Source of the DNA: a virus
Lineage: Duplodnaviria > Caudoviricetes
Direction: 5' to 3' (one strand)
Length of the DNA: 54,691 nucleotides
Virus record (IMG/VR): IMGVR_UViG_3300020044_007012
Span: 1-54,691 of that record
Each line of letters begins with the position of its first letter. Positions within the stretch are counted from its first letter, which is position 1. Shown one piece after another: positions 1 to 54,691 of this stretch. The notes below the pieces were generated by a model that had not been told where the DNA came from, made no database searches, and saw nothing but the letters and a program-made list of their open reading frames with translations. The translations under genes and the position numbers were made by a program.

Positions 1-121
1 CCGCGTTCTTGACGTACATCTTGCGGTCAGCGGCGTTGACCGCCAGCTCGATGCCGTTGGCGTCGGTGTTCATGTTTGCCGCCAGCGGGACGTTGCCTGC
101 GGTGGTGGAGCCGTAAAGCTG
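1..121. repeat. Terminal direct repeat (121 bp, identical to 54571-54691); most likely a circular-assembly overlap
   Basis: ccgcgttcttgacg...ccgtaaagctg occurs at both ends, and an ORF reads continuously across the junction. Confidence 0.95.
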
Positions 122-148
122 GATGGGGGTTTTCCCGGTCTGTGCCAT
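1..148 (-). CDS. 5' part of a small virion/tail protein gene spanning the circular junction (MAQTGKTPIQLYGSTTAGNVPLAANMNTDANGIELAVN...)
   Basis: ATG at 148 with upstream AGAGG; the frame continues into the 54377..54643 ORF. Confidence 0.8.
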   Translation of the reverse strand, partial: MAQTGKTPIQLYGSTTAGNVPLAANMNTDANGIELAVNAADRKMYVKNA

Positions 149-165
149 GATTTTTCCTCTGAAAA

Positions 166-2940
166 TTAAAACGTGCCGCCCGAGACGCCGGACCAAACAG
201 GAACACTTGAGCCTGCCGATGTGAGCACCTGACCGGCAGCGCCGTTGGCGATGAACCCGGTCGCGCCAGCGCCGGTTTGATACGCGATCTGGGATGCTGC
301 GCCACCAGCCAGGTTCGTCGCCGTTGTCGCTGTTGTCGCCGAGCCCGCCGTGGTTGCCGTCGTGGCCGAGGTTGCGTTGCCGCTCAGCGCCGCCGTGATT
401 GTGCCCGCTGAAAAATTGCCCGACGCATCCCTGGCCACAACCTTGGAGGCGGTGTTGGCCGAGGTGGCGTCAACCGCCGCCGTCACCGCCGCCGAACCGT
501 TGTAGCTCGTTCCGGTCAAATAGGTGCCCAGCGTCAGTGCGTTCACTACAGAACCGGCCTGCGTGGCGTAGCCTGCCGACAGCGTGGACTGAGCACGGTT
601 CTCCCAGCGTTGATCCACTGCGTCGTACACAATGACGTCACCGGCAGACAGGGTGCCAAACTGCACGTTGCCGTCCGTGCCCCCGAGCACCGAACCAAAG
701 GTCGGGCGTACAAACAACACCCCGTTGGAGGTGCCCACATGCACCACCGCTGCAATCACGGCAATCGCGTTAGGGGTGTTGGGTTTTGTGGCGGTGAGCC
801 CGCCCGCTACGGTGGGGTCGTAGTACAAGACCTGACCCTGCGTGAATGCCGAGGTGTTGACACCTGTGATCTCGCCAAACTCGTAGACCGTGATCCAGTC
901 GTTTGTTGTGCCCGTTTGCGCCGCCACCCCAAGCAGGTAATTGGCCTGCTCAGCGGTCAGGCCTGTGGCGGGGGCGGCCTGCAGCCCGCCACTAGCACCC
1001 AGGGTGCCGGTAAACATGAGCACCTGGCCCTTGGTGGCGGGGGCGCTCAGTTTGACGCGGTAGAAAATTTCCTCACCCACGTGCTGAACCACCGCGCCGT
1101 TCATCTGGAAAGCCAGCGTCTGGTATATGTCCGAGTCGTCGTAGTACAAACGACCCGTGGCGTCTGTCACGGTGGCGGCGGTGTCAAACTGAATGAAGTC
1201 CGGACTGGAAACCCCGCCCGTCAGCGCGGTCATGGAGGTGATGTCGTTGTTGGCCCCCAGCACCGCAGCGGACAAATTCAGACGAGCCCCAGCCGCGTCC
1301 GTAGCCCCGGTACCGCCGTTGGCCACCACCAGAGTTCCGGCAAGCGTCACAGCGCCCGTTGTGGCCGTGGCTGGCGTCAGGCCAGTGGTGCCGCCACTAA
1401 ACGAAAGCACGCCCGTGTTGGCGATCGTGACCGCTGCAGAGCCGTTGTAAGACGTGCCCGACAGGCCGGTGCCGATTGTCAGCGCCTGCGAGGCCGTGGC
1501 CGTCACCGTTACCGAGCCACCAAGCGATACCGACGAGCCGTTAATGGTCACCGAGCTGTTGGCCAGCTGCGCGTTGCTTACGGTGCCAGACAGCTTGGAG
1601 GTGGCCAGCGAGGTGATCCAGGCCGGGTCGGCATAGCTGCCCGTGGTGTAAACCCCGTTAGTCACGGTGCCCGCGTTGCCACTGATGCTGATACCCCACG
1701 TGCCCGTAGCGCCCACGCCCGAGGCCGAGGGTGCGCCCACATCGGCGTAGTCCAGCACGACCGCGCCGACCTCACCGTTGACCGAGGTCACGGTGTTGCT
1801 TTGGTCAATCTTCTGCCACTCAGCGCCGTTGAAGATGGCCCAGTCGCCGACCTGCCAATCGGTGATGCCGTTGAGGTTGGTGGAGCCCGCCACGCTGACG
1901 GTGTAGTAGTTGCCGTTGGTGCCGACGCTTGACGTCAAAGTCGGGGTGTTGGTGCTCGCATTCCAGTTTCCCTTGTACTCAAGGCCGCCGGTAAAACTCG
2001 TGGAGGTGATCGAGGTCACCACGCCCTTGGCGTTCACGGTGATGATAGGGATGGCGGTAAGCGAGCCATAAGAGCCTGCAACGGCTCCCGAGTTGGGCAG
2101 GTCTGCGTTCACCATTGACCGGAATGTCGGGTCGGCCGCACCACCAAACTCTGGCCCAGCAAAAATGAAATTTGAAGTGACCGGGGTCAAAACCAGCGAA
2201 GAGCCCCAAGTCGGCGCACCGGTACCGCCGGACACCAGCACCTGACCAAATACGCCCGCCGTGCTCACGTAAAGCCCATCACCGCCGGACCAAACAACAG
2301 CGCCAGGCTGCATGGTGAGGCTCCGGCCGGTACCGCCTTGGTCAATTGGCAGGATGCCGTCGATCTGGGTCTGATCGGCCAGGTCCAAAGCCGGGTGGCG
2401 GTGGTCCGAGCGCGACAAGGTCAGCGCAGCACCAGCCGAGCCGGATCCGGTACCGGTAAGCGGCGTGCCGCCGTAACTCACAGCAAGCGTGACGTTTGAG
2501 GACAAAGGGCCGCCGCCCGTGAGGCCATCTCCTGCGATCACCTCGCGGCTGGTGGGCACGTAGCCGGAAATCAAGATCGGCACCGATGTGGCCGCCATCA
2601 CGCGACCCGTGGCGTCCACGGTGAACTGAGGCACATTCGAGCCGTCTCCGTATACACCAGGCGTCACGCCAGAGGCCGCAAGCTGCGCGGTACCGATGCC
2701 GCCGGGAGCAACCGACAGCGTCACGTTCGAGGACAAAGCCCCGCCGCCTGTAAGCCCCGTGCCAGCAATAACCTGGCGCGAGGTTGGCACACCGGCCACC
2801 TGCAGCAAGTCTCCTGCGCGGATTTTGTAGGTCACGCCGTTGTAGACGCCGACCAACAACGTGTCCTCTGACGGCAGCGTTACCGGAACCGGCAGGTTCG
2901 TAATGCTGATCGGGATGAGGTTTGATGGGACTTGGGCCAT
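166..2940 (-). CDS. Tail fibre-like virion structural protein (924 aa)
   Basis: Gly/Thr/Ser/Ala-rich with repeated AGTGLTGGG, GGTG and YKGNWNASTNTP segments typical of phage fibres; lies in the structural operon. Confidence 0.75.
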   Translation of the reverse strand: MAQVPSNLIPISITNLPVPVTLPSEDTLLVGVYNGVTYKIRAGDLLQVAGVPTSRQVIAGTGLTGGGALSSNVTLSVAPGGIGTAQLAASGVTPGVYGDGSNVPQFTVDATGRVMAATSVPILISGYVPTSREVIAGDGLTGGGPLSSNVTLAVSYGGTPLTGTGSGSAGAALTLSRSDHRHPALDLADQTQIDGILPIDQGGTGRSLTMQPGAVVWSGGDGLYVSTAGVFGQVLVSGGTGAPTWGSSLVLTPVTSNFIFAGPEFGGAADPTFRSMVNADLPNSGAVAGSYGSLTAIPIITVNAKGVVTSITSTSFTGGLEYKGNWNASTNTPTLTSSVGTNGNYYTVSVAGSTNLNGITDWQVGDWAIFNGAEWQKIDQSNTVTSVNGEVGAVVLDYADVGAPSASGVGATGTWGISISGNAGTVTNGVYTTGSYADPAWITSLATSKLSGTVSNAQLANSSVTINGSSVSLGGSVTVTATASQALTIGTGLSGTSYNGSAAVTIANTGVLSFSGGTTGLTPATATTGAVTLAGTLVVANGGTGATDAAGARLNLSAAVLGANNDITSMTALTGGVSSPDFIQFDTAATVTDATGRLYYDDSDIYQTLAFQMNGAVVQHVGEEIFYRVKLSAPATKGQVLMFTGTLGASGGLQAAPATGLTAEQANYLLGVAAQTGTTNDWITVYEFGEITGVNTSAFTQGQVLYYDPTVAGGLTATKPNTPNAIAVIAAVVHVGTSNGVLFVRPTFGSVLGGTDGNVQFGTLSAGDVIVYDAVDQRWENRAQSTLSAGYATQAGSVVNALTLGTYLTGTSYNGSAAVTAAVDATSANTASKVVARDASGNFSAGTITAALSGNATSATTATTAGSATTATTATNLAGGAASQIAYQTGAGATGFIANGAAGQVLTSAGSSVPVWSGVSGGTF

Positions 2941-2943
2941 TTT

Positions 2944-3252
2944 TTAATCCACAACGAACAGGAACCGTTGCCCGTCCTCAGAAACAATGAACTGCGTGCC
3001 GTCCTGCGTGATCAGGCCCGAAGGGTTGGTGGTCACAGGCACATCCGGACGCACAAACGGCAGCACGATCTGGTCCTCTTTGCGTGGGGCCAGTCGATAA
3101 GGGTCGTAGTCGTCCGTGTCCTCGTCGCACACCATGAGCGCCGGGTAATTGGGATCCGGGTGCAGATCGGCCAGCACAAACTTGCGCGAGCAGCGCGCGC
3201 AAATGCCAAGCCCGTAGGTTGATTCGCCGGAGGGGTCAATGAAGCGCGGCAT
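2944..3252 (-). CDS. Hypothetical virion-associated protein with CxxC (102 aa)
   Basis: Tightly packed in the operon; GICARCS motif. Confidence 0.7.
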   Translation of the reverse strand: MPRFIDPSGESTYGLGICARCSRKFVLADLHPDPNYPALMVCDEDTDDYDPYRLAPRKEDQIVLPFVRPDVPVTTNPSGLITQDGTQFIVSEDGQRFLFVVD

Positions 3253-3255
3253 GGC

Positions 3256-4248
3256 TTACCTCGTGTAGCAACCGATGCCGGGATTAATGTACGTCGGCGA
3301 GCCGTCGTTGTCGCCGTCCCACGCGGCCTGACGCGCCACAATCCATTTCTGGTCAAGCGCAGGAATCAGAGCAGCCTCCACTTGAGGTGTCTCTGCGGCA
3401 ACGCGAGCGGCCAATCCAGAAACGATGGCCTCAAGCCAGCGCTGAGGCACCTCAACGTCTTGGCGCAGGTTTTCCGTGTCCATGATGTGGCGGTGACGCC
3501 AGACGATCAGCTGCTGGTGCTCAGCGGCAAGATTCGGGCTTGGCCACAGGTTCATCACCGGGCGGGGCAGGTCGCGCTGGAACCAGTAGGTCAGCGGTCG
3601 GCCCAAGAACACCTTGTTGCTCTGCGCCACGTAGGTGTCGCGGTTCAATGGGCCCATGGGGATTTCCTGCGGCAGCGTGCCCAGGTAAACCTCTTCGAGA
3701 AGCATTGGGGCAGTGCTGGTGATGCGAAAAAACTCGCGAGCGCGAGCAGGGACAATATCGGTCCAGGTCCACTCGCCAGCCGCCGCAGCCGTTGTCTGCG
3801 TGCCGACCGGGGCCCAAATGATGCCGTCGGTCGATGTCTCAAATGTCAGGTCAACCGCCGCACCAAGCCACTTCATGCCCACCGTGTTGACCGTGCCCAC
3901 GCCACCGTCCTGGTCTGTGAAGTCCACCGTGTAGCTGGTGGGCAGCGACACCGTGGCTCCGGTCAGCTCCTGCAGCGTGCGCAGGTTGGCGTTCAAAACC
4001 TCAACGGTGCCGTTGGTCAGCGTGACGATGGGCTGACCCTCGTAAAACGGGTAAATCTGGCGCTCAATGCACCAGCTTGGGGTCTTGGTGTTGGCCAGCT
4101 CGCTGAGCAGCAAATACAGGGCCTCGAGTGCATAAGACTGCATCTCAGACGTGATGGCTTGGGCTGGCAAGCGGCAACGACGAAATGCGGTGTCGACCAC
4201 CTTAAGTGCGTTGAATGTCGTGTTGCTGATGCTGCCGGAAAAGGCCAT
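3256..4248 (-). CDS. Putative head-tail adaptor / tail tubular A-like protein (330 aa)
   Basis: N-terminal helical AFRRC..ALEALYLLLSELAN and C-terminal GRP..YW...LWPSP...VPQRWLEAIVSGLA pattern; position downstream of the capsid genes. Confidence 0.55.
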   Translation of the reverse strand: MAFSGSISNTTFNALKVVDTAFRRCRLPAQAITSEMQSYALEALYLLLSELANTKTPSWCIERQIYPFYEGQPIVTLTNGTVEVLNANLRTLQELTGATVSLPTSYTVDFTDQDGGVGTVNTVGMKWLGAAVDLTFETSTDGIIWAPVGTQTTAAAAGEWTWTDIVPARAREFFRITSTAPMLLEEVYLGTLPQEIPMGPLNRDTYVAQSNKVFLGRPLTYWFQRDLPRPVMNLWPSPNLAAEHQQLIVWRHRHIMDTENLRQDVEVPQRWLEAIVSGLAARVAAETPQVEAALIPALDQKWIVARQAAWDGDNDGSPTYINPGIGCYTR

Positions 4249-4306
4249 GCTAACTCCGTGTTTGGTCGTCAGATGGCCGCCGATTCAGCGCGCCCAAGTT
4301 TTGGAA

Positions 4307-4336
4307 ATTATAGGTCAGGGGACCCAAAATGCTCAA
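4307..4336 (-). promoter_or_regulatory. Sigma70-like promoter (TTGAGC-18-TATAAT)
   Basis: Perfect TATAAT at 4312-4307 in a gacctataat context also seen at 8063 and 49229. Confidence 0.5.
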
Positions 4337-4876
4337 TCAGTACTTGCCAGCCTTGCCGCCGCACATCATCTTGGACACCTTGCCGCCAGACTTCATGGCC
4401 AGCATCGGCTCTTTGGATGCGACAGGCACAGAACGGCGAGCTGGGGCCTCAACCTTGCGGCGTGTCTCCATAGCCTCGCGGCGCATATTTGGCGTGGCCG
4501 CCATCTCGCGCTTGTCCATCGCCTCAACGCGCGCCACTTTGCCGCCCTTGGCCAGCTTGGTCAGCGGCTCACCCTTGTGCAGAGCTTTTTCGTGCTTGTG
4601 CACAGCTTTGGCCATGTTTTTCTTGTCCATCGCCACATCCTCATGCACTGCACCGCCCTTGGCCAGCTTCAATGTGGGCAGGTCTGGTGCCACGGGCTTG
4701 GAGCCCTTGATGCCAGGATTCTTGTTGCCCTTGATGCCAAGCGCGCTCTTGTCCGCGATCATGGTCGGACCCTTGAAACCGGGGCTTTTGACAGCGCCAC
4801 CCTTGGCGTATTTCACCGCGCCGCCATCGGCTTTTTTGGTGCCGAAGTCGAACTCTTTAACGTATGTGCAGCCCAT
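4337..4876 (-). CDS. Basic Lys-rich protein with multiple xAxGG repeats (179 aa); possible internal/core protein
   Basis: KADGG, YAKGG, LAKGG x2, MKSGG and MCGG motifs. Confidence 0.7.
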   Translation of the reverse strand: MGCTYVKEFDFGTKKADGGAVKYAKGGAVKSPGFKGPTMIADKSALGIKGNKNPGIKGSKPVAPDLPTLKLAKGGAVHEDVAMDKKNMAKAVHKHEKALHKGEPLTKLAKGGKVARVEAMDKREMAATPNMRREAMETRRKVEAPARRSVPVASKEPMLAMKSGGKVSKMMCGGKAGKY

Positions 4877-4888
4877 GATGTGCTCCAG

Positions 4889-5134
4889 TCAATTGCGCTC
4901 GTTTATTGGCGCTTTAAGGTTGTCGATTTTTCGCTCAAGCCGATCAAATCGGTCGAGTAACTGTTGCATGTCCGCCCTGAACTCAGCGCGGGTGATGTGG
5001 TCTCTTGCAACCTCCTCGCGGGTGCGGTTGAGCAAGATGCCGAGACGAGAAATCTCGTCAAACTTGCCTTTAAGCAAAAAACCCATGACGGCCACCACTG
5101 AGCTCAAGACAATATTCCAGACCATCATTTCCAT
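4889..5134 (-). CDS. Hypothetical protein with N-terminal TM helix and coiled coil (81 aa)
   Basis: Hydrophobic N-terminus; in operon. Confidence 0.7.
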   Translation of the reverse strand: MEMMVWNIVLSSVVAVMGFLLKGKFDEISRLGILLNRTREEVARDHITRAEFRADMQQLLDRFDRLERKIDNLKAPINERN

Positions 5135-5149
5135 GTTTGATGGCTCCGG

Positions 5150-5413
5150 TCATGTGTAGGCAACATTCACGGTACCGGCCGCAACAACCACCAGGCCATT
5201 GTTTGCCGAAATACCGTGGCTTGCCCACGTGGCAATCTCACCGACCGCCATGGTCTTGGTATAGAGGATGTTGCCGCTGGCTGCTGCTGCGCTGTCGTAG
5301 ACCGTGACCGCGCCCGCAACAATGCAGGTCACGGAAAACAGTCCGGCGGGGGTTGGCTTGATCACAACGGTTGCGGCTGCAACCTGCTGATAGCCTAGTT
5401 TGTCGACGATCAT
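5150..5413 (-). CDS. Small virion protein, hypothetical (87 aa)
   Basis: Beta-rich; start overlaps the upstream stop. Confidence 0.7.
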   Translation of the reverse strand: MIVDKLGYQQVAAATVVIKPTPAGLFSVTCIVAGAVTVYDSAAAASGNILYTKTMAVGEIATWASHGISANNGLVVVAAGTVNVAYT

Positions 5414-5553
5414 TTCTTGCTCCCTTTAGGCTTGGTGGCAGCCTTGGGCTTATCGTCGGCGGGTGTCTTTGCGTCGTCAGCTGCGGGCTGTTCGACCGGG
5501 ACACCACGCTCGGCGAGCTCTTCGGCTGAGGCGGGGGTGAATTTGATACCCAT
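5410..5553 (-). CDS. Hypothetical protein (47 aa, MGIKFTPAS...)
   Basis: ATG at 5553 with CAGGAG SD. Confidence 0.6.
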   Translation of the reverse strand: MGIKFTPASAEELAERGVPVEQPAADDAKTPADDKPKAATKPKGSKK

Positions 5554-5567
5554 GCGACGCTCCTGAA

Positions 5568-5810
5568 TCAGGCTGCGGCAATAGTGGTGCCAGCGGGAGA
5601 GATCCAGTTTGTGCCGTTGCTCACCGCAATGCACGGCGCACCGGCCAGGCCGTTGCTCACGTAGATCGTAGTGCCGGTCAAGCCGGTAGCGGCAGGAGCG
5701 CTGGCCACAGTGTAGGCGGGCAGCTGAACCGCGCCAATGACGTCACCCGTCACGTCGCCCACGAAGCCGTTGGTGGAAGTAACTGGACCGGAGAAGGTAG
5801 TAGAAGCCAT
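5568..5810 (-). CDS. Putative head decoration/fibre protein (80 aa, MASTTFSGPV...)
   Basis: Directly downstream of the major capsid gene; GAGGA SD. Confidence 0.6.
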   Translation of the reverse strand: MASTTFSGPVTSTNGFVGDVTGDVIGAVQLPAYTVASAPAATGLTGTTIYVSNGLAGAPCIAVSNGTNWISPAGTTIAAA

Positions 5811-5900
5811 GATGATTTCCTCACATGCGAGTTATGCGCAGCCGTCTGCATGTCGTCGGCCTGGGCGGGCCGTCTGCTGCGCGAAAAAAGGTGCCCAACA

Positions 5901-5927
5901 AAACCCCCGCCACAAGGGCAGGGGTTT
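5901..5927 (-). terminator. Rho-independent terminator after the major capsid gene
   Basis: Minus-strand hairpin aaacccctgcc-cttgt-ggcgggggttt followed by a T-rich tract. Confidence 0.65.
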
Positions 5928-5938
5928 CAGTTGGCATC

Positions 5939-6853
5939 TTAGACGCCAGCGGTACCGAACACGCCGCGTGGGTCAGTCCAGCCCAGAACGTAACGCTCTG
6001 TGGCCTTGTAACGCATGCTGTCGGTTTCGAAGTCGCCTTCCATGGATTTCTCCAGGCCGCGACGCATCAACAGTTTCAGACCTTCGGGGGCGTCGGTCTG
6101 AATCCACCAGGCTGTGGTGGAGGTGATACGCGAGAGGTTGGCTTGGCCATCGGCCAGCAAGCCCATCGACTTCACAGGGTTGATGTCGTTGTCAGCGGTG
6201 CCTGTACGCAGCACAGACTTCAGCAAAACCTCAGCCTGGAACACGTTGGAAGGACCGGAGACGATCTTCTTGGGTGTCAAGCGAATACGCTTACCGTTGT
6301 TGTCAACAGCGTTGCGGATCTGGATGAGCATCTGCTCCAAGGAGGTCTGCGACAAGGCAGCGGCTGTGGCCAGCTGGTTGCTGAATGTGCCGTTGACGAT
6401 GGGGTGAGCCGTAGAAACCAAGGCCACGCCGTCACCACCGGTGTACGCGCCGTTGAAGGCACGGTTCAGGATGTTGGCTGCCAGAGTCTCTTTGGTCTCG
6501 ATCAGAGACTGCGCCAGGTGCTTGGCGTAGGTCTGACCGATACGGATGTGGTCGCCGTCTTCAACCAAAACTTTGGTCAAAGCGAAGGCCAAGCCGTACA
6601 CCTTGTAGAGGTAGCGCTGCAGGAACAGGACGCCACCGGATTGGTAGGTCACTGCCATGCCGTCAGGCAGCTCAGGCGCAGCACCGAAGCCGTACAAGAC
6701 GGGCTCTTCGTGGTAGTTGCGTGGGATGCCTTTTTGCTCGCGGAACACTTGTTTCCACTCGTCAGCACGTTGCTCATAAACGCCGTCGAACACTTCGTTC
6801 AAGATCGGCTCGACTACGGAACGGAAGTCCGTACTACGCATTGGGGTTGCCAT
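5939..6853 (-). CDS. Major capsid protein (304 aa)
   Basis: Size, position after scaffold and decoration genes, and motifs GFGAAP, DGVAL.S.AHP and EGDFET..MRYKA.ERY..GW.DPRG. Confidence 0.88.
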   Translation of the reverse strand: MATPMRSTDFRSVVEPILNEVFDGVYEQRADEWKQVFREQKGIPRNYHEEPVLYGFGAAPELPDGMAVTYQSGGVLFLQRYLYKVYGLAFALTKVLVEDGDHIRIGQTYAKHLAQSLIETKETLAANILNRAFNGAYTGGDGVALVSTAHPIVNGTFSNQLATAAALSQTSLEQMLIQIRNAVDNNGKRIRLTPKKIVSGPSNVFQAEVLLKSVLRTGTADNDINPVKSMGLLADGQANLSRITSTTAWWIQTDAPEGLKLLMRRGLEKSMEGDFETDSMRYKATERYVLGWTDPRGVFGTAGV

Positions 6854-6866
6854 GGTTCAGCCCTCC

Positions 6867-7466
6867 TTAGATGCTGTTGACGGCTGCTTTGTAGGCGTGT
6901 TCGTTGATGCGAACAGTGGCCGTGACATAAGCGTCAGTCAGCGAGTCGTTGATGTTGTATCCGAAGCCGGTGATCTGGAACTGGCCAGATGTGGTTTGGA
7001 TGGCGGTGAGTTGTGTGTTGGACAGGCCCGTCTGGGTGCTGCCGCCAGGGGAGGCAACAGTCCAGTCGCACTCTTCGCCCACTGCGGTTTGCACCGTGGT
7101 GGAGCCAGGAGTACCTGGGTTGGTGTACTGAACGTCAAACAGCGTTTCTGGATCGTCGTACACCCAAGCCACGATGTTGGTAGCCGTGACGCCGGAGGGC
7201 CAGAAGGGGCTGATGGTGGGGCGGCCAGTGGCATCGTTGTACTGGCAACCGGCGAAGATACCCAGGAGGGTGATGCCGTCGGTGGTGCCAGAACGGGTGC
7301 CGTCAGAGGTGCCCAGTTGAATAACGCCAGCGTCAGTCAACTTCACGGGGTCACCCGAGAAGATGTTGGCGGCGTAGGTGCTTGCTACGGTGTAGGCCTT
7401 CGGACGCATCTGACCACTGTTGTGGTAAGAGGCGCGAAAGCCAAAAGGTGCGCTTGTCGAGGACAT
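6867..7466 (-). CDS. Capsid-associated/decoration protein (199 aa)
   Basis: APFGFR...IF.GD.V...GIF.GC.Y...DDP motif set typical of the gene just upstream of this MCP type. Confidence 0.65.
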   Translation of the reverse strand: MSSTSAPFGFRASYHNSGQMRPKAYTVASTYAANIFSGDPVKLTDAGVIQLGTSDGTRSGTTDGITLLGIFAGCQYNDATGRPTISPFWPSGVTATNIVAWVYDDPETLFDVQYTNPGTPGSTTVQTAVGEECDWTVASPGGSTQTGLSNTQLTAIQTTSGQFQITGFGYNINDSLTDAYVTATVRINEHAYKAAVNSI

Positions 7467-7503
7467 AGTGCGGACTCCTTGTGGGTTGAATGGACTGAAC
7501 TGT

Positions 7504-8034
7504 TCAGGTCAGCTCGAACTGAGCGGACCGTCTTTGTCCAATTTCCGTCATGCCATCACCCGCATCCATACGCGAGCCAGAGGCGCGCGCTTGCTGCTCC
7601 ATGAACTCCGCCGTGTCGGTCAGCTTTTCCTCTTCGCGCAACGGCGCGTCGTGGTGAGCTTCCTGCATGTACTTCTCGTACAGGCTGATCGGGAGTTTGA
7701 AAGCGAGCATCTCATTGACGCCGATGAAGCCTTGCCAGTCGCCCGTTTTCACGGTGACATAGTCCCAGCCAGGCACATCGCTTGGCTTCAAAGGCTCATA
7801 ACCCAGACGCATACGCATGTGGATGGAGTCACGAGGGTTCGAGGTGGTCAGCCAGCAGCAATGCCAGCCGTCGAGTTTTGGCAAGTCCGGAAGTGAGGAC
7901 TGGTGGAACTGCTGTCGGAACATTTCAACCCGCTCATCATCGGACAGGGCACGTGATTCGGATACGGCGCGATCTACCATTGCGCGGTTGTCACGGTTGT
8001 CACCAGCGGATTTCTTTAAGCGTTCGTCAGACAT
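7504..8034 (-). CDS. Head-operon hypothetical protein (176 aa)
   Basis: Strong SD; between scaffold and capsid genes. Confidence 0.75.
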   Translation of the reverse strand: MSDERLKKSAGDNRDNRAMVDRAVSESRALSDDERVEMFRQQFHQSSLPDLPKLDGWHCCWLTTSNPRDSIHMRMRLGYEPLKPSDVPGWDYVTVKTGDWQGFIGVNEMLAFKLPISLYEKYMQEAHHDAPLREEEKLTDTAEFMEQQARASGSRMDAGDGMTEIGQRRSAQFELT

Positions 8035-8099
8035 GTCTCGCTCCTTTCAGCGATTGGGAAAAATTATAGGTCGAATTTGGAAAAACACAACGCGATTTT

Positions 8100-9080
8100 T
8101 TACGCGCGGTTGTTGCGGTCATATTCCGCGTAGCGTTTTACGTATTTTGTGCGCAGGACAGGATCGTCCCAAACACCAGCGTCAATCAAGGCCTGCTTGC
8201 GCTCAGGGCTTACATAAACCTCGGTCCGGGTGCTGGTCGGCGCGTGCTCGCGGCCGGAGCCGATTGCTGGGCCGCCGCGTTGTTGGCGCGGAGCTTGCTG
8301 CGACTGCTGGCGTGGGCTGGCCTGTGGCTTGCGGGACTCACCAAATCGCTCGGGCAGACGGCGCGCAGCTCGGTCGCGCAGCTCGTCCCAGTACTCCTCG
8401 GTGTCGGGCTTGAAGCCCTCGCGCACCAAAGCGCCGTCGATGGCCAAAACGATTGCGCTGTCCTCGTCCTTGCCTTGCATGTCATACCAGGGGTTGTCCT
8501 GAATGAACTCCTTGGCGTAGTGCATGGTCATGTCGTCCATGCCTTCGGATTGCTTGGCTGGACGCTGCTGGGCAGCTTGCTGCTTTGCAAACGCCAACTG
8601 TTGCGCTTTTTGCAAGGCTTGGTCGCGGTAGCGCATGGCCTGCGTGACGTCCTCGCCGTTGCCAGCGGCCACAGCCTTGGCGATCACTCGCTCTGCCATC
8701 TCCGCTTCGTTTTTCGCTTGGCTGATCTGCACATCGATCTGCGAGAGGTCGGCTTGGTGCGTGCGCTGCTCCACGGTACCCAGGCGGCGCTCAAGATCGT
8801 CATTGCGCTTGCGCAGGAAGCTCAGCTCCAGCTTGTCGCGGCTGATGGCTTCGTCGCGGCGCTTTTTGCGATCGAGTTTTTCCAGGCGGCGGCGCTCACG
8901 GATTGCCTCGCGCTCGGCATCTGTGCCGTCGCCTTGGTTGCCTTCGTCGTCGTTGCCAGACAGGCGTGCGTCGCCGTCGTCGTCGTTTTCGTCTTGGTTT
9001 TGGTTACCGTTTGGCTGGTCCTCAACGATGACGATTTCTTCGTTGTCGGGCTTGCCGTCGTCTTCGGTCATGAGTGGCAT
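8100..9080 (-). CDS. Putative scaffolding protein (326 aa)
   Basis: Acidic N-terminus, long coiled coil, basic C-terminal helix; position between portal and capsid. Confidence 0.7.
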   Translation of the reverse strand: MPLMTEDDGKPDNEEIVIVEDQPNGNQNQDENDDDGDARLSGNDDEGNQGDGTDAEREAIRERRRLEKLDRKKRRDEAISRDKLELSFLRKRNDDLERRLGTVEQRTHQADLSQIDVQISQAKNEAEMAERVIAKAVAAGNGEDVTQAMRYRDQALQKAQQLAFAKQQAAQQRPAKQSEGMDDMTMHYAKEFIQDNPWYDMQGKDEDSAIVLAIDGALVREGFKPDTEEYWDELRDRAARRLPERFGESRKPQASPRQQSQQAPRQQRGGPAIGSGREHAPTSTRTEVYVSPERKQALIDAGVWDDPVLRTKYVKRYAEYDRNNRA

Positions 9081-9108
9081 GGTCTGCTCCTTTCAGCAGG
9101 GTGGTGGG

Positions 9109-9390
9109 TTAAACGGAGGGATGCTCGCTGAGCTTGCTGCGCAGCTCGTAGCCCATCAAAGGCCAAAGCTCGTGCTTCGCGTTCTCAATGGCAACGCTCT
9201 CGCCGGTGGCGGGAACGTCGTTCAGAGGTGACACGGATGCCGAAGGACGTCCGGTAACCGCAAAACCGTTGCGCGTTGTCAGAACGGCCCAGCGCAGAAC
9301 TTGGCCAGACTTGGAGACGTGCTTGACGATTTCAGTGTGAATAATGTTGGCTTCCAAATCGGCAGGGGTGACGCGTGGTTCAGTGCTCAT
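9109..9390 (-). CDS. N4 Gp49/Sf6 gp66-family protein, Acb4-like nucleotide-signal sponge (93 aa)
   Basis: PRVT..DLEANI, NGFAVTG..SASVSP.N...GESVA.ENA...LWPLMGYEL motifs; ATGA overlap with the upstream gene. Confidence 0.75.
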   Translation of the reverse strand: MSTEPRVTPADLEANIIHTEIVKHVSKSGQVLRWAVLTTRNGFAVTGRPSASVSPLNDVPATGESVAIENAKHELWPLMGYELRSKLSEHPSV

Positions 9391-9875
9391 GATTGAATGC
9401 TCCAGTCCTCGGCCAGCACGTCGTTGACACTGGGTACCCAAGTGCTCACGGTGTTGTCCACGTTTTTGATCGCCATGTAGGCGTTGTATGGGACCATTGC
9501 GCCTTCGCCGAAGTGGCTCTTGGCCGCGCCGGTTTGCACAGGGTAACTGTTGGCGGGGACGTAGTAGACAAACATGCCCTTGCCATTCCAGCCAGCGCGG
9601 GCGACCTTTTGGCCTGCCTTCAGCGCCTCAATGGCTTGGCCAAAGGTCATGCCGTTGCACTTGCGGTAGGCTCGGTCGAACACTTCGGCTGGCGACCAGC
9701 TCAAGTAACCGGCGTAGTGGTCCGTGTTGCCCTTGCCGCCATCCAAGTACTCGACCAGGTAGCCTGCGTCCTCGGGGTTCTCGTCGGCAGGGACAGTCCA
9801 GACACGGAAGGCGTTGTACTCAGCCCGGGTCATGGGCTTGGCGTTGATCAGTTTGGTTCCGATGTAACGTTCCAT
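9387..9875 (-). CDS. DUF2829/Tad2-like sponge fused to an uncharacterised N-terminal domain (162 aa)
   Basis: C-terminal MTFGQAIEALKAGQKVARAGWNGKGMF...WVPSVNDVLAEDW is the DUF2829 signature; ATG at 9875 with GGAGGAG SD. Confidence 0.8.
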   Translation of the reverse strand: MERYIGTKLINAKPMTRAEYNAFRVWTVPADENPEDAGYLVEYLDGGKGNTDHYAGYLSWSPAEVFDRAYRKCNGMTFGQAIEALKAGQKVARAGWNGKGMFVYYVPANSYPVQTGAAKSHFGEGAMVPYNAYMAIKNVDNTVSTWVPSVNDVLAEDWSIQS

Positions 9876-9876
9876 G

Positions 9877-10116
9877 TCAGCTCCTCCAGGTGATTGCTTT
9901 GACAGCCCACATCTGGGCAGTCTGAGCTTCGGTGATGGCGACGCTGGCCATGCGCTTGATTTCGGCGTTTTCCGCCTTTGCGCGCAACAGATCCATGCGG
10001 TCGATGACGGCGGCAAACTCGCGTTTGCAGGCGTCCACATCCGGGTTGTTGCCTGGGTTGAACGTCAGGCCGACGGCCCTCTCGCCGAACGACAGATCGC
10101 GTGTTTCTTCGCTCAT
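9877..10116 (-). CDS. Acb2/Tad1-like helical-hairpin protein, putative sponge (79 aa)
   Basis: C-terminal KRMASVAITEAQTAQMWAVKAIT resembles the Acb2/Tad1 hairpin pattern R..AIA.T..Q...M....A. Confidence 0.65.
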   Translation of the reverse strand: MSEETRDLSFGERAVGLTFNPGNNPDVDACKREFAAVIDRMDLLRAKAENAEIKRMASVAITEAQTAQMWAVKAITWRS

Positions 10117-10126
10117 AACACCCCCG

Positions 10127-10525
10127 TCAGATGAATGCACGGATGGCCAGCGGGTCGCCGGTCACCTGGCCGATGATGTCCAGATCGTTGAAGATCACGA
10201 ACAAAGCGGACTCGCCGTTGGACAGCGAAACTTCCCAGCGATCGCCGCCGTACTTGGGCACGCGAACGTAATCACCAGGTGTGCACCAGCTGCCCTCGGG
10301 CCACGGGTCCATGGTGTTTCGATTCTTGAAGGCGAGGGCACCAACGGAGACGACCCGGGCAACTTGGGTGTTCCACTTTTCAGTGTCCCGTGAGCCGTTG
10401 TCGATGATGATGCCGGAGGCGGTTTTAGTCCGAGGGGTGCGGATTTGCACCAGGACACGGCTTCCAAACGGGGTGATGCCGGGGTCGGCGGTGGGGAACG
10501 CTTCAGCAAACGCGTCTGAGGTCAT
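10127..10525 (-). CDS. groES: Phage co-chaperonin GroES/Cpn10-like protein (132 aa)
   Basis: P.G.RVLV...KTASGII mobile loop, VVSVG, GDYV..PKYGG, ND.DIIG motifs. Confidence 0.85.
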   Translation of the reverse strand: MTSDAFAEAFPTADPGITPFGSRVLVQIRTPRTKTASGIIIDNGSRDTEKWNTQVARVVSVGALAFKNRNTMDPWPEGSWCTPGDYVRVPKYGGDRWEVSLSNGESALFVIFNDLDIIGQVTGDPLAIRAFI

Positions 10526-10632
10526 CTTCTGCTCCTTTCAGCAGGTGTTGTCGGCCGCCACAACGGCTGCCGTCCAATCGGGTCGGTGGCCACAACGGCC
10601 ACCTTCAAAAAATCAGCACAGACCAGTGCAAA

Positions 10633-10830
10633 TCACAGGTCTCGGTCGCCGTGTCGCTCGTCGTCCAGAAGGTCAAGCAGGGCTCTGATGGCAGCTTCGT
10701 ATCCAGCAACCATGCCCACTCGGTATCCGTACTCGAAAGCGTCACGCTCGACCGGGCGCTTGAGGGCTTCAAGCGCAAAGACCTGCTGGTCAGCTTTGAG
10801 CTTTCCGAGCAGGCGATCTTCGATGGCCAT
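10633..10830 (-). CDS. Hypothetical protein (65 aa)
   Basis: In operon downstream of the portal. Confidence 0.7.
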   Translation of the reverse strand: MAIEDRLLGKLKADQQVFALEALKRPVERDAFEYGYRVGMVAGYEAAIRALLDLLDDERHGDRDL

Positions 10831-10968
10831 TTAGCAGGGCGTCTTAGGCATCGAGGGGGCAGCCGGAGTCGTCTGGCCGGTGACGGGCTGGCCAGCGGCC
10901 ATGCGGTGGTGTTGAGGTACCAGGGCCGAATTCAAAGGCACGGTGCTTGATTTGGGTTTGTCGTTCAT
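10831..10968 (-). CDS. Small hypothetical protein (45 aa, MNDKPKSSTVPLNSALVPQHHRMAAG...), not in the ORF track
   Basis: AAGGAG SD; fills the gap exactly between the portal and the next gene. Confidence 0.6.
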   Translation of the reverse strand: MNDKPKSSTVPLNSALVPQHHRMAAGQPVTGQTTPAAPSMPKTPC

Positions 10969-10987
10969 GGGAGGCTCCTTGTGAAAA

Positions 10988-13513
10988 TTAACGTGTGCCG
11001 GGGTTGATGCCGGTGCCGGTGCTTACGGCGACTTTCTCGCCGGAGGCAATCTCTGCCGCTGCCAGGCGCATGGCTGTGGCGTTGTCGTCCGAGTTCATCT
11101 GCAGGCGAGCTGAGATTTCGGCCTCTGTGCGTTGGCTCTCGGCCATCTGGCGAAGCTGCTCGCGCTGCATGTCCTCCGCGCGCGACTGCTGCTTGTCTGC
11201 CAGTCCAGCGGCGTCGGTCTGTGCCTTCTGCACGGCTTTTTGCTGCTCCAGTTGCAGGCGCTGCTGGTCGGTCTGAGCGCGCTGCTGCAGGGCCAGTTGC
11301 TGCACCTGCGCATTGAGCTGCGCAATCTGCATGCTGTTGTCCTGCGGCATCTGGGGCGGCTGGGGTGCAAACTGCTGCGCCATCTCGTCGATCTTGGCCA
11401 ACTCCTGCGCAAACTGCGCCAGCTGCTGCTCGATGATCTGTTGCACGCGCACGATGACCTGGACCTGCTGGCCAGCATCGTCCGTGATCAAGCCCTCGGA
11501 CTCGGCACGCTGCACGGCCTCGTGGGCTTGCGTCAGGTAGAAGTTGAGCAGGTGATCGCGCAGGTGCAACGCCATCGGGTACAAATAGCTTTTGACGATC
11601 GACGGGTTCATGCCAAATATCGGCGACTTCAAGAACGCCAAGTGCGTCTGGATGTGCGCCACGTGGTCCTGCTTGGGAAGCACATAGACCGGGCGGCCCA
11701 TCGATGCGGCCACGTTCTCGCTGACCGGATCGACGTCGTCTTGGCCAGGCTGAGGCTGCAACACATCTTCTGGGTTGAGCTTCAGGTTGCGCAGGAACAT
11801 CTCCTCGACCTTGCGCATGTCGTACATCTGAGGCAGTGTGGCAGCGCGGGACTGCACGGCTTGCACCTGGGCAAAGCGCTGAGCCTCGCTGAAAATGGCC
11901 GGGTCGGACACAGGCACAACGTCCAGCGGACCGTCAAAGTCCTCGGGCTTCACATCCAGGCCGTTTTCCATGGCCTCGATGTCTTCTTCCGTCAGGTACG
12001 CGCTGTTGATTCGGTGCAGGATGCCAAACACGCGGGCCATGCTGCTGTGCAAGCGCGAGTGGATGGAGCTGAAAACCACCATGCCCTGCTCGATGAGCGC
12101 CAGGGTCGTGCCAACCGGGGCGTTGGGGTTTTGGTCGGACAGCTTCTCAAACGAGGTCTGCACCACACCCTTGCCAGCGTCAACCAGGAAGCCAAGCAAA
12201 GAGAACAGCGTGGGGCTTGGGCCGTTAAACGGCAGGGCCATGGCCAGCTTGCGAATGTCGTCGACCAGCGCGCCGCCCTCGATCTCGACCACCTCGGTCG
12301 GCTGCACGTTGATCGTCTGGCCGCCAGGGCCGCCCTTGAGTTTCAAGAGCGTCGGGATGTTTTGGATGTGCGCCGAGTCCAGCAACGCACGCAGCGCGCC
12401 AGTGGCCGCGCCTGACAAGCCGCCGATCATGTGGGTCAGGCCAATCGGGTACGCGCCGCGCCAAGGCACGAACGGGAACTCGACAATCCAGTCCAGCTCC
12501 TTGCGGCGCTTGTCCTCTAGATCCCAGTTGCGGTACAGCGAGAGCGCTTTGCGCGTGGACTTGTCGATGCTGATGATGTACGGCTCCACGCCGTCACCAA
12601 AGTCCAGGTGGGTGTAAATCTCGAAGATGGTCCGCAGGCCGTCCTCGTTGTAGCTGGTGTCCTCGCGGCCCTCGATCTTGTCGTTGGCAATCGTGGCCTT
12701 GCTGAATTCGATCTGATCGGGCGAGCCAATGTCCACCTCGGTGTACATGCCAGCCTTCATGCGGCGGTTGAACTCAAACTTGGTCACGTACTGCACGTGC
12801 GTCTTACGCTCGGCAGAGTAGAAGTTGGTGGCCGCAAACGGCAGGTAAATGTCGTCGATCGCGATGAACTCGGCCATGGGGCGACGCCACTGGGGCGACC
12901 ACATGAGCTTGAGGTACTGACCGCCGCCCAGGGGCAGTTGCGTGGACAGCTGCTCCAGCTCGCCACGGAACTCGGGCATTTGCTGGGTGGTCTGCCAGTT
13001 CATGAACTCCGACTTGCGGCGGGCTTTGTCCAGCTTCTCTGGATCCGCCGCGCCCTGAATCTTGGACTTGACCGGGCCTGAAGGCGGAAACGCCTCTTTC
13101 ATGAATCGGGCGCTGAAATCGACGCAGGCCTCGACCAGCATCGGGTGCACGACTTTGTTGGCTCCGGAGAACTGAGCGCCGCCAGGGGCATCGTCGCCAA
13201 GGCCCGTGCGGCGCAAGCCCTCTTCATAGAGCTTGTCGCGCTTGGATCGGGCTTCCTTGTCGCGCTCGATCTTGTCGAGCAGGTCAACGACCGCGTCGCT
13301 GAGCATGCTGCGATCGACCTCGTCGACGATGTTGGCAAAGTGGGCCTTCTTGTCGGCCACATCGCGGTCGTTCTTCATCCGGACGACAGCGCCGCCGTCT
13401 TCGGTGTCCTCAACGTCCATCTCGTCGTCGTTGGGCATGGAGACGGTTTCGCCTCGCTGCTCATCGTCGCTTGGGTTCTCGTCTTCGCCGTCGTTCAGGA
13501 GTTGGTCAGCCAT
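10988..13513 (-). CDS. Portal protein with long Gln-rich C-terminal coiled-coil barrel (841 aa)
   Basis: HPML.EA...F, G.A.GALR.LLDS, NAPVGTTLALIE.G..V.S.IH.RLH motifs; P22-like C-terminal barrel; downstream of terminase. Confidence 0.88.
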   Translation of the reverse strand: MADQLLNDGEDENPSDDEQRGETVSMPNDDEMDVEDTEDGGAVVRMKNDRDVADKKAHFANIVDEVDRSMLSDAVVDLLDKIERDKEARSKRDKLYEEGLRRTGLGDDAPGGAQFSGANKVVHPMLVEACVDFSARFMKEAFPPSGPVKSKIQGAADPEKLDKARRKSEFMNWQTTQQMPEFRGELEQLSTQLPLGGGQYLKLMWSPQWRRPMAEFIAIDDIYLPFAATNFYSAERKTHVQYVTKFEFNRRMKAGMYTEVDIGSPDQIEFSKATIANDKIEGREDTSYNEDGLRTIFEIYTHLDFGDGVEPYIISIDKSTRKALSLYRNWDLEDKRRKELDWIVEFPFVPWRGAYPIGLTHMIGGLSGAATGALRALLDSAHIQNIPTLLKLKGGPGGQTINVQPTEVVEIEGGALVDDIRKLAMALPFNGPSPTLFSLLGFLVDAGKGVVQTSFEKLSDQNPNAPVGTTLALIEQGMVVFSSIHSRLHSSMARVFGILHRINSAYLTEEDIEAMENGLDVKPEDFDGPLDVVPVSDPAIFSEAQRFAQVQAVQSRAATLPQMYDMRKVEEMFLRNLKLNPEDVLQPQPGQDDVDPVSENVAASMGRPVYVLPKQDHVAHIQTHLAFLKSPIFGMNPSIVKSYLYPMALHLRDHLLNFYLTQAHEAVQRAESEGLITDDAGQQVQVIVRVQQIIEQQLAQFAQELAKIDEMAQQFAPQPPQMPQDNSMQIAQLNAQVQQLALQQRAQTDQQRLQLEQQKAVQKAQTDAAGLADKQQSRAEDMQREQLRQMAESQRTEAEISARLQMNSDDNATAMRLAAAEIASGEKVAVSTGTGINPGTR

Positions 13514-13517
13514 GTGT

Positions 13518-16040
13518 TCAGCCCGCGTTCATTGCGTGGAGCTCGTCCACGATGGACCCGATTCTAGCCGGGTCAAAGTCGCCTGTGTGGAAATTCGCAT
13601 CGGACACCAGGCCGCCGGATGCGAAGCCCTCGGGTGGCGTCTCGCCAAGGAATTTAAGCAGCTCGTCCTTGGTCATGAAACGCTGCGCGTCTGGCATAGC
13701 TTCGGCTGCGGCGTTGAACTTGTCCATGCCAATACCCATGTCTTTGCCGTAGATGTCCTGCAGCGCCTTCATCAGAGGTCCAGCTTGCGACACGTCAATC
13801 AACCCCGTATTGCCCAAGTCCCCCACCTTTCCAAAGTTCCCCGACCGTACAAAGTCTTGCACGGCTGGCAAATACTCTTCTTTGGGCGCGCGGTTGGCTT
13901 TGCCTTTGATCTGGACGATGTCTTGGGCTGGCTCGATCCCCTTGTTGCGAATAAACATGTCGAAACCAGCGCCGACGTCAGACATGTTGTTGCCGCCAAT
14001 TTCATCAAACTCTTGCCACAGCTTTGCTGCCTGCTCCTTGCCGACGGCAGCAGTGACGTCATCCCAAGTTTTAAGTGGGCGAGGCGCAACCTCAATCGTC
14101 ACGTGCGGCTGCCCCTTCTTGTCGCGTAGGCTGTAGATCTTTGACCGACCCTCGACCACGTCCGGGCAGTAACCCCCGACGCAGTGGCCCATGGTTTCGC
14201 CTTCGTACTTGAGGGCGTCTTCGAGGGCTTTGTAGGACTCGTCAATGTCAACGGTTTTTTTGCGGTTGAAGTCGGTCATCATGTCGCGCACAAAATTGTT
14301 GAACTCTGGCGTGCCTTCATCAAAGCCTTCGTCGAAGGCCATGTCCTCGGCCACTTCGCGCATTTGCCTTTGATCCATATCGGGAGGCAAATCCATCTCT
14401 GATTTCTCGACGCTGATTTTTTTACCAGTCTCTTTGGGCTGGCGCAGCTCCACCCACTTGAAGCCCTGCTCCGGGTACTCTTTGACTACCTGCGTGGCTG
14501 GGTTCATCGCCCGCGCCATGTCGGCCTCGGCCTTCTGCGCGGCGCGCCAGTCGTTGATCTTGGCCACGCGCTCAACGGCCTGAGGCACGGTGACCTTTTC
14601 GAGGTCGGAGTACTTGAGCATCAGCTCGCGGGGCAGGCCCGACTCGGGGTTGATGGCGTTGCGCAGCTCGTCAACCAGGTGGCCGAAGCCCAAGCCGATG
14701 TTGCCCTCGGAGCCACTGAGCATTTCGTAGACGGGCGTTTCCGGCGGAACCTTAAGCAGCCACGGGTTGGCCTCGACGGCCTCGGGGTAGTAGCCGCTGG
14801 TCATGTCGGAGGCGCGCAGAGGGTTGACGAAGGTGTCGGCCCGGGCCTCCCAGGTTTTGGCCAGGTCGGAGACGCCCATGCCTTCCTCGGGGAAACCACC
14901 CTCCCTGCGTGCGCGGCTCACGTTGTATCCGGTCGGCGTGATTTCACTGTGCATGATGCCCCGCTCGGCCAGCGCCCGCAGCGGGTCTTCCGGCGTGGCC
15001 ATCTCGTTTTTGATGTACTTCGCCAGCTTGGTTTCGAGCCAACGGTTGATCGCAACGTTTGGCAGGTTGCTTGCATGCAGCGCTTGAGCCTCTTCAAGGG
15101 GCACGCCGATCGCAGCAGCAAGGTCTCGTGGATCAGTCATGCCAAAACGATCTCTTGCCTTCATCGGCTCGATCTCCCTCTCCACCGACCCCGCCAGCCA
15201 GTTGCCGCCCTTGGGCTTGACCACGTTGACGGCAGGCTGACCTGCGGCCATGGCGAAATCCGTCCCGGCGCGTCGCACGGCCGACGGCAGCGCAGCGATG
15301 GCGCGCAGCGGGGAGCCCGGGCCGGTGTAAAAACCGCCGCCAAGCGTGCCCAGCTCGGTTGCAGCGCGGCCCACCGGTGTCGACTCCAAGGAGCGCCCAG
15401 GCAAACGGCCGCGCACGTCTTCGCTGGTCGGCAGCACGGTCTGCTCATTCAAGCCGGGCAGCATACGGATCAACGACTCAATGTCGCCGGGAGCACCAAG
15501 CACGCCGGACACCGCGCCACGCAACGCAGCCAGCGGAGCGTCGGCAGAGGCCCGGCGGTCTTGCTGGGACTCAGGGCGGCGACCAGCGGAGCGGTAGCCA
15601 ATGAACGGGCGGTTCAACTCATCTGCGCTGACCTCGCCACCTTTAGCCTTGCTGATCCATGGGCGACCTTCGGTGCGACTCATCGCGGCGCGCTCGGCTG
15701 CCTGCTGCACAAGGTCTTCAAGCTCCTGTTGCGTTCTTGCACGCTTGGCCATCTCAATCCCCAGCGCGTTGTTGTGCATGTCTTGCTGGTAATCCGGTGG
15801 CATCTCGCCACGGCCAAGCATCATCATCAAAGCACGCATCGGGGATGTGGAGTACTCGTGCGCCTTACCCGCCAGGTCGGCAACCTTTGGTCCGTACTTG
15901 CGAGCCATGGTGCCAGCGGCCAGCATGTGGCGCGCCGCGTCCTGCCGATCATCTTGACCAACTTGGCCCGGGTACATCTCGCGAGCAACGCTGGCCGAAT
16001 ACGGCGACACGGAAAAAATTGATGGGGTGTCTTTAGGCAT
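13518..16040 (-). CDS. Large multidomain (polyvalent-type) protein: N-terminal DAxRH/HE/DxxNN domain and C-terminal PcfJ-like domain (840 aa)
   Basis: DAARHM...HE...DMHNNALG; YEGETMGHCVGGY...IYSLRD..GQPHVTIEV...IVQIKGKANRAP. Confidence 0.65.
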   Translation of the reverse strand: MPKDTPSIFSVSPYSASVAREMYPGQVGQDDRQDAARHMLAAGTMARKYGPKVADLAGKAHEYSTSPMRALMMMLGRGEMPPDYQQDMHNNALGIEMAKRARTQQELEDLVQQAAERAAMSRTEGRPWISKAKGGEVSADELNRPFIGYRSAGRRPESQQDRRASADAPLAALRGAVSGVLGAPGDIESLIRMLPGLNEQTVLPTSEDVRGRLPGRSLESTPVGRAATELGTLGGGFYTGPGSPLRAIAALPSAVRRAGTDFAMAAGQPAVNVVKPKGGNWLAGSVEREIEPMKARDRFGMTDPRDLAAAIGVPLEEAQALHASNLPNVAINRWLETKLAKYIKNEMATPEDPLRALAERGIMHSEITPTGYNVSRARREGGFPEEGMGVSDLAKTWEARADTFVNPLRASDMTSGYYPEAVEANPWLLKVPPETPVYEMLSGSEGNIGLGFGHLVDELRNAINPESGLPRELMLKYSDLEKVTVPQAVERVAKINDWRAAQKAEADMARAMNPATQVVKEYPEQGFKWVELRQPKETGKKISVEKSEMDLPPDMDQRQMREVAEDMAFDEGFDEGTPEFNNFVRDMMTDFNRKKTVDIDESYKALEDALKYEGETMGHCVGGYCPDVVEGRSKIYSLRDKKGQPHVTIEVAPRPLKTWDDVTAAVGKEQAAKLWQEFDEIGGNNMSDVGAGFDMFIRNKGIEPAQDIVQIKGKANRAPKEEYLPAVQDFVRSGNFGKVGDLGNTGLIDVSQAGPLMKALQDIYGKDMGIGMDKFNAAAEAMPDAQRFMTKDELLKFLGETPPEGFASGGLVSDANFHTGDFDPARIGSIVDELHAMNAG

Positions 16041-16043
16041 GGC

Positions 16044-16319
16044 TTACCACTTCGTTTTGTTTGCCCAGTACGCCGCGCTCGACGGCCCCTTGGCGATGTT
16101 TGCACCGTGACGAGCTTTGAAGCTGTCGCGCTTGGCGGTCGTGGCCGCTGACTCGCCAGCCTTGGGCTTGCCCGCCGTCTTTGCCCCCTGCTCTCCAAAG
16201 CGAATCACCTTCTCGGTGCCGTCGTAGCAGGCCTTGACCACATGGGATTTCTTGGGGTGGTCCGGCGTGCGCTTGGGCTGGTTGCACGCCATCTCCGACT
16301 TCTTGAGCGGCTTGGTCAT
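16044..16319 (-). CDS. Small basic protein (91 aa), possibly DUF5754-like
   Basis: IRFG..G...R.SF.ARH...SAAYWA...W motif. Confidence 0.6.
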   Translation of the reverse strand: MTKPLKKSEMACNQPKRTPDHPKKSHVVKACYDGTEKVIRFGEQGAKTAGKPKAGESAATTAKRDSFKARHGANIAKGPSSAAYWANKTKW

Positions 16320-16498
16320 TTCGACTTCCTCGCCGCCCGCATGTTGTCCACCAGGTTGGGGTAAGGACGTCCAGCCTTTTCGGCTGCGCGCTTGGCGCTC
16401 GCTTTTGCGGCAAAGCTCAGGATTGAGCTGGCGCGGGATCCGGCGGAGGCCGGACGCTTGGTGTCCCAGATGGGCTTTGGTTGCGACTTAGACGGCAT
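16316..16498 (-). CDS. Small basic hypothetical protein (60 aa)
   Basis: Overlaps both neighbours; AGRPYPNLVDNM motif. Confidence 0.65.
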   Translation of the reverse strand: MPSKSQPKPIWDTKRPASAGSRASSILSFAAKASAKRAAEKAGRPYPNLVDNMRAARKSK

Positions 16499-18068
16499 AA
16501 GGGTTCACCCTTCCTTCACGTTGGCGAGGCGGCTTGTCATCAACGTCGCGTGCCTCTGGCAAATCGAACCACCGTTCATTTTTCAGGAAGATGACCGCTT
16601 GCGTGAAAGTGTCCACGTAGTCGTCATGCTCCGCAACGGGGAACTTTGCCACCTGGTTCAGGAACGGCTGGGCCCAGCTCACAGGCTGGCCGGGGTTCTT
16701 TGAGGACTCCGGGATCCACAGCAATCCAAGCTCCAACGTCGGCGCGGTCTGGTGCGCCCTCGACACCTTATCCGCTTGACCGGGATTGTAGCCAACGGCT
16801 GGGACCTTGGCCAGACGCAAGTCCTGCAGCAGGGATTGGCCGCTGGCCTTGGCCTCGACCAGCAGCCGGTCGGGCCGCCGCCCCTTGGTGGGCATGCCAG
16901 CCTTGGCCGACTTGTCCGCGCCGTACTCGCTGGTCCAGTCTCGGATTACCTTGGTGCGCAGTTCAGGGTAGCCGAGGTGCTCATCCCATGCGTCGAGCAG
17001 CATCGCGTTGCGCTGGCCTCGGTGCGTGAACAAGCCCCAGACGGTGCAGGCCGTTGGGTCGCCCGTGGTCCGCTCGGTGAAGGCGCAGTCGTAGCTTTGC
17101 AGGATGTACTCGAAGGGCGGCAAGCGCTGGGCCACCGGCCAGAAGTTGAAGCAGTCGGTCTTCAAGATGCCACCATCGGCAGGCGACGGGTCTTGCTGGA
17201 GCTGCCCGGACGTGCCGTAGGTGCCCAGCAGCTGCTTGAGCTTGGTGATCTCCTCGGCTCCGAAGCGATCAGGGCAGATCAGCTCGCCCTTGACGGTGCG
17301 CGGGTCGTAGGGGCCAAGCACGGTGCTGCGCTTCTTGCCGTCCCACTCGGCGGGGATGCAGATGTGCTCCCAGCCCCCAATGTCGTTCAGGATGTGGCCG
17401 CTGATGTCCTTCTCGTGCAGGCGCTGCATGACCGTCACCATTGCGTCGGTCTTTGGGTTGTTCAAACGCGTGGACCAGACCATGTCGAACCACTCAAGCG
17501 CGGTCTCGCGCATGGTCTCAGACTGCGCGTCCTGCGCGCCGTGCGGGTCGTCGAGGATCAGGCGCGAGCCGCCCTCACCGGTGGCGGTACCGCCGACCGA
17601 GGTGGCCAGGCGGTAGCCGGTCTTGTCGTTCTCAAATCGCTGCTTGGCGTTTTGGTCGCCCGAGAGCCCGAACATGTGCCCAAAGCGCTCTTGGTACCAA
17701 GGCGACTGGATCAAGCGGCGGGCCTTCAAGTTGTCGCGGATGGACAGCGTGCCGGAGTAGGACGCGGCCAGGAACTTCTGCTCGGGCTGGGCGATCCACT
17801 CCCAAGCGCACCAGGCCACCGAGACGATGGTGGACTTGGAGTGCCGGGGCGGGATGTTGATCAGCAGCCGCTGAATTTCGCCGCAGCTCACAGCCTCCAA
17901 GTGCTCGCAAATCTCCTCGATGTGCCAGCTCGGAACGAACGGGACGCCGGGCTCCATGACGTGCCAGGCCTGCTTAACGAACTCGTAGAGGCTTGCGCTG
18001 GCGCGGCGGCGGGCCTGCTCTTTGGTGATCAGGTCCAGCATAACGGCGGGGGAGACGGGGGCGCTCAT
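16488..18068 (-). CDS. terL: Terminase large subunit (526 aa)
   Basis: Walker A INIPPRHSKS, Walker B LILDDPH, MQRLH.KD, QQ.P, nuclease SYD.A...D, VEAKASG, HDD.VD. Confidence 0.95.
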   Translation of the reverse strand: MSAPVSPAVMLDLITKEQARRRASASLYEFVKQAWHVMEPGVPFVPSWHIEEICEHLEAVSCGEIQRLLINIPPRHSKSTIVSVAWCAWEWIAQPEQKFLAASYSGTLSIRDNLKARRLIQSPWYQERFGHMFGLSGDQNAKQRFENDKTGYRLATSVGGTATGEGGSRLILDDPHGAQDAQSETMRETALEWFDMVWSTRLNNPKTDAMVTVMQRLHEKDISGHILNDIGGWEHICIPAEWDGKKRSTVLGPYDPRTVKGELICPDRFGAEEITKLKQLLGTYGTSGQLQQDPSPADGGILKTDCFNFWPVAQRLPPFEYILQSYDCAFTERTTGDPTACTVWGLFTHRGQRNAMLLDAWDEHLGYPELRTKVIRDWTSEYGADKSAKAGMPTKGRRPDRLLVEAKASGQSLLQDLRLAKVPAVGYNPGQADKVSRAHQTAPTLELGLLWIPESSKNPGQPVSWAQPFLNQVAKFPVAEHDDYVDTFTQAVIFLKNERWFDLPEARDVDDKPPRQREGRVNPYAV

Positions 18069-18262
18069 TGCAGCCGAATCTCTCCGCGTTCGAGGCGCTC
18101 GCGCTGGTCCATTGCGTTGTGGATCATCACCTCAGGAACTTGCTCGTCGGGGCTGGGGTGGCACCAACAGGCACGCGAGAGCTCGTGCTGCCTGAAGTCC
18201 CCGAGCGGGACCACATGGCAAAACACGTCTTCATCGCCCGGGTAAGCCGCTGAGGCAGTCAT
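18065..18262 (-). CDS. Hypothetical protein with HVVP..D..H..CWC.P motif (65 aa)
   Basis: ATGA overlaps on both sides. Confidence 0.65.
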   Translation of the reverse strand: MTASAAYPGDEDVFCHVVPLGDFRQHELSRACWCHPSPDEQVPEVMIHNAMDQRERLERGEIRLQ

Positions 18263-18534
18263 GCGGCGTTGATCGCCTCTTGCAGCAAGCGAACGGCGTC
18301 GTGCTGAGCATTGACTATGCGCTGATCGGCGTGGCCCGTCTCGCTCATCGCCATGGCCTGAGCCTGGCACTGGCCAGCGAATGTGTCGAGCAGCGCCAGG
18401 ATGCGGGCGCGCTCAAAGGCAATCATGTCCTCGCCGTGCTGGCGCACCAAGTCCTCGGGAAACAAGGCCTGAAATCGACCGTCGTGGTCAAGCAGGGCGG
18501 GCAGGGGGGACTCGGGGAGGGTGGGTTTGTTCAT
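18259..18534 (-). CDS. Hypothetical protein (91 aa)
   Basis: ATGA coupling. Confidence 0.6.
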   Translation of the reverse strand: MNKPTLPESPLPALLDHDGRFQALFPEDLVRQHGEDMIAFERARILALLDTFAGQCQAQAMAMSETGHADQRIVNAQHDAVRLLQEAINAA

Positions 18535-18839
18535 TGCGGGGTCTCGGTTGGTTGTGTTGTTGGGATGCCCATGGCCAGGACGTCGGCGTACTCTTTGGCC
18601 GTCATGCCTGCGCCGTCGTCGTTGCGCATCCATTCGATGATGCGCTGGCGCTCGGCAACGGCCGCGTCCAGTGCGGACTGCTCGATGGCGGCCTGGATGC
18701 GTGGTGCAATCTGGGCCATGGCTGCTTGCACCTGCTGTTTGCCGTAAGCCTCAAGCAAGAGCTGCCCAGCGGCATCGCCATCGCAGGCTCGGATCTTCAT
18801 CGTTGTGAAGAACGGGTCCATGGGTTCGCTGGCGCTCAT
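18531..18839 (-). CDS. Hypothetical protein (102 aa)
   Basis: ATGA coupling. Confidence 0.6.
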   Translation of the reverse strand: MSASEPMDPFFTTMKIRACDGDAAGQLLLEAYGKQQVQAAMAQIAPRIQAAIEQSALDAAVAERQRIIEWMRNDDGAGMTAKEYADVLAMGIPTTQPTETPQ

Positions 18840-19303
18840 TCATCACCCCCGTTGGCTTTTTGCAACAGGGCTTGCATCTGCGCCAGCTCGTTGTCGTTGA
18901 GGCCCTTGAGGTCAACGCCAGCCATAGTGATCGCGCCGCCGTCCTTGCCGGTGTGCTCGACCTTTTGGGTCTCTGACCACTTCATCTGGGTCTTGGTCCA
19001 CCAAATCATCGCAGTGGTGTCGCCGCTCGTGGCCTTCTGGAACAAGGTGCGGCCGACCTGGCTGTTGGCCTTGGCCTTGCCGCTGATCAGCTCGTCGGCG
19101 AAGTGCTTGGTCAGGGTGTCCACGCTGATGCCTTTGCGCACCAGCACTGCAATTTGATCCAGCGGTAGGCCGTAGCCCGACAAGGCTTCCACCTGCTTGC
19201 GCTCTGTTTCGGAGGGCTCGAAACCCGGTCGGCCAGCGTCTGGACGAGCGCCGCCATTTTTCCCAGTCTTTTTTACGGGGGGTTTTTCAGTCGTTTTTGT
19301 CAT
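18836..19303 (-). CDS. terS: Terminase small subunit (about 155 aa)
   Basis: GGARP.AGRP, HTH segment, LFQKA.SGDTTAMIWW.K, KVEHTGKDGG; AAGGAG SD before ATG 19303. Confidence 0.8.
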   Translation of the reverse strand: MTKTTEKPPVKKTGKNGGARPDAGRPGFEPSETERKQVEALSGYGLPLDQIAVLVRKGISVDTLTKHFADELISGKAKANSQVGRTLFQKATSGDTTAMIWWTKTQMKWSETQKVEHTGKDGGAITMAGVDLKGLNDNELAQMQALLQKANGGDE

Positions 19304-19344
19304 GAATCTCTCCTTTTTGACAGTGATTCGGTCTGTTTTTGTCA

Positions 19345-20715
19345 TCAATCGGCCGATTTTGCAGGTTTGGCCTTCTCAACCTTGGGTTTGTCAGCCTTGC
19401 CGATCTCGCTGCCGATCAGGCTGTTGGGGCTGCGCTCGCCCATCACCTCGGTGAAGGACCGACCATCGGCCTCCAGGTGAGCGTGCTTGCCGGTGAACTC
19501 TTGCCACCGGGTCACGATCACGTCGCAGTATTTTGGGTCCAACTCCATCAAACGTGCAACTCGGCCGTTTTTCTCGGCAGCGATCAGAGTGGTACCGGAT
19601 CCACCAAAGCTGTCGAGTACTTGGTCGCCGCCCTTGGTGTTGTTGAGCAGCTGGTACTCGAAAAGGGCCACGGGCTTCATGGTCGGGTGCTCACCGTTGC
19701 GGGTGGGTTTGTCGAACTCGAGGATGGTGGTCTGCTTGCGGTCGGCGGCCCAAAGGTGGCCTGCGCCGTCTTTCCAACCGTAGAGGCAGGGCTCGTGTTT
19801 CCAGTGGTAGTCCTGGCGACCCATGACGAGGGATGACTTTTTCCAGATCAGGCACTGGCGCACGGTCCAGCCTGCATCCTTGGCAGCGCCCCGGAAGTTG
19901 TAGCCCTCGGAGTCGGCGTGCCAAATGTAGAAAACCGCGCCGGGTTTCATGACCGAGTCGGCGGCGGTGTAAGCATCGCGCAGGAATTGGCGGAACTGAT
20001 CGTCGCCCATCGAGTCGTTCTGGATGGTGAGCTTTTCTTTGGTACCGCCCTCATAGGCCACGTTGTAGGGTGGGTCGGTCAACCACATGTCGACGAGCTG
20101 GTTTTCGCAGAGCTTGGCCAAGTCGTCCATGCTGGTGCTGTCGCCGCACAGGAGGCGGTGCTTGCCCATGACCCACACGTCGCCCTGGACGGTGACGGGA
20201 TTGACCGGGACCTCGGGTGTGTCGTCGGGGTCCGTGAGGCCCTCTTCCAACTCCAGGGGCATCAGGGCATCGATCTCTTCCTCCGTGAAGCCTGTGAGGC
20301 TGACGTCGAAGCCGAACTCCATGAGGTCTTTGAACTCGGTGGCGAGCATTTCGTTGTCCCACCCGGCGTTCAGGGCAAGGCGGTTGTCGGCAATGATGTA
20401 GGCGCGCTTCTTGGCCTCGGACCAACCGGTGGCGACCATGACAGGGACCGTGGTCATTTTCAGGCGCTGTGCGGCCATCGTGCGGCCGTGTCCGGCAATG
20501 ATGCCGCCGTTCTCATCGACCAGGATGGGCGTGGTCCATCCCCACTCTTTGATCGAGGCGGCGATCTGTCCGACCTGCTCATCCGAGTGCGTGCGGCTGT
20601 TGCGTGCGTAGGGGATAAGTTTGTCGATGCTCCACTGCTCGATTTTGTCGGCAGGATTTCCGGTGAGTTTTTCGGCGGTGATTTCCGTGGTGGATTCAGC
20701 GGGCTGGTTTTTCAT
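19345..20715 (-). CDS. ParB/Srx N-terminal domain fused to an N6A/N4C DNA methyltransferase (456 aa)
   Basis: LIPYARNSRTH...IIAGHGR..A (ParB), TDPPYNV catalytic motif, HPTMKP, LDSFGGSGTT SAM motif. Confidence 0.92.
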   Translation of the reverse strand: MKNQPAESTTEITAEKLTGNPADKIEQWSIDKLIPYARNSRTHSDEQVGQIAASIKEWGWTTPILVDENGGIIAGHGRTMAAQRLKMTTVPVMVATGWSEAKKRAYIIADNRLALNAGWDNEMLATEFKDLMEFGFDVSLTGFTEEEIDALMPLELEEGLTDPDDTPEVPVNPVTVQGDVWVMGKHRLLCGDSTSMDDLAKLCENQLVDMWLTDPPYNVAYEGGTKEKLTIQNDSMGDDQFRQFLRDAYTAADSVMKPGAVFYIWHADSEGYNFRGAAKDAGWTVRQCLIWKKSSLVMGRQDYHWKHEPCLYGWKDGAGHLWAADRKQTTILEFDKPTRNGEHPTMKPVALFEYQLLNNTKGGDQVLDSFGGSGTTLIAAEKNGRVARLMELDPKYCDVIVTRWQEFTGKHAHLEADGRSFTEVMGERSPNSLIGSEIGKADKPKVEKAKPAKSAD

Positions 20716-20786
20716 GCGGGCTCCGGTTTGGTGGGGTGGTTTTTGACGGGTGGGTCAGTGGTTGCAGATTATGCAACGGCTGATGC

Positions 20787-21134
20787 TGGCACAGGATGGC
20801 ACGGGTGGAACGGGATAAAAGCAGACATTTTCGCCGTGTTCTTTCTTGCGTGTGTGTGTGCGTGTGTGCATGTGAATATAGGCGTTTTATCTTGTGCCAA
20901 CCTGTGCCAAATGTAAAAAGTCTTTATAAATCAATGGGTTGCGTGTTTTTTTGATCTTGTGCCAAAGGCTTTTATCTTGTGCCGGCACAGGATTCATCTT
21001 GTGCCAAACACCGAAATCAGAATGGGCCACTGTCGTTCTCCCAGTCGTGCCGCATGCGAATGCCGGTGTAAAGATTCAATCTTGTGCCAGATTGCTCGGT
21101 GGCACAGGATGTTTGAGGGTCCGATCCTGTGCCA
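20787..21134. repeat. Iteron array ATC(T/C)TGTGCC(A/G) in both orientations; probable replication origin
   Basis: Copies at 20787(-), 20889, 20900 (partial), 20954, 20974, 20983(-), 20996, 21079, 21100(-) and 21124. Confidence 0.75.
20929..20941 (+). promoter_or_regulatory. IHF-binding consensus within the putative origin
   Basis: AATCAA-TGGG-TTG matches WATCAANNNNTTR in an AT-rich segment. Confidence 0.5.
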
Positions 21135-23605
21135 GATGCACGCGGCTGACTGCGTTTAACGCCCGGGAAGGCGGCTGAAAGCTGGCGACCAAACGACACC
21201 TTGGTGCCTGCGTGGTCCCGGCCTTGGGATTCACACCAGGTCTTCCAGGCTTTGAAAAGCTCGTCGCGGTCGGCCTGCGCGTGCTCCCCAATGACGCAGT
21301 GCTCTTGCACAAAGGCCCGGATCGGGCTGGTCTGATCGACTAAATCGGCGGCCAGCTCGTCGGCTGAGGTGGGTCGTTGGAAGTATCCGCGCTGGTTCAA
21401 GCGGCCAAGACCGTCGAGCGCCCAGATCACGATGCCGGGCAGCTCTTTGAGCAGGCGGGCGGTGAGGCCATGGTCCTCTTTGCCCAGGAAGCTGGTGTTG
21501 GACTTGAAGGGCAAGAAGCGGTTGGCCAGGGCGGCGGAGGCGTCCGAGAAGGCGGGCAGCTCGTTGGAGGCCAGCACGAAGCGGATGGCCATCTTGCCGG
21601 ACCAGGCGGTCATGTTCTTGCGGTCGATCGTGATGGTGTCCTCGCCGGAGATGCGCAGCAAGTTTTCCACGATGGGCTGCTGATCGGCGCGGCCGGAGAG
21701 GCGGGCGTCGGAGATCATGGCCAGGCGCTTTCCGATCAATGGCTGCAGGCCAAACTGTGTGCCCAGGGACGCCAGGCTTGGGCTGACCCGGTTGGCATAG
21801 CCGACCAGCGCTTCCAAGATGCGCAGGATAGTGCCCTTGCCGCAGCGCGGTGGGCCGATCAGCATGAACATCTTCTGCTGGCTGGTGTCGTCGGTCAGCA
21901 GGTAGCCAAACATCTCGGCCAGCGTGGTGATCGACTCGGGGTCGTCGGGCCAGAGGCTGTGCAGGAATTTGAGCCACTCGGTGGGCGGTGGGGCCTCGGG
22001 AGTGAAGTCGAAGTCCAGCGCCGAGGTGCAAAAAAGGCGGTCTGTCGATGGCAGCAGCGCCCGGCTGGGGTGGTGCAGAAAGCCGTTTTTGAAGGCCACG
22101 ATCTCGTGGGCGGGCACGTCGCCAGGCTCGTCGTCGATCCAAACCTGCGGCTCGGGCAGGTCGGCGTAGCAGACTGCGCGCAGGGCGTGGGCCACATCGT
22201 TGACCGTGGAGGACTTCGGGTTGAAGGCCACCGTCTCGGACGCGCCGGTCTTGGGGTGGACCTTAAGCGTCACGCATTTGGACATGAAGTGGTAGAGGCG
22301 CTGGTCGATGTAGACCCGGTCCCGGGTGACGTAGCGCGTGGCGTCCCAGCTGTAAAACTCGCCGCGCCAGTGCAAGATGCGGCCCTTCTCGGGCAGTGTG
22401 TCGTGGAACAGGCTGGCGGTTTTCATGGGCGAGGACGAGAAGATCATCCGCTCGTCGTCTGAGTCAGGTGGCGACGGATCGGAAAAATTGTCCGGTGGAA
22501 TGTCGTCGGGCGGCTCGCCTGCGTGGTCGTCCCAAGGTGGGGTCTCGTCCGTGGGCTCCGGCGTTGGCTCGGGCGGCTGTGGAGGCTCGGGCGTGGGCTC
22601 GACCGGTGGGTCGGCCTTCATGATGCAGTCCTCGACCGCGATCAGCCCATCGGCCAGGTGCAGGTCGTTGAAGTCGGTGCCGGACCCGCGATCAGAGGAC
22701 CAGACCGGGATGGCCAGCAGGGCGTTGACCTCGATGGCGGTCTTGCGGGCGTCTGTGATGCCCGGGTTGCCTTTGGTCTGAAAGTCGTCGTCGGCCGCAA
22801 TGATCATGCGGGCCTCGGGCATGGCCGCGCGAATCTTGCGGGCGACGGGCAGGAGGTTGCCGCTGTTGAAGGCGACCACCACGCAGTGCTCGGTGGCCTG
22901 CCGGATGGAGCAGGCGGTGGCCCAGCCCTCGGCGATCACGATGGTGCCTTGTTTGTTGGGCTTGCCCAGCACCGTGTAAGCACCGCCCGAGGGCGTGCCT
23001 TTGAGAAACAACTTGGTGCCGTCGGACTTGATGCGCTGCAGGCCGACCAGTGCGCCGGGCCCGTGTCGCAGTGGGATAAGCAGCTCGTCGCCCAGCACGC
23101 GAGCCCCCTCGGGCTCGATCAACTTGCGCTGCGCGTAAGGGTGGCTGGTGACGGTGGTGGCCCGGGCCCACATCTCGGCCGCGCGCGTGGCTGCGGCGTC
23201 GCGGTCTATTTTTGCCTGCGCCTCCTCGGCAGCCATGCGAGCCTCGCGCTCTGCGATCCGGCGCTGGCGCTCCTCTGGGTCGACCGGCTTTCGGTCTTGG
23301 GCGGTGGGTTTGTAGCCGCCCTCTTTGGCCAGAGCGATCAGCGTGCCGATGGTGGCGCGTTTGGAGCTGCCACCGGGTTTGCACGATTTCCAGACGTCGC
23401 GGGCGTCGATTGGTTTGTAGTTGGTGCCCTGCTGGCTCCAGGCGTCCCACGCGTCGAAGGCGGGCTCGCCGAATTCTTCTTTGAGGATGAAGGCCATCTT
23501 CACCCAGGTCTCGCGGTCATCAACACCGCGAACATAAGAGAGCATGCGCTCCGCTGTCTCAAGGGAAATGGGGTCCCTCTGCCCTGTTGTTTTTGTGTCC
23601 GTCAT
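21017..23605 (-). CDS. P4-alpha/D5-type primase-helicase (PriCT-2, Toprim, SF3 helicase; 862 aa)
   Basis: DDRETWVKM..W..WS (PriCT-2), IAEGWATA and IIAADDD (Toprim), GPPRCGKGT Walker A. Confidence 0.9.
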   Translation of the reverse strand: MTDTKTTGQRDPISLETAERMLSYVRGVDDRETWVKMAFILKEEFGEPAFDAWDAWSQQGTNYKPIDARDVWKSCKPGGSSKRATIGTLIALAKEGGYKPTAQDRKPVDPEERQRRIAEREARMAAEEAQAKIDRDAAATRAAEMWARATTVTSHPYAQRKLIEPEGARVLGDELLIPLRHGPGALVGLQRIKSDGTKLFLKGTPSGGAYTVLGKPNKQGTIVIAEGWATACSIRQATEHCVVVAFNSGNLLPVARKIRAAMPEARMIIAADDDFQTKGNPGITDARKTAIEVNALLAIPVWSSDRGSGTDFNDLHLADGLIAVEDCIMKADPPVEPTPEPPQPPEPTPEPTDETPPWDDHAGEPPDDIPPDNFSDPSPPDSDDERMIFSSSPMKTASLFHDTLPEKGRILHWRGEFYSWDATRYVTRDRVYIDQRLYHFMSKCVTLKVHPKTGASETVAFNPKSSTVNDVAHALRAVCYADLPEPQVWIDDEPGDVPAHEIVAFKNGFLHHPSRALLPSTDRLFCTSALDFDFTPEAPPPTEWLKFLHSLWPDDPESITTLAEMFGYLLTDDTSQQKMFMLIGPPRCGKGTILRILEALVGYANRVSPSLASLGTQFGLQPLIGKRLAMISDARLSGRADQQPIVENLLRISGEDTITIDRKNMTAWSGKMAIRFVLASNELPAFSDASAALANRFLPFKSNTSFLGKEDHGLTARLLKELPGIVIWALDGLGRLNQRGYFQRPTSADELAADLVDQTSPIRAFVQEHCVIGEHAQADRDELFKAWKTWCESQGRDHAGTKVSFGRQLSAAFPGVKRSQPRASGTGSDPQTSCATEQSGTRLNLYTGIRMRHDWENDSGPF

Positions 23606-23633
23606 GCCTGGCTTTGGTTATGGCGAATAAAAG

Positions 23634-23697
23634 GTGGGGCAGCCCTCGCCAGGGTCAGGCCATGTGTCACCCGGTAGCTAACCGGATCGAGCCCCAT
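23634..23697 (-). ncRNA. Candidate C4-like structured RNA upstream of the primase
   Basis: ggggc...gcccc outer stem enclosing hairpins ccggt-tagct-accgg and ccct-ggcg-aggg; TATACT upstream. Confidence 0.45.
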
Positions 23698-23761
23698 GGA
23701 CAGTATAAGGTCGGATGCGTGGAAAAACGCAACACCTCACGATAAATTTATAGTTTGAGGT

Positions 23762-24214
23762 TTACCCTGCAAGCGCCCGCCTGGCCTCCTCCACGGAGCG
23801 CACAACTTCCGCGATGGCTTTTCGCTTTTTCATGGCCGTCAGGAATTGAGCTTGATCAGGTGTTGCGCCCATCCTCATCCAGTTGTCTGCCCGAAGCAAC
23901 TCAATTGTGGAAAAGTTCGCTTCCTTCATTTCTTGCAATTTTGCATCTCGAGATTTTTTTGATGTGGGCTTTGCGTCCGGCTTTTTGACTTCCAAATAAA
24001 AGGCTCGAACGTCAGATTCTCGGTGGCCAAACACATCGGAAAACCCAACTGGCAGACCTGTTTTGACAGGCCGACCGTCCTTGGTAAAAAACAACCCTAC
24101 GTTGGCCCTGGCCACAAAGTGCCCGTCTGCTGAGAGCGCCACCATGATCTGGCGCATCAGGTCTGTCTCACTTAGCGGGGGTGGAATTCCCGGTTTAACT
24201 CGTCCCCCAGTCAC
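23762..24214 (-). CDS. VRR-NUC domain nuclease (150 aa)
   Basis: SETD....I..AL, R.NVG, G.SD..G, LEVK, Q..FL motifs. Confidence 0.8.
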   Translation of the reverse strand: MTGGRVKPGIPPPLSETDLMRQIMVALSADGHFVARANVGLFFTKDGRPVKTGLPVGFSDVFGHRESDVRAFYLEVKKPDAKPTSKKSRDAKLQEMKEANFSTIELLRADNWMRMGATPDQAQFLTAMKKRKAIAEVVRSVEEARRALAG

Positions 24215-24471
24215 CGCCGCGCCTCCCAGACCTTGCGCACCTGAGCCTCAAGCTGCAGGCATGCGGCCTCGCCCCTGACCTGAAACACGCCGCGCTTGAC
24301 GATCTTGCCCGCCTCCTCACGGCCGCGCAGGTACTCGCGCCGTTCGTATTTGCCGGGCATAGCCAGCACGTGGCGGGCTTCGGTCTCAGCGCGCCAGGCC
24401 TCGGACCAAGTGCAGGTCTTGGTACCGTCGATCAGAGTGACGCGGGGGTGGTTGCAGTCTGGGCAGGTCAC
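24211..24471 (-). CDS. Hypothetical protein (86 aa, GTG start)
   Basis: GTGA overlap with the helicase stop; WSEAWR.E.EAR motif. Confidence 0.6.
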   Translation of the reverse strand: MTCPDCNHPRVTLIDGTKTCTWSEAWRAETEARHVLAMPGKYERREYLRGREEAGKIVKRGVFQVRGEAACLQLEAQVRKVWEARR

Positions 24472-25874
24472 TTCTGTGCCTCCTTGGCGGCGCGTGCGCG
24501 CAGCACGTGGCGTGCCCAAAGCTCTGGCCGTTTCATGCCCCGGGCGTAGCCGATGCGAATCAGGTCGGCCTCGGTTTGCGACCTGCCCTGCTCCATCTTG
24601 CGTTGCTTGATTGCCTGCTCGCGAAGCTGATCCCTTGCCTCTTTGGTCATCTCCACCAGATCGCCTTCGACTTCTTCGATCTCACGCGCCACAGGCTCAA
24701 AGTGATGACCGCATTGGCAATCAGTTACAGCGCTTGGAACTGTTGCAAAACAGACCGGGCAGCTTTTTACTGGCGTCTCTGACTTTTTGGTGTTCTTGCG
24801 TTTCTCGGAACCGAGCAACGACCAGTCGCGGTCATCATCAGGAAAACCATGCGTTCGCACAGCGTTGGCATGATCAAGAATGATGGCCTCGTCTTTGCCT
24901 GGAAAAATCCGAAGTGCGCGGCCAACCTGCTGCAGGTACAAGCCAAGAGACTTTGTTGGACGCAGCAAGATGGCAACCTCGATGGCCGGGACGTCAAACC
25001 CCTCGGACACCAGGTCGCAAGACGTCAAAACCAAAATGTCGCCAGACGAGAACGACGCGAGCACCTGCTGGCGCAAAACCTTGTCCATGCTTCCATCAAT
25101 CGATGCGGCAGTGATTCCTGCCTCGCGGAACTGAGCTGCTACGTTCTCAGCGTGCTCGATGGAGCAGCAAAAACAAATGGCGCGCTTGCCTGGAGCCAGC
25201 CGCTGGTAATGAGAAACAGCGTCGCCAGTAATCGATCGCTTGTTCATAGCGTCCACCAGCTCGCTGCGCACAAAGTCGCCCATCTTGGTGTGCACACCAG
25301 AAAGGTCAACGCCAGCTGGCGCAAACAGGCGATACGGCGAGAGCGCATTCATGTCGATCAACTCTTTGACCGTTGGCCCCTGCACCATGCACTCGAACAA
25401 GTCGTTGAGGCCTTCACCGGACAAACGAATTGGTGTGGCCGTCACGCCAAGCAAACGCGCGTTTGGACAGGCCTTGATCACGCTACCCCATGTTGATGCA
25501 GCGATTGCGTGATGGGCCTCATCGACGATGATCAAATCCGCTGGTTGGTAACGATCAAGGCGTCTCGCCAATGTGAACACAGACGCCACCTGAACTTGAG
25601 CGCGCCAGTTTCCTGGATACCCGGCGGCAATCATTCCGTGTTCTACGTTGAAGCCGCTAAGCGTGCGGCTGATCTGCTCAAGCAACTCAACGCGATGCGC
25701 AAGGATCCAGACGCGCAACCCCTTGTCTTTCGCTGCGCCAGCCATGTAGGAAAAACAAACCGTCTTGCCGCCACCAGTCGGAAGCACAAGCAGTTGCCTT
25801 CTCTTGCCCGCAATGAAGTTGGCGCGAGTGTCCTCGATTAGTTTGTTTTGGTAGTTGCGAAGTGTGATGGTCAT
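24468..25874 (-). CDS. SF2 DEAD/DEAH-box helicase with C-terminal Zn ribbon (468 aa)
   Basis: LRNYQ, LPTGGGKT, DEAHH, TATP.R, EGFD.P, QQVGR, CPVC...C.CG. Confidence 0.93.
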   Translation of the reverse strand: MTITLRNYQNKLIEDTRANFIAGKRRQLLVLPTGGGKTVCFSYMAGAAKDKGLRVWILAHRVELLEQISRTLSGFNVEHGMIAAGYPGNWRAQVQVASVFTLARRLDRYQPADLIIVDEAHHAIAASTWGSVIKACPNARLLGVTATPIRLSGEGLNDLFECMVQGPTVKELIDMNALSPYRLFAPAGVDLSGVHTKMGDFVRSELVDAMNKRSITGDAVSHYQRLAPGKRAICFCCSIEHAENVAAQFREAGITAASIDGSMDKVLRQQVLASFSSGDILVLTSCDLVSEGFDVPAIEVAILLRPTKSLGLYLQQVGRALRIFPGKDEAIILDHANAVRTHGFPDDDRDWSLLGSEKRKNTKKSETPVKSCPVCFATVPSAVTDCQCGHHFEPVAREIEEVEGDLVEMTKEARDQLREQAIKQRKMEQGRSQTEADLIRIGYARGMKRPELWARHVLRARAAKEAQK

Positions 25875-26638
25875 GGCATGTCCGGCCAGTAGCGATTGCT
25901 TTTTGATTGGTTGTCGAATGCCGAAATGATCTGAAGATTGGCTTCGCAGTGAAGCCCGGAAACGATGGGGCTTAACAACGGAACAATATGATCAACGTGA
26001 CATTTTTCTCCTGCATCACGTCTGCGCTTGGCCTCTGCGTAAATTGCCTTCATGCAATCTTTGTTTGCCCAAATTGGTTGCGCTTGTTTTGCTTTTGCTG
26101 TTCTAAGCCTTTGATGTTGAGCCGCCGACTCTGGGTTTCTTTTGACCCAAGCGTTCGCAATTTCTTTACGGCGATCAGGGTTTGCATCACGCCATCTTTT
26201 TGATCTGGCGTTTGACTGTTCTTTGTTTTTTGCCTGCCGCTCGCTGGCCGCCTTGTTGAGTTTTTCTCGATGATTTTGATGGTACTCGGCTTTGGCCTGT
26301 TTTAAATACGCGGCGTTTTCAGTTCGCCATCGCTTTTGACACTCTTTGCACCTTGGTTGGTAACCGTTTTTTGATTTATTGAAATGCGAGGGTGGTTTGT
26401 TTGTGAGGCATCCAAAGCATTTAATGCCATCATCAAAAACCCTTGTGTGGGCCGTTACGCATCCACAAGAAACAGGCCTTCCTTTTTTCAACTTTCGTTG
26501 AATGTGGGTGGCTCTTTGGATGACGCTGTTGCCGCAATCGCATTTGTAAGCCCATATTGCGCCGTTGTCGCTTTTGACGTATTCCGACGCCACCAGCCTT
26601 CCAAACCGCTGCCCTGTGATATCAATGGTTTTTGCCAT
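25871..26638 (-). CDS. HNH homing endonuclease with N-terminal Zn-binding DNA-binding modules (255 aa)
   Basis: DITGQRFGRL...CDCG...SCGC, CxxC, HVDHIVPL...GLH..NLQII...N..K.N; more AT-rich than its neighbours. Confidence 0.85.
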   Translation of the reverse strand: MAKTIDITGQRFGRLVASEYVKSDNGAIWAYKCDCGNSVIQRATHIQRKLKKGRPVSCGCVTAHTRVFDDGIKCFGCLTNKPPSHFNKSKNGYQPRCKECQKRWRTENAAYLKQAKAEYHQNHREKLNKAASERQAKNKEQSNARSKRWRDANPDRRKEIANAWVKRNPESAAQHQRLRTAKAKQAQPIWANKDCMKAIYAEAKRRRDAGEKCHVDHIVPLLSPIVSGLHCEANLQIISAFDNQSKSNRYWPDMP

Positions 26639-26649
26639 GGTTGAAATGA

Positions 26650-26748
26650 AAAAACCCAGGTCGGGGCTCTCACCTTTCGGTGTTGGCGGACTGGTAGGCA
26701 CCAGCAGAGTCCCGGCCTGGGCTTGCCTATGAATCCCCGCCAAGGGAC
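26650..26748 (-). ncRNA. Candidate C4-antisense-like RNA / attenuator upstream of the HNH gene
   Basis: TTGGCGG/CCGCCAA complementary pair, long stem gcccagg..ggg/ccc..cctgggt followed by a T-tract, GAAA tetraloop hairpin. Confidence 0.5.
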
Positions 26749-26766
26749 GCAAGCATGTTACCACTA

Positions 26767-27084
26767 TTATCGCTTCCCCGGCTGAATCCACGCCTTCTTG
26801 TCTATGCGGCGCCAGGTGGCTTGCTCGATAGACTTAAGGTCGGCCAAGACCTCACTGCGCACAACCTCCATGCCGTGCAGGTGCAGGTATGCGTCTATCA
26901 CGTTGTGCTTGTTTTTCGCAAACATGAATCGAGGCTTGCGGTGCATGCGAACGCGCAGACGGTAGATGCTGGCGCTGTGGCTGGCGAAGTCGTACCAGGC
27001 CCACAGCAGCACGAAGCCGCCGGGCGTGAAGCGGAAGTTCAGACCCAGGCGCAGGTACTCGCCTTCGCGGGTGTAGTGGATCAT
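26767..27084 (-). CDS. Hypothetical protein (105 aa)
   Basis: GGAGG SD; ATGA overlap. Confidence 0.65.
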   Translation of the reverse strand: MIHYTREGEYLRLGLNFRFTPGGFVLLWAWYDFASHSASIYRLRVRMHRKPRFMFAKNKHNVIDAYLHLHGMEVVRSEVLADLKSIEQATWRRIDKKAWIQPGKR

Positions 27085-27236
27085 TCGTCGTCCTCCCGGT
27101 GATCCTGAATCAGCTGATGCTTCACGATTTCCAGGCAGCCAAGCGCGGTGGGCAGCAGCATGGTCTGTTCGTATTTGTGGACGACGGCCAGAAGCTCGTC
27201 GACCAAGGCTTGGGTGATTGCGCCGTGGTAGTTCAT
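27081..27236 (-). CDS. Hypothetical protein (51 aa, MNYHGAITQALVDELL...)
   Basis: GGAG SD; ATGA overlaps. Confidence 0.6.
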   Translation of the reverse strand: MNYHGAITQALVDELLAVVHKYEQTMLLPTALGCLEIVKHQLIQDHREDDE

Positions 27237-27640
27237 GAGTTGCTCCGGGCGCGGATGGCGGCAGCCGCGTGATAACGGTCTGGCGATGTCTCCGCGATTC
27301 GTGCGCAGGATTTCCGCTCAGCCTCAACAGCCATCTTGCACAAGCCCGCAATCGTCTCAAACGTAGGGCCGTTGCGCAGCACCATCTCGATTGCAACCTC
27401 AAGAGAAACGGTTTGTTCGGATTGCTGGGCTGGATCCGCGTACACCTCCGCCGGATCGATGCGCTTACCGTTTTGACTCCAAGCGCTACCCATAAGGACC
27501 ACGTCGCGCAGCATGTCTTGCGCGAGCTGCTCCGGCATGCTGGGCCCGGTCTCTACGTTGCAACGGGTGCAGCGCAGTCGATCTGTGCCGGGCAGAAAAT
27601 GCCAGTCGTGTTTGCAGGCGGTGTTTTCAGTGCTTACCAT
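27233..27640 (-). CDS. Hypothetical protein with N-terminal C.H.W...CxxC Zn motif (135 aa)
   Basis: In operon; GGAGG SD. Confidence 0.65.
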   Translation of the reverse strand: MVSTENTACKHDWHFLPGTDRLRCTRCNVETGPSMPEQLAQDMLRDVVLMGSAWSQNGKRIDPAEVYADPAQQSEQTVSLEVAIEMVLRNGPTFETIAGLCKMAVEAERKSCARIAETSPDRYHAAAAIRARSNS

Positions 27641-27774
27641 GGTGCCTCCCCGGCTTGCTCACGTTGCTGCTGTTGGTAGGCGCGCAGCTGGCCTGGTGTC
27701 CAAGGGACGGGCCCGGTGGCGGGTGGAAATGGCCACCTGATTGGTGGCTGTGGTTTTTTCTCGGGTTGGCTCAT
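27634..27774 (-). CDS. Hypothetical Pro-rich protein (46 aa)
   Basis: GGAGG SD; fills the gap in the operon. Confidence 0.5.
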   Translation of the reverse strand: MSQPEKKPQPPIRWPFPPATGPVPWTPGQLRAYQQQQREQAGEAPW

Positions 27775-27981
27775 TCAGCCCTCCGTTTTGTGTTTACACC
27801 CCACACACTTGTGATCTGCCTGTCCGAGCGCGGTGTGGGTGTACTGGCACTCGGGCGACATGCGAAACGGGCTGGGCGTCATCTTGGCCACTCGGGTCTG
27901 GCCATCAAGCCACCAGCCGTCTTGCACGGGTAGCATCTTGCGATACTCTGGGCGGTTATAGCAACCGTATTTTTTGCTCAT
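27775..27981 (-). CDS. Hypothetical Cys-containing protein (68 aa)
   Basis: YGC.NR...C.Y...C.GC. Confidence 0.65.
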   Translation of the reverse strand: MSKKYGCYNRPEYRKMLPVQDGWWLDGQTRVAKMTPSPFRMSPECQYTHTALGQADHKCVGCKHKTEG

Positions 27982-28169
27982 GTAATTCGGGCCTGTTTTG
28001 AGCGGTACAAAAAGCAGGTGGGTCCGGGCACACGCTCCAAGAGCCCGCTGCGCACCAGCCTGCCAAGCGAGGCGTTGACCCTGCGCAGGCCGACGCGGGC
28101 GGCAATGTCCCGGGGCAACTCGTAGCGTGTGTGCGAGATCACGGACAGCAGCATCCGGTCGGCCACCAT
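27978..28169 (-). CDS. Small winged-HTH protein (63 aa)
   Basis: DIAARVG...SLGRLVRSGLLER pattern. Confidence 0.55.
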   Translation of the reverse strand: MVADRMLLSVISHTRYELPRDIAARVGLRRVNASLGRLVRSGLLERVPGPTCFLYRSKQARIT

Positions 28170-28435
28170 TACAAGGACCAATCCTTCGCCGAGCGCAATA
28201 TCAGGTCCTCGGCCGTGAGGTTTAAACCCCGGGCCTGGGCGATGGCCAGAATTCGGCCCTGCAGGGCTGATGGCACCGCTCCGTTGCTGCCGCCCTCGTC
28301 TTTGGGCTTGCGCCAGCGCACCACGGAGCTGGGATTTCGCTCCAAAGCGCGGGCAAGTGCGCGCACACCACCGAAGGCGTCGATGCACTTATCGGCTGGC
28401 GTTTCCAGGGCTGGGTCTTTGGTTTCTGCAATCAT
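28169..28435 (-). CDS. Cro/YdaS-like HTH transcription regulator (88 aa)
   Basis: IDAFGGVRALARAL...SSV.RW...G.VP; first gene of the leftward transcription unit. Confidence 0.8.
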   Translation of the reverse strand: MIAETKDPALETPADKCIDAFGGVRALARALERNPSSVVRWRKPKDEGGSNGAVPSALQGRILAIAQARGLNLTAEDLILRSAKDWSL

Positions 28436-28444
28436 GCCGGTAAG

Positions 28445-28546
28445 TGTAGCGTAAAAAGCAACACCCGCCTTAAAATATCTCGTATAAACCCACGCAAACC
28501 ACTTGCAGCCCATTTAAAACAGAGCGATGATGCAGTTATCGCAACA
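28445..28546. promoter_or_regulatory. Divergent control region with two palindromic operators TG(T/A)(A/T)GC-N7-GCAACA
   Basis: 28445-28463 tgtagc-gtaaaaa-gcaaca and 28528-28546 tgatgc-agttatc-gcaaca. Confidence 0.6.
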
Positions 28547-28562
28547 CCAAACGGAGAGCAGC

Positions 28563-28733
28563 ATGACCCTCACACAGGCACTTGACCAGATCGCCAAGCA
28601 GACCCTGGGCTTGGAGACTTTGGAAACCAGAAACAGCGACGGGCTTGATTTTCACGACCTCAACGTCGCATCCATCAAGGCAGCGCTTTTGGCCGCTTAC
28701 CAGGCTGGCCAGCAAAGCAGGAGCGCAGCATGA
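28563..28733 (+). CDS. DUF6900-like small protein (56 aa)
   Basis: LETLETRNSD.LDFHD..V..IK.AL.AAY.AG. Confidence 0.7.
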   Translation: MTLTQALDQIAKQTLGLETLETRNSDGLDFHDLNVASIKAALLAAYQAGQQSRSAA

Positions 28734-28975
28734 ATTACATCCACCCCACCATGCAGCAGGCGCTGCGTTCTTTTGGAGCCCCGATGCAACACTTCACGGT
28801 CAACCCTGCCTTTCCCCACCCTGATAGCGATGGCGAGCCACAGGCTTGGCCGCTGGACGAGGCGATCGCCTACGCTTTGAAGGTTCTTAAGGACCCCAAG
28901 GCAGACCAATTCACTAGAAACTACGCGGCCGGAGAGCTGGACGCGGCTTGGATTAACCACGAGGAGCAAGCATGA
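28730..28975 (+). CDS. Hypothetical protein (81 aa)
   Basis: AGGAG SD; ATGA coupling. Confidence 0.65.
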   Translation: MNYIHPTMQQALRSFGAPMQHFTVNPAFPHPDSDGEPQAWPLDEAIAYALKVLKDPKADQFTRNYAAGELDAAWINHEEQA

Positions 28976-29226
28976 ACACCAAACTTTTGAAAACCGGCCG
29001 CCGCCTTTGGTGCATTGGCCACGCCGACCGCGAGACGCAGCGCACCAACATGCGCAAGTGGGTGCGCAGCCTGCGCCAGCTTGGCAATCGCTGGGTGATG
29101 GCAAAGCAGGAAACCAAGCTGGCCGCGCCGGTGTTGGATGGACAGATCAGCAGCCTGGTGCTGCCATTCCCTTTGCGCACGCCACGCAGCCTGGCGGAAG
29201 CCTATGAAAGCCGGAGGCAGGCATGA
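28972..29226 (+). CDS. Hypothetical protein (84 aa)
   Basis: GAGGAG SD; ATGA coupling. Confidence 0.65.
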   Translation: MNTKLLKTGRRLWCIGHADRETQRTNMRKWVRSLRQLGNRWVMAKQETKLAAPVLDGQISSLVLPFPLRTPRSLAEAYESRRQA

Positions 29227-29606
29227 GCGACGTCGCCGAGCGCCAGACCTACACCTGCACCAGGTGCAACGGCACGGGTCGGTACTCTTTCAACCTGCTG
29301 CACGGCACCACTTGCTTTGGCTGCAAGGGCACAGGCAAGCAAAAAACGCGGCCTGCCAAGCCTTCACCGAAGTGGGCCGTGTTTGGCCAGCACCGCCAGA
29401 CGGGCGAGTGGCTGCGGCTCTATAACGTGGTGGCCAGGTCCAAGCCTGCAGCGATTGCCAAAGCGCAAGCGATGTGGGCCGATGGCAGCCACTACTGGAA
29501 AGACACCTACACGCTGGCCACCGCCCGCGCAATGAAATGGACCGACATGTCCAGCGTTGAGGCGCTGACGTGGGATGAGGCAATTAAGGAGAAAACCGAT
29601 GAATGA
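29223..29606 (+). CDS. Protein with DnaJ-type CxxCxGxG Zn finger (127 aa)
   Basis: CTRCNGTG...CFGCKGTG. Confidence 0.7.
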   Translation: MSDVAERQTYTCTRCNGTGRYSFNLLHGTTCFGCKGTGKQKTRPAKPSPKWAVFGQHRQTGEWLRLYNVVARSKPAAIAKAQAMWADGSHYWKDTYTLATARAMKWTDMSSVEALTWDEAIKEKTDE

Positions 29607-29811
29607 AAACACAGGTGGGCCAGCGTTTCCATCTACCGCCGACAACGAGTACGGGTACCCCGCAAAAGGCATGACCCTGCGCGACTACTTTGCGGCCAAG
29701 GCGATGCAGGGGATGTTGGCGTGCCCAGTGCAGCCACAGTCCGGCGCGGACATGTACGCACGAGACGCCTATTTTGTTGCCGACGCCATGCTGAAAGCGA
29801 GGGAAGCATGA
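29599..29811 (+). CDS. Conserved phage protein (70 aa)
   Basis: GGPAFP...GMTLRDYFAAKAMQG...AY..ADAML.AR motif. Confidence 0.75.
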   Translation: MNENTGGPAFPSTADNEYGYPAKGMTLRDYFAAKAMQGMLACPVQPQSGADMYARDAYFVADAMLKAREA

Positions 29812-30134
29812 AAAAACTTTTATTCATCACGGCGTTGCTGTGTTCGACGGCACACGCACAACCAAGCTCAATCCTGTATTCAGGCCAAGAGCTGTACAAC
29901 AAACTCAACAGTGACCGTCTGTCTGCAATGGGTTACATCGCTGGTGTTGCTGATTCGCAAGCAGGGATAGCGATATGTATTCCTGCTGGACAGGTCACGC
30001 TGGGGCAGATGGCGGACATGGTCAAGCAAACGTTAGAGCGCATACCCTCAGAGCGTCACCTACCGGCTGACATTTTTGTGCAAGCCACATTAGAGAAACG
30101 CTGGCCCTGCGCCAAGAAGGGGGCGGGAATATGA
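29808..30134 (+). CDS. Rap1a/Tai-like secreted immunity-type protein (108 aa)
   Basis: Signal peptide MKKLL...AHA; G..LY...GYI.GVAD...C.P..VT.GQ..D.V...L...P..RH..A...L...WPC. Confidence 0.7.
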   Translation: MKKLLFITALLCSTAHAQPSSILYSGQELYNKLNSDRLSAMGYIAGVADSQAGIAICIPAGQVTLGQMADMVKQTLERIPSERHLPADIFVQATLEKRWPCAKKGAGI

Positions 30135-30310
30135 AAACCTACCCATACCTAGCCGTCGCCATCTGGGCTGCGGCTGCCGCGCTGGTGCTGCTGTACGCAC
30201 CGCGCACCGAAAGCAAGCGCATTGATTGCTCCCAGGCCGAGTTCCATCCGGACTTCACCGCAGACATGAAAGAGCAGTGCCGCCTGGCGCGCTCGGGGAG
30301 GCTGTTGTGA
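30131..30310 (+). CDS. Small membrane-anchored protein (59 aa)
   Basis: TM helix followed by DCS.AEFHPD...C. Confidence 0.6.
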   Translation: MKTYPYLAVAIWAAAAALVLLYAPRTESKRIDCSQAEFHPDFTADMKEQCRLARSGRLL

Positions 30311-30507
30311 AGGTTAAATATAGAAAAGAACTGAAAAACGGCAAGCGTCATGTGTTGGTTGAGCTTGATGCAAATGAAACACTGCTGACCTTCGATGCTG
30401 ATGGGTATTACCGACTCGGCTACCCTTTTGATGAAGTGGTGCGCGGCAATCAGATAACAGAAGCAGACCGTGTTATGTGGTGCGTTCTTGAACAGAAATG
30501 GATTTAA
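30307..30507 (+). CDS. Hypothetical protein (66 aa, GTG start)
   Basis: GGAGG SD; GTGA overlap. Confidence 0.55.
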   Translation: MKVKYRKELKNGKRHVLVELDANETLLTFDADGYYRLGYPFDEVVRGNQITEADRVMWCVLEQKWI

Positions 30508-30509
30508 AC

Positions 30510-31151
30510 ATGACCAAAGACGAAGCATTAGCCTTTGACTTGGCGCTGAAGGCGTTGAAGAAAGCGCGAAGCCGCATCGTAGAAGCCGGTGGCAGCGGCT
30601 GGAAGTTGGAGGCGCAGCAATGTGTCAATGCCATCACCGCCATCAAGCAAGCCCGTTCAGCACCTGTGCAGGAGCGTAAGCCTGTTTGCTGGGATGGTGA
30701 GGACAAGTGCCCAAACCGGCAAGCGTGCTGTGACGCTCAGCACTGCCTCTACACCACCCCACCCGCAGCAGTTGTAAACCAGCAGTTGACTACTGAACCC
30801 GCAACACCTTTGCAAGAGCCGCCACCAGAGTGCCAAACAGAGGCAGAGAAACGTGCTTATGCGTTTGGGTGGTGGAAGGCACTAGAAGCCAACAGAGTAG
30901 CACCTGTGCAGGACATTGGCGTTGAACAAGATGAGCGTGTGTTTGCCCGTATTGAGGCGAGAAAAAACAGAGATGCAGCACACAAAGAGACAGCACAGCG
31001 GCAATGGGTTGGGCTGACGGATGATGAAATACTCAAGCTGGCCTACCCAATTCGCTGGCAAGAGGTCGATGATTTTGAGGCGGACAAGGCAGTCAATTTT
31101 GCCCAAGCCATTGAAGCCAAGCTGCGCGAAAAAAACGGGGGCCAGCCATGA
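30510..31151 (+). CDS. Mosaic hypothetical phage protein
   Basis: TKDEAL..AL.AL start and WVGLTDDEI...FA.AIEAKLREKN end. Confidence 0.65.
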   Translation: MTKDEALAFDLALKALKKARSRIVEAGGSGWKLEAQQCVNAITAIKQARSAPVQERKPVCWDGEDKCPNRQACCDAQHCLYTTPPAAVVNQQLTTEPATPLQEPPPECQTEAEKRAYAFGWWKALEANRVAPVQDIGVEQDERVFARIEARKNRDAAHKETAQRQWVGLTDDEILKLAYPIRWQEVDDFEADKAVNFAQAIEAKLREKNGGQP

Positions 31152-31339
31152 CCCCCCTCCCCTTCGACTACAGCCGCTGCCTGCCCGCCACCGTGTGCGA
31201 CAAATGCCAAAACTGCCGCCGTTGGATGGACCACCCCGAGCAGGTCAACAACCCGCACCGCCAGTCGTTTGTGGCCGCGTCCAGCAGCCGCGACCGGGCG
31301 TGCTGCTACCTTCCGATCAGCTTTTTGGAGGCCTCATGA
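31148..31339 (+). CDS. Cys-rich hypothetical protein (63 aa)
   Basis: ATGA coupling. Confidence 0.6.
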   Translation: MTPLPFDYSRCLPATVCDKCQNCRRWMDHPEQVNNPHRQSFVAASSSRDRACCYLPISFLEAS

Positions 31340-31749
31340 AAGAAGAATGGTTGATGCCCGGATGCTCTGTTCCGGTGGATCCAGAAACAACAAAAGCGCT
31401 GGTGGATGAGATCAAGCGGCTAATCGGTGTTGTCGGCGGCTTGGTATTAAAGCAAGGCCCGGACTACGAGCGCGGCTTCATCGACGGCATGCAAAAGCAG
31501 GCGCAGTCCAGTGTGGACCGGGCGATCAACGCATCGCTGGACCGCATCGGGGACGCCATGGACGAGGTTGCCCACCGGTTTGCCCACCGGTTGGCGCTGG
31601 ACCTGGAATGCGTCCTGGCCAAGTACGACGGCCCCTGGTACGACCAGGCCTGGGAAACGCTCAGCCAGTACCGAGGCGAGATGAACAAACTGCACGAACA
31701 GGTGAGCCCGACGTTTATGGGCGAGCCGCTGATTAAGGACGAAAAATGA
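31336..31749 (+). CDS. Hypothetical protein (137 aa)
   Basis: GGAGG SD before ATG 31336. Confidence 0.6.
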   Translation: MKEEWLMPGCSVPVDPETTKALVDEIKRLIGVVGGLVLKQGPDYERGFIDGMQKQAQSSVDRAINASLDRIGDAMDEVAHRFAHRLALDLECVLAKYDGPWYDQAWETLSQYRGEMNKLHEQVSPTFMGEPLIKDEK

Positions 31750-31928
31750 GTTGGACACTGATTCTGTACATCTACGCAGGAGCGCTTGCAAGTGGCGACA
31801 GCGTAACCCTGATGAATATTCCGAACTTCAAAACGGAGCAACATTGCCAAGCCGCCGGAAATGCTGCAAAACCACTGGTTTCTGGCAGCTCTAAAAATCT
31901 ACGATTTATCTGCATTCGCCAAGAATAA
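31746..31928 (+). CDS. Small secreted/membrane protein (60 aa)
   Basis: Hydrophobic N-terminus; F.....C..A...C pattern. Confidence 0.55.
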   Translation: MSWTLILYIYAGALASGDSVTLMNIPNFKTEQHCQAAGNAAKPLVSGSSKNLRFICIRQE

Positions 31929-31930
31929 CC

Positions 31931-32065
31931 ATGAAACACTGCTCTGAATGCAACCGCGAACGCCTGCCAGAAGGCGGCATTTTCCTGAGCGCCACGCGCT
32001 GGCTGTGCGCCGAGTGCTGGCTGCGGTTTTTAAACGGCCGCCGCTCGGTCAAGGAGGCCGCATGA
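31931..32065 (+). CDS. Small Zn-ribbon protein (44 aa, MKHCSEC...CAEC)
   Basis: Two CxxC pairs; in operon. Confidence 0.55.
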   Translation: MKHCSECNRERLPEGGIFLSATRWLCAECWLRFLNGRRSVKEAA

Positions 32066-32205
32066 TTATTTACCGAGGCCCCGCCAAACCCATCCGACTA
32101 TGGCGCAGGCCCATGATTGACTACGTTGAAGCTGTTGTATTTTTGTCTGTAATTTTGATCGTTGGACTTGATGTTTTCGTTTGGAGAGCGAACATCGTCC
32201 TGTGA
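32062..32205 (+). CDS. Small membrane protein (47 aa)
   Basis: AAGGAGG SD; TM helix. Confidence 0.55.
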   Translation: MIIYRGPAKPIRLWRRPMIDYVEAVVFLSVILIVGLDVFVWRANIVL

Positions 32206-32257
32206 TTTGAAGGCCGGATTTCCCGGCAAATTTAACGGAAGCTGAAAGGAGCGACCT

Positions 32258-32569
32258 ATGAAACACACACCAGGGCCTTGGGAGGCCGATTTTGAAACTT
32301 ACCCGATCATGGTTCGCAGCCAGTCGGAAACGTGGCCGCTTGTTGATGAACTTGGTAACGAAGAAGGCCGCGCTGGTGTATTTATTGCCAACACCGGCGA
32401 CAACAAAGCCAACGCCCGCCTGATCGCCGCAGCGCCTGATCTGCTGGAGGCGCTGGAGGTTATTTTGCGCGACCACATGGCTGTGCATGGGGTCGGCGAT
32501 CTCGAAATGCAGCCAGCGCTTTTCCAAGCTCGCGCCGCCATCACCAAAGCAAAAGGAGAGCAACCATGA
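32258..32569 (+). CDS. Conserved phage protein (103 aa)
   Basis: KHTPGPW...ANARLIAAAPDLLEAL motif. Confidence 0.75.
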   Translation: MKHTPGPWEADFETYPIMVRSQSETWPLVDELGNEEGRAGVFIANTGDNKANARLIAAAPDLLEALEVILRDHMAVHGVGDLEMQPALFQARAAITKAKGEQP

Positions 32570-32847
32570 ACATCATGCTTGGAAATTTGACCGTAGATCA
32601 AATTGAAAAACGTGCGGGTGTCACGTTCAGCAAAGAATTAAAAGCCTTGATGAATGCAACCCACCAACCTTCAGCAACCAACATCGGAGAAGGAGAGTGG
32701 CACTGCTTTGATTTGCCTTTCAATCTGGTGGTTGGAGGCATGCCATTGGCCGTAAAAATACACGACTTTTTAAGAGTCCACAGCAGCGAATTTTTGGAGC
32801 CGCTGCAGATTTCGCTGGCTGCGCCAAAAGCAACGGAGGCAGCATGA
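32566..32847 (+). CDS. Hypothetical protein (93 aa)
   Basis: AAGGAG SD. Confidence 0.65.
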   Translation: MNIMLGNLTVDQIEKRAGVTFSKELKALMNATHQPSATNIGEGEWHCFDLPFNLVVGGMPLAVKIHDFLRVHSSEFLEPLQISLAAPKATEAA

Positions 32848-33056
32848 CCACCATCCACAAAGTAATCTGGTTCACCAGCGGCAGGGGCCTGGTGGGCATC
32901 GTTGAGGCCACGCAGGATGACGGCGAGCACGGGTTTTGGATCGCACCGTGCGACGGCTTCAACGAAGTAATCGACGCCAACATGGTGGCTGCTCACGGGG
33001 CGCGGTTCCCGGATGCGGCCGGAAAAATACTGCTGGGAGAACACCATGGCAACTGA
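32844..33056 (+). CDS. Hypothetical protein (70 aa)
   Basis: GGAGG SD. Confidence 0.65.
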   Translation: MTTIHKVIWFTSGRGLVGIVEATQDDGEHGFWIAPCDGFNEVIDANMVAAHGARFPDAAGKILLGEHHGN

Positions 33057-33999
33057 AATCATCGTCACCGCCAGTCAAGAGCAATGGCTGGAGCTGCGCA
33101 AGAAGGACGTCACATCCACCGAATCGGCATGCTTGTTTGGTGAAAGCCCTTACATGACTCAATTTGACCTCTGGCACCGGAAACGCTCTGGCGTTGTACC
33201 AGAGTTCAAAACAAATGATCGAATGGCTTGGGGAAACCGGCTTGAGGCGGCAATTGCTTATGGCATCGCTGAAGAGCAAGGTTGGGAAGTAAAACCGATG
33301 AAAGAGTATTTCAGGAATCCTGATTTACGCATGGGGTCGAGCTTTGATTTTGTGATTACAAACCTCGGTGAACCCGTGCACCTCGAAATCAAAAATGTGG
33401 ACTATTTGGCTTTTCGGGATGGTTGGCTGGAGCATGATGACGGTTCGATAGAGGCCCCAACCCACATTGAGCTTCAAGTCCAGCACCAGATGGCCGTGTC
33501 TGGCTTTGAGCGCGCATTTATCGGCGCGTTCATCGGCGGCAACCGGGGCGTGGTGATCGAGCGCCTGCGCGATGAGCCGGTGATCGCCGCGATCAAAGCC
33601 AAGGTGGCCGACTTCTGGCGCACGGTGGACGCAGGCGAGGAGCCGGACCCGGTAATGCCAGGCGACGCCGAGGTGCTGATCCGTTTGAACCAGTACGCCA
33701 AGCCGGGCAAGGTTCTGGACGCCAGCAGCGACGATGTGCTGGCCGAGTTGATCGAGCGGTATAAAAAAGCCGCAGCCGACGAGGCCAACGCCAAGGACGA
33801 CAAAGACGTGGCCAAGGCTGAAATCTTCAAGCACATCGGTGACGCTGAAAAGGTACTTACAAGCGAATGGAGTGTGAGCTGCGCGATGCAGGCAGACACC
33901 CCGCCGACCCTGATTACGGCCGACATGGTGGGCAAGTCCTACGGTGGCCGCGCAGGGTTCAGAAATCTTCGCTTATACCCACGCAAACCCACTAAATGA
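33046..33999 (+). CDS. YqaJ-like viral recombinase exonuclease (317 aa)
   Basis: WL..R...TSTE, WG..LE, SSFD, LEIK, QVQHQM motifs; adjacent to recT. Confidence 0.88.
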   Translation: MATEIIVTASQEQWLELRKKDVTSTESACLFGESPYMTQFDLWHRKRSGVVPEFKTNDRMAWGNRLEAAIAYGIAEEQGWEVKPMKEYFRNPDLRMGSSFDFVITNLGEPVHLEIKNVDYLAFRDGWLEHDDGSIEAPTHIELQVQHQMAVSGFERAFIGAFIGGNRGVVIERLRDEPVIAAIKAKVADFWRTVDAGEEPDPVMPGDAEVLIRLNQYAKPGKVLDASSDDVLAELIERYKKAAADEANAKDDKDVAKAEIFKHIGDAEKVLTSEWSVSCAMQADTPPTLITADMVGKSYGGRAGFRNLRLYPRKPTK

Positions 34000-34066
34000 T
34001 GTTAAACTGTTTGGAAACAAGCAACACCGCCACCGGTCGGCCACCGGGTTTTAAGGAGCAACTCAA

Positions 34067-34900
34067 ATGAGCCAAGTCGCTGTCATCAACGAAGTCCGAA
34101 GCGCCATCGAGCGCATGTCCCCTCAGTTCAAAGCTGCCCTGCCAGCGCACGTCAGTGTTGACCGCTTTGTGCGCGTCACGCTGACCGCTGTGCAGACCAA
34201 CCCCAACCTGCTCAACGCTGATCGCCGCACGCTGTTTGCCGCCGCCACAAAGGCCGCGCAGATGGGTTTGCTGCCAGACGGCCGCGAGGGTGCAATCGTC
34301 ACCTTCAAAGACCAGGCGCAGTGGATGCCGATGGTCGCTGGCATCATGAAGCTGGTGCGCAACTCGGGCGAGATCAGCACCTGGTCGGTGCAGGCGGTCT
34401 ACGAAAACGACCAGTTTGATTTTTGCTTGGGCGATGAGGAGCACATCACGCACAAGCCGAACCTGGCCAACCGGGGCAAGCTGATCGCGGTCTACTCCAT
34501 CGTCACCATGAAGGACGGCGAGAAGTCACGCGAGGTCATGAGCGTCGAGGACGTGCTGGCGATCAAGGCACGCAGCCGCTCCGGCAGCTCTGGCCCCTGG
34601 GTGTCCGACTTTGCCGAGATGGCCAAGAAGACTGTCATCCGCCGCCACAGCAAGCGCCTGCCATTGAGCACCGACATTGACGGCGTGCTGAAAGAGGACG
34701 ACGAGCTGTTCATGCCGCCAGAGCAGGCCGCGCCAGAGGCCGCACAAGCCGCTGAAGCGCCCGCTGCAACCCGACGCCCCAGCCGCTTGCAAAAGGTTGC
34801 GGAACAGGCCCCAGAGCAAGCGCAGCACGCCGACGACGACGGTGTGATTGACATGCAGCAAACTGACGCGCCAACCGAAGAGCACGACAGCCCCATTTAA
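34067..34900 (+). CDS. recT: RecT single-strand annealing protein (277 aa)
   Basis: LP.H....RF.R, A.Q.GL.PDG, V.END.F, PW...F.EMAKKTVIRR..K.LP.S; acidic tail. Confidence 0.92.
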   Translation: MSQVAVINEVRSAIERMSPQFKAALPAHVSVDRFVRVTLTAVQTNPNLLNADRRTLFAAATKAAQMGLLPDGREGAIVTFKDQAQWMPMVAGIMKLVRNSGEISTWSVQAVYENDQFDFCLGDEEHITHKPNLANRGKLIAVYSIVTMKDGEKSREVMSVEDVLAIKARSRSGSSGPWVSDFAEMAKKTVIRRHSKRLPLSTDIDGVLKEDDELFMPPEQAAPEAAQAAEAPAATRRPSRLQKVAEQAPEQAQHADDDGVIDMQQTDAPTEEHDSPI

Positions 34901-34904
34901 TTTT

Positions 34905-34970
34905 TGGGCCGAAAGCGGATGCTGGCACGGGTGGCGTTCCTGCCACTGACAGACGCAGCGAGTAGGCCCA
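34905..34970 (+). ncRNA. Candidate structured RNA with a loop-E-like (GAA/AGUA) motif
   Basis: tgggcc-GAAA-gc...gc-GAGTA-ggccca enclosing hairpin ggtggc-gttcct-gccact. Confidence 0.45.
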
Positions 34971-34995
34971 CCCTTTTCACCAACAGGAGCCCTCC

Positions 34996-35202
34996 ATGGA
35001 ATACCGCATTTACCTCATCCGCGAAGTCGGCAGCGACACCATTCGCCTTGTGCGCGCAGGCAGCAAAGCCCAAGTGCTGCGCCACCTGGTCAAGGACCGC
35101 TTTGTGATTGAGAACCCCAGCACTGCTGACGTCGGCGATTATGTCGAGGCTGGTGTGCCCATCGAGCGCGTTGCCAACAACGACAACGCGGACGCTATCT
35201 AA
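34996..35202 (+). CDS. Hypothetical protein (68 aa)
   Basis: CAGGAG SD; RIY....RLV.A....A..H motif. Confidence 0.7.
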   Translation: MEYRIYLIREVGSDTIRLVRAGSKAQVLRHLVKDRFVIENPSTADVGDYVEAGVPIERVANNDNADAI

Positions 35203-35217
35203 ACCCCGGAGCCCACC

Positions 35218-35574
35218 ATGAGCGACAACAAACCATCCCCCATCAGCGTTGCAGCCGCAACAGACGTGTCCGAGTTCTTCACCGATCTGGACGGCGGTAT
35301 CTTTGAGCGCAAGCTCTCGATTGCCCTGTCCCAAGTGGCCGCTGCCTGCACCGACCACGACAAGGTCGGCGAGGTCAACATCAAGCTGTCCTTTTCCCAG
35401 ATTCCAGGTACCGGCCAGGTGCGTTGCGAGCACACGCTGAAATTTGTCAAACCCACGCTGGACGGCAAGTCTGGCGAAGAGGAAAAACGCGCCACCGTCC
35501 TGCACGTTGGCAAATACGGCGCTCTCTCGCTCGCTCAGCCTTCGCTGATGGGCAAGCAGGGCGAGCTGGTCTAA
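35218..35574 (+). CDS. YfdP-like protein (118 aa)
   Basis: TDV.EF..DLDGG.F..KL..ALS.VA; pairs with DUF2303. Confidence 0.65.
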   Translation: MSDNKPSPISVAAATDVSEFFTDLDGGIFERKLSIALSQVAAACTDHDKVGEVNIKLSFSQIPGTGQVRCEHTLKFVKPTLDGKSGEEEKRATVLHVGKYGALSLAQPSLMGKQGELV

Positions 35575-35583
35575 GGAGCCGAC

Positions 35584-36393
35584 ATGATCGACAAAGACGC
35601 CATCGAGGCCCTGCAACTGTCAGAGGCCATCACCGCCGCCAACAACAATGTCGGCGCATCTTTTGTGGCCGCGCTGCCAGAAAACTTCCGGCTGCATGAC
35701 CTGGAAAAACACCAGACCAATCGCCGCCGCGCCATCGGTGTGATGAAGACCAACGCGCTGCCAGACTTTGCCACCTACGTGGAAGCGCACGCTGAGATCG
35801 GAGCCACGGTGTTTGTCAACGCACAGGCCATGTCGGCAACGGCGGTCTTGAATCTTGGCGTTCCAGAAGAGCCAGGGCAGGCCGACAACCTGGCCGTGCT
35901 TGAGGCTCGCCGAACAGCCGCGTTTTCAGCCCTGCAGCACATCGCCAACGGTCAGCTACGCAGCCAGCAAGAGATCGCCGAGTTCATGGAGGACTGGCCC
36001 AGCATGGTGTCCTGCTTCAACGATGAGGGCATCATCCCAAACCCCAAAGCCATCGCCGCTGTTCGCAAGGTCACCATCGAGTCCATGCGCAAGATGGAGA
36101 ACACCGAGAAGCAGCACGCCGCCAGCCGCAGCGCTTTTGAAAGCGTCCAAGCGACCAGCACCGAGCCGCTGCCCACCCTGGTTTACTTCGAAACCGTGCC
36201 TTACCACGGCCTGGCATCGCGCTTGTTTGTGCTGCGCCTTGGCGTGCGCACAAGCGGCGACAAACCCACCATCACTCTGCGTGTCCAGAATCTGGAGCAG
36301 CACGAAGAGGAAATGGCAAACGAGCTGGCCGATCTGGTTCGCTCAACTGTGAAAACCACCCCTGTGCTTTTGGGCACATACCAGCCTAAGTAA
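35584..36393 (+). CDS. DUF2303 (YfdQ-like) protein (269 aa)
   Basis: DLEK...R.R..G.M.T...F..Y, Q...AEF.EDW, PY.GL..R. Confidence 0.8.
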   Translation: MIDKDAIEALQLSEAITAANNNVGASFVAALPENFRLHDLEKHQTNRRRAIGVMKTNALPDFATYVEAHAEIGATVFVNAQAMSATAVLNLGVPEEPGQADNLAVLEARRTAAFSALQHIANGQLRSQQEIAEFMEDWPSMVSCFNDEGIIPNPKAIAAVRKVTIESMRKMENTEKQHAASRSAFESVQATSTEPLPTLVYFETVPYHGLASRLFVLRLGVRTSGDKPTITLRVQNLEQHEEEMANELADLVRSTVKTTPVLLGTYQPK

Positions 36394-36400
36394 GAAAACC

Positions 36401-36601
36401 ATGAACGAACAAACCATCACCCTCAAGCTGTCCGTCAGCGAGTTCAACTTCCTGCACGCAATTCTTGGCGACCTGCCCACCAAGACCAACGCCTGGGTGC
36501 TCTTGAACAACCTGGAGACGCAGGCCAAAGCACAAGCTGAGGCGCAAAACATCCCCGTGGTGAACCCCGCTGCAGAGACAGCCCCAGCAGCCGCTGAATA
36601 A
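36401..36601 (+). CDS. Hypothetical protein (66 aa)
   Basis: In operon. Confidence 0.65.
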   Translation: MNEQTITLKLSVSEFNFLHAILGDLPTKTNAWVLLNNLETQAKAQAEAQNIPVVNPAAETAPAAAE

Positions 36602-36645
36602 CGTGAACAAGGGCCGCCTTCGGGCGGTCCGCAAGGAGTACCCGC

Positions 36646-36855
36646 ATGGAGAAGTTTGAAAACCAGATGCTGACGCCGCAGGAGGTCTCCCAGTTGATCA
36701 AGATTTCGGTTGGCACGCTGGAAAACTGGCGCATGGCAGGCAAGGGCCCCAAATTCATCAAGCTCGGTGGCGGCCCCAAGGGACACATCCGCTACCGGCT
36801 GCAAGACGTTGAGGACTGGATGTTTGAGGACGCAAAAACAGGAGAACAGAAATGA
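36646..36855 (+). CDS. Excisionase/AlpA-type HTH (HTH_17) protein (69 aa)
   Basis: LTPQEV...IS.GTL.NWR..G.GP.FIK.G...IRY...DV..W. Confidence 0.85.
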   Translation: MEKFENQMLTPQEVSQLIKISVGTLENWRMAGKGPKFIKLGGGPKGHIRYRLQDVEDWMFEDAKTGEQK

Positions 36856-37181
36856 GTATTCCACCCACAACAAATACCCCCCCCACATTCCAAAAAGCTG
36901 GCGATCATTTTGACCCTTACGCCAGCGAGGCTGACACCGCAGAGCTGTTGCGCATCGGCAAGATGCCAGAGGCCTTGCGCCTGGCCGACATGCTGGAGAG
37001 AGAAATGCAGCACCCAGGGCACGGCAGAGCCGCCGACTGCCTGCGCAAAATGTATATGTTGTTTCAACACTGCGAAAACGAGATGCGTTACGCAGGGTGG
37101 GACAAGCGTGAAGCTGACAACTACGTGAGAAACGATGTGTACGAAGAGGTCAAAAAATGCCTGGGAAACAGAAATGACTGA
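36852..37181 (+). CDS. Hypothetical protein (109 aa)
   Basis: AGGAG SD; ATGA coupling. Confidence 0.6.
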   Translation: MSIPPTTNTPPTFQKAGDHFDPYASEADTAELLRIGKMPEALRLADMLEREMQHPGHGRAADCLRKMYMLFQHCENEMRYAGWDKREADNYVRNDVYEEVKKCLGNRND

Positions 37182-37289
37182 CGCCCAGTTTCTTTGGCTG
37201 ACCAGCAACGTGTTCTTGGCTGCTTGGATCGGCAAGCACTGGATGAATGGCATTTTGTTTGCAACCTATGCAATTTTTGCCCTGCTGAA

Positions 37290-37529
37290 ATGAACCAGTC
37301 CCGCACCGCATCGCTGATCGAGTCCGTGTTCAACGTGGTGATCGGCTACGGCGTGGCGCTGGCCAGCCAGCTTGCAATTTTTCCGATGTTTGGCATTCAC
37401 CTGCCGCTGTCGGATAACCTGGCCATTGGGGCTTGGTTCACCATCATCAGCCTGGTGCGCAGCTATGCGATCAGGCGCTGGTTCAACGCGCGGCTGCACA
37501 GAGCCGCCCAAAAGATCGCCGGACTATGA
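37290..37529 (+). CDS. Small membrane protein, DUF7220-like (79 aa)
   Basis: QSR..S.IE...NV.IGY...FT.ISLVRSY.IRRWFN. Confidence 0.7.
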   Translation: MNQSRTASLIESVFNVVIGYGVALASQLAIFPMFGIHLPLSDNLAIGAWFTIISLVRSYAIRRWFNARLHRAAQKIAGL

Positions 37530-38047
37530 AAAAACGCAAGCCTCAAAAAACGGTCTACGTCTACCGCTACACACTCTTTGACGTCATGCTGGCCAGCCCC
37601 AGCGAACCGCTGGCAGAGCACCTGCGCAGACACCAGCTCACGCGCATGCACCAGGGCCTTGAGGCCATGGAGAAGGCCCCAGCGCCCACCACTGAAGACT
37701 GGCGCGTGGTCAGCGACGCGGTGAACCTCATGGAAACGCTGGTCAACAACGGTCCGTGGTTTGACTGCGATGGCGACCCCGTCGAAATCACCGACGCATC
37801 TGGTCTGCTGCCGGACGCAGTGACGGCCATGGCCATGGCAGGCAAACGCCACAAAAATGGCGGCAACATCCGCTTGGACGGCGCAGGCATCCAGGCTGTG
37901 CGTGGTGTGTTGGCCGATTACGGCGACCTGCTCGAAGCCCTGCCAGCCAGGACCATGATCAAGGCGCACCGGGAAACCGAGCGGCGCATTCACGAAATAC
38001 TGGCGGGCAAGAAAAAGCCGCACGATGTTGAAGTAATGGATTTGTAA
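37526..38047 (+). CDS. Hypothetical protein (173 aa)
   Basis: ATGA coupling. Confidence 0.65.
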   Translation: MKKRKPQKTVYVYRYTLFDVMLASPSEPLAEHLRRHQLTRMHQGLEAMEKAPAPTTEDWRVVSDAVNLMETLVNNGPWFDCDGDPVEITDASGLLPDAVTAMAMAGKRHKNGGNIRLDGAGIQAVRGVLADYGDLLEALPARTMIKAHRETERRIHEILAGKKKPHDVEVMDL

Positions 38048-38057
38048 AGGAAACGCC

Positions 38058-38324
38058 ATGAGCCCAGAAGAAATGCAACTCGACATGCTGGTCGCTGAGC
38101 TGGACTACGAGAACCGCCTGCTGCGGGCGCGCAATGAGCGTCTTACCACCGAAAATGAAGCGCTGGAAAAGCGGGTCAAGGAGCTGCAAGACAGGCTGGC
38201 ACCGCAAGCCGTCACCGAATCAGACGACCCATGCCCCGGCTGCCCTAAAGGACGCGCCTGTCGATCACCAAAATGCGGTCGGCTCGACCTGCCAGAAAAC
38301 CACCCGTACCGTGTCGGCAACTGA
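38058..38324 (+). CDS. Coiled-coil protein with Cys cluster (88 aa)
   Basis: AAGGA SD. Confidence 0.6.
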   Translation: MSPEEMQLDMLVAELDYENRLLRARNERLTTENEALEKRVKELQDRLAPQAVTESDDPCPGCPKGRACRSPKCGRLDLPENHPYRVGN

Positions 38325-38500
38325 AACCCCCTGGCCGTACATCCGAGCCCTGCTTGGCCCGGGGCTGCACTGGTCGAAGTCGCCCGCCAGCGTCCAGGCG
38401 GCGATCGAGCGGGCCGAGCGCGAAGGCCAGCGCGCAGCGGCTGATCACCTGCGCATCATCTTGGAGCGGATCCACGTTGTCGGCTTCATCACCCCAGAAG

Positions 38501-38528
38501 AAAAAACCCCGCCGGGTTAGGGCGGGGT
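38501..38528 (-). terminator. Rho-independent terminator at the convergence of the early and late units
   Basis: Stem accccgcc/ggcggggt with a T-tract on the minus strand. Confidence 0.75.
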
Positions 38529-38555
38529 AAGGTTCCCAACAGGAACAGGAGACAA

Positions 38556-40571
38556 TCATTCGAGCGAGTCGGGGAGTTGCCCCCGGGGTGTGTTCATCTT
38601 TCTCCACTCTCGGTCCAGATCGCTTTCGCCATCGGGCACATCGGGTGTCGCAGGCAGCGCGGCCTCGATGTCGCCAGAGGTGTCACTCTCGACGGCCGGT
38701 GGGTTGAAGATCGAGGTCGTGGTTCCCATCACAGCGCCAGCCTCGCCAGCCGTTGCCTTGACCGCCTTGGGCACCTGGCCAGCGGCGTAATCCTCGAGGA
38801 ACTTCACCACAGAGGCCACCTCGGCCGGGTTCTTGGCCATCAGCATGTCGGCCAGCTTGTCGGCCACCTGCGGGGTGATCGTGGCGCTGTTGGCAAAGCG
38901 CGTGGCCAGACCGGACAGCGCGCCGCTGAAGTTGCCAAAGGCCCCTTGGACCATAGCTTGGCCAACGCCCTGGCTTTCATCCAAACCCTCGGCCATGGCC
39001 TGACGCTTGGCAGTTTGCGAGCCGCCCAAGATTTTGTTGGCCTGCTGGAACAACTGGGCCTCGCGCTCCAAGGCCGCCTTGAACAAACGGAAGTGGGCTG
39101 GGTCGTCGAACAGGGGCTGGAGCTTGGCCGTTGTCTCGGGCGAGTTGATGATTCTGTTGGCCGCGTTGAAGTTCGTCGACGGGTCCATGATGGTGCCGTA
39201 CAGATTGCGCGCAACACCCGTGCGGAAGGCTTCTTTCTCGGCGTTGCCCATGCCGGACACCAGCTTGATCACCTGCTCGTGGTCCAGCTTGCCAAAGTCG
39301 CTCATACCGGCGCGCATCGCATCGATCACCTCCATGTCGCCCGCGTAGGCCTTGCGGGCGTCGCGGTACGCTGGGACGTTCTCGTCGATGGCGTTCACAA
39401 ACACCTTGCGCAGGTCGCGCAATGCGCTGGCCTCTGTTTTGGACAAGCCCTTGCCCGCAAATCCGGACTCGATGGTGGCGTCAATGCCGCGCTTGATGTA
39501 GTCCAGCGTGCGCACATCGGGCAGTCGGGTCAGCTCCAAGACCTCGGCACCGCTTTCGGTGAACTTGCCCGATGGCTTGTAAATCTCAGGCAGTGCAAAC
39601 TTTGACGGGTCCTCGCCGCGCAGTTTTGCAGCCATGGCCTCAGTGTCAGCGATGCTGCGGGCCTTCTGGAAAAACTGCTGGAACTGCGGGTTCTTGAGCG
39701 CCTCAACGATACGGGGGTCATCCACATCGCCGTGGGCATAAGCGTCGTCGTAAACGGTCTGAGCCCGGCTGCGCAGCTCTTTGACCAGATTGGCCTCGTC
39801 GGTGTAATAGTCGCCAGGCTGCAAGCCTTTGGAGACCTGCTGGTATGTGCGCTCGCGTGCACCGGTTTTCTGCTGCGTGAGGGTTTTTTCCACCTTGCGC
39901 GTGCCCTTGCCGGTGCGTTGCGCCACGGCCTCAGCCAAGTCGGCCATGGCCCCGTCCACGTTGGCCAGGGTGCTGGGCACATTCATGGCACGGTCCTTGG
40001 CCATCATCTGCTCGATCTGCTGTGGCGTCAGGTCAGACTCACGCATGGCCCGGGTCATCTTCTCGCCAGCCCGCGAGGCAATGGTTGCCTCTGTGGGGGC
40101 CAATCGATCACGCAGCCATTGGCCAGCGCTTTTGGTGCTGCGCAGCACAACGGGTGCGCCACCGCCAATGATCGTGCCCAGCGTGCCGCCAACGACGGCC
40201 CCTGTGCCCCGCTCGCCCTCTGTGGCTGACCCAGCGCCAGACACCGCACCAGTGGCCCCACCAAGGGCTGCCAGACGGCCGAGAGCGCCAACGGTGGAGC
40301 GTTGCGCCTGAGCAACAGCGGCAGGCTGAGCGCCAGGAATAAACATCATCCCGACGGCGGGAGCCATGCCACCGGCGAACTCAGCAGCCATTGCCGTTGC
40401 TGGGTTCTCGCGTGCGTACTGAGCATACTCTTGGCGAATCTGCTGCAGCGCTTGCTCATAGGGCCTGCCGCCGAGCTTTGAGCGCAGCCAGGCCTCGCCC
40501 TCGTCGCCCCAGCCCATGCCAAGGCCCTGGCCCAAAAAGGCGCGGGCGGTGTTCGTGATGCCGTCAGCCAT
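38556..40571 (-). CDS. Putative DNA-ejection/internal virion protein (671 aa)
   Basis: GQG..GWGDE..A N-terminus, Ala/Gly-rich, helical; last gene of the virion operon. Confidence 0.6.
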   Translation of the reverse strand: MADGITNTARAFLGQGLGMGWGDEGEAWLRSKLGGRPYEQALQQIRQEYAQYARENPATAMAAEFAGGMAPAVGMMFIPGAQPAAVAQAQRSTVGALGRLAALGGATGAVSGAGSATEGERGTGAVVGGTLGTIIGGGAPVVLRSTKSAGQWLRDRLAPTEATIASRAGEKMTRAMRESDLTPQQIEQMMAKDRAMNVPSTLANVDGAMADLAEAVAQRTGKGTRKVEKTLTQQKTGARERTYQQVSKGLQPGDYYTDEANLVKELRSRAQTVYDDAYAHGDVDDPRIVEALKNPQFQQFFQKARSIADTEAMAAKLRGEDPSKFALPEIYKPSGKFTESGAEVLELTRLPDVRTLDYIKRGIDATIESGFAGKGLSKTEASALRDLRKVFVNAIDENVPAYRDARKAYAGDMEVIDAMRAGMSDFGKLDHEQVIKLVSGMGNAEKEAFRTGVARNLYGTIMDPSTNFNAANRIINSPETTAKLQPLFDDPAHFRLFKAALEREAQLFQQANKILGGSQTAKRQAMAEGLDESQGVGQAMVQGAFGNFSGALSGLATRFANSATITPQVADKLADMLMAKNPAEVASVVKFLEDYAAGQVPKAVKATAGEAGAVMGTTTSIFNPPAVESDTSGDIEAALPATPDVPDGESDLDREWRKMNTPRGQLPDSLE

Positions 40572-42808
40572 TACTCAAGCCCTCCCATGGGGTTTGTTTC
40601 ACGATACAGACCCTGGTTGATCTCGTTCAAGCGCTTTTGTTGCTTCTCAAAACCGCGCTGCAAGGCACCGTAGGCGTTGAGCATGATGCGCCTGCGTTCT
40701 TCTTGGTTCTTGGACTTCGCGCCGGAGACCATGGACAACAGCTTGATGTCCGAGTCGGACAAAACGCCCTTCATCTTCTCGGCCGCCGAGCTGATCATTT
40801 GATCGGTGAGCAGGTTTTCCAGCTCTTGCGTGTTCACCAACACAGGGTCCTTGGAGCCAGAGGCCTCCAGTGCCAAGCGGGTACCTTTGTCCACCAGCGA
40901 TCCGCCCATGCTGTTTTTGTTGAGGTCGAAGGCGCGCTTCAAGATGCCCATGGACCCCTTGAGGCTGTTGAGCGAGTCCTCGGTTTCGGATTTGATTTTC
41001 AACTCCGGCCCGGTCAGCTTGGAGGCTTGGTCCTGCTGGAAGCCAAACTTCTGTTGAGCTAGGGCAAGGTTGGCTTGCGCGACGGACATATTGGCCAAGG
41101 TCGCGTTGACCCTGGACATTTGCGTCTCGACGTTGTTCTCGGCGATCTTCTTCACCCGGGTTTGGTACTCGGGTGTTCCGGGCCGGAGGCCTTCGTCCTT
41201 GGCTTGCTTGCCCGCTGCGGACTCAGGCTCGCCGGACTTGATGTATTGCTCGAGCAGCTTGGTGGCTACCGCGCGCTTGTCTTTCATCTCCTCACCGGCC
41301 AGGGTGCGCAGCGTGTTGAGGTCTTCCTTAGCTCCGGTCATGCGGAGCTCCTGGCCCTTTAAGGCGAGCTGGAGCTTGCTGTTTCGTGAGGCTTTCTCAG
41401 CGTCGCGCACGTCCTTCTGGTACTCGCCCATGGCTTTGCCCGCCGCGCCCAGGCTCTCCCCAAAACTGCCCGTGCGGGTAGGTGTGCCGAACGCTGCCGC
41501 CAGCCGGAAGTACATCTCCGCTTTTGACGGGGCCGACTCGCCGCCCTGGGTCATAGCGCCTTCAATCATCTTTGCGAACTTCTCAGACTCCGCCGAAGCG
41601 GCTGTGCGCGCGGCCTTCAGCTCGGTGCCGTACATTGAGCCCTCTGGGCCCCCCTGATACCGGGCAAGCATTTGCTCAAGCCCCGCAGGCATTCCCGCAG
41701 GTGCGCCCGCAGCCGGGGCTTGAGCTCCGGCGACAGGAGCGGGGGCGGGTTGTTGCGCCATGAGGGGGTCCGCGCTCACCGCCGGAGTCGGCAGTGCGGC
41801 CTCTTCAGCGGAAAGCTCATATTTGTCGGTCAGGTCGTTCAGGCCGCCGGTTTGAAATTTACGACGCACCGCGCCGCCGCGAGCGAGACCTTCACCCGCG
41901 CCAATACCGCCCCCGCCGTCACCCGCGCCCACGCCCCCTGAGGAAGCGCCAGAAGAGTCTCCGCCCACGCTACCTACACCCATACCGTCCGCACCAACGC
42001 CATCAGCGGCAGCCACGCCAGCAGCGGCGGCTGAGGCGGCATCCGAAGCCGCATCCATACCGTTGATACCTTCGGTGCTACCCACGCCGATACCCGAGGC
42101 GGAACCCGGCCCGGTGGTGCCACCCATGGCGCTCGCACCCATTGAGGTCGGCCCCATGTCCACGACGCTGATAGCGTCCTGTTGGGCTTGGGTGTTGGGG
42201 GTGCTCATCGCGTTGGCGACCGCGCCCAGCGCGGCCTGGCCCATCAAGCCCAGCGCGCCCAAGGTGCCGAACCCGCCCGTGGTGGTTACTCCGCCGTTGC
42301 CGGTTGAAACGCCGTCACCGCCCACACCCCCGGCGTCTTGAAGAGATGTGCGCTCGCCCGCAGCGTTGGTGCCAAGCGTTGAGCCCATATACGCCAACGG
42401 GGCCAGCGGGGTGAAGTCCGGTTTAGGAATGTCACTCACCTGGATCATGTCAGGGTTGCCGCCTTGATAGCCAAACTGAGATTGGTTGTACATGCCGCCC
42501 GCTTTGATTGCAGCCTCGTGCAGCGCGGCGGCCTGCTCAGCGCGGGCTTTCTCCGCCAGGTACCGGGGCATGTCCTCGTTGTACTTGGCGATCAGGGCGT
42601 TGTAGTCATTGACCTGCTGCTCATAAGAAGGAGCAGCCGCCCCCTGAGGGCCTAAAGCACTCTTTAAGCTCCCAAAAGACATCGGCGCGGCGGCGGGCTG
42701 CTCCGAGTAAACCGGAGCGACCGGGGCCACCGGAGCCATGCCGCCGTAAACCGCCGACGGGGTTGCTACCCCGTACTGCGCCATGATTCTGTCAAGTTCG
42801 TAACCCAT
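40571..42808 (-). CDS. Putative DNA-ejection/internal virion protein (745 aa)
   Basis: Low-complexity Gly/Ala/Ser linker, LARGG/FQTGG motifs, coiled coil, G.LSD.D motif. Confidence 0.6.
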   Translation of the reverse strand: MGYELDRIMAQYGVATPSAVYGGMAPVAPVAPVYSEQPAAAPMSFGSLKSALGPQGAAAPSYEQQVNDYNALIAKYNEDMPRYLAEKARAEQAAALHEAAIKAGGMYNQSQFGYQGGNPDMIQVSDIPKPDFTPLAPLAYMGSTLGTNAAGERTSLQDAGGVGGDGVSTGNGGVTTTGGFGTLGALGLMGQAALGAVANAMSTPNTQAQQDAISVVDMGPTSMGASAMGGTTGPGSASGIGVGSTEGINGMDAASDAASAAAAGVAAADGVGADGMGVGSVGGDSSGASSGGVGAGDGGGGIGAGEGLARGGAVRRKFQTGGLNDLTDKYELSAEEAALPTPAVSADPLMAQQPAPAPVAGAQAPAAGAPAGMPAGLEQMLARYQGGPEGSMYGTELKAARTAASAESEKFAKMIEGAMTQGGESAPSKAEMYFRLAAAFGTPTRTGSFGESLGAAGKAMGEYQKDVRDAEKASRNSKLQLALKGQELRMTGAKEDLNTLRTLAGEEMKDKRAVATKLLEQYIKSGEPESAAGKQAKDEGLRPGTPEYQTRVKKIAENNVETQMSRVNATLANMSVAQANLALAQQKFGFQQDQASKLTGPELKIKSETEDSLNSLKGSMGILKRAFDLNKNSMGGSLVDKGTRLALEASGSKDPVLVNTQELENLLTDQMISSAAEKMKGVLSDSDIKLLSMVSGAKSKNQEERRRIMLNAYGALQRGFEKQQKRLNEINQGLYRETNPMGGLE

Positions 42809-42820
42809 GTCTGTTCCTTT

Positions 42821-43696
42821 TTAGCTGGTCAGGCCCTTGTACGTGTACAACCCGGTGGCGAGCTGTGACAGAGGGGAAGCCGAGTACGTAGCGCCCGTGG
42901 TGCTGCCCGACTGCGTGGTGCTGGTCGGGGTGATAGGGGCCATGCCGCGCACCTGCGTGCTGAGCCAGTCGAGCTGCTGCCGGGGGTAGAGCTGTTGCTC
43001 CATGTAGGCGTTCTTGGCAGCGTTGAGCTGGGCTTGCATTTGGGCCTGCTGGCTGGCTCCGGCAGACTCAAGCGCGGCGACGTCAGCGGTGTTCATGGCC
43101 TGGCCGGTGCGGGAAATGTCAGCCAGTTGCGTGAGCGCGCCCTGTCGGCGGGCGAGGTCGGCCTGGCTTGCGCCCAGTGCCTGCCCGTAGCCCGCCTGGG
43201 CGAGCTGAGCCTGCTGGTTCATGATGGTCTCATTCGTGTCGCGCAGCGCCCGAGCACCGAACTCCCCCATGCGCGTGCCCCCGAACCCGCCCGCGCGGAT
43301 GAACGAATCCTGAACGGCGGGCAGCAGGTCCTCGGACAAGTTTCGAGCACCTCGTTTTGCCATGACGTCCATCACCTGCGACTGGTACGGGTTCATGTAC
43401 TGGTTGACGTTTTGCACCGAGGTGGTATCGGCCAGGTTCTGAGTCCCAGCCTGAGCGGTTTGAATTCCAGGCTGCCATACGCCTTGATTGGTTTGAATCT
43501 TTTGGTAGGCCTGTTGCTGCAGCGGCGACAACTCTGCCACGGTGGGCATGTTGTAAGGCTGGAACGGAGTGTTGGCAACGTTGGTGGCGAGCTGGATCTG
43601 GTTGTAGATCGCATCCTGCATCCACTTGGGGGTCTCGGTGGATGAGGTGGTGTAACTTGTCGCCGTTTGTGGCGAACCTTGAAAAAGACTGCCCAT
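42821..43696 (-). CDS. Putative DNA-ejection/pilot protein (291 aa)
   Basis: Gln-rich; YMNPY, AGGFGG.R motifs. Confidence 0.6.
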   Translation of the reverse strand: MGSLFQGSPQTATSYTTSSTETPKWMQDAIYNQIQLATNVANTPFQPYNMPTVAELSPLQQQAYQKIQTNQGVWQPGIQTAQAGTQNLADTTSVQNVNQYMNPYQSQVMDVMAKRGARNLSEDLLPAVQDSFIRAGGFGGTRMGEFGARALRDTNETIMNQQAQLAQAGYGQALGASQADLARRQGALTQLADISRTGQAMNTADVAALESAGASQQAQMQAQLNAAKNAYMEQQLYPRQQLDWLSTQVRGMAPITPTSTTQSGSTTGATYSASPLSQLATGLYTYKGLTS

Positions 43697-45531
43697 TATT
43701 TGGACTCCTTCAAATATGCAAGTGGTGATTTGGCATTGGGACTGAATTTGCCTTTTGCGAGAACTTTGCCTTTGTGGGCGCGCAGTGCAGAGCGCATACC
43801 ATCCAGACGTTTGGCCCCTTCTTTGGTGGAGCCATCCCCAAGCATCGCAACAGTTTCAGCATCCATCACATACTCACCGTCAGAGAGCCGCGCATCAATC
43901 GTGTCAGCGCGCCCTGAGCCCGCTCCACGCGCCATGCGTGCCACCGTTGAAAGCGCGCCCCCTTGTGCGTAACCGGGCCGCTGCACGTCTCGATTGTAGG
44001 TGCCAGAGGCGATTTTGTTCCAGTTTCGTGCCATGTATTGCGTCAAATCCATGCCCATGCTGGCCGCATCACGCTGCATGCTGTCCCAGTCAAACGCCTG
44101 CGATGGGCGGTTAAAGTACTCCTGCTGCGCGGGCGACATTGCCTGTACAGCGGCTTGCACAGCGGGGGGGTTGCTCCCCAACGAGCCCAACATACCCACC
44201 AGCGGCAACGCCTTTAGCGCGGTGTCGGCGTTCAAACCGAACCCGGGTTTTGCCGCCGAAGCGACGCCGGAGCTCAGGCCCGAGAGCGCCGGGGTTTTGA
44301 GCCCTGCACCGGCTGGAATCTTGAGCGCGCCGGTGTCCGACACTACAGCCTGTGGGTTGGCGAGTTCGTAGCTGACGCTGAAATCTGAACCCGAGGAGAT
44401 CGGCTCCGAGACGTAGGCGGCGGGCACCTTCAAACCTTCAAGGCTTGAGCCCGCTTTCAAGCCGGAGTTGCTACGCACGCTGTCAACTGCGACCTCGGAG
44501 GGTTTGAGCATACCGGTAGCCAACCCCGACAGCCCGCCCGCGAGCGCGGAGGTCTTGGGGTCGTAACCGGCGGTCATCATGTTGCCGAAAGTGTTGCCGG
44601 CGTTCTTGAACGCCTCACCCCCCAGCCCGCCCACCGCCTGGCCCAGGTACTGCCCCCCGACGCCCTGCAGCGCGCCCTTCAGAACGCCCTGCCCGGTCAA
44701 CGCGCCCGAGGCCGCACCCACCAACCCGCTGCCGAGCAGCGCCTGGCCGCTTTCGCCGAGCCCCAGGCCCAACGCCTCGTTAGCCGCGCCGCCCACCGCG
44801 CCGCCCAGACCCCCGCCCAGGCCGCCCATCAGCGCCCCCCGGCCAATGTCGCCCCCGGTCAGGGCTGCAGTGCCCCCACCGACGAGCGCACCGCCCAGTA
44901 TTGACGCCCCCACCCCGGACGCGCCCAACGCGGTGCCGATGGCGGTGCCGAGCCCGGGGGCGAAAAACGACAGAGCAATAGGCGCTACCGCGCCGATAAC
45001 GTCGCCGAGGTCTTCAAACAGGTCGTCCAGGAAAAACTCAGGCAGCCCGGTGGCGGGGTTGATGGTGCCCGAGCCGCCAGCACGGCGCAGCATTTCCGCC
45101 TCACGCGGGTTGATGTGCGCCAACATGGTGTCGCCGTTACGGCCTTCACGGCGCAAACGCTCGGCGGCCTGCGCCAGCCCCCCGCGCGCCAGCTGCATAG
45201 GGGCGGCGGCTGCGGGCGGTTGGCCCTGTGCGGCGGACTGTTCGGCGAGCAGGTCTTCAAGAATGTAAAGCGCGGCGAGCACCGAAATCAGAAACGTCTC
45301 GTTGTACTGTTCGGGCAGGTCTTGGGGCTTGACGTAACCGTCAGCAACGGCGGCTTGGCGGACTTGGGGGTAAGCCTGCGGGGTGTTGATCGCAAACTCC
45401 AACATCTTGATGAGCTCGGCCAGCGCCTCGGGGGTGATACGCAGGGTTTGCATCTTCTGCTGCAACGCCTGCACCGCCTGTGGGAACTCGGGGTTCTGGC
45501 TGGCGATTTGTAAAATCTGCTGTTTGTCCAT
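43696..45531 (-). CDS. Putative internal virion/ejection protein (about 611 aa)
   Basis: GRNGDTMLAHINPRE...GSGTINP.TGLPEF, long Gly-rich hydrophobic stretch, GAGSGRAD.IDARLSDGEYV. Confidence 0.6.
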   Translation of the reverse strand: MDKQQILQIASQNPEFPQAVQALQQKMQTLRITPEALAELIKMLEFAINTPQAYPQVRQAAVADGYVKPQDLPEQYNETFLISVLAALYILEDLLAEQSAAQGQPPAAAAPMQLARGGLAQAAERLRREGRNGDTMLAHINPREAEMLRRAGGSGTINPATGLPEFFLDDLFEDLGDVIGAVAPIALSFFAPGLGTAIGTALGASGVGASILGGALVGGGTAALTGGDIGRGALMGGLGGGLGGAVGGAANEALGLGLGESGQALLGSGLVGAASGALTGQGVLKGALQGVGGQYLGQAVGGLGGEAFKNAGNTFGNMMTAGYDPKTSALAGGLSGLATGMLKPSEVAVDSVRSNSGLKAGSSLEGLKVPAAYVSEPISSGSDFSVSYELANPQAVVSDTGALKIPAGAGLKTPALSGLSSGVASAAKPGFGLNADTALKALPLVGMLGSLGSNPPAVQAAVQAMSPAQQEYFNRPSQAFDWDSMQRDAASMGMDLTQYMARNWNKIASGTYNRDVQRPGYAQGGALSTVARMARGAGSGRADTIDARLSDGEYVMDAETVAMLGDGSTKEGAKRLDGMRSALRAHKGKVLAKGKFSPNAKSPLAYLKESK

Positions 45532-45545
45532 TTCTGGCTCCAGTA

Positions 45546-45776
45546 TCAAGAAAGCGCCTGCGCGAAACGTTCCGCCCAGTCACGCCAATCTGCAAAATCG
45601 TAAGGCAAGGGCAAGTTTCGCCCCAGCGTGGTGTTGTTCAAAAACTGCATGGCCCAGTCCTGCCACTTTGCCTCGTCCTCCAGACGCCCAAGCGCACCGT
45701 AGCTGTCGAGGTCGAGCATCATCTGATCTGCCCAATCGCGCAGCTCCATCATGGATGGTCGTGTGATCGTGGTCAT
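45546..45776 (-). CDS. Trp-rich hypothetical virion protein (76 aa)
   Basis: W.DWA repeats. Confidence 0.65.
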   Translation of the reverse strand: MTTITRPSMMELRDWADQMMLDLDSYGALGRLEDEAKWQDWAMQFLNNTTLGRNLPLPYDFADWRDWAERFAQALS

Positions 45777-47299
45777 CCGAGCACCGTCTTGTCGCCGCTG
45801 TCAAGGTGGGCCAAGATTTGCCCCATCTGGTAGTCCCCGCCCACCGCGTTCGACTCAAACCGCACCCGCAACTCGCGGCGCTGTTCTTTGAGCATCACAA
45901 TCTGCTCAAATGGTTGATCGGCTGTCTCCGGGAAGGTGAAGTCGGTGCTGTAGACCTCGGGGGCACGAGCGTTGGCGCGGCCCGTGACACGAACCTGCAT
46001 GGGGCCTTTTTGCACAAAGTCGGGCTCAATAGCGCGGATGCTGACGTATTGGTTCTGCCCCTTGGCGACGGCGGAAATGTCAGCGGTTTCAAACCAAGAC
46101 GCAATCGGCTGCAGATTCTGGCCGTCAATCTCGTCGACGCCCTGCTCATGGAACCAGGTCTTGTATCCGCTGGCGGACTCGTCAACGCCGGTCATGATTG
46201 GGCAGGCGTAGGCGTTAGAGTAGGTCGATGCAGTGCGGCCCGCGTTGGGCAGCTCGCAGTCGTACCAGGTGTTCTCGCGCACGTTGTAGATGACCGCATG
46301 GGTGCATTCAGTGGCGTTGCCCCGGGGGTAGCACCACCACACCTCGCCGTAGCGGGGCACCTTCATGGCGAAAACTTTGGAGCGCTGGGAGGTGTTCAGG
46401 CCGTCAAAAAACCAGTTCAGGTTTAACTGATTGGGCACCTCGCGCACCACGCCGTTGAACATCAAAAACCGATCAACGCCAGCCCAGAAAAACACGCCGT
46501 CATAATCGATCACGCAATCGGGAGACATGATCGATGTTTCGGTGGCAATGGTGTCGAACTGGAACACCGTCGCGCCACCGGTAAATGTCATCCGGATGAC
46601 GGCGTCGTAGGCCCAGAAAATTCCCGCCGGAGCCGAGCCCGAGCCCGCGCGCAATGGCAGACCTTTGACAATTTTTTGACCCCACGCCCGCGCGATGCCC
46701 GAGCCGGAACCCGACAGGTCAGCGGGCTCACCCGCCACCGACCACCCGATCACGCCCGCGGTACCGTAGTACACCAGGTAAGGGTGCATCACCACCACGC
46801 CGCCAGTGGCGTTGGCCCCAGCCGGAAGGGTGACCTCGGTCAGCGCGGAAGTACCAATTACAGGACCAAGAAAAATTTGCCCGCCTGTGGCGTTGTCGAG
46901 CTGGTCGTTGTTGGGGGCCACGTGGGCAATGATTGTGTTCTCGGCGCTTGAGGCGTCGTACATGTAGTCAAACATCCACTTGTTGTCAGCCGAGGCGGTC
47001 AACGTGATGGGGGTGCGGCTGACCACCAGGGAGCTGTTTTTCTGTGGGTCGGTGGTGAAGCGGCTCAGCGAGCTGGGGCCGCCTGAGTGGAAATACACCG
47101 AGTTTGCTTGCGAGAAATTCGTGAAGCCGCGCGACACCTCGGGCAGGTACTTGCTCACCGAACGGTAGCCGCCAATTTTTCGGGGCAAGCCGCGCTGAAA
47201 CCTCACCCACTGACCATCGGTGTAGAAATCACCCTCAAACCGCGTGCCGTCGCGCTTGATGCCCGGGTTTGAACGCAGGATGAGCGGGGTGATGGGCAT
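45773..47299 (-). CDS. Putative tail hub/nozzle (P22 gp10 / tubular B-like) protein (508 aa)
   Basis: PGI.RDGT...DG.WVRF..G.P.KIGG start; EVWW.YP; beta-rich; precedes the ejection genes. Confidence 0.6.
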   Translation of the reverse strand: MPITPLILRSNPGIKRDGTRFEGDFYTDGQWVRFQRGLPRKIGGYRSVSKYLPEVSRGFTNFSQANSVYFHSGGPSSLSRFTTDPQKNSSLVVSRTPITLTASADNKWMFDYMYDASSAENTIIAHVAPNNDQLDNATGGQIFLGPVIGTSALTEVTLPAGANATGGVVVMHPYLVYYGTAGVIGWSVAGEPADLSGSGSGIARAWGQKIVKGLPLRAGSGSAPAGIFWAYDAVIRMTFTGGATVFQFDTIATETSIMSPDCVIDYDGVFFWAGVDRFLMFNGVVREVPNQLNLNWFFDGLNTSQRSKVFAMKVPRYGEVWWCYPRGNATECTHAVIYNVRENTWYDCELPNAGRTASTYSNAYACPIMTGVDESASGYKTWFHEQGVDEIDGQNLQPIASWFETADISAVAKGQNQYVSIRAIEPDFVQKGPMQVRVTGRANARAPEVYSTDFTFPETADQPFEQIVMLKEQRRELRVRFESNAVGGDYQMGQILAHLDSGDKTVLG

Positions 47300-48549
47300 T
47301 AGAACTCACCCCCCATGACCGGACCCAGCACGCCCCAGGCCTCGGCCTGCGTCACCGACACAAACAACGCATCGCCCGTGCCACCGCTTCCCAGCGTGGT
47401 GCGCCCGGCACTGGGGCTGGCTGCTGTAAACAGCGCGTTACCCACCGTGGTAGCGCCCAAGTTCACCCGTGCGCCCGAGGCCGTAGTTGCCCCCGTGCCG
47501 CCGTCAACCACAGCGATGGGGGTGGAAACCCCTGCCGTGTCCGCCAACACCACGTTGGTGCTGTCGCAGTACATGATGGCGCTCTGCCCCTGGTTGACCA
47601 CCACCCCGGTGCCCAATGCGGTCTTGACCGTCAGGGTGTGTGCGCCGGTGGTGTTGTTGGTCACCCAATACTGCTGCACCGTGGCCGGTACGACAATCTG
47701 ACGGTCCCCGGTCAGAAGCCCCGTAAAGCTGTACGCAATCCGGTTCAGCTCAGAGCCCGACAGCGTGTAAACGCCCGTGCCCGCGACGTTGATCGAGGTG
47801 TAATCAAACGCAAAAACAGATGCCTGGCCAAAGCCGACCGTGTAATAGGCCAGGCCATCGCACACGATGGTCGATGAGTCGCCAGGGTTGTAAATCTTGG
47901 TCGAGGAGCCGTCAATCAGCACCGCGCCAGACGGGTCAACGGTGACCGATCCACTCCCGGAGTTGCGGAACTCGATGAACCAGTTGGAGCCCACCGTTCC
48001 CGGGTCGGGAAGCGTCAGTGTGCCCGCCGCTCCATTCCACAGCAACAGCGTGGCTCGGTCGCCCTCGCCGGTTGAGTAGTTTGAGTTGAAAGTGAAAACA
48101 GGCAACGATTGCGAGAGCTCTGAGCCCACTGCCACCAGACCGGTACCGGCCAGCGCAGATGCGTCCGCCACGGAGCTTGATGCGCCATAAGCAAGAGATT
48201 GCCAAACGCCGCCGACGGTGGTATTGGAGGAAAGATAAACCTGCCACAGGGTGCCCGGGGTGACCACCACCACCTGCACGCCGGAGGCGTTCTTGACCGT
48301 GAAGCTGTGAGCGCCACGGTTGTTGAACAAAATCGTGTTGCCGGTGCCCGACTTGTTGGCGGCGGGCAATGTGATGATTCGCCCTGCCGCATCGGGCGTC
48401 ACATCCATGATGCGAGCGGCCAAATTTGCCGATGCCGAGGTTTCCTCTGGCCAGCTCAGTGTAATGTCGGCCACGAGCGCTGTGGCGCTGTAGCTGACGT
48501 CGCTCGGGTAGATGTTGGCACCGCCAAACACATCCTGATATATCGTCAT
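47299..48549 (-). CDS. Tail structural protein (416 aa)
   Basis: Beta-rich repeats (TLP.....G....N.G) and GGTGATTA..AR.NLG. Confidence 0.65.
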   Translation of the reverse strand: MTIYQDVFGGANIYPSDVSYSATALVADITLSWPEETSASANLAARIMDVTPDAAGRIITLPAANKSGTGNTILFNNRGAHSFTVKNASGVQVVVVTPGTLWQVYLSSNTTVGGVWQSLAYGASSSVADASALAGTGLVAVGSELSQSLPVFTFNSNYSTGEGDRATLLLWNGAAGTLTLPDPGTVGSNWFIEFRNSGSGSVTVDPSGAVLIDGSSTKIYNPGDSSTIVCDGLAYYTVGFGQASVFAFDYTSINVAGTGVYTLSGSELNRIAYSFTGLLTGDRQIVVPATVQQYWVTNNTTGAHTLTVKTALGTGVVVNQGQSAIMYCDSTNVVLADTAGVSTPIAVVDGGTGATTASGARVNLGATTVGNALFTAASPSAGRTTLGSGGTGDALFVSVTQAEAWGVLGPVMGGEF

Positions 48550-49175
48550 GCTTCACTCCGGTTGGCGCTTCTGTCCATGATGCGCTTGAGGTCTTCACCG
48601 CTCAATGCTTGCGCTGCGCGGTCGTACATGTTTTGCCAGGTGCCAATTCGCTCATCATTTTTCAAGAACGGCGAGGCCTCCAAAAGCGTGGCGTAAAGCA
48701 GCAAGTCGGGAGCGTACTCGGTGAGCCAGTTGGTCTGGAACTCATCATCAAGCAAGCGGGGCTGCTCGTAGTACAAAACCTCCAGCGTCAGCGCAGATGG
48801 TGGGGTGGGGGCAAAAAGCCAGTGTTGGTAGTCGTAGTCGGCGTAAAACTCAGGCTGAGCCGTCTCGGCCTCATCGGGCCAGTAGTTGCGCAGGTACTCA
48901 TACGAACGCGCAAAAACAGGACGGCCGCCAACGGTCATGCTGATGGTGTCGCGCCAGCGGTCGGGCTTGAGGTATGTTGAAACCCCGGCTTGCAGCGGGG
49001 TGGTCATGACGCGAATGAAGCCCTGGAGCTTGAGCTCCCTGGCAATCCGGCGCTCTCCCAGCGTGATCAGGCGAGGCAGTTGCTCGTAGACAATCTGGTC
49101 GCTCTCGGCGGTGAAACCCCGCTCAAGATAGCGGCGCACATCTTCGAGCAGGCTGCTGTACGTCATCGTGTACAT
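48546..49175 (-). CDS. Phage head-tail adaptor-like protein (209 aa)
   Basis: TY..L...V..YL, I.L.E.RI.R.L, PTP, NWL....PDLLLY..L.EA..F. Confidence 0.7.
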   Translation of the reverse strand: MYTMTYSSLLEDVRRYLERGFTAESDQIVYEQLPRLITLGERRIARELKLQGFIRVMTTPLQAGVSTYLKPDRWRDTISMTVGGRPVFARSYEYLRNYWPDEAETAQPEFYADYDYQHWLFAPTPPSALTLEVLYYEQPRLLDDEFQTNWLTEYAPDLLLYATLLEASPFLKNDERIGTWQNMYDRAAQALSGEDLKRIMDRSANRSEA

Positions 49176-49256
49176 GGGGACTCCAATTGGTTATGAAGCC
49201 GCTGTTACAGCGAGCGCAGTGTTGCGGGATTATAGGCTGGGCGGCTCATGAAGTCA

Positions 49257-49769
49257 TCAAGCAGCCATGGAAGTGGCGACTGTCTGAACGGCAGCCACGC
49301 GGCGACCCCAGCCCTTGCCAAACGTGCCCCAATGCGGCAAATCCATCAAGAACGACAGGCGGCGCTTGGCGTAGTCCTCGACCAGCTCGGCAGGGTTCAC
49401 GGCAGCCACGGCAGCCAGCGTCTTGGGGCCAATCCCACCATCAGGCTCAACACCCACACAGGACTGAAGCCATTTGGCTGCTCGCCCGGGACCGCTGTTC
49501 ACAGCAGCATCGAACACAGCGTAATCGACACCTGTCGGTAAATCGTCACCCCTGATCTTGTCCCAGTACTTGGCCTTGTACATGGGAGCCACAGCCGCAG
49601 GGGTCAGCTCGCGCATTTGCTTCTCGTCCACCGGGTGCCCCACCCACTCTTCCCAAACCTTTTTGGTCACGCCAAGGTTGGTCATACCGCCCGGGTCGGC
49701 AGGATGGTTTACAAACCCACCTTCGTGATGGAGCACGGCTTGCAGGGCTTCGGCAAAATTCTCTCTCAT
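49257..49769 (-). CDS. Endolysin, glycoside hydrolase family 108 with PG-binding domain (170 aa)
   Basis: HEGGFVNHPADPGGMTNLGVT, FDAAVNSG, DG.IGP.TL, FGKGW.RR. Confidence 0.92.
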   Translation of the reverse strand: MRENFAEALQAVLHHEGGFVNHPADPGGMTNLGVTKKVWEEWVGHPVDEKQMRELTPAAVAPMYKAKYWDKIRGDDLPTGVDYAVFDAAVNSGPGRAAKWLQSCVGVEPDGGIGPKTLAAVAAVNPAELVEDYAKRRLSFLMDLPHWGTFGKGWGRRVAAVQTVATSMAA

Positions 49770-50176
49770 TTCTTACCCTTCATGTCTGCCAACTTTTCGA
49801 CAGTGCGCCCGCCAAAGTACGCCAAGAAAATGATCTGCCCCCACTGGCCCAGCAGCTGGACGTAGGACTCTTGGGCGTTGTACCCAAAGGCAGACATCAT
49901 GGTGAACACAAAATACGCTACAAAAATAGCGATCAGCGCCATGGGCCGGATGTTCTTGGACAACACAGAATCGGACGCCATGTCGGATTTCCAACGGTCT
50001 GTGACGTTGTTTTGCTCTGTCTTATAGAGCTCGGTCTCGTTGGCCATCTTGGCCAGCTCGCCGTCTTGAGCCATCTTGGCCAGCTCCATCTGCGCCTTGG
50101 CCTTGGCCTCGGGGTCTGGGATCAGCTTGTCGATGAGCTTACCGCCCACGTTCAACAGTGCGTCAATTGCAAACAT
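49766..50176 (-). CDS. Holin (3TM, GTA-holin-like; 136 aa)
   Basis: LIDKLIPDP..KA.A, SKNIRP, two TM helices, YFGGR..EK; adjacent to the endolysin. Confidence 0.75.
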   Translation of the reverse strand: MFAIDALLNVGGKLIDKLIPDPEAKAKAQMELAKMAQDGELAKMANETELYKTEQNNVTDRWKSDMASDSVLSKNIRPMALIAIFVAYFVFTMMSAFGYNAQESYVQLLGQWGQIIFLAYFGGRTVEKLADMKGKK

Positions 50177-50178
50177 GC

Positions 50179-50601
50179 TCAGCCTTTCGAGGTGGTGATG
50201 CTGTCTTCGCCCTTGGACACCGTGACCTTCTCGCCTTCGACTGTGACCTTCATGGGCTGCTCTTTGCGGTCCAGCTTGTCCAGCTTGTCAATCAGGTTGC
50301 GGATCACCTCAAACTCAGGCTTCTCTTGCTTGGGGTTGGCCCCGGCAATACCGTTGAGCATGGCAATCAGCGCGGTCAGCGCGGCAGACACCAGACCGAT
50401 CACGGCGGCGATCTTGCTCTCTTCCAAGAACAGCGAAGCGCCCACACCGATCACAACGATCAGCGTGATGTAGAACAGCCCGTGTTTGCCGATGGCTCGG
50501 CCCGCCACGTCCTTGGCAGGAGAGTTGGCTTCCAGTCGGTTGAGTTCTGCTTTGGCATGCGCCTTCAGCATTTGGATTTCATGCGGTTGGTCGGTCATCA
50601 C
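50179..50601 (-). CDS. Two-TM membrane protein next to the lysis genes (140 aa)
   Basis: Two hydrophobic helices. Confidence 0.65.
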   Translation of the reverse strand: MMTDQPHEIQMLKAHAKAELNRLEANSPAKDVAGRAIGKHGLFYITLIVVIGVGASLFLEESKIAAVIGLVSAALTALIAMLNGIAGANPKQEKPEFEVIRNLIDKLDKLDRKEQPMKVTVEGEKVTVSKGEDSITTSKG

Positions 50602-50604
50602 GGC

Positions 50605-50775
50605 TTACTCAGGTTGTGGGTCCGCTGGCAGTGGCGTGTTGCCCTCTGCCAGCCACGCGAGATACTGCTGGTAGTCGCTGTTGGCGGGGTCGAAGGGAAT
50701 GAAGGCGTTGTCTGCGAGGCGCTTGATGCTTTTTGCCAATTCGCCATCAAGTCCGTTTAAAAGTTGGTACGTCAT
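50605..50775 (-). CDS. Small tail-fibre-assembly-like protein (56 aa), not in the ORF track
   Basis: [29 protein letters not shown] motif typical of genes following fibre genes. Confidence 0.7.
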
Positions 50776-50777
50776 TT

Positions 50778-51800
50778 TTAAAGCTCAATGGTTGCTGTGT
50801 AGGCAATGCCCGTAGGTACGCCGCCGCTGGTTGCGTTTGCATTGAAACCGTGCGTTGTGGAAGTCACCGTTCCAACCACTGCGCCAGAACCTGTAGTAAC
50901 AGCCACTGTTGGAGAGGCCCGCATGGTCACTGGAAACTGAACACCAACATAAGACAACGAAGGAAATATGCTTGTTTGAAGCGGCGCAGAGATGTAATAC
51001 CGCTGGCACATCATCAGCTCACGCCCGTAGTCCCTGCGTTCAAACGGGGTTGCTACGCTGCCAGCTTCAAGCTGTACGCCTGTGATCTGAAATGTTGCGT
51101 TCAGCATAGCGGCTGGCTGCTGAACACCAGACGACCATGTGTAGTTGCCGGATTGCCACGCATTGATTGCTGCGGTTTGTGTCGAAGTGGAGTCGCCCAG
51201 TGTCCAACTTACATACCCCCACCCTGAGTTTGTTTTGTTCCAAGTTCCAGAGGTGTCTCCGGGGATTGTCAGAGTTACGTACGTCCATGTGTTAGCCGTA
51301 GGTAGGCTGAACGAGGTTACATAACTGCGGGTTGCGTCATAGTTCCGAATAGAAAACGGGAACGTCCCTGCCAAAGATGACTTCGCCCAAAAAGACACTG
51401 TAACAGTGCTTGCTCCAACTGCGCCAAAACCAAAATCCGCACAGTTAAACCCCTCTGGAACTTGAAGAAGCCCGTTGTACTGCCCTGCTGTCAGTGACCC
51501 GGAAGCCGTAGTGGTAGTAATTCTCAAACTGTTAACAAAACCAGTGGGGGCATCTGTAATCTGTTGGGCGGTAAACCTGGCACTGGAGCTAACAGACATT
51601 CTGAAGCGGTCAACCGTGTAAACCGGGTCCGACCCGATGTTTGTTACTGCCACCCCACCATTACGCTGGTCAATCCGCATGTCACCGTTGATGATGCGGT
51701 TCACCCATCCTGTGCCACCATTACGCATGGAAACACCGTACAGCTTGGCTGACTGGCCTCCAGACGCATCGTAAATTGCATTCGTATTAACCTGACTCAT
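50778..51800 (-). CDS. Tail fibre / carbohydrate-binding virion protein (340 aa)
   Basis: [45 protein letters not shown]; AAGGAG SD before ATG 51800. Confidence 0.8.
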
Positions 51801-52438
51801 TTCAACTCCTTGTAAGCCCAACGGAAACCGTGAGCAGATTTTGCCTTACCCATGCAACACTGCGTAATGCCGCTGCGAGTTTTCCCAAGAGCACTTGCCG
51901 CATCTGCAACCGATCCAAACACTACGCCATCATCCAATCGGATAACAGGCTTTGCTGGCTTCCCACCGCCTTCAGGGCGCTTTCTTCCGGTGTGCGCCTT
52001 GCTCGCACCAAGGTTTGTCTTGCCGCGCATTGGGCTTGGTTTTCCGTACATGCCGTTCAGTGAGCCGACAAGACGACCAACCATGTCAGGCCGTGTGCCA
52101 CCCTTGTTTGGATGTGCTTTGCCGTATCGGTGGTTTACCTTGCCAGAACCAGCGCCATCCAAGCCGTTCTCCAAAATAAAGTTTGCCCAGTCTTTGGAAT
52201 TTACGATGTCGTTTTCTTCACTGAACTTCAAGGCAGCGGCAACACAACGGTCTTTATCAAAGTACACGCCAAGAACGCCAGCAGTGATGTTTCGGCCATA
52301 AACCCGCATGTGCTTCTTCCAATACACGCCACTGCCTTTGTACCAATGCATGTTCTTCAGCTTTGAAGTCTTGCAAAAATACTTCAAGCCCGTGACGTTG
52401 TGAGTCATGACCAGAAGGGCGGTAGGTGCAAAAGACAT
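51797..52438 (-). CDS. Free-standing Seg/GIY-YIG-like homing endonuclease with NUMOD-type DNA-binding tail (213 aa)
   Basis: H..TGLKYF.KT...Y.GSG..W..H, N..YGK repeats, C-terminal F.SV.DAA...I..CC.G..KSA.G..W.Y. Confidence 0.7.
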   Translation of the reverse strand: MSFAPTALLVMTHNVTGLKYFCKTSKLKNMHWYKGSGVYWKKHMRVYGRNITAGVLGVYFDKDRCVAAALKFSEENDIVNSKDWANFILENGLDGAGSGKVNHRYGKAHPNKGGTRPDMVGRLVGSLNGMYGKPSPMRGKTNLGASKAHTGRKRPEGGGKPAKPVIRLDDGVVFGSVADAASALGKTRSGITQCCMGKAKSAHGFRWAYKELK

Positions 52439-52536
52439 CAGAACCCCATTGAGTTCGCAGGTGCTGCCACGCCGTACAGGACAGCATTGCTGCCGCCTGA
52501 TGCGTCATTGATTGTGTTGACTTTTAAGTTGCTCAT
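52438..52536 (-). pseudogene. 32-codon remnant homologous to the N-terminus of the 50778..51800 tail gene
   Basis: MSNLKVNTINDASGGSNAVLYGVAAPANSMGF* versus [32 protein letters not shown]. Confidence 0.7.
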
Positions 52537-53471
52537 GCTTGTCCTTTCAGGGCGGCGATCTCTGCGCCTTGTGCGTCAACGATGGCCTTGAGTTCTTGGA
52601 TCGCCGCTGTCAGAGTGGCAACCAAAAAGCTGGTGTCGATGCCTTGGTAACGTGGGTTGCCTTCGGGGTCCACGCCGTCTTTTTCGCCAGTCACTGCGCC
52701 CGGAATAACTTCTTGCAGTTCGTGAGCAATAAAGCCTTGGTCAAGCTCGCCAGTCTCTTTCCACCTGTAGGTCACGGGTTTCAGCGCGGTGACTTTTGCC
52801 AACGCCCCCTGCATGGGCTGCACTTGCTCTTTCAGTCGGTAATCTGATGTCGTGTTGTAGGATGTAGTGGAGCCAGCGCTTGTGATGGAGCCTACCCCAG
52901 TTACGCCGTTTACATTAAGCCGAAATTCAGCGAAATAGCGTGTACCTCCAACATCTTCATTGATTAGCGTAAGCGTTTGGTAGCCAGCGCTGATGTTGGC
53001 TATAGACATCCCGTACTGACTGCCTATAGCCTTGACATTGACTCGTGAGGTATTTGCATACAGGTTGCTCGTAGTCCCCACATACAGGATACCGCTGGAG
53101 TCGATACGGGCGCGTAATGTTCCACCAATAGACCAGTCGTAATAGCTGGAAGCAGAAGTGTTCCAAACAAACCCATCAGTACCTCCGGGCGTTGGTGTGC
53201 AGTCCATCGTTACGGAGCCTGTCTGCAAACGCAAAACGCCATTGTTTCCAAGTGTAAGTTTCTGCCCCGGCGAACTCGTCCCAATACCCACGTTACCGCT
53301 GGCATCTTTGTACACCTGACCAGAGCCGATGTTCAGCACATCAGACGAGTTGGTAATCAGTGTTGCCGTTTGATCCGGCAGCGTCAGTGTTCGGTCGGTA
53401 GAACCGGCAGGTGCTGAGATTGTGTAAGTTGCTGTCCCGGAGGCCGGGCTGCTCACGGCAATTTTGCTCAT
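52533..53471 (-). CDS. Tail fibre with C-terminal intramolecular chaperone (peptidase S74; 312 aa)
   Basis: GNVGIGTSSP; TSDYRLKE...LKP.TY.W...GFIAHEL.EV.P. Confidence 0.85.
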   Translation of the reverse strand: MSKIAVSSPASGTATYTISAPAGSTDRTLTLPDQTATLITNSSDVLNIGSGQVYKDASGNVGIGTSSPGQKLTLGNNGVLRLQTGSVTMDCTPTPGGTDGFVWNTSASSYYDWSIGGTLRARIDSSGILYVGTTSNLYANTSRVNVKAIGSQYGMSIANISAGYQTLTLINEDVGGTRYFAEFRLNVNGVTGVGSITSAGSTTSYNTTSDYRLKEQVQPMQGALAKVTALKPVTYRWKETGELDQGFIAHELQEVIPGAVTGEKDGVDPEGNPRYQGIDTSFLVATLTAAIQELKAIVDAQGAEIAALKGQA

Positions 53472-54367
53472 GGTTGTGTTCCTTCCAGTGCTTCAACTCG
53501 GGCGGTCAAAGCGGTCAGCGCAGCTTGCTGTGCGTCGATTAAGGCTTGTTGTTCTTGGATGGCTGCTGTCAGTGTGGCAACCAAGAAGCTGGTGTCGATG
53601 CCTTGAGGTTTGATGGAGCCGTCTTCGTTGACAGCGTCTTTCTCGCCAGTCACGCACTGAGGCACGACTTCGGCGAGTTCATGGGCGATGAAGCCTTCAC
53701 CGTCAGAGCCGTCTGCTTTCCACTTGTAGGTGCAGGGCTTCAGGGCAGCAACCTTTGCCAGCGCACCAGTCATCGGCTGGATGTCTTCTTTCAGACGGTA
53801 GTCGGAGCTGGTGTTGTAAGCGACAGCAGTGGTTCCGTTTTGGGTAATTGAACCAATGCCTGTGCCGTTATACGAAAACTGAAGATATTGTGCTCCGCTA
53901 CCTGTGCCAGTTGTGTGTCCGATAGACAAAGTGCTGTAGCCGTTATACAACTGAAGCGCAAAGCCGTTTCCGGCAACGTTTAAACCAGCCGAGGGAGTCC
54001 CCACCAGCAAGTTACCGCTGGAGTCGATACGGGCGCGTTCTGTGCCGCCACTTTGCCAAACGTGAGCGCCAGCAGCAGAACTGTTGGATGTAGGGAAGGC
54101 GTTGTATGTAACCTCCCCGTTGCCAACATCTGTTGTGCCAATCTTGAGTTGGACGTTGCTTGATCTAATCGTTGCGATGTTTTGTGTACCACCAGCGCCT
54201 GTGTTTGCTTCAAAACGTGTGCTTGGCGAACTCGTCCCAATACCCACGTTACCGCCAGTAGTAGTCACCAGCGTGTTAGCAGGGGTCGTGTCAGCAAAGA
54301 CTACACCGTCACCTGTGTAGCCACCATCGTTGGTGATGCCCGTTGTTCCGTTCAAAACGATGCTCAT
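53468..54367 (-). CDS. Tail fibre with C-terminal intramolecular chaperone (peptidase S74; 299 aa)
   Basis: GNVGIGTSSP; SSDYRLKE...GFIAHELAEV.P; paralogue of the downstream gene. Confidence 0.85.
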   Translation of the reverse strand: MSIVLNGTTGITNDGGYTGDGVVFADTTPANTLVTTTGGNVGIGTSSPSTRFEANTGAGGTQNIATIRSSNVQLKIGTTDVGNGEVTYNAFPTSNSSAAGAHVWQSGGTERARIDSSGNLLVGTPSAGLNVAGNGFALQLYNGYSTLSIGHTTGTGSGAQYLQFSYNGTGIGSITQNGTTAVAYNTSSDYRLKEDIQPMTGALAKVAALKPCTYKWKADGSDGEGFIAHELAEVVPQCVTGEKDAVNEDGSIKPQGIDTSFLVATLTAAIQEQQALIDAQQAALTALTARVEALEGTQP

Positions 54368-54376
54368 ATTTGCTCC

Positions 54377-54691
54377 TTAAAGCACCACCCACACCGAGCC
54401 CGAAGGCACGGTGACGGAGACGCCGCTGTCAATTGTGATCGGGCCTGTGCTCATGGCGTTCTTGCCCGCAGTGATAGTGTAATTGGCGGTGACGTTTTGG
54501 TCATTCTCGTAGAACACCTGATTGCCCCCGCCGCCCGATGCCCCGCCGCCGATGGGTACCACGGTGCCGCCCGCGTTCTTGACGTACATCTTGCGGTCAG
54601 CGGCGTTGACCGCCAGCTCGATGCCGTTGGCGTCGGTGTTCATGTTTGCCGCCAGCGGGACGTTGCCTGCGGTGGTGGAGCCGTAAAGCTG
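54377..54691 (-). CDS. 3' part of the junction-spanning virion protein (true start at 148)
   Basis: VFYEN...V..NYTIT.GKNAMS.GPITI..GV.VTVP.GS.W motif. Confidence 0.8.
   Translation of the reverse strand, partial: QLYGSTTAGNVPLAANMNTDANGIELAVNAADRKMYVKNAGGTVVPIGGGASGGGGNQVFYENDQNVTANYTITAGKNAMSTGPITIDSGVSVTVPSGSVWVVL
54571..54691. repeat. Second copy of the 121-bp terminal repeat
   Basis: Identical to 1-121. Confidence 0.95.

What the first reader, a model, noticed from the sequence alone, without database searches (positions are those of the whole stretch)
9109..10116. Triple immune-signal sponge cassette (Acb2/Tad1-like + Tad2/DUF2829 + Acb4/Gp49-like) embedded in the capsid operon
Seen in sequence: three small tandem genes (9877-10116, 9387-9875, 9109-9390), separated by a 1-nt gap and an ATGA overlap, sit between groES and the scaffold. 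They carry motifs of an Acb2/Tad1-type helical hairpin, DUF2829, and the N4 Gp49/Sf6 gp66 family. Established knowledge, from recall: Acb2, Tad1, Tad2 (DUF2829) and Acb4 (Gp49-family) are phage sponge proteins that sequester CBASS cyclic oligonucleotides and Thoeris gcADPR-type signals. Inference: this is a compact multi-signal anti-defence module spanning three unrelated folds. It would be co-expressed with the late head proteins, which are known triggers of signalling immunity, rather than in the early region.
Basis: partly seen in the sequence, partly recalled or inferred. Interest (0 to 1): 0.9.

Follow-up and report, generated by a model that had tools for sequence, protein, structure and literature searches.

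The report
Three-gene immune-signal sponge islet in phage head operon
A complete 54.7-kb phage genome carries three adjacent small genes from known families of proteins that soak up bacterial alarm nucleotides, inserted at a variable spot inside its head-assembly operon; the families are known, the location and one extra domain are the less ordinary parts.

Summary
Three minus-strand genes (9877-10116, 9387-9875, 9109-9390) are packed with a 1-nt gap and an ATGA overlap between a GroES-like gene and the putative scaffold gene. Each passes its Pfam cut-off: Acb2_Tad1_hairpin 37.1 bits, Tad2-like 93.7 bits, Gp49/Sf6-gp66 51 bits. The last family is Acb4. Each family occurs once in the genome.

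The middle protein is the best supported. Its C-terminal domain is 56-58% identical to the solved ModTad2.

That domain has no Pfam match. It is fused mainly to sponge domains. It aligns with the N-terminal dimerisation domain of the published RyR Tad sponge and is predicted to dimerise.

The site is a hot spot. Relatives carry nothing there, gene 1 alone, gene 1 plus a RyR-domain gene, or the same trio with a swapped Acb4 core.

Best reading: an anti-signalling sponge islet, probably transcribed with the late head genes. No ligand binding was tested. It is a new member of a known kind, of moderate interest.

The parts
10127..10525 (-). GroES-like co-chaperonin gene; conserved upstream flank of the hot spot
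   Evidence: PF00166 Cpn10, 37.3 bits. Collinear with relatives L007, L047, L063 and Caulobacter phage RW.
9877..10116 (-). Gene 1 (P1), 79 aa: Acb2/Tad1-hairpin family protein, putative nucleotide-signal sponge
   Evidence: PF24729, 37.1 bits against a cut-off of 27. AF2 model pLDDT 92.1: a short helix plus two long antiparallel helices. 2587 of 2589 candidates are relatives at E<=0.001. Of 53 longer close homologues, one each also carries Sequestin, RyR or Tad2.
9654..9875 (-). Gene 2 (P2), residues 1-74: N-terminal domain without a Pfam family; small beta-rich domain, predicted homodimerisation module
   Evidence: No Pfam or NCBIfam match. 1522 cluster representatives at E<=0.001. Of the best 150: Tad2-like 43, Sequestin/PF21825 39, Acb4/PF13876 18, Acb2_Tad1 hairpin 2. 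36% identity over 69 aligned positions to the N-terminal domain of RyR Tad gp68, E 8e-6. Dimer prediction ipSAE 0.73 against a best control of 0.02.
9387..9653 (-). Gene 2 (P2), residues 75-162 plus stop: Tad2 (DUF2829) sponge domain of the ModTad2 type
   Evidence: PF11195, 93.7 bits. phmmer against PDB: 9eib_A E 2.8e-30, 8v3e_E E 3.3e-30. Foldseek 9eib_B E 9.7e-11, 56% identity. VIA-align 9eib_A Z 11.5, rmsd 3.7, 86 aligned, 58% identity.
9109..9390 (-). Gene 3 (P3), 93 aa: Gp49/Sf6-gp66 = Acb4 family protein, putative cyclic-dinucleotide sponge; lacks the Cys-rich C-terminal tail of many close homologues
   Evidence: PF13876, 51 bits, profile positions 1-82 of 82. Subfamily profile against phage N4 gp48 (PF13876, 119.5 bits): hhalign probability 96.4%, E 1.1e-9. 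Weak profile match to SPO1 Acb4 9e4w_A, E 0.56. Tail visible in alignment A2.
9081..9108 (-). 28-nt spacer with AAAGGAG before the next gene; downstream boundary of the variable segment
   Evidence: Sequence read. Similarity to L007, L047 and L063 resumes at window positions 9091, 9084 and 9063.
8100..9080 (-). Putative scaffolding protein gene; conserved downstream flank
   Evidence: No family above cut-off. 66-78% identical in relatives and directly follows GroES in Caulobacter phage RW and MW202545.

Best explanation
The three genes form a small anti-defence islet of nucleotide-signal sponges. It sits in a gene-acquisition hot spot between the GroES-like gene and the putative scaffold gene of a complete, terminally redundant 54.7-kb phage genome.

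Shown here: membership of three families whose characterised members sequester bacterial immune signals, and the variable content of the site in relatives.
- P1 belongs to the Acb2/Tad1 hairpin family.
- P2 is a two-domain protein: an N-terminal dimerising module followed by a Tad2 domain closest to ModTad2.
- P3 belongs to the Acb4 family.

Inferred: each protein oligomerises and binds second messengers made by CBASS, Thoeris and possibly Pycsar, so that the effectors are not activated.
- By likeness to published relatives, Acb4 members bind cyclic dinucleotides.
- Acb2 members bind cyclic di- and trinucleotides or 3'cADPR.
- The actual ligands of these three proteins are unknown.

Also inferred: the genes are translationally coupled and transcribed with the portal-to-capsid late operon. 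Sponge production would then coincide with synthesis of head proteins, which published work implicates as triggers of signalling immunity.
For: Family membership: (three Pfam matches above cut-off), with each family present once and all three adjacent.

P2 Tad2 domain:
- 9eib_A E 2.8e-30 by sequence.
- Foldseek E 9.7e-11.
- VIA Z 11.5 with 58% identity, far above the next unrelated row at Z 5.5.
- 44% identity over the full length to phage N4 gp49 in RefSeq numbering, E 5e-46.

P3: hhalign probability 96.4% to N4 gp48. The Acb4 paper equates PF13876 with Acb4 and reports that 8 of 8 purified homologues bound 3'3'-cGAMP.

P1:
- All of the best 120 relatives carry PF24729.
- Of 53 longer close homologues, 1 also carries PF21825 (Sequestin), 1 PF02026 (RyR) and 1 PF11195 (Tad2).
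- One source names a homologue 'Acb2/Tad1 domain-containing protein'.

Hot spot:
- Caulobacter phage RW and MW202545 have the GroES gene followed directly by the scaffold gene.
- L047 has P1 only. L063, L065 and L069 have P1 plus a RyR-domain gene (PF02026, 41.4 bits). L007 has P1, P2 and a P3 with a replaced core.
- The breakpoints fall exactly at the P1 stop and just upstream of the scaffold start.
- The RyR domain is a published gcADPR sponge.
- RW has none of the three families anywhere. MW202545 carries an Acb4 gene next to a Tad2-domain gene elsewhere in its genome.

Precedent: frequent Tad2-Acb4 fusions, and a hot spot of anti-signalling genes in N4-like phages. N4 itself has Acb4 and N-domain-Tad2 genes side by side.

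Operon: SD-like sequences, a 1-nt gap and an ATGA overlap. There are 0 sigma-70-like sites in 5500-14500, against 1.8 expected, and a terminator-like hairpin right after the capsid gene.
Against: - No binding or defence-rescue data exist for these proteins.
- P1 found no solved Acb2 or Tad1 by sequence: the single-sequence and profile searches gave only chance-level rows.
- In fold comparison, Vs.4 (Z 6.0, rmsd 2.8, 57 aligned) and CbTad1 (Z 5.3) sit inside the background of unrelated helical hairpins, which reach Z 7.9.
- hhalign of the P1 profile to T4 Vs.4 gave only 23% probability over 21 columns.
- P1 homologues are unusually conserved for an anti-defence gene: 62-100% identity over 80 loci. 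Several of them lie in head modules.
- On a weak alignment to SPO1 Acb4, only the stacking phenylalanine (F48, aligned with F43 here) is kept. E49, V56, Y57, F62, N63, I66, T70 and K81 are not.
- P3 scores much lower on PF13876 (51 bits) than the allele in L007 (112.6 bits) or N4 gp48 (119.5 bits).
- Characterised sponges are described as made early, or were engineered under early promoters. A late-operon position is atypical and its timing was not measured. The promoter scan covers only sigma-70-type sites.
Confidence: 0.75

Rival explanations
1. The small proteins, P1 above all, are accessory head-morphogenesis or virion proteins (chaperone, decoration or internal protein). Their position in the head operon reflects a structural role, and the likeness to sponge families is only a shared small fold.
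For: - The genes are embedded between the portal/GroES genes and the scaffold/capsid genes and are tightly coupled.
- P1 homologues also lie downstream of a portal gene in distant phages: L033, L041 and L044, whose portals are 32-33% identical to this one. In phage DSL-LC05 a P1 homologue lies between the terminase and portal genes.
- P1 is very conserved.
- The P1 fold is a generic helical hairpin.
- One record annotates the stretch matching the N-domain as 'putative decoration protein' (H63).
Against: - The closest isolated relatives build heads without any of the three genes. RW has no match to the three families in its whole genome.
- The content of the slot differs among phages whose portal is 89-91% and capsid protein 96-99% identical to this one.
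- The first and second downstream neighbours of P1 homologues are heterogeneous. Of 129 ORFs scanned: RyR 4, Pam3_Gp34 3, AEP-TOTE 3, NinG 2, and Acb3, ERF and DNA_pol_A 1 each.
- The Tad2 and Acb4 memberships of P2 and P3 are strong.
Confidence: 0.07
2. P2 acts mainly as something other than a Thoeris, CBASS or Pycsar sponge, for example as an anti-CRISPR. The Tad2/DUF2829 fold includes AcrIIA7, and some records annotate homologues as anti-CRISPR proteins.
For: - PDB chains named 'Inhibitor of Type II CRISPR-Cas system' and AcrIIA7 match P2: 8kbi_A E 5.3e-16 and 9kzr_A E 7.3e-15, and 8kbi_A Z 10.9.
- Escherichia phages Louie and Huey annotate the matching gene as 'anti-CRISPR protein'.
Against: - The same AcrIIA7 entries are solved in complex with cADPR isomers and cGG, so they behave as sponges (entry titles).
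- P2 is much closer to ModTad2 (56-58% identity) than to AcrIIA7 (39-43%).
- The genomic company is other sponge families.
Confidence: 0.06
3. The islet is a recent passenger with little current function in this phage. P3 may be a decaying copy, since it has lost the C-terminal tail and scores low on the family model.
For: - P3 lacks the Cys-rich tail present in 6 of the 29 close homologues aligned with it and in the L007 allele.
- P3 scores 51 bits against 112.6 bits for the L007 allele.
Against: - All three frames are intact with good SD-like sites.
- Tail-less proteins of 92-95 residues with 73-82% identity are common among P3 relatives.
- The residues invariant in the subfamily are kept in P3, which is the reference row of A2.
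Confidence: 0.05

Closest known systems
ModTad2 / MoTad2 (Myroides odoratus prophage Tad2; PDB 9EIB, 8V3E)
   Same: The P2 C-terminal domain matches over its whole length at 56-58% identity, with only a two-residue gap. Published work reports a tetramer that binds His-ADPR and, in a separate pocket, cUMP/cCMP.
   Different: P2 has an extra 74-residue N-terminal domain that the solved ModTad2 chains (86-89 residues) lack. Pocket residues could not be checked one by one, because the texts I read give no residue numbers. Ligands are untested.
Phage N4 gp48 (Acb4 family) and gp49 (N-domain + Tad2), RefSeq numbering, in the N4-like anti-signalling hot spot
   Same: The same two gene types sit side by side. 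P2 is 44% identical to N4 gp49 over the full length. The P3 subfamily profile matches N4 gp48 at 96.4% hhalign probability. Published work describes a hot spot in N4-like phages holding Tad2, Tad3, Acb4 and Sequestin, and states that N4 acb4 activates Panoptes.
   Different: The gene order is reversed: Acb4 comes first in N4. In N4-like phages the hot spot lies among replication genes next to the virion RNA polymerase gene. Here it lies inside the head operon of an unrelated phage lineage, and an Acb2/Tad1-hairpin gene is added.
SPO1 Acb4 (PDB 9E4W), founder of PF13876
   Same: Same Pfam family. The beta-strand core and following helix align, and the stacking phenylalanine is kept.
   Different: The profile match is weak (E 0.56), and most published pocket residues differ on that alignment. 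The paper itself reports differing specificities between homologues from Gram-positive and Gram-negative hosts.
Acb2 (T4 Vs.4, PaMx33 Acb2) and Tad1
   Same: Pfam hairpin domain above cut-off. P1 has two long antiparallel helices preceded by a short N-terminal element, and a length similar to Vs.4 (79 against 88 residues). The last helix shares a motif, A-x-T...A-x-M-W-A-x-[KR]-A.
   Different: There is no significant sequence or fold match to solved Acb2 or Tad1 beyond the helical background. The hexamer and pockets were not tested.
RyR Tad (Pectobacterium phage vB_PatP_CB1 gp68)
   Same: Its N-terminal domain aligns with the P2 N-domain: 36% identity over 69 aligned positions, E 8e-6. [quoted passage not shown] The N-domain here is predicted to dimerise through strand pairing of residues 1-13. 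A RyR-domain gene occupies the same slot in relatives L063, L065 and L069.
   Different: The C-terminal partner here is Tad2, not a RyR repeat. The RyR genes in L063, L065 and L069 have no N-domain match by tblastn.
Sequestin (PF21825) fusions and sponge-fusion logic (Tal et al. preprint)
   Same: The N-domain shows the same 'fused to known sponges' pattern that was used to discover Sequestin. Burkholderia phage CSP3 carries an N-domain-Sequestin fusion in its capsid operon.
   Different: There is no Sequestin domain in this genome. That scan gave no match anywhere, including the control genomes, so it is weak evidence.

Membership tests
Acb2/Tad1 hairpin family (PF24729) | Match to the family model above the curated cut-off | tested here: met
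   37.1 bits against a cut-off of 27, E 3.6e-9, residues 28-76. Also 36.4 bits in the six-frame scan.
Acb2/Tad1 hairpin family (PF24729) | Two long antiparallel helices as the core of the protomer | tested here: met
   AF2 model with pLDDT 92.1 has helices at 25-47 and 51-76 plus a short helix at 10-15. Published description of the Acb2 core.
Acb2/Tad1 hairpin family (PF24729) | Profile-level homology to a solved Acb2 or Tad1 (the criterion of Hadary et al.: HHpred probability above 0.9 to 7UQ2, 8H39 or 7UAW) | tested here: inconclusive
   hhalign of A1 against T4 Vs.4 gave 23.4% probability over 21 columns, but A1 is shallow (Neff 1.7) and the target was a single sequence. hmmsearch of A1 against PDB gave no Acb2 or Tad1. 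VIA gave Vs.4 Z 6.0 and CbTad1 Z 5.3, within the helical background. A full HHpred run was not available.
Acb2/Tad1 hairpin family (PF24729) | Hexameric assembly with ligand pockets at protomer interfaces | not testable with these tools
Tad2 (PF11195 / DUF2829) | Family model match and sequence homology to solved Tad2 proteins | tested here: met
   93.7 bits. 9eib_A E 2.8e-30, 8v3e_E E 3.3e-30, SPO1 Tad2 8sme_A E 9.4e-17.
Tad2 (PF11195 / DUF2829) | Tad2 fold | tested here: met
   AF2 pLDDT 93.2. 24 Foldseek matches at E<=0.001, all Tad2 or AcrIIA7 entries. VIA 9eib_A Z 11.5, rmsd 3.7, 86 aligned.
Tad2 (PF11195 / DUF2829) | Homotetramer that binds gcADPR, His-ADPR or cyclic nucleotides | not tested
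   No oligomer or ligand modelling was done for this domain. Binding needs biochemistry.
Acb4 (PF13876, N4 Gp49 / Sf6 gp66) | Family model match over the whole domain | tested here: met
   51 bits against a cut-off of 27, profile positions 1-82 of 82. The paper equates PF13876 with the Acb4 family.
Acb4 (PF13876, N4 Gp49 / Sf6 gp66) | Homology to a functionally implicated member | tested here: met
   hhalign of A2 against N4 gp48: 96.4%, E 1.1e-9, 36% identity over 59 columns. N4 acb4 is reported to activate Panoptes. Only E 0.56 to SPO1 Acb4 9e4w_A.
Acb4 (PF13876, N4 Gp49 / Sf6 gp66) | SPO1 Acb4 pocket residues (K36, F48, E49, V56, Y57, F62, N63, I66, T70, K81) | tested here: inconclusive
   On the weak alignment, only F48 is kept (F43 here). 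K36 lies outside the aligned stretch. The alignment is of low confidence, and the paper reports varied specificities within the family.
Acb4 (PF13876, N4 Gp49 / Sf6 gp66) | Tetrameric pinwheel assembly | not tested
N-terminal domain of RyR Tad gp68 (unnamed family; P2 residues 1-74) | Sequence similarity to the gp68 N-terminal domain | tested here: met
   BLASTP 36% identity over 69 aligned positions, E 8e-6 for the single comparison.
N-terminal domain of RyR Tad gp68 (unnamed family; P2 residues 1-74) | Dimerisation through exchange or pairing of the first beta-strand | tested here: met
   Prediction only. ipSAE 0.73 (three runs: 0.72-0.74) against a best control of 0.02. The mark was reached by 20 of 30 proteins solved as pairs of one chain and by 1 of 23 solved as single chains. 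Runs agree in at least 98% of contacts, and partner pLDDT is at least 89. The tightest contacts are residues 2-12 with 2-12. Published description.
Phage anti-defence island / hot spot | Variable accessory gene content between conserved flanking core genes in related phages | tested here: met
   Five states of the slot were seen. Breakpoints lie at window 9876/9868 and 9084/9063.

The most novel reading that the evidence does not exclude
The 74-residue N-terminal domain of P2 may be more than a dimerisation handle. It may be an unnamed sponge-type or signal-sensing module that phages combine with at least five sponge families (Tad2, Sequestin, Acb4, Acb2/Tad1 hairpin, RyR Tad) and also encode alone.

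It has 1522 cluster representatives and matches in 142 isolate phage records, among them N4 and crAss-like phages. It occurs as stand-alone viral proteins of about 70-95 residues. Several invariant charged or aromatic residues (K8, R24, W26, E42, Y43, N50, Y57) lie within the predicted dimer interface, which is where sponges form their pockets.

If it binds a signal not yet tested, P2 would be a double sponge and the islet would target four ligand classes. The one published test found no activity of the isolated domain against type I Thoeris only.
Probability: 0.3. Interest if true: 0.75.

Novelty: new member of a known kind. Interest (0 to 1): 0.5.

Why it matters
The result shows that the clustering of anti-signalling sponges described for N4-like phages and T4 also occurs in an unrelated lineage whose closest isolated relatives infect Caulobacter. 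Here the cluster lies inside the late head operon. The breakpoints are clean, and related phages carry alternative cargo in the slot: nothing, an Acb2-like gene alone, that gene plus a RyR-type gene, or that gene plus a Tad2 fusion and either of two Acb4 alleles.

This gives a natural series for testing two questions. Does late, capsid-coupled expression of sponges pay off against capsid-triggered signalling immunity? Which ligand does each allele cover?

The more useful lead is the N-terminal domain. It is abundant, unannotated in Pfam, and fused almost only to sponge domains. The same guilt-by-fusion logic led to the discovery of Sequestin.

Tried and rejected
- Sequence searches of P1 against solved structures, single and profile, gave only chance-level rows.
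- Foldseek with the P1 model gave 0 matches at E<=0.001 among 161 at E<=10. CbTad1 appeared at ranks 26 and 48.
- The VIA second look placed Vs.4 at rank 19 and CbTad1 at rank 41, among unrelated helical hairpins. Structure therefore neither confirms nor denies the Acb2/Tad1 link.
- hhalign of the P1 profile against T4 Vs.4 was weak.
- P3 alone found nothing in PDB.
- NCBIfam gave nothing for any of the 7 proteins tried.
- The N-domain profile found no solved relative by sequence. The only row was the Tad2 part, E 0.57.
- By fold, the best rows for residues 1-79 were DUF1653 3be3_B (Z 5.1, rmsd 2.8, 60 aligned) and Tudor/SH3-like domains of CarD and Mfd (Z 4.6-4.7). This is too weak to name a fold family, and the domain was not modelled alone.
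- I considered Lockin and TadIV-1 as identities for the N-domain and rejected both from their published descriptions. Lockin is a beta-rich hexamer not found in INPHARED phages. TadIV-1 is helical and reported from Straboviridae phages.
- The Atlas search gave only unnamed viral clusters at scores below 0.9, which count as leads only.
- I tested whether the trio is a conserved mobile unit. Of 80 IMG/VR loci with a P1 homologue, tblastn found P2 and P3 next to it only in L007. The unit is therefore not conserved, although the Tad2-fusion and Acb4 pair recurs in Acidovorax phage AP1, N4 and MW202545.
- In the neighbour scan my ORF rule missed L007's P2, because its longest frame starts far upstream. 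To stay under the size limit I gave only 54 of 72 second-downstream ORFs, dropping near-duplicate loci.
- The PF21825 scan of the genome matched nothing anywhere, controls included, so it says little.
- Supplementary tables of the sponge papers (lists of homologues) were not open to me. They may already list these proteins or the N-domain.
- Literature searches for a named family matching the N-domain found only the passing description in the RyR Tad preprint.
Full report
WHAT IS THERE

The window is a complete virus record of 54,691 bases with direct terminal repeats. Its G+C content is about 53-64%.

On the minus strand the gene order is:
- portal-like gene, 10988-13513
- two small ORFs
- GroES-like gene, 10127-10525 (PF00166, 37.3 bits)
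- the three genes of the finding
- a 326-residue acidic protein, 8100-9080, taken as the scaffold from position and composition only
- two conserved ORFs
- major capsid protein, 5939-6853 (PF25209, 44.8 bits)

A TGA stop, one base and then ATG separate genes 1 and 2. Genes 2 and 3 overlap in ATGA. Each start is preceded by a purine-rich Shine-Dalgarno-like run.

FAMILIES

Pfam places the three proteins above the curated cut-offs:
- P1 (79 aa): Acb2_Tad1_hairpin, PF24729, 37.1 bits.
- P2 (162 aa): Tad2-like, PF11195, 93.7 bits, residues 76-160.
- P3 (93 aa): Phage_gp49_66, PF13876, 51 bits over the whole model.

Six-frame scans find each family once in the genome. The only three sponge-family genes of this phage are therefore neighbours.

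The recalled link between the Gp49 family and Acb4 is in print. I read passages and sections 7 and 8 of bioRxiv 10.1101/2024.12.30.630793. They state that SPO1 Acb4 belongs to PF13876, forms a tetramer that binds four 3'3'-cGAMP molecules, and that eight of eight purified homologues bound 3'3'-cGAMP.

P2, THE BEST-SUPPORTED PART

The C-terminal domain matches solved Tad2 proteins by sequence: 9eib_A at E 2.8e-30, 8v3e_E at 3.3e-30 and SPO1 Tad2 at 9.4e-17.

An AF2 model built from a 29-row alignment (pLDDT 93.2) matches by fold. Foldseek gives 9eib_B at E 9.7e-11 and 56% identity, and all 24 matches at E<=0.001 are Tad2 or AcrIIA7 entries. VIA-align gives 9eib_A at Z 11.5, rmsd 3.7, 86 aligned, 58% identity, with the next unrelated row at Z 5.5.

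ModTad2 is reported to bind His-ADPR and, in a second pocket, cUMP/cCMP. I read section 4, parts 1-2, of bioRxiv 10.1101/2025.08.24.671296 and part 1 of 3 plus passages of the review PMC13712596. Residue-level pocket checks were not possible from the texts I could read.

THE N-TERMINAL DOMAIN OF P2

Residues 1-74 have no Pfam or NCBIfam family.

A full HMMER scan of 1.84 billion cluster representatives found 1522 at E<=0.001 and 811 at E<=1e-10. The domain occurs at the N-terminus, in the middle or at the C-terminus of proteins 93-354 residues long.

Pfam scans of the best 150 representatives gave these partner domains:
- Tad2-like: 43
- crAss001_48 (PF21825): 39
- Phage_gp49_66: 18
- Acb2_Tad1_hairpin: 2
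- AP2: 1
- HNH_3: 1
- no other family at E<=0.001

PF21825 is Sequestin, a verified 3'cADPR sponge. It was discovered precisely because it is fused to Tad2 and Acb4 (sections 5 and 7 of bioRxiv 10.1101/2025.07.12.664507).

The domain aligns with the N-terminal domain of RyR Tad gp68 of Pectobacterium phage vB_PatP_CB1: 36% identity over 69 aligned positions, E 8e-6. [quoted passage not shown] It forms a strand-swapped dimer and showed no activity of its own against type I Thoeris.

A two-copy prediction of P2 residues 1-74 passed. The ipSAE was 0.73 against a best control of 0.02. The mark was reached by 20 of 30 proteins solved as pairs of one chain and by 1 of 23 solved as single chains. Runs agreed in at least 98% of contacts, and partner pLDDT was at least 89. 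The tightest contacts pair residues 2-12 of one copy with 2-12 of the other. This supports, but does not show, a dimer of the published kind.

By fold the domain resembles small beta-barrel-like domains only weakly. The best rows were DUF1653 at Z 5.1 and CarD/Mfd Tudor-like domains at Z 4.6-4.7.

tblastn finds the domain in 142 isolate phage records, including N4 and crAss-like phages. Atlas neighbours are unnamed viral clusters of 67-93 residues; their scores below 0.9 make them leads only.

P3

The subfamily is large: 2019 of 2021 candidates at E<=0.001. It is distant from SPO1 Acb4, with a profile match to 9e4w_A at only E 0.56.

It is clearly related to phage N4 gp48, which itself scores 119.5 bits on PF13876. 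hhalign gives probability 96.4%, E 1.1e-9.

Of the published SPO1 pocket residues that fall in the aligned stretch, only the stacking phenylalanine is kept on that weak alignment. Ligand specificity is therefore open.

P1

The subfamily is large and strikingly conserved. 2587 of 2589 candidates are relatives at E<=0.001, and the best 120 are 69-100% identical and all carry PF24729.

The AF2 model (pLDDT 92.1) is a short helix plus a long helical hairpin.

Neither sequence nor fold searches of solved structures lift Acb2 or Tad1 above background. hhalign to T4 Vs.4 reaches only 23% probability over a shared motif in the last helix.

Support beyond Pfam comes from fusions. Of 53 longer close homologues, one also carries Sequestin, one RyR and one Tad2.

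Hadary et al. report 4,204 non-redundant Acb2 homologues. Most of the 46 they tested inhibited CBASS, and ten inhibited type I Thoeris. I could not see whether this subfamily is among them, because the supplements were closed.

THE SITE IS A HOT SPOT

The nearest isolates are Caulobacter phages RW, KcrB, RLK and GB2A, at 71.8% nucleotide identity over 43% of a 7.7-kb query.

The slot takes these states in relatives:
- RW and the metagenomic genome MW202545: the GroES gene is followed directly by the scaffold gene.
- L047: P1 only.
- L063, L065 and L069: P1 followed by a 150-residue RyR-domain protein (PF02026, 41.4 bits).
- L007 (portal 91%, capsid 98% identical): P1 (100%), P2 (96-100%) and a P3 that is only 40% identical but scores 112.6 bits on PF13876.

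These relatives come from the 80 best IMG/VR loci with a P1 homologue, kept from 494 confirmed among 510 pattern matches.

blastn places the breakpoints at the P1 stop (window 9876/9868) and just upstream of the scaffold start (9084/9063). It shows that only the core of P3 (about 9380-9165) was replaced between the window and L007.

RW has none of the three families anywhere. MW202545 has an Acb4 gene next to a Tad2-domain gene among non-structural genes. The pair also stands together in phage N4 (gp48-gp49, reversed order) and in Acidovorax phage AP1.

Downstream neighbours of P1 homologues elsewhere are heterogeneous. Of 129 ORFs: RyR 4, Pam3_Gp34 3, AEP-TOTE 3, NinG 2, Acb3 1 and gp49 1. 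The trio as such is therefore particular to this lineage.

HOW IT MOST LIKELY WORKS

Shown: family membership, domain architecture, tight gene packing and variable content of the slot.

Inferred:
- The three proteins assemble into oligomers and sequester nucleotide second messengers of CBASS, Thoeris and perhaps Pycsar.
- The N-domain adds a dimer interface, or a further binding site, to the Tad2 tetramer.
- The genes are transcribed with the head operon.

The operon inference rests on the scan of 5500-14500. It found no sigma-70-like site against 1.8 expected, and a terminator-like hairpin directly after the capsid gene. The scan covers only that promoter type.

Late expression would place the sponges in the cell together with head proteins. 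[quoted passage not shown] That capsid mutations let phages escape CBASS is my recollection, not a call.

Characterised sponges are described as early proteins, or were engineered under early promoters. The late-operon position is thus the main departure from what is known.

COMPARISON AND NOVELTY

The following are all published:
- Sponge fusions.
- A hot spot of anti-signalling genes in N4-like phages.
- Adjacent sponge genes in T4: vs.3 is TadIV-1 and vs.4 is Acb2.

The islet is therefore a new member of a known kind. It sits in a new lineage and an unusual place, and relatives give a natural allelic series.

The part not yet in print, as far as my searches show, is that the N-domain recurs across five sponge families. 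In print it is mentioned only in passing for RyR Tad.

VERDICT

Function is untested. Confidence is 0.75 that this is a working sponge islet. Interest is 0.5.

Noticed in passing
L007:5727-6191; L063:2845-3297; alignment A2 (P0122, P0140, P0142, P0172, P0207): The gene just upstream of the scaffold gene in relatives ends with the same Cys-rich tail (...FPLGKAC..GEG.CEACQ), whether its body is Acb4-like (L007) or RyR-like (L063). Several P3 homologues from other contigs carry it too. The window's P3 lacks it. It could be a recombination joint, a small metal-binding knuckle, or a tag with its own role.
   Followed up: partly
L004 (Burkholderia phage CSP3) 2075-3011: A Lessievirus carries three small genes between the portal/338-aa protein genes and the major capsid gene: a 98-aa ORF with no family, an N-domain-Sequestin (PF21825) fusion, and a CsrA homologue. 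This is a second case of a sponge gene inside a head operon.
   Followed up: partly
L089 (MW202545.1) 2432-3264: A relative that lacks the islet in its head operon carries an Acb4 gene (annotated 'sf6') overlapping the start of a 154-aa gene with a Tad2 domain. They lie among nuclease and other non-structural genes, in the same order as in phage N4.
   Followed up: partly
L091 (phage T4) 4801-5345: T4 vs.3 (published as TadIV-1) and vs.4 (published as Acb2) are adjacent and abut at one base. This is another tandem of two sponge families in a model phage.
   Followed up: no
window 5903-5919 (minus strand): A terminator-like hairpin followed by a T-run lies about 20 nt after the stop of the major capsid gene. 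It fits an operon end there. The number of terminator-like sites in the region equals chance expectation (10 found, 10.2 expected).
   Followed up: no
Escherichia phages Louie and Huey; Aeromonas phage JELG-KS1: Public records annotate homologues of P2 as 'anti-CRISPR protein'. One record annotates the stretch matching the N-domain as 'putative decoration protein'. Annotation of this family is inconsistent.
   Followed up: no
phrog_9467: One PHROG profile of 155 positions matches the P2 N-domain with its first half and P3 with its second half. N-domain-Acb4 fusions therefore form a phage protein family of their own. This agrees with the 18 of 150 representatives.
   Followed up: yes
L005 (Acidovorax phage AP1) 2048-3676: In AP1 the Tad2 fusion and the gp66/Acb4 gene are preceded by two small ORFs (101 and 129 aa) with no Pfam family. 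The group lies between the lysis genes and the integrase gene and may be a further anti-defence islet with unknown members.
   Followed up: no

Follow-up and report, generated by a model that had tools for sequence, protein, structure and literature searches.

The window analysed here spans 54,691 bp, carries direct terminal repeats, and represents a complete virus record. Between its portal gene and its scaffold and capsid genes lies a tightly packed operon of three sponge genes, which encode an Acb2-like protein, a two-domain protein (N-Tad2), and an Acb4 protein (Table 1). The stop codon of the Acb2/Tad1-hairpin gene (9879-9877) ends 1 nt ahead of the N-Tad2 ATG, and the Shine-Dalgarno sequence of the N-Tad2 gene falls within the last codons of that upstream gene. 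On the other side, the ATG of the Acb4 gene (9390-9388) overlaps the N-Tad2 stop as ATGA. The PF13876 family, to which the downstream gene belongs, has been described as the Acb4 sponge family (10.1101/2024.12.30.630793). The initial annotation had regarded the N-terminal part of the N-Tad2 protein as a candidate fourth anti-defence module at this site, and the three recognizable sponge modules (Acb2/Tad1 hairpin, Tad2, and Acb4) do adjoin it head to tail. A megablast of positions 8000-12000 against the phage collection gave no match.

Table 1. Positions of the sponge operon, its parts, and the surrounding genes in the window
Feature	Position	Strand	Evidence or remark
N-Tad2 gene, 162 aa	9387-9875	minus	ATG 9875-9873, stop 9389-9387
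N-terminal module, residues 1-74	9654-9875	minus	translation; small alpha/beta domain by AF2 model
Tad2-like sponge domain, residues 75-162, plus stop codon	9387-9653	minus	PF11195, E 3e-27, piece alone
Shine-Dalgarno GGAGGAG	9881-9887	minus	5 nt before ATG 9875; read from sequence
Upstream gene, 87 aa, Acb2/Tad1 hairpin	9877-10140	minus	PF24729, E 4.6e-09, 36.8 bits against a cut-off of 27
Downstream gene, 93 aa, Acb4 family	9109-9390	minus	PF13876, E 2e-13, 51 bits against a cut-off of 27
Portal gene	10988-13513		
Scaffold-like gene	8100-9080		
Capsid gene	5939-6853		further downstream
Cpn10-like gene	10127-10525		same insert
65-aa ORF	10633-10830		same insert

The two-domain protein of the operon

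A longer ORF of 217 aa (9387-10040) was rejected as an over-call, since it overlaps the upstream gene and the Shine-Dalgarno sequence (9887-9881) precedes the ATG at 9875. In the 162-aa protein, the Tad2-like profile PF11195 matched residues 76-160 only (Pfam, E 1e-26). The Tad2 half scored 93.7 bits against a PF11195 cut-off of 25, with residues 76-160 aligned to profile positions 1-72 of 73, and residues 74-160 matched the solved chains 9eib_A (ModTad2, E 2.8e-30) and 8v3e_E (E 3.3e-30). PHROG 872 covers residues 1-160 (E 2.7e-64), and PHROGs 9467, 32732, and 18865 match residues 1-74 alone. Taken as a whole, the protein is of the ordinary PHROG 872 or N4 gp49 type, and its Tad2 half is standard.

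The N-terminal part had been singled out as an uncharacterised unit of about 70 aa, distinct from Tad2 and lying ahead of the Tad2 signature. This description was borne out, as the unit comprises residues 1-74, exactly 9654-9875, and contains all the motifs quoted for it (YIGTKLINAKPM, DENPEDAGYLVEY, DGG, YLSWSP, VF, and AY). Searched alone, residues 1-74 (hereafter the N-domain) gave no Pfam family at E ≤ 1, including PF11195, PF13876, PF21825, and PF07866, and no NCBIfam model at E ≤ 0.1. The N-domain has no entry in Pfam, NCBIfam, or the PDB. Sequestin (PF21825) is reported to have been discovered through the pattern of sponge-to-sponge fusions (10.1101/2025.07.12.664507); because the N-domain lacks a Pfam model, it was invisible to that Pfam-based screen.

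The closest well-known counterpart is in Escherichia phage N4, where gp49 (RefSeq numbering; YP_950527, 160 aa, PHROG 872) carries the same N-domain followed by a Tad2-like domain at residues 83-159 (E 8e-24). It adjoins gp48, an Acb4 protein (PF13876, E 8.8e-35), as the window's gene likewise adjoins an Acb4 gene, but the order is reversed, with Acb4 first in N4. Moreover, in N4 the neighbour of the locus is the virion RNA polymerase gene, whereas the window's locus lies between the portal and scaffold genes. The mention of "N4 gp49" in the title of PF13876 raised the possibility that the N-domain is Acb4 itself, and this was dismissed because the PF13876 protein is numbered gp48 in RefSeq, where gp49 combines the N-domain with Tad2. 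We found no test of the gp49 N-domain in the literature.

Fold, distribution, and partners of the N-domain

Modelled alone with AlphaFold2 (alignment of 150 sequences), residues 1-74 reached a mean pLDDT of 95.9 and a pTM of 0.83. The elements of the model are b1 (residues 2-5), b2 (9-14), a1 (17-23), b3 (38-43), b4 (57-62), a2 (63-69), and a short strand at 71-72. In the full-length model (pLDDT 96.0, pTM 0.79) the secondary structure of the N-domain is unchanged relative to the isolated one. A profile built from four sequences, namely the window's piece and three short homologues, was searched against 1.84 billion representatives and matched 2,337 at E ≤ 0.001, 1,227 at E ≤ 1e-10, and 67 at E ≤ 1e-30. 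Conservation on this scale is far beyond chance. In addition, tblastn found the N-domain in 142 of 50,697 phage records. The N-terminal part is an autonomous small alpha/beta domain of a large phage family.

Conservation, position, and partners were counted on the best 150 of the 2,337 representatives. Y20, W26, G38, Y57, and W60 are invariant in this set and 24 further positions are conserved at ≥90%, so 29 of the 74 positions are near-invariant. These positions are kept at 28/29 in the window, 29/29 in the stand-alone gene of locus L060 (see below), 25/29 in N4 gp49, and 14/29 in gp68 of Pectobacterium phage CB1.

The initial annotation had called for the fusion partners to be listed by profile, and this listing returned Tad2, Sequestin, Acb4, the Acb2/Tad1 hairpin, and RyR, along with stand-alone genes. 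Thus, phages have joined the N-domain to at least five sponge families. The Pfam scan covered 150 proteins (the query and the 149 best representatives; P0009 was omitted there and included in the local counts) and detected Tad2-like domains in 42, query included, crAss001_48 (PF21825, described as the Sequestin sponge family in 10.1101/2025.07.12.664507) in 37, PF13876 (Acb4) in 16, the Acb2/Tad1 hairpin in 5, and WDGH, AP2, and HNH_3 in 1 each. By whole architecture, the local HMM census of the 150 representatives gave the N-domain with an unrecognized partner in 39, N-Tad2 in 37, N-Sequestin in 20, the N-domain only in 9, and N-RyR in 1; rarer double and triple combinations made up the other 44. 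Pfam spot checks agreed with the census classes, as P0156 was a triple fusion of N-domain, Sequestin, and Acb4, P0163 was N-domain plus Sequestin, and P0213 was N-domain plus Acb2/Tad1 hairpin. No significant Pfam family was found for the partners in P0155, P0157, P0160, P0162, and P0187. Named examples include prototype crAssphage gp41 (N-domain plus Acb4), a Burkholderia phage CSP3 protein (N-domain plus Sequestin) encoded between portal and capsid, and Pectobacterium phage CB1 gp68 (N-domain plus RyR). The position within the protein also varies, the N-domain being N-terminal in 119 of the 150 representatives, internal in 13, C-terminal in 11, and alone in 7.

Partner-specific subfamilies were looked for and none were seen. 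On the N-domain tree of 87 rows, a poorly resolved FastTree tree of about 74 columns, 31 partner changes were counted against 36.1 ± 2.2 with shuffled labels (shuffle minimum 29). The tree therefore barely tracks the identity of the partner, which speaks for a role that does not depend on the partner.

Two scans of viral contigs yielded 154 loci, which were reduced to 123 distinct sequences. N-Tad2 made up 103/123 of these, and this architecture is over-represented, because sampling was based on similarity to the window's Tad2-linked domain and to P0016. N-Sequestin, N-Acb4, the N-domain with an unrecognized partner, and the N-domain alone accounted for 4/123 each, N-Sequestin-Tad2 for 2/123, and other architectures for 2/123. 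Upstream extensions were present in 13/103 N-Tad2, 1/4 N-Acb4, and 1/2 "other" loci, and were taken as ORF-calling artefacts because an ATG stands at the domain start in 15/15.

The four stand-alone genes (loci L060, L070, L087, and L107) encode 73-81 aa. L070 and L060 are syntenic sister contigs. In L070 the N-domain ORF is followed by a separate Tad2 ORF of 87 aa, and in L060 it is followed directly by the next gene, through a TAATG junction that is the same as the end of the Tad2 ORF in L070. Tad2 comes and goes here as a clean cassette around the N-domain gene. The two N-domain genes differ by 5 synonymous and 5 non-synonymous changes, giving a dN/dS of 0.24 on too few sites for a firm test. 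Furthermore, a 78-aa CDS that comprises only the N-domain is present in the cultured Erwinia phage phiEaP8, beside its virion RNA polymerase gene. L087 has the same arrangement, and within 3 kb of it none of the five local partner models picked up a sponge gene. Other short homologues (P0006, P0014, and P0016; 73-75 aa) were found on contigs of 8.4, 1.0, and 22.5 kb, respectively.

These data bear on the simplest alternative, that the N-terminal part is an extension belonging to the Tad2 fold or an annotation artefact. Such a reading would fit the closest relatives, as PF11195 was present in all of the best 120 of 633 matches, the viral loci are mostly N-Tad2, and a full-length pTM of 0.79 allows for a fixed arrangement of the two domains. 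Against it, the N-domain folds alone in the models, is fused to four other families, and occurs as an independent gene in 4/123 loci and in phiEaP8. It is also absent from the solved Tad2 chains (ModTad2 9eib, 8v3e, SPO1 8sme/8wje, and HgmTad2 8kbi), which comprise 88-104 aa. The initial annotation had itself named integration into the Tad2 fold and the lack of independent occurrence as grounds for giving up its proposal; neither was found, and we regard this alternative as refuted for practical purposes and extremely improbable. Since the Tad2 half closely resembles solved chains of 88-89 aa that have no N-domain, Tad2 in turn folds and assembles without it.

Structural neighbours and predicted dimer

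The N-domain model gave no Foldseek match in the PDB at E ≤ 0.001, and the N-domain profile matched no PDB sequence at E ≤ 10. The latter includes AcrIIA7 (9kzr, 158 aa), the N-terminal part of which differs. A single-sequence PDB match to mitoribosomal uL16 (E 0.01, 36 residues) was weak and taken as chance. By VIA-align against 48,161 chains, the top neighbour was the DUF1653 protein 3be3_B (Z 5.5, rmsd 1.8 Å over 54 residues), followed by the Mfd RID 6m6a (Z 4.9), CarD 4l5g (Z 4.7), the UvrD/PcrA Tudor domain (Z 3.7-3.9), and Tudor/SH3 domains (Z 3-4), all below the informative level of the tool, at which unrelated models have a typical best Z of 7-8. Neither Foldseek nor VIA-align indicated a likeness to any nucleotide-binding fold. 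A structural match in BFVD was a Yersinia phage RyR protein. The nearest ESM Atlas clusters, which serve as leads only, were unnamed viral proteins of 67-93 aa (scores 0.90-0.94), and no named cluster scored above 0.80.

DUF1653 (PF07866; 3be3), the best structural neighbour, is a small protein of unknown function that occurs in phages. In crAssphage, gp36, a sub-threshold DUF1653 protein, is encoded five genes upstream of the N-domain-Acb4 gene. The hhalign probability between the N-domain and gp36, which is one weak phage member of DUF1653, was 0.1, and PF07866 was not found in the window's genome or in the control genomes.

The weak structural neighbours listed by VIA-align, which include protein-binding barrels (Mfd RID, CarD, Tudor, and SH3), suggest that the N-domain could be an adaptor, a small SH3/Tudor-like barrel for a host immune protein (sensor, effector, or guard) or for a phage protein. 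Direct binders of ThsB or ThsA (Tad3 to Tad8) are described as an established anti-Thoeris class (PMC13728456), and the stand-alone genes would fit an adaptor equally well as a sponge. However, all of these Z-scores stay below the level that the tool takes for a common arrangement, and the company of the N-domain consists exclusively of signal sponges, with no protein inhibitors, which points to small-molecule biology. An adaptor is therefore considered unlikely.

The oligomeric state, which had been put forward as a check, was predicted for two copies of residues 1-74. The homodimer scored 0.68, whereas the best of 3 controls reached 0.01; in the calibration of this score, the mark was reached by 20/30 solved homo-pairs and by 1/23 single chains. 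The runs agreed on at least 95% of contacts, with a partner pLDDT of at least 87. The contacts predicted with the lowest error run from residues 2-6 of one protomer to residues 9-12 and 70-72 of its partner. In this prediction, b1 of one chain is inserted between b2 and the C-terminal strand of the opposite chain, in line with what a 2026 preprint describes for the RyR Tad protein (10.64898/2026.06.04.730250).

RyR Tad, gp68 of Pectobacterium phage vB_PatP_CB1 (NC_048653; PHROG 18865), likewise has its N-domain ahead of a sponge, which is an RyR-repeat domain in place of the window's Tad2. BLASTP aligned the window's N-terminal part with the gp68 N-domain at 36% identity over 69 aa (E 1e-06). 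P0002 matched PHROG 18865 at E 0.002, and gp68 matched PHROGs 872 and 9467 at about 3.6e-07. Judged by sequence, the window's N-domain is homologous to that of RyR Tad, and to the N-terminal parts of PHROGs 872, 9467, 32732, and 18865. The preprint describes the RyR Tad N-domain as a strand-swapped dimer of unknown function. In the gp68 crystal, it is reported, the N-domain is swapped, with b1 inserted in the other protomer to complete a five-stranded sheet, and both gp68 domains mediate dimerisation (10.64898/2026.06.04.730250). This arrangement fits the contacts predicted for the window's N-domain. As the RyR Tad structure is absent from the PDB copy that was searched, the homodimer prediction is unlikely to derive from it.

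According to the same preprint, type I Thoeris was not visibly inhibited by gp68_N (residues 1-86), whereas the RyR half of gp68 was sufficient on its own, and this is the only defence system reported for the split gp68 domain (10.64898/2026.06.04.730250). In gp68, 15/29 conserved positions are lost, among them R17, N21, R24-G25-W26, P29, E32, D36, E42, D45, and N50. Given that gp68 keeps 14/29 of these positions and the window 28/29, the negative result for gp68_N transfers poorly to the window's N-domain.

The strand-swapped dimer brings in a second alternative, in which the N-domain is a pure accessory handle that only dimerises, thereby raising the valency of the attached sponge, cross-linking its oligomers, or stabilising it. 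Both the crystal of RyR Tad, which dimerises via both domains, and the reported activities of its halves would agree with this, as would the confident prediction of an N-domain homodimer. The identified partners are, as reported, all even-order homo-oligomers (10.1101/2025.07.12.664507), the N-domain is mostly fused, and a general service of this kind would account for its presence on five unrelated sponge folds and for the lack of partner-specific clades. A handle would be useless as a separate gene, yet there are stand-alone ORFs, both in the phiEaP8 arrangement, with no sponge detected within 3 kb, and on a contig whose sister carries Tad2 as a separate ORF (L060/L070). Tad2, Acb4, and Acb2 are reported to assemble without the N-domain. 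Moreover, the 29 near-invariant positions include many polar residues of an exposed type (R17, N21, E32, D36, and N50) outside the predicted interface, and gp68, the member in which only dimerisation has been seen, has lost 15 of the 29. We consider a handle the main rival to the reading set out below, at less than even odds. If it is correct, sponge valency itself would be under selection.

A proposed module with its own target

We hypothesize that the N-domain acts as an independent dimeric module and has its own target, most plausibly a small molecule, and we give this reading a probability of roughly 0.4. It is favoured because stand-alone genes exist, one of them with no sponge detected nearby, because the Tad2 cassette varies around the N-domain gene and the position in fusions is free, and because partner-specific clades are lacking (on a weak tree), the Tad2 half closely resembles solved chains that have no N-domain, and many polar residues are near-invariant. 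Phages would use the module like the other sponge cassettes that they string together. Its likeliest target would be a small molecule that serves as an immune signal, but not the gcADPR of type I Thoeris, and the ligand may be bound by near-invariant polar and aromatic residues (K8, R17, Y20, N21, R24-G25-W26, P29, E32, D36, E42, Y43, D45, N50, and Y57). The Tyr and Trp residues could, as the initial annotation suggested, stack nucleobases.

Several results count against a target of its own. These are the negative result for gp68_N, the gp68 crystal, in which the visible role of the N-domain is dimerisation, the absence of a match to a nucleotide-binding fold, and the rarity of free forms compared with fusions (4/123 and 7/150 alone). 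In addition, the predicted interface shows no enrichment of conserved positions, as 15/37 of its residues are near-invariant compared with 14/37 elsewhere. Sponge pockets usually lie at the protomer interface.

Sponges have been characterised as short proteins or domains (<~100 aa) that form homo-oligomers (10.1101/2025.07.12.664507). The N-domain has 74 aa, with a predicted homodimer and a crystal dimer in a homologue, and it is fused to or clustered with known sponges. Sequestin is a precedent, being a small phage domain that was spotted through fusion with Tad2 and Acb4 and later proved to be a sponge, as reported in the same source. The N-domain has the same kind of sponge association, and a broader one. 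The two differ in structure, as Sequestin is described as all-helical and as a binder of 3'cADPR (10.1101/2025.07.12.664507), whereas the N-domain is a beta-rich barrel, with four strands and two short helices in its model. The initial annotation is thus borne out in part, for a unit that is distinct from Tad2 and adjoins three sponge modules. A role as a sponge or inhibitor stays a proposal, and the only bench test of a homologue, the divergent gp68_N, was negative against type I Thoeris. We retain the N-domain as a good candidate for a further anti-defence function. TadIV-1 (T4 vs.3) was rejected as the identity of the N-domain on its distribution, as it is reported only in Straboviridae.

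A more specific version of our reading, put forward tentatively, is that the N-domain founds a new and widespread family of immune-signal binders, built as strand-swapped dimers, with a ligand beyond the signals of its companion sponges. Such a family would number at least 2,337 clusters at 50% identity, including members in coliphage N4 and prototype crAssphage. As the N-domain marks sponge genes, its many unrecognized partners, including those in the 39 "N-domain plus unknown" proteins among the 150, would in that case form a list of further new sponge families. The class of phage sponges for bacterial alarm nucleotides is growing fast, and signals relevant in nature have come to light with each new family. 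The N-domain is as common as the named sponge families, accompanies five of them, and is present in N4 and crAssphage. Should its target prove to be a signal or an immune protein, the N-domain would add a major family of anti-defence domains and could be used to search for others. The remaining probability goes to some other role of the N-domain. Apart from the preprint on RyR Tad (10.64898/2026.06.04.730250), we found no paper that mentions the N-domain; supplementary lists of the sponge papers may name members.

As for the companion domain in the same protein, ModTad2 is said to bind His-ADPR (PMC13299392), and by its likeness to ModTad2 the Tad2 half of the 162-aa protein may prefer His-ADPR.

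Partners and neighbours of the N-domain

C-terminal partners of 70–140 aa without a significant Pfam family were common among the N-domain proteins, and four of them were grouped in one cluster. Because of the logic of fusion to the N-domain, we regard these partners as candidate new sponge or anti-defence domains. Triple fusions were observed among the representatives as well, combining the N-domain with Sequestin and Acb4 (P0156, an N-domain homologue), N with Tad2 and Sequestin, or Acb4 with N and Sequestin, so that a single chain in P0156 and other representatives carries as many as three or four modules directed against signalling. In the Pfam-scanned representative alignment, the N-domain was joined to a WDGH domain (PF25311, E = 1.9e-43), an AP2 domain and an HNH_3 endonuclease in one representative each. 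The AP2 and HNH_3 pairings may be gene-calling fusions with adjoining homing-endonuclease genes.

The best structural neighbour of the N-domain, though weak, was DUF1653, the family also given in the annotation of crAssphage gp36. This gene is located five genes upstream of gp41, which encodes the N-domain–Acb4 protein.

Locations of selected N-domain-associated features
Feature	Location	Strand	Remark
crAssphage BK010471.1 gp36, annotated DUF1653	L086:1333-1560		sub-threshold Pfam match, E = 0.0018
N-domain proteins with unrecognised C-terminal partner			P0187, P0189, P0208, P0287; P0155, P0157, P0160, P0162
Viral loci with unrecognised C-terminal partner	L058:2962-3522; L075:3001-3660
Cpn10/GroES-like gene, 132 aa	window 10127-10525	-	PF00166, E = 2.8e-09; PHROG 3188
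65-aa ORF	window 10633-10830	-	directly downstream of portal gene

The Tad2 module

By comparing the Tad2 half of the window's protein (9387-9653, minus strand) with known homologues, ModTad2 (E = 2.8e-30) was found to be much closer than SPO1 Tad2 (E ~1e-16). ModTad2 is reported to be a binder of His-ADPR, the type II Thoeris signal (PMC13299392). From this binding and the sequence closeness, type II Thoeris may be the target of the window's copy, in preference to type I.

The sister contigs L060 (3001-3240) and L070 (3001-3500) were distinguished by an 87-aa Tad2 ORF, precisely present or absent. Each gene boundary has a TAATG or ATGA overlap, and Tad2 thus acts as a clean cassette consisting of one gene.

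Insertion site and companion genes

Between its portal and scaffold or capsid genes, one viral locus (L066:232-4659) carries Acb4 and N-Tad2, and Burkholderia phage CSP3 (L085) carries N-Sequestin at this position. Sponge genes thus appear to insert recurrently into this slot in the phage group concerned.

In the window, the 65-aa ORF is the first gene of the sponge-carrying insert and had no match in Pfam, PHROG or NCBIfam. The Cpn10/GroES-like gene shares this insert with the sponge operon, and is located between the portal gene and the operon.
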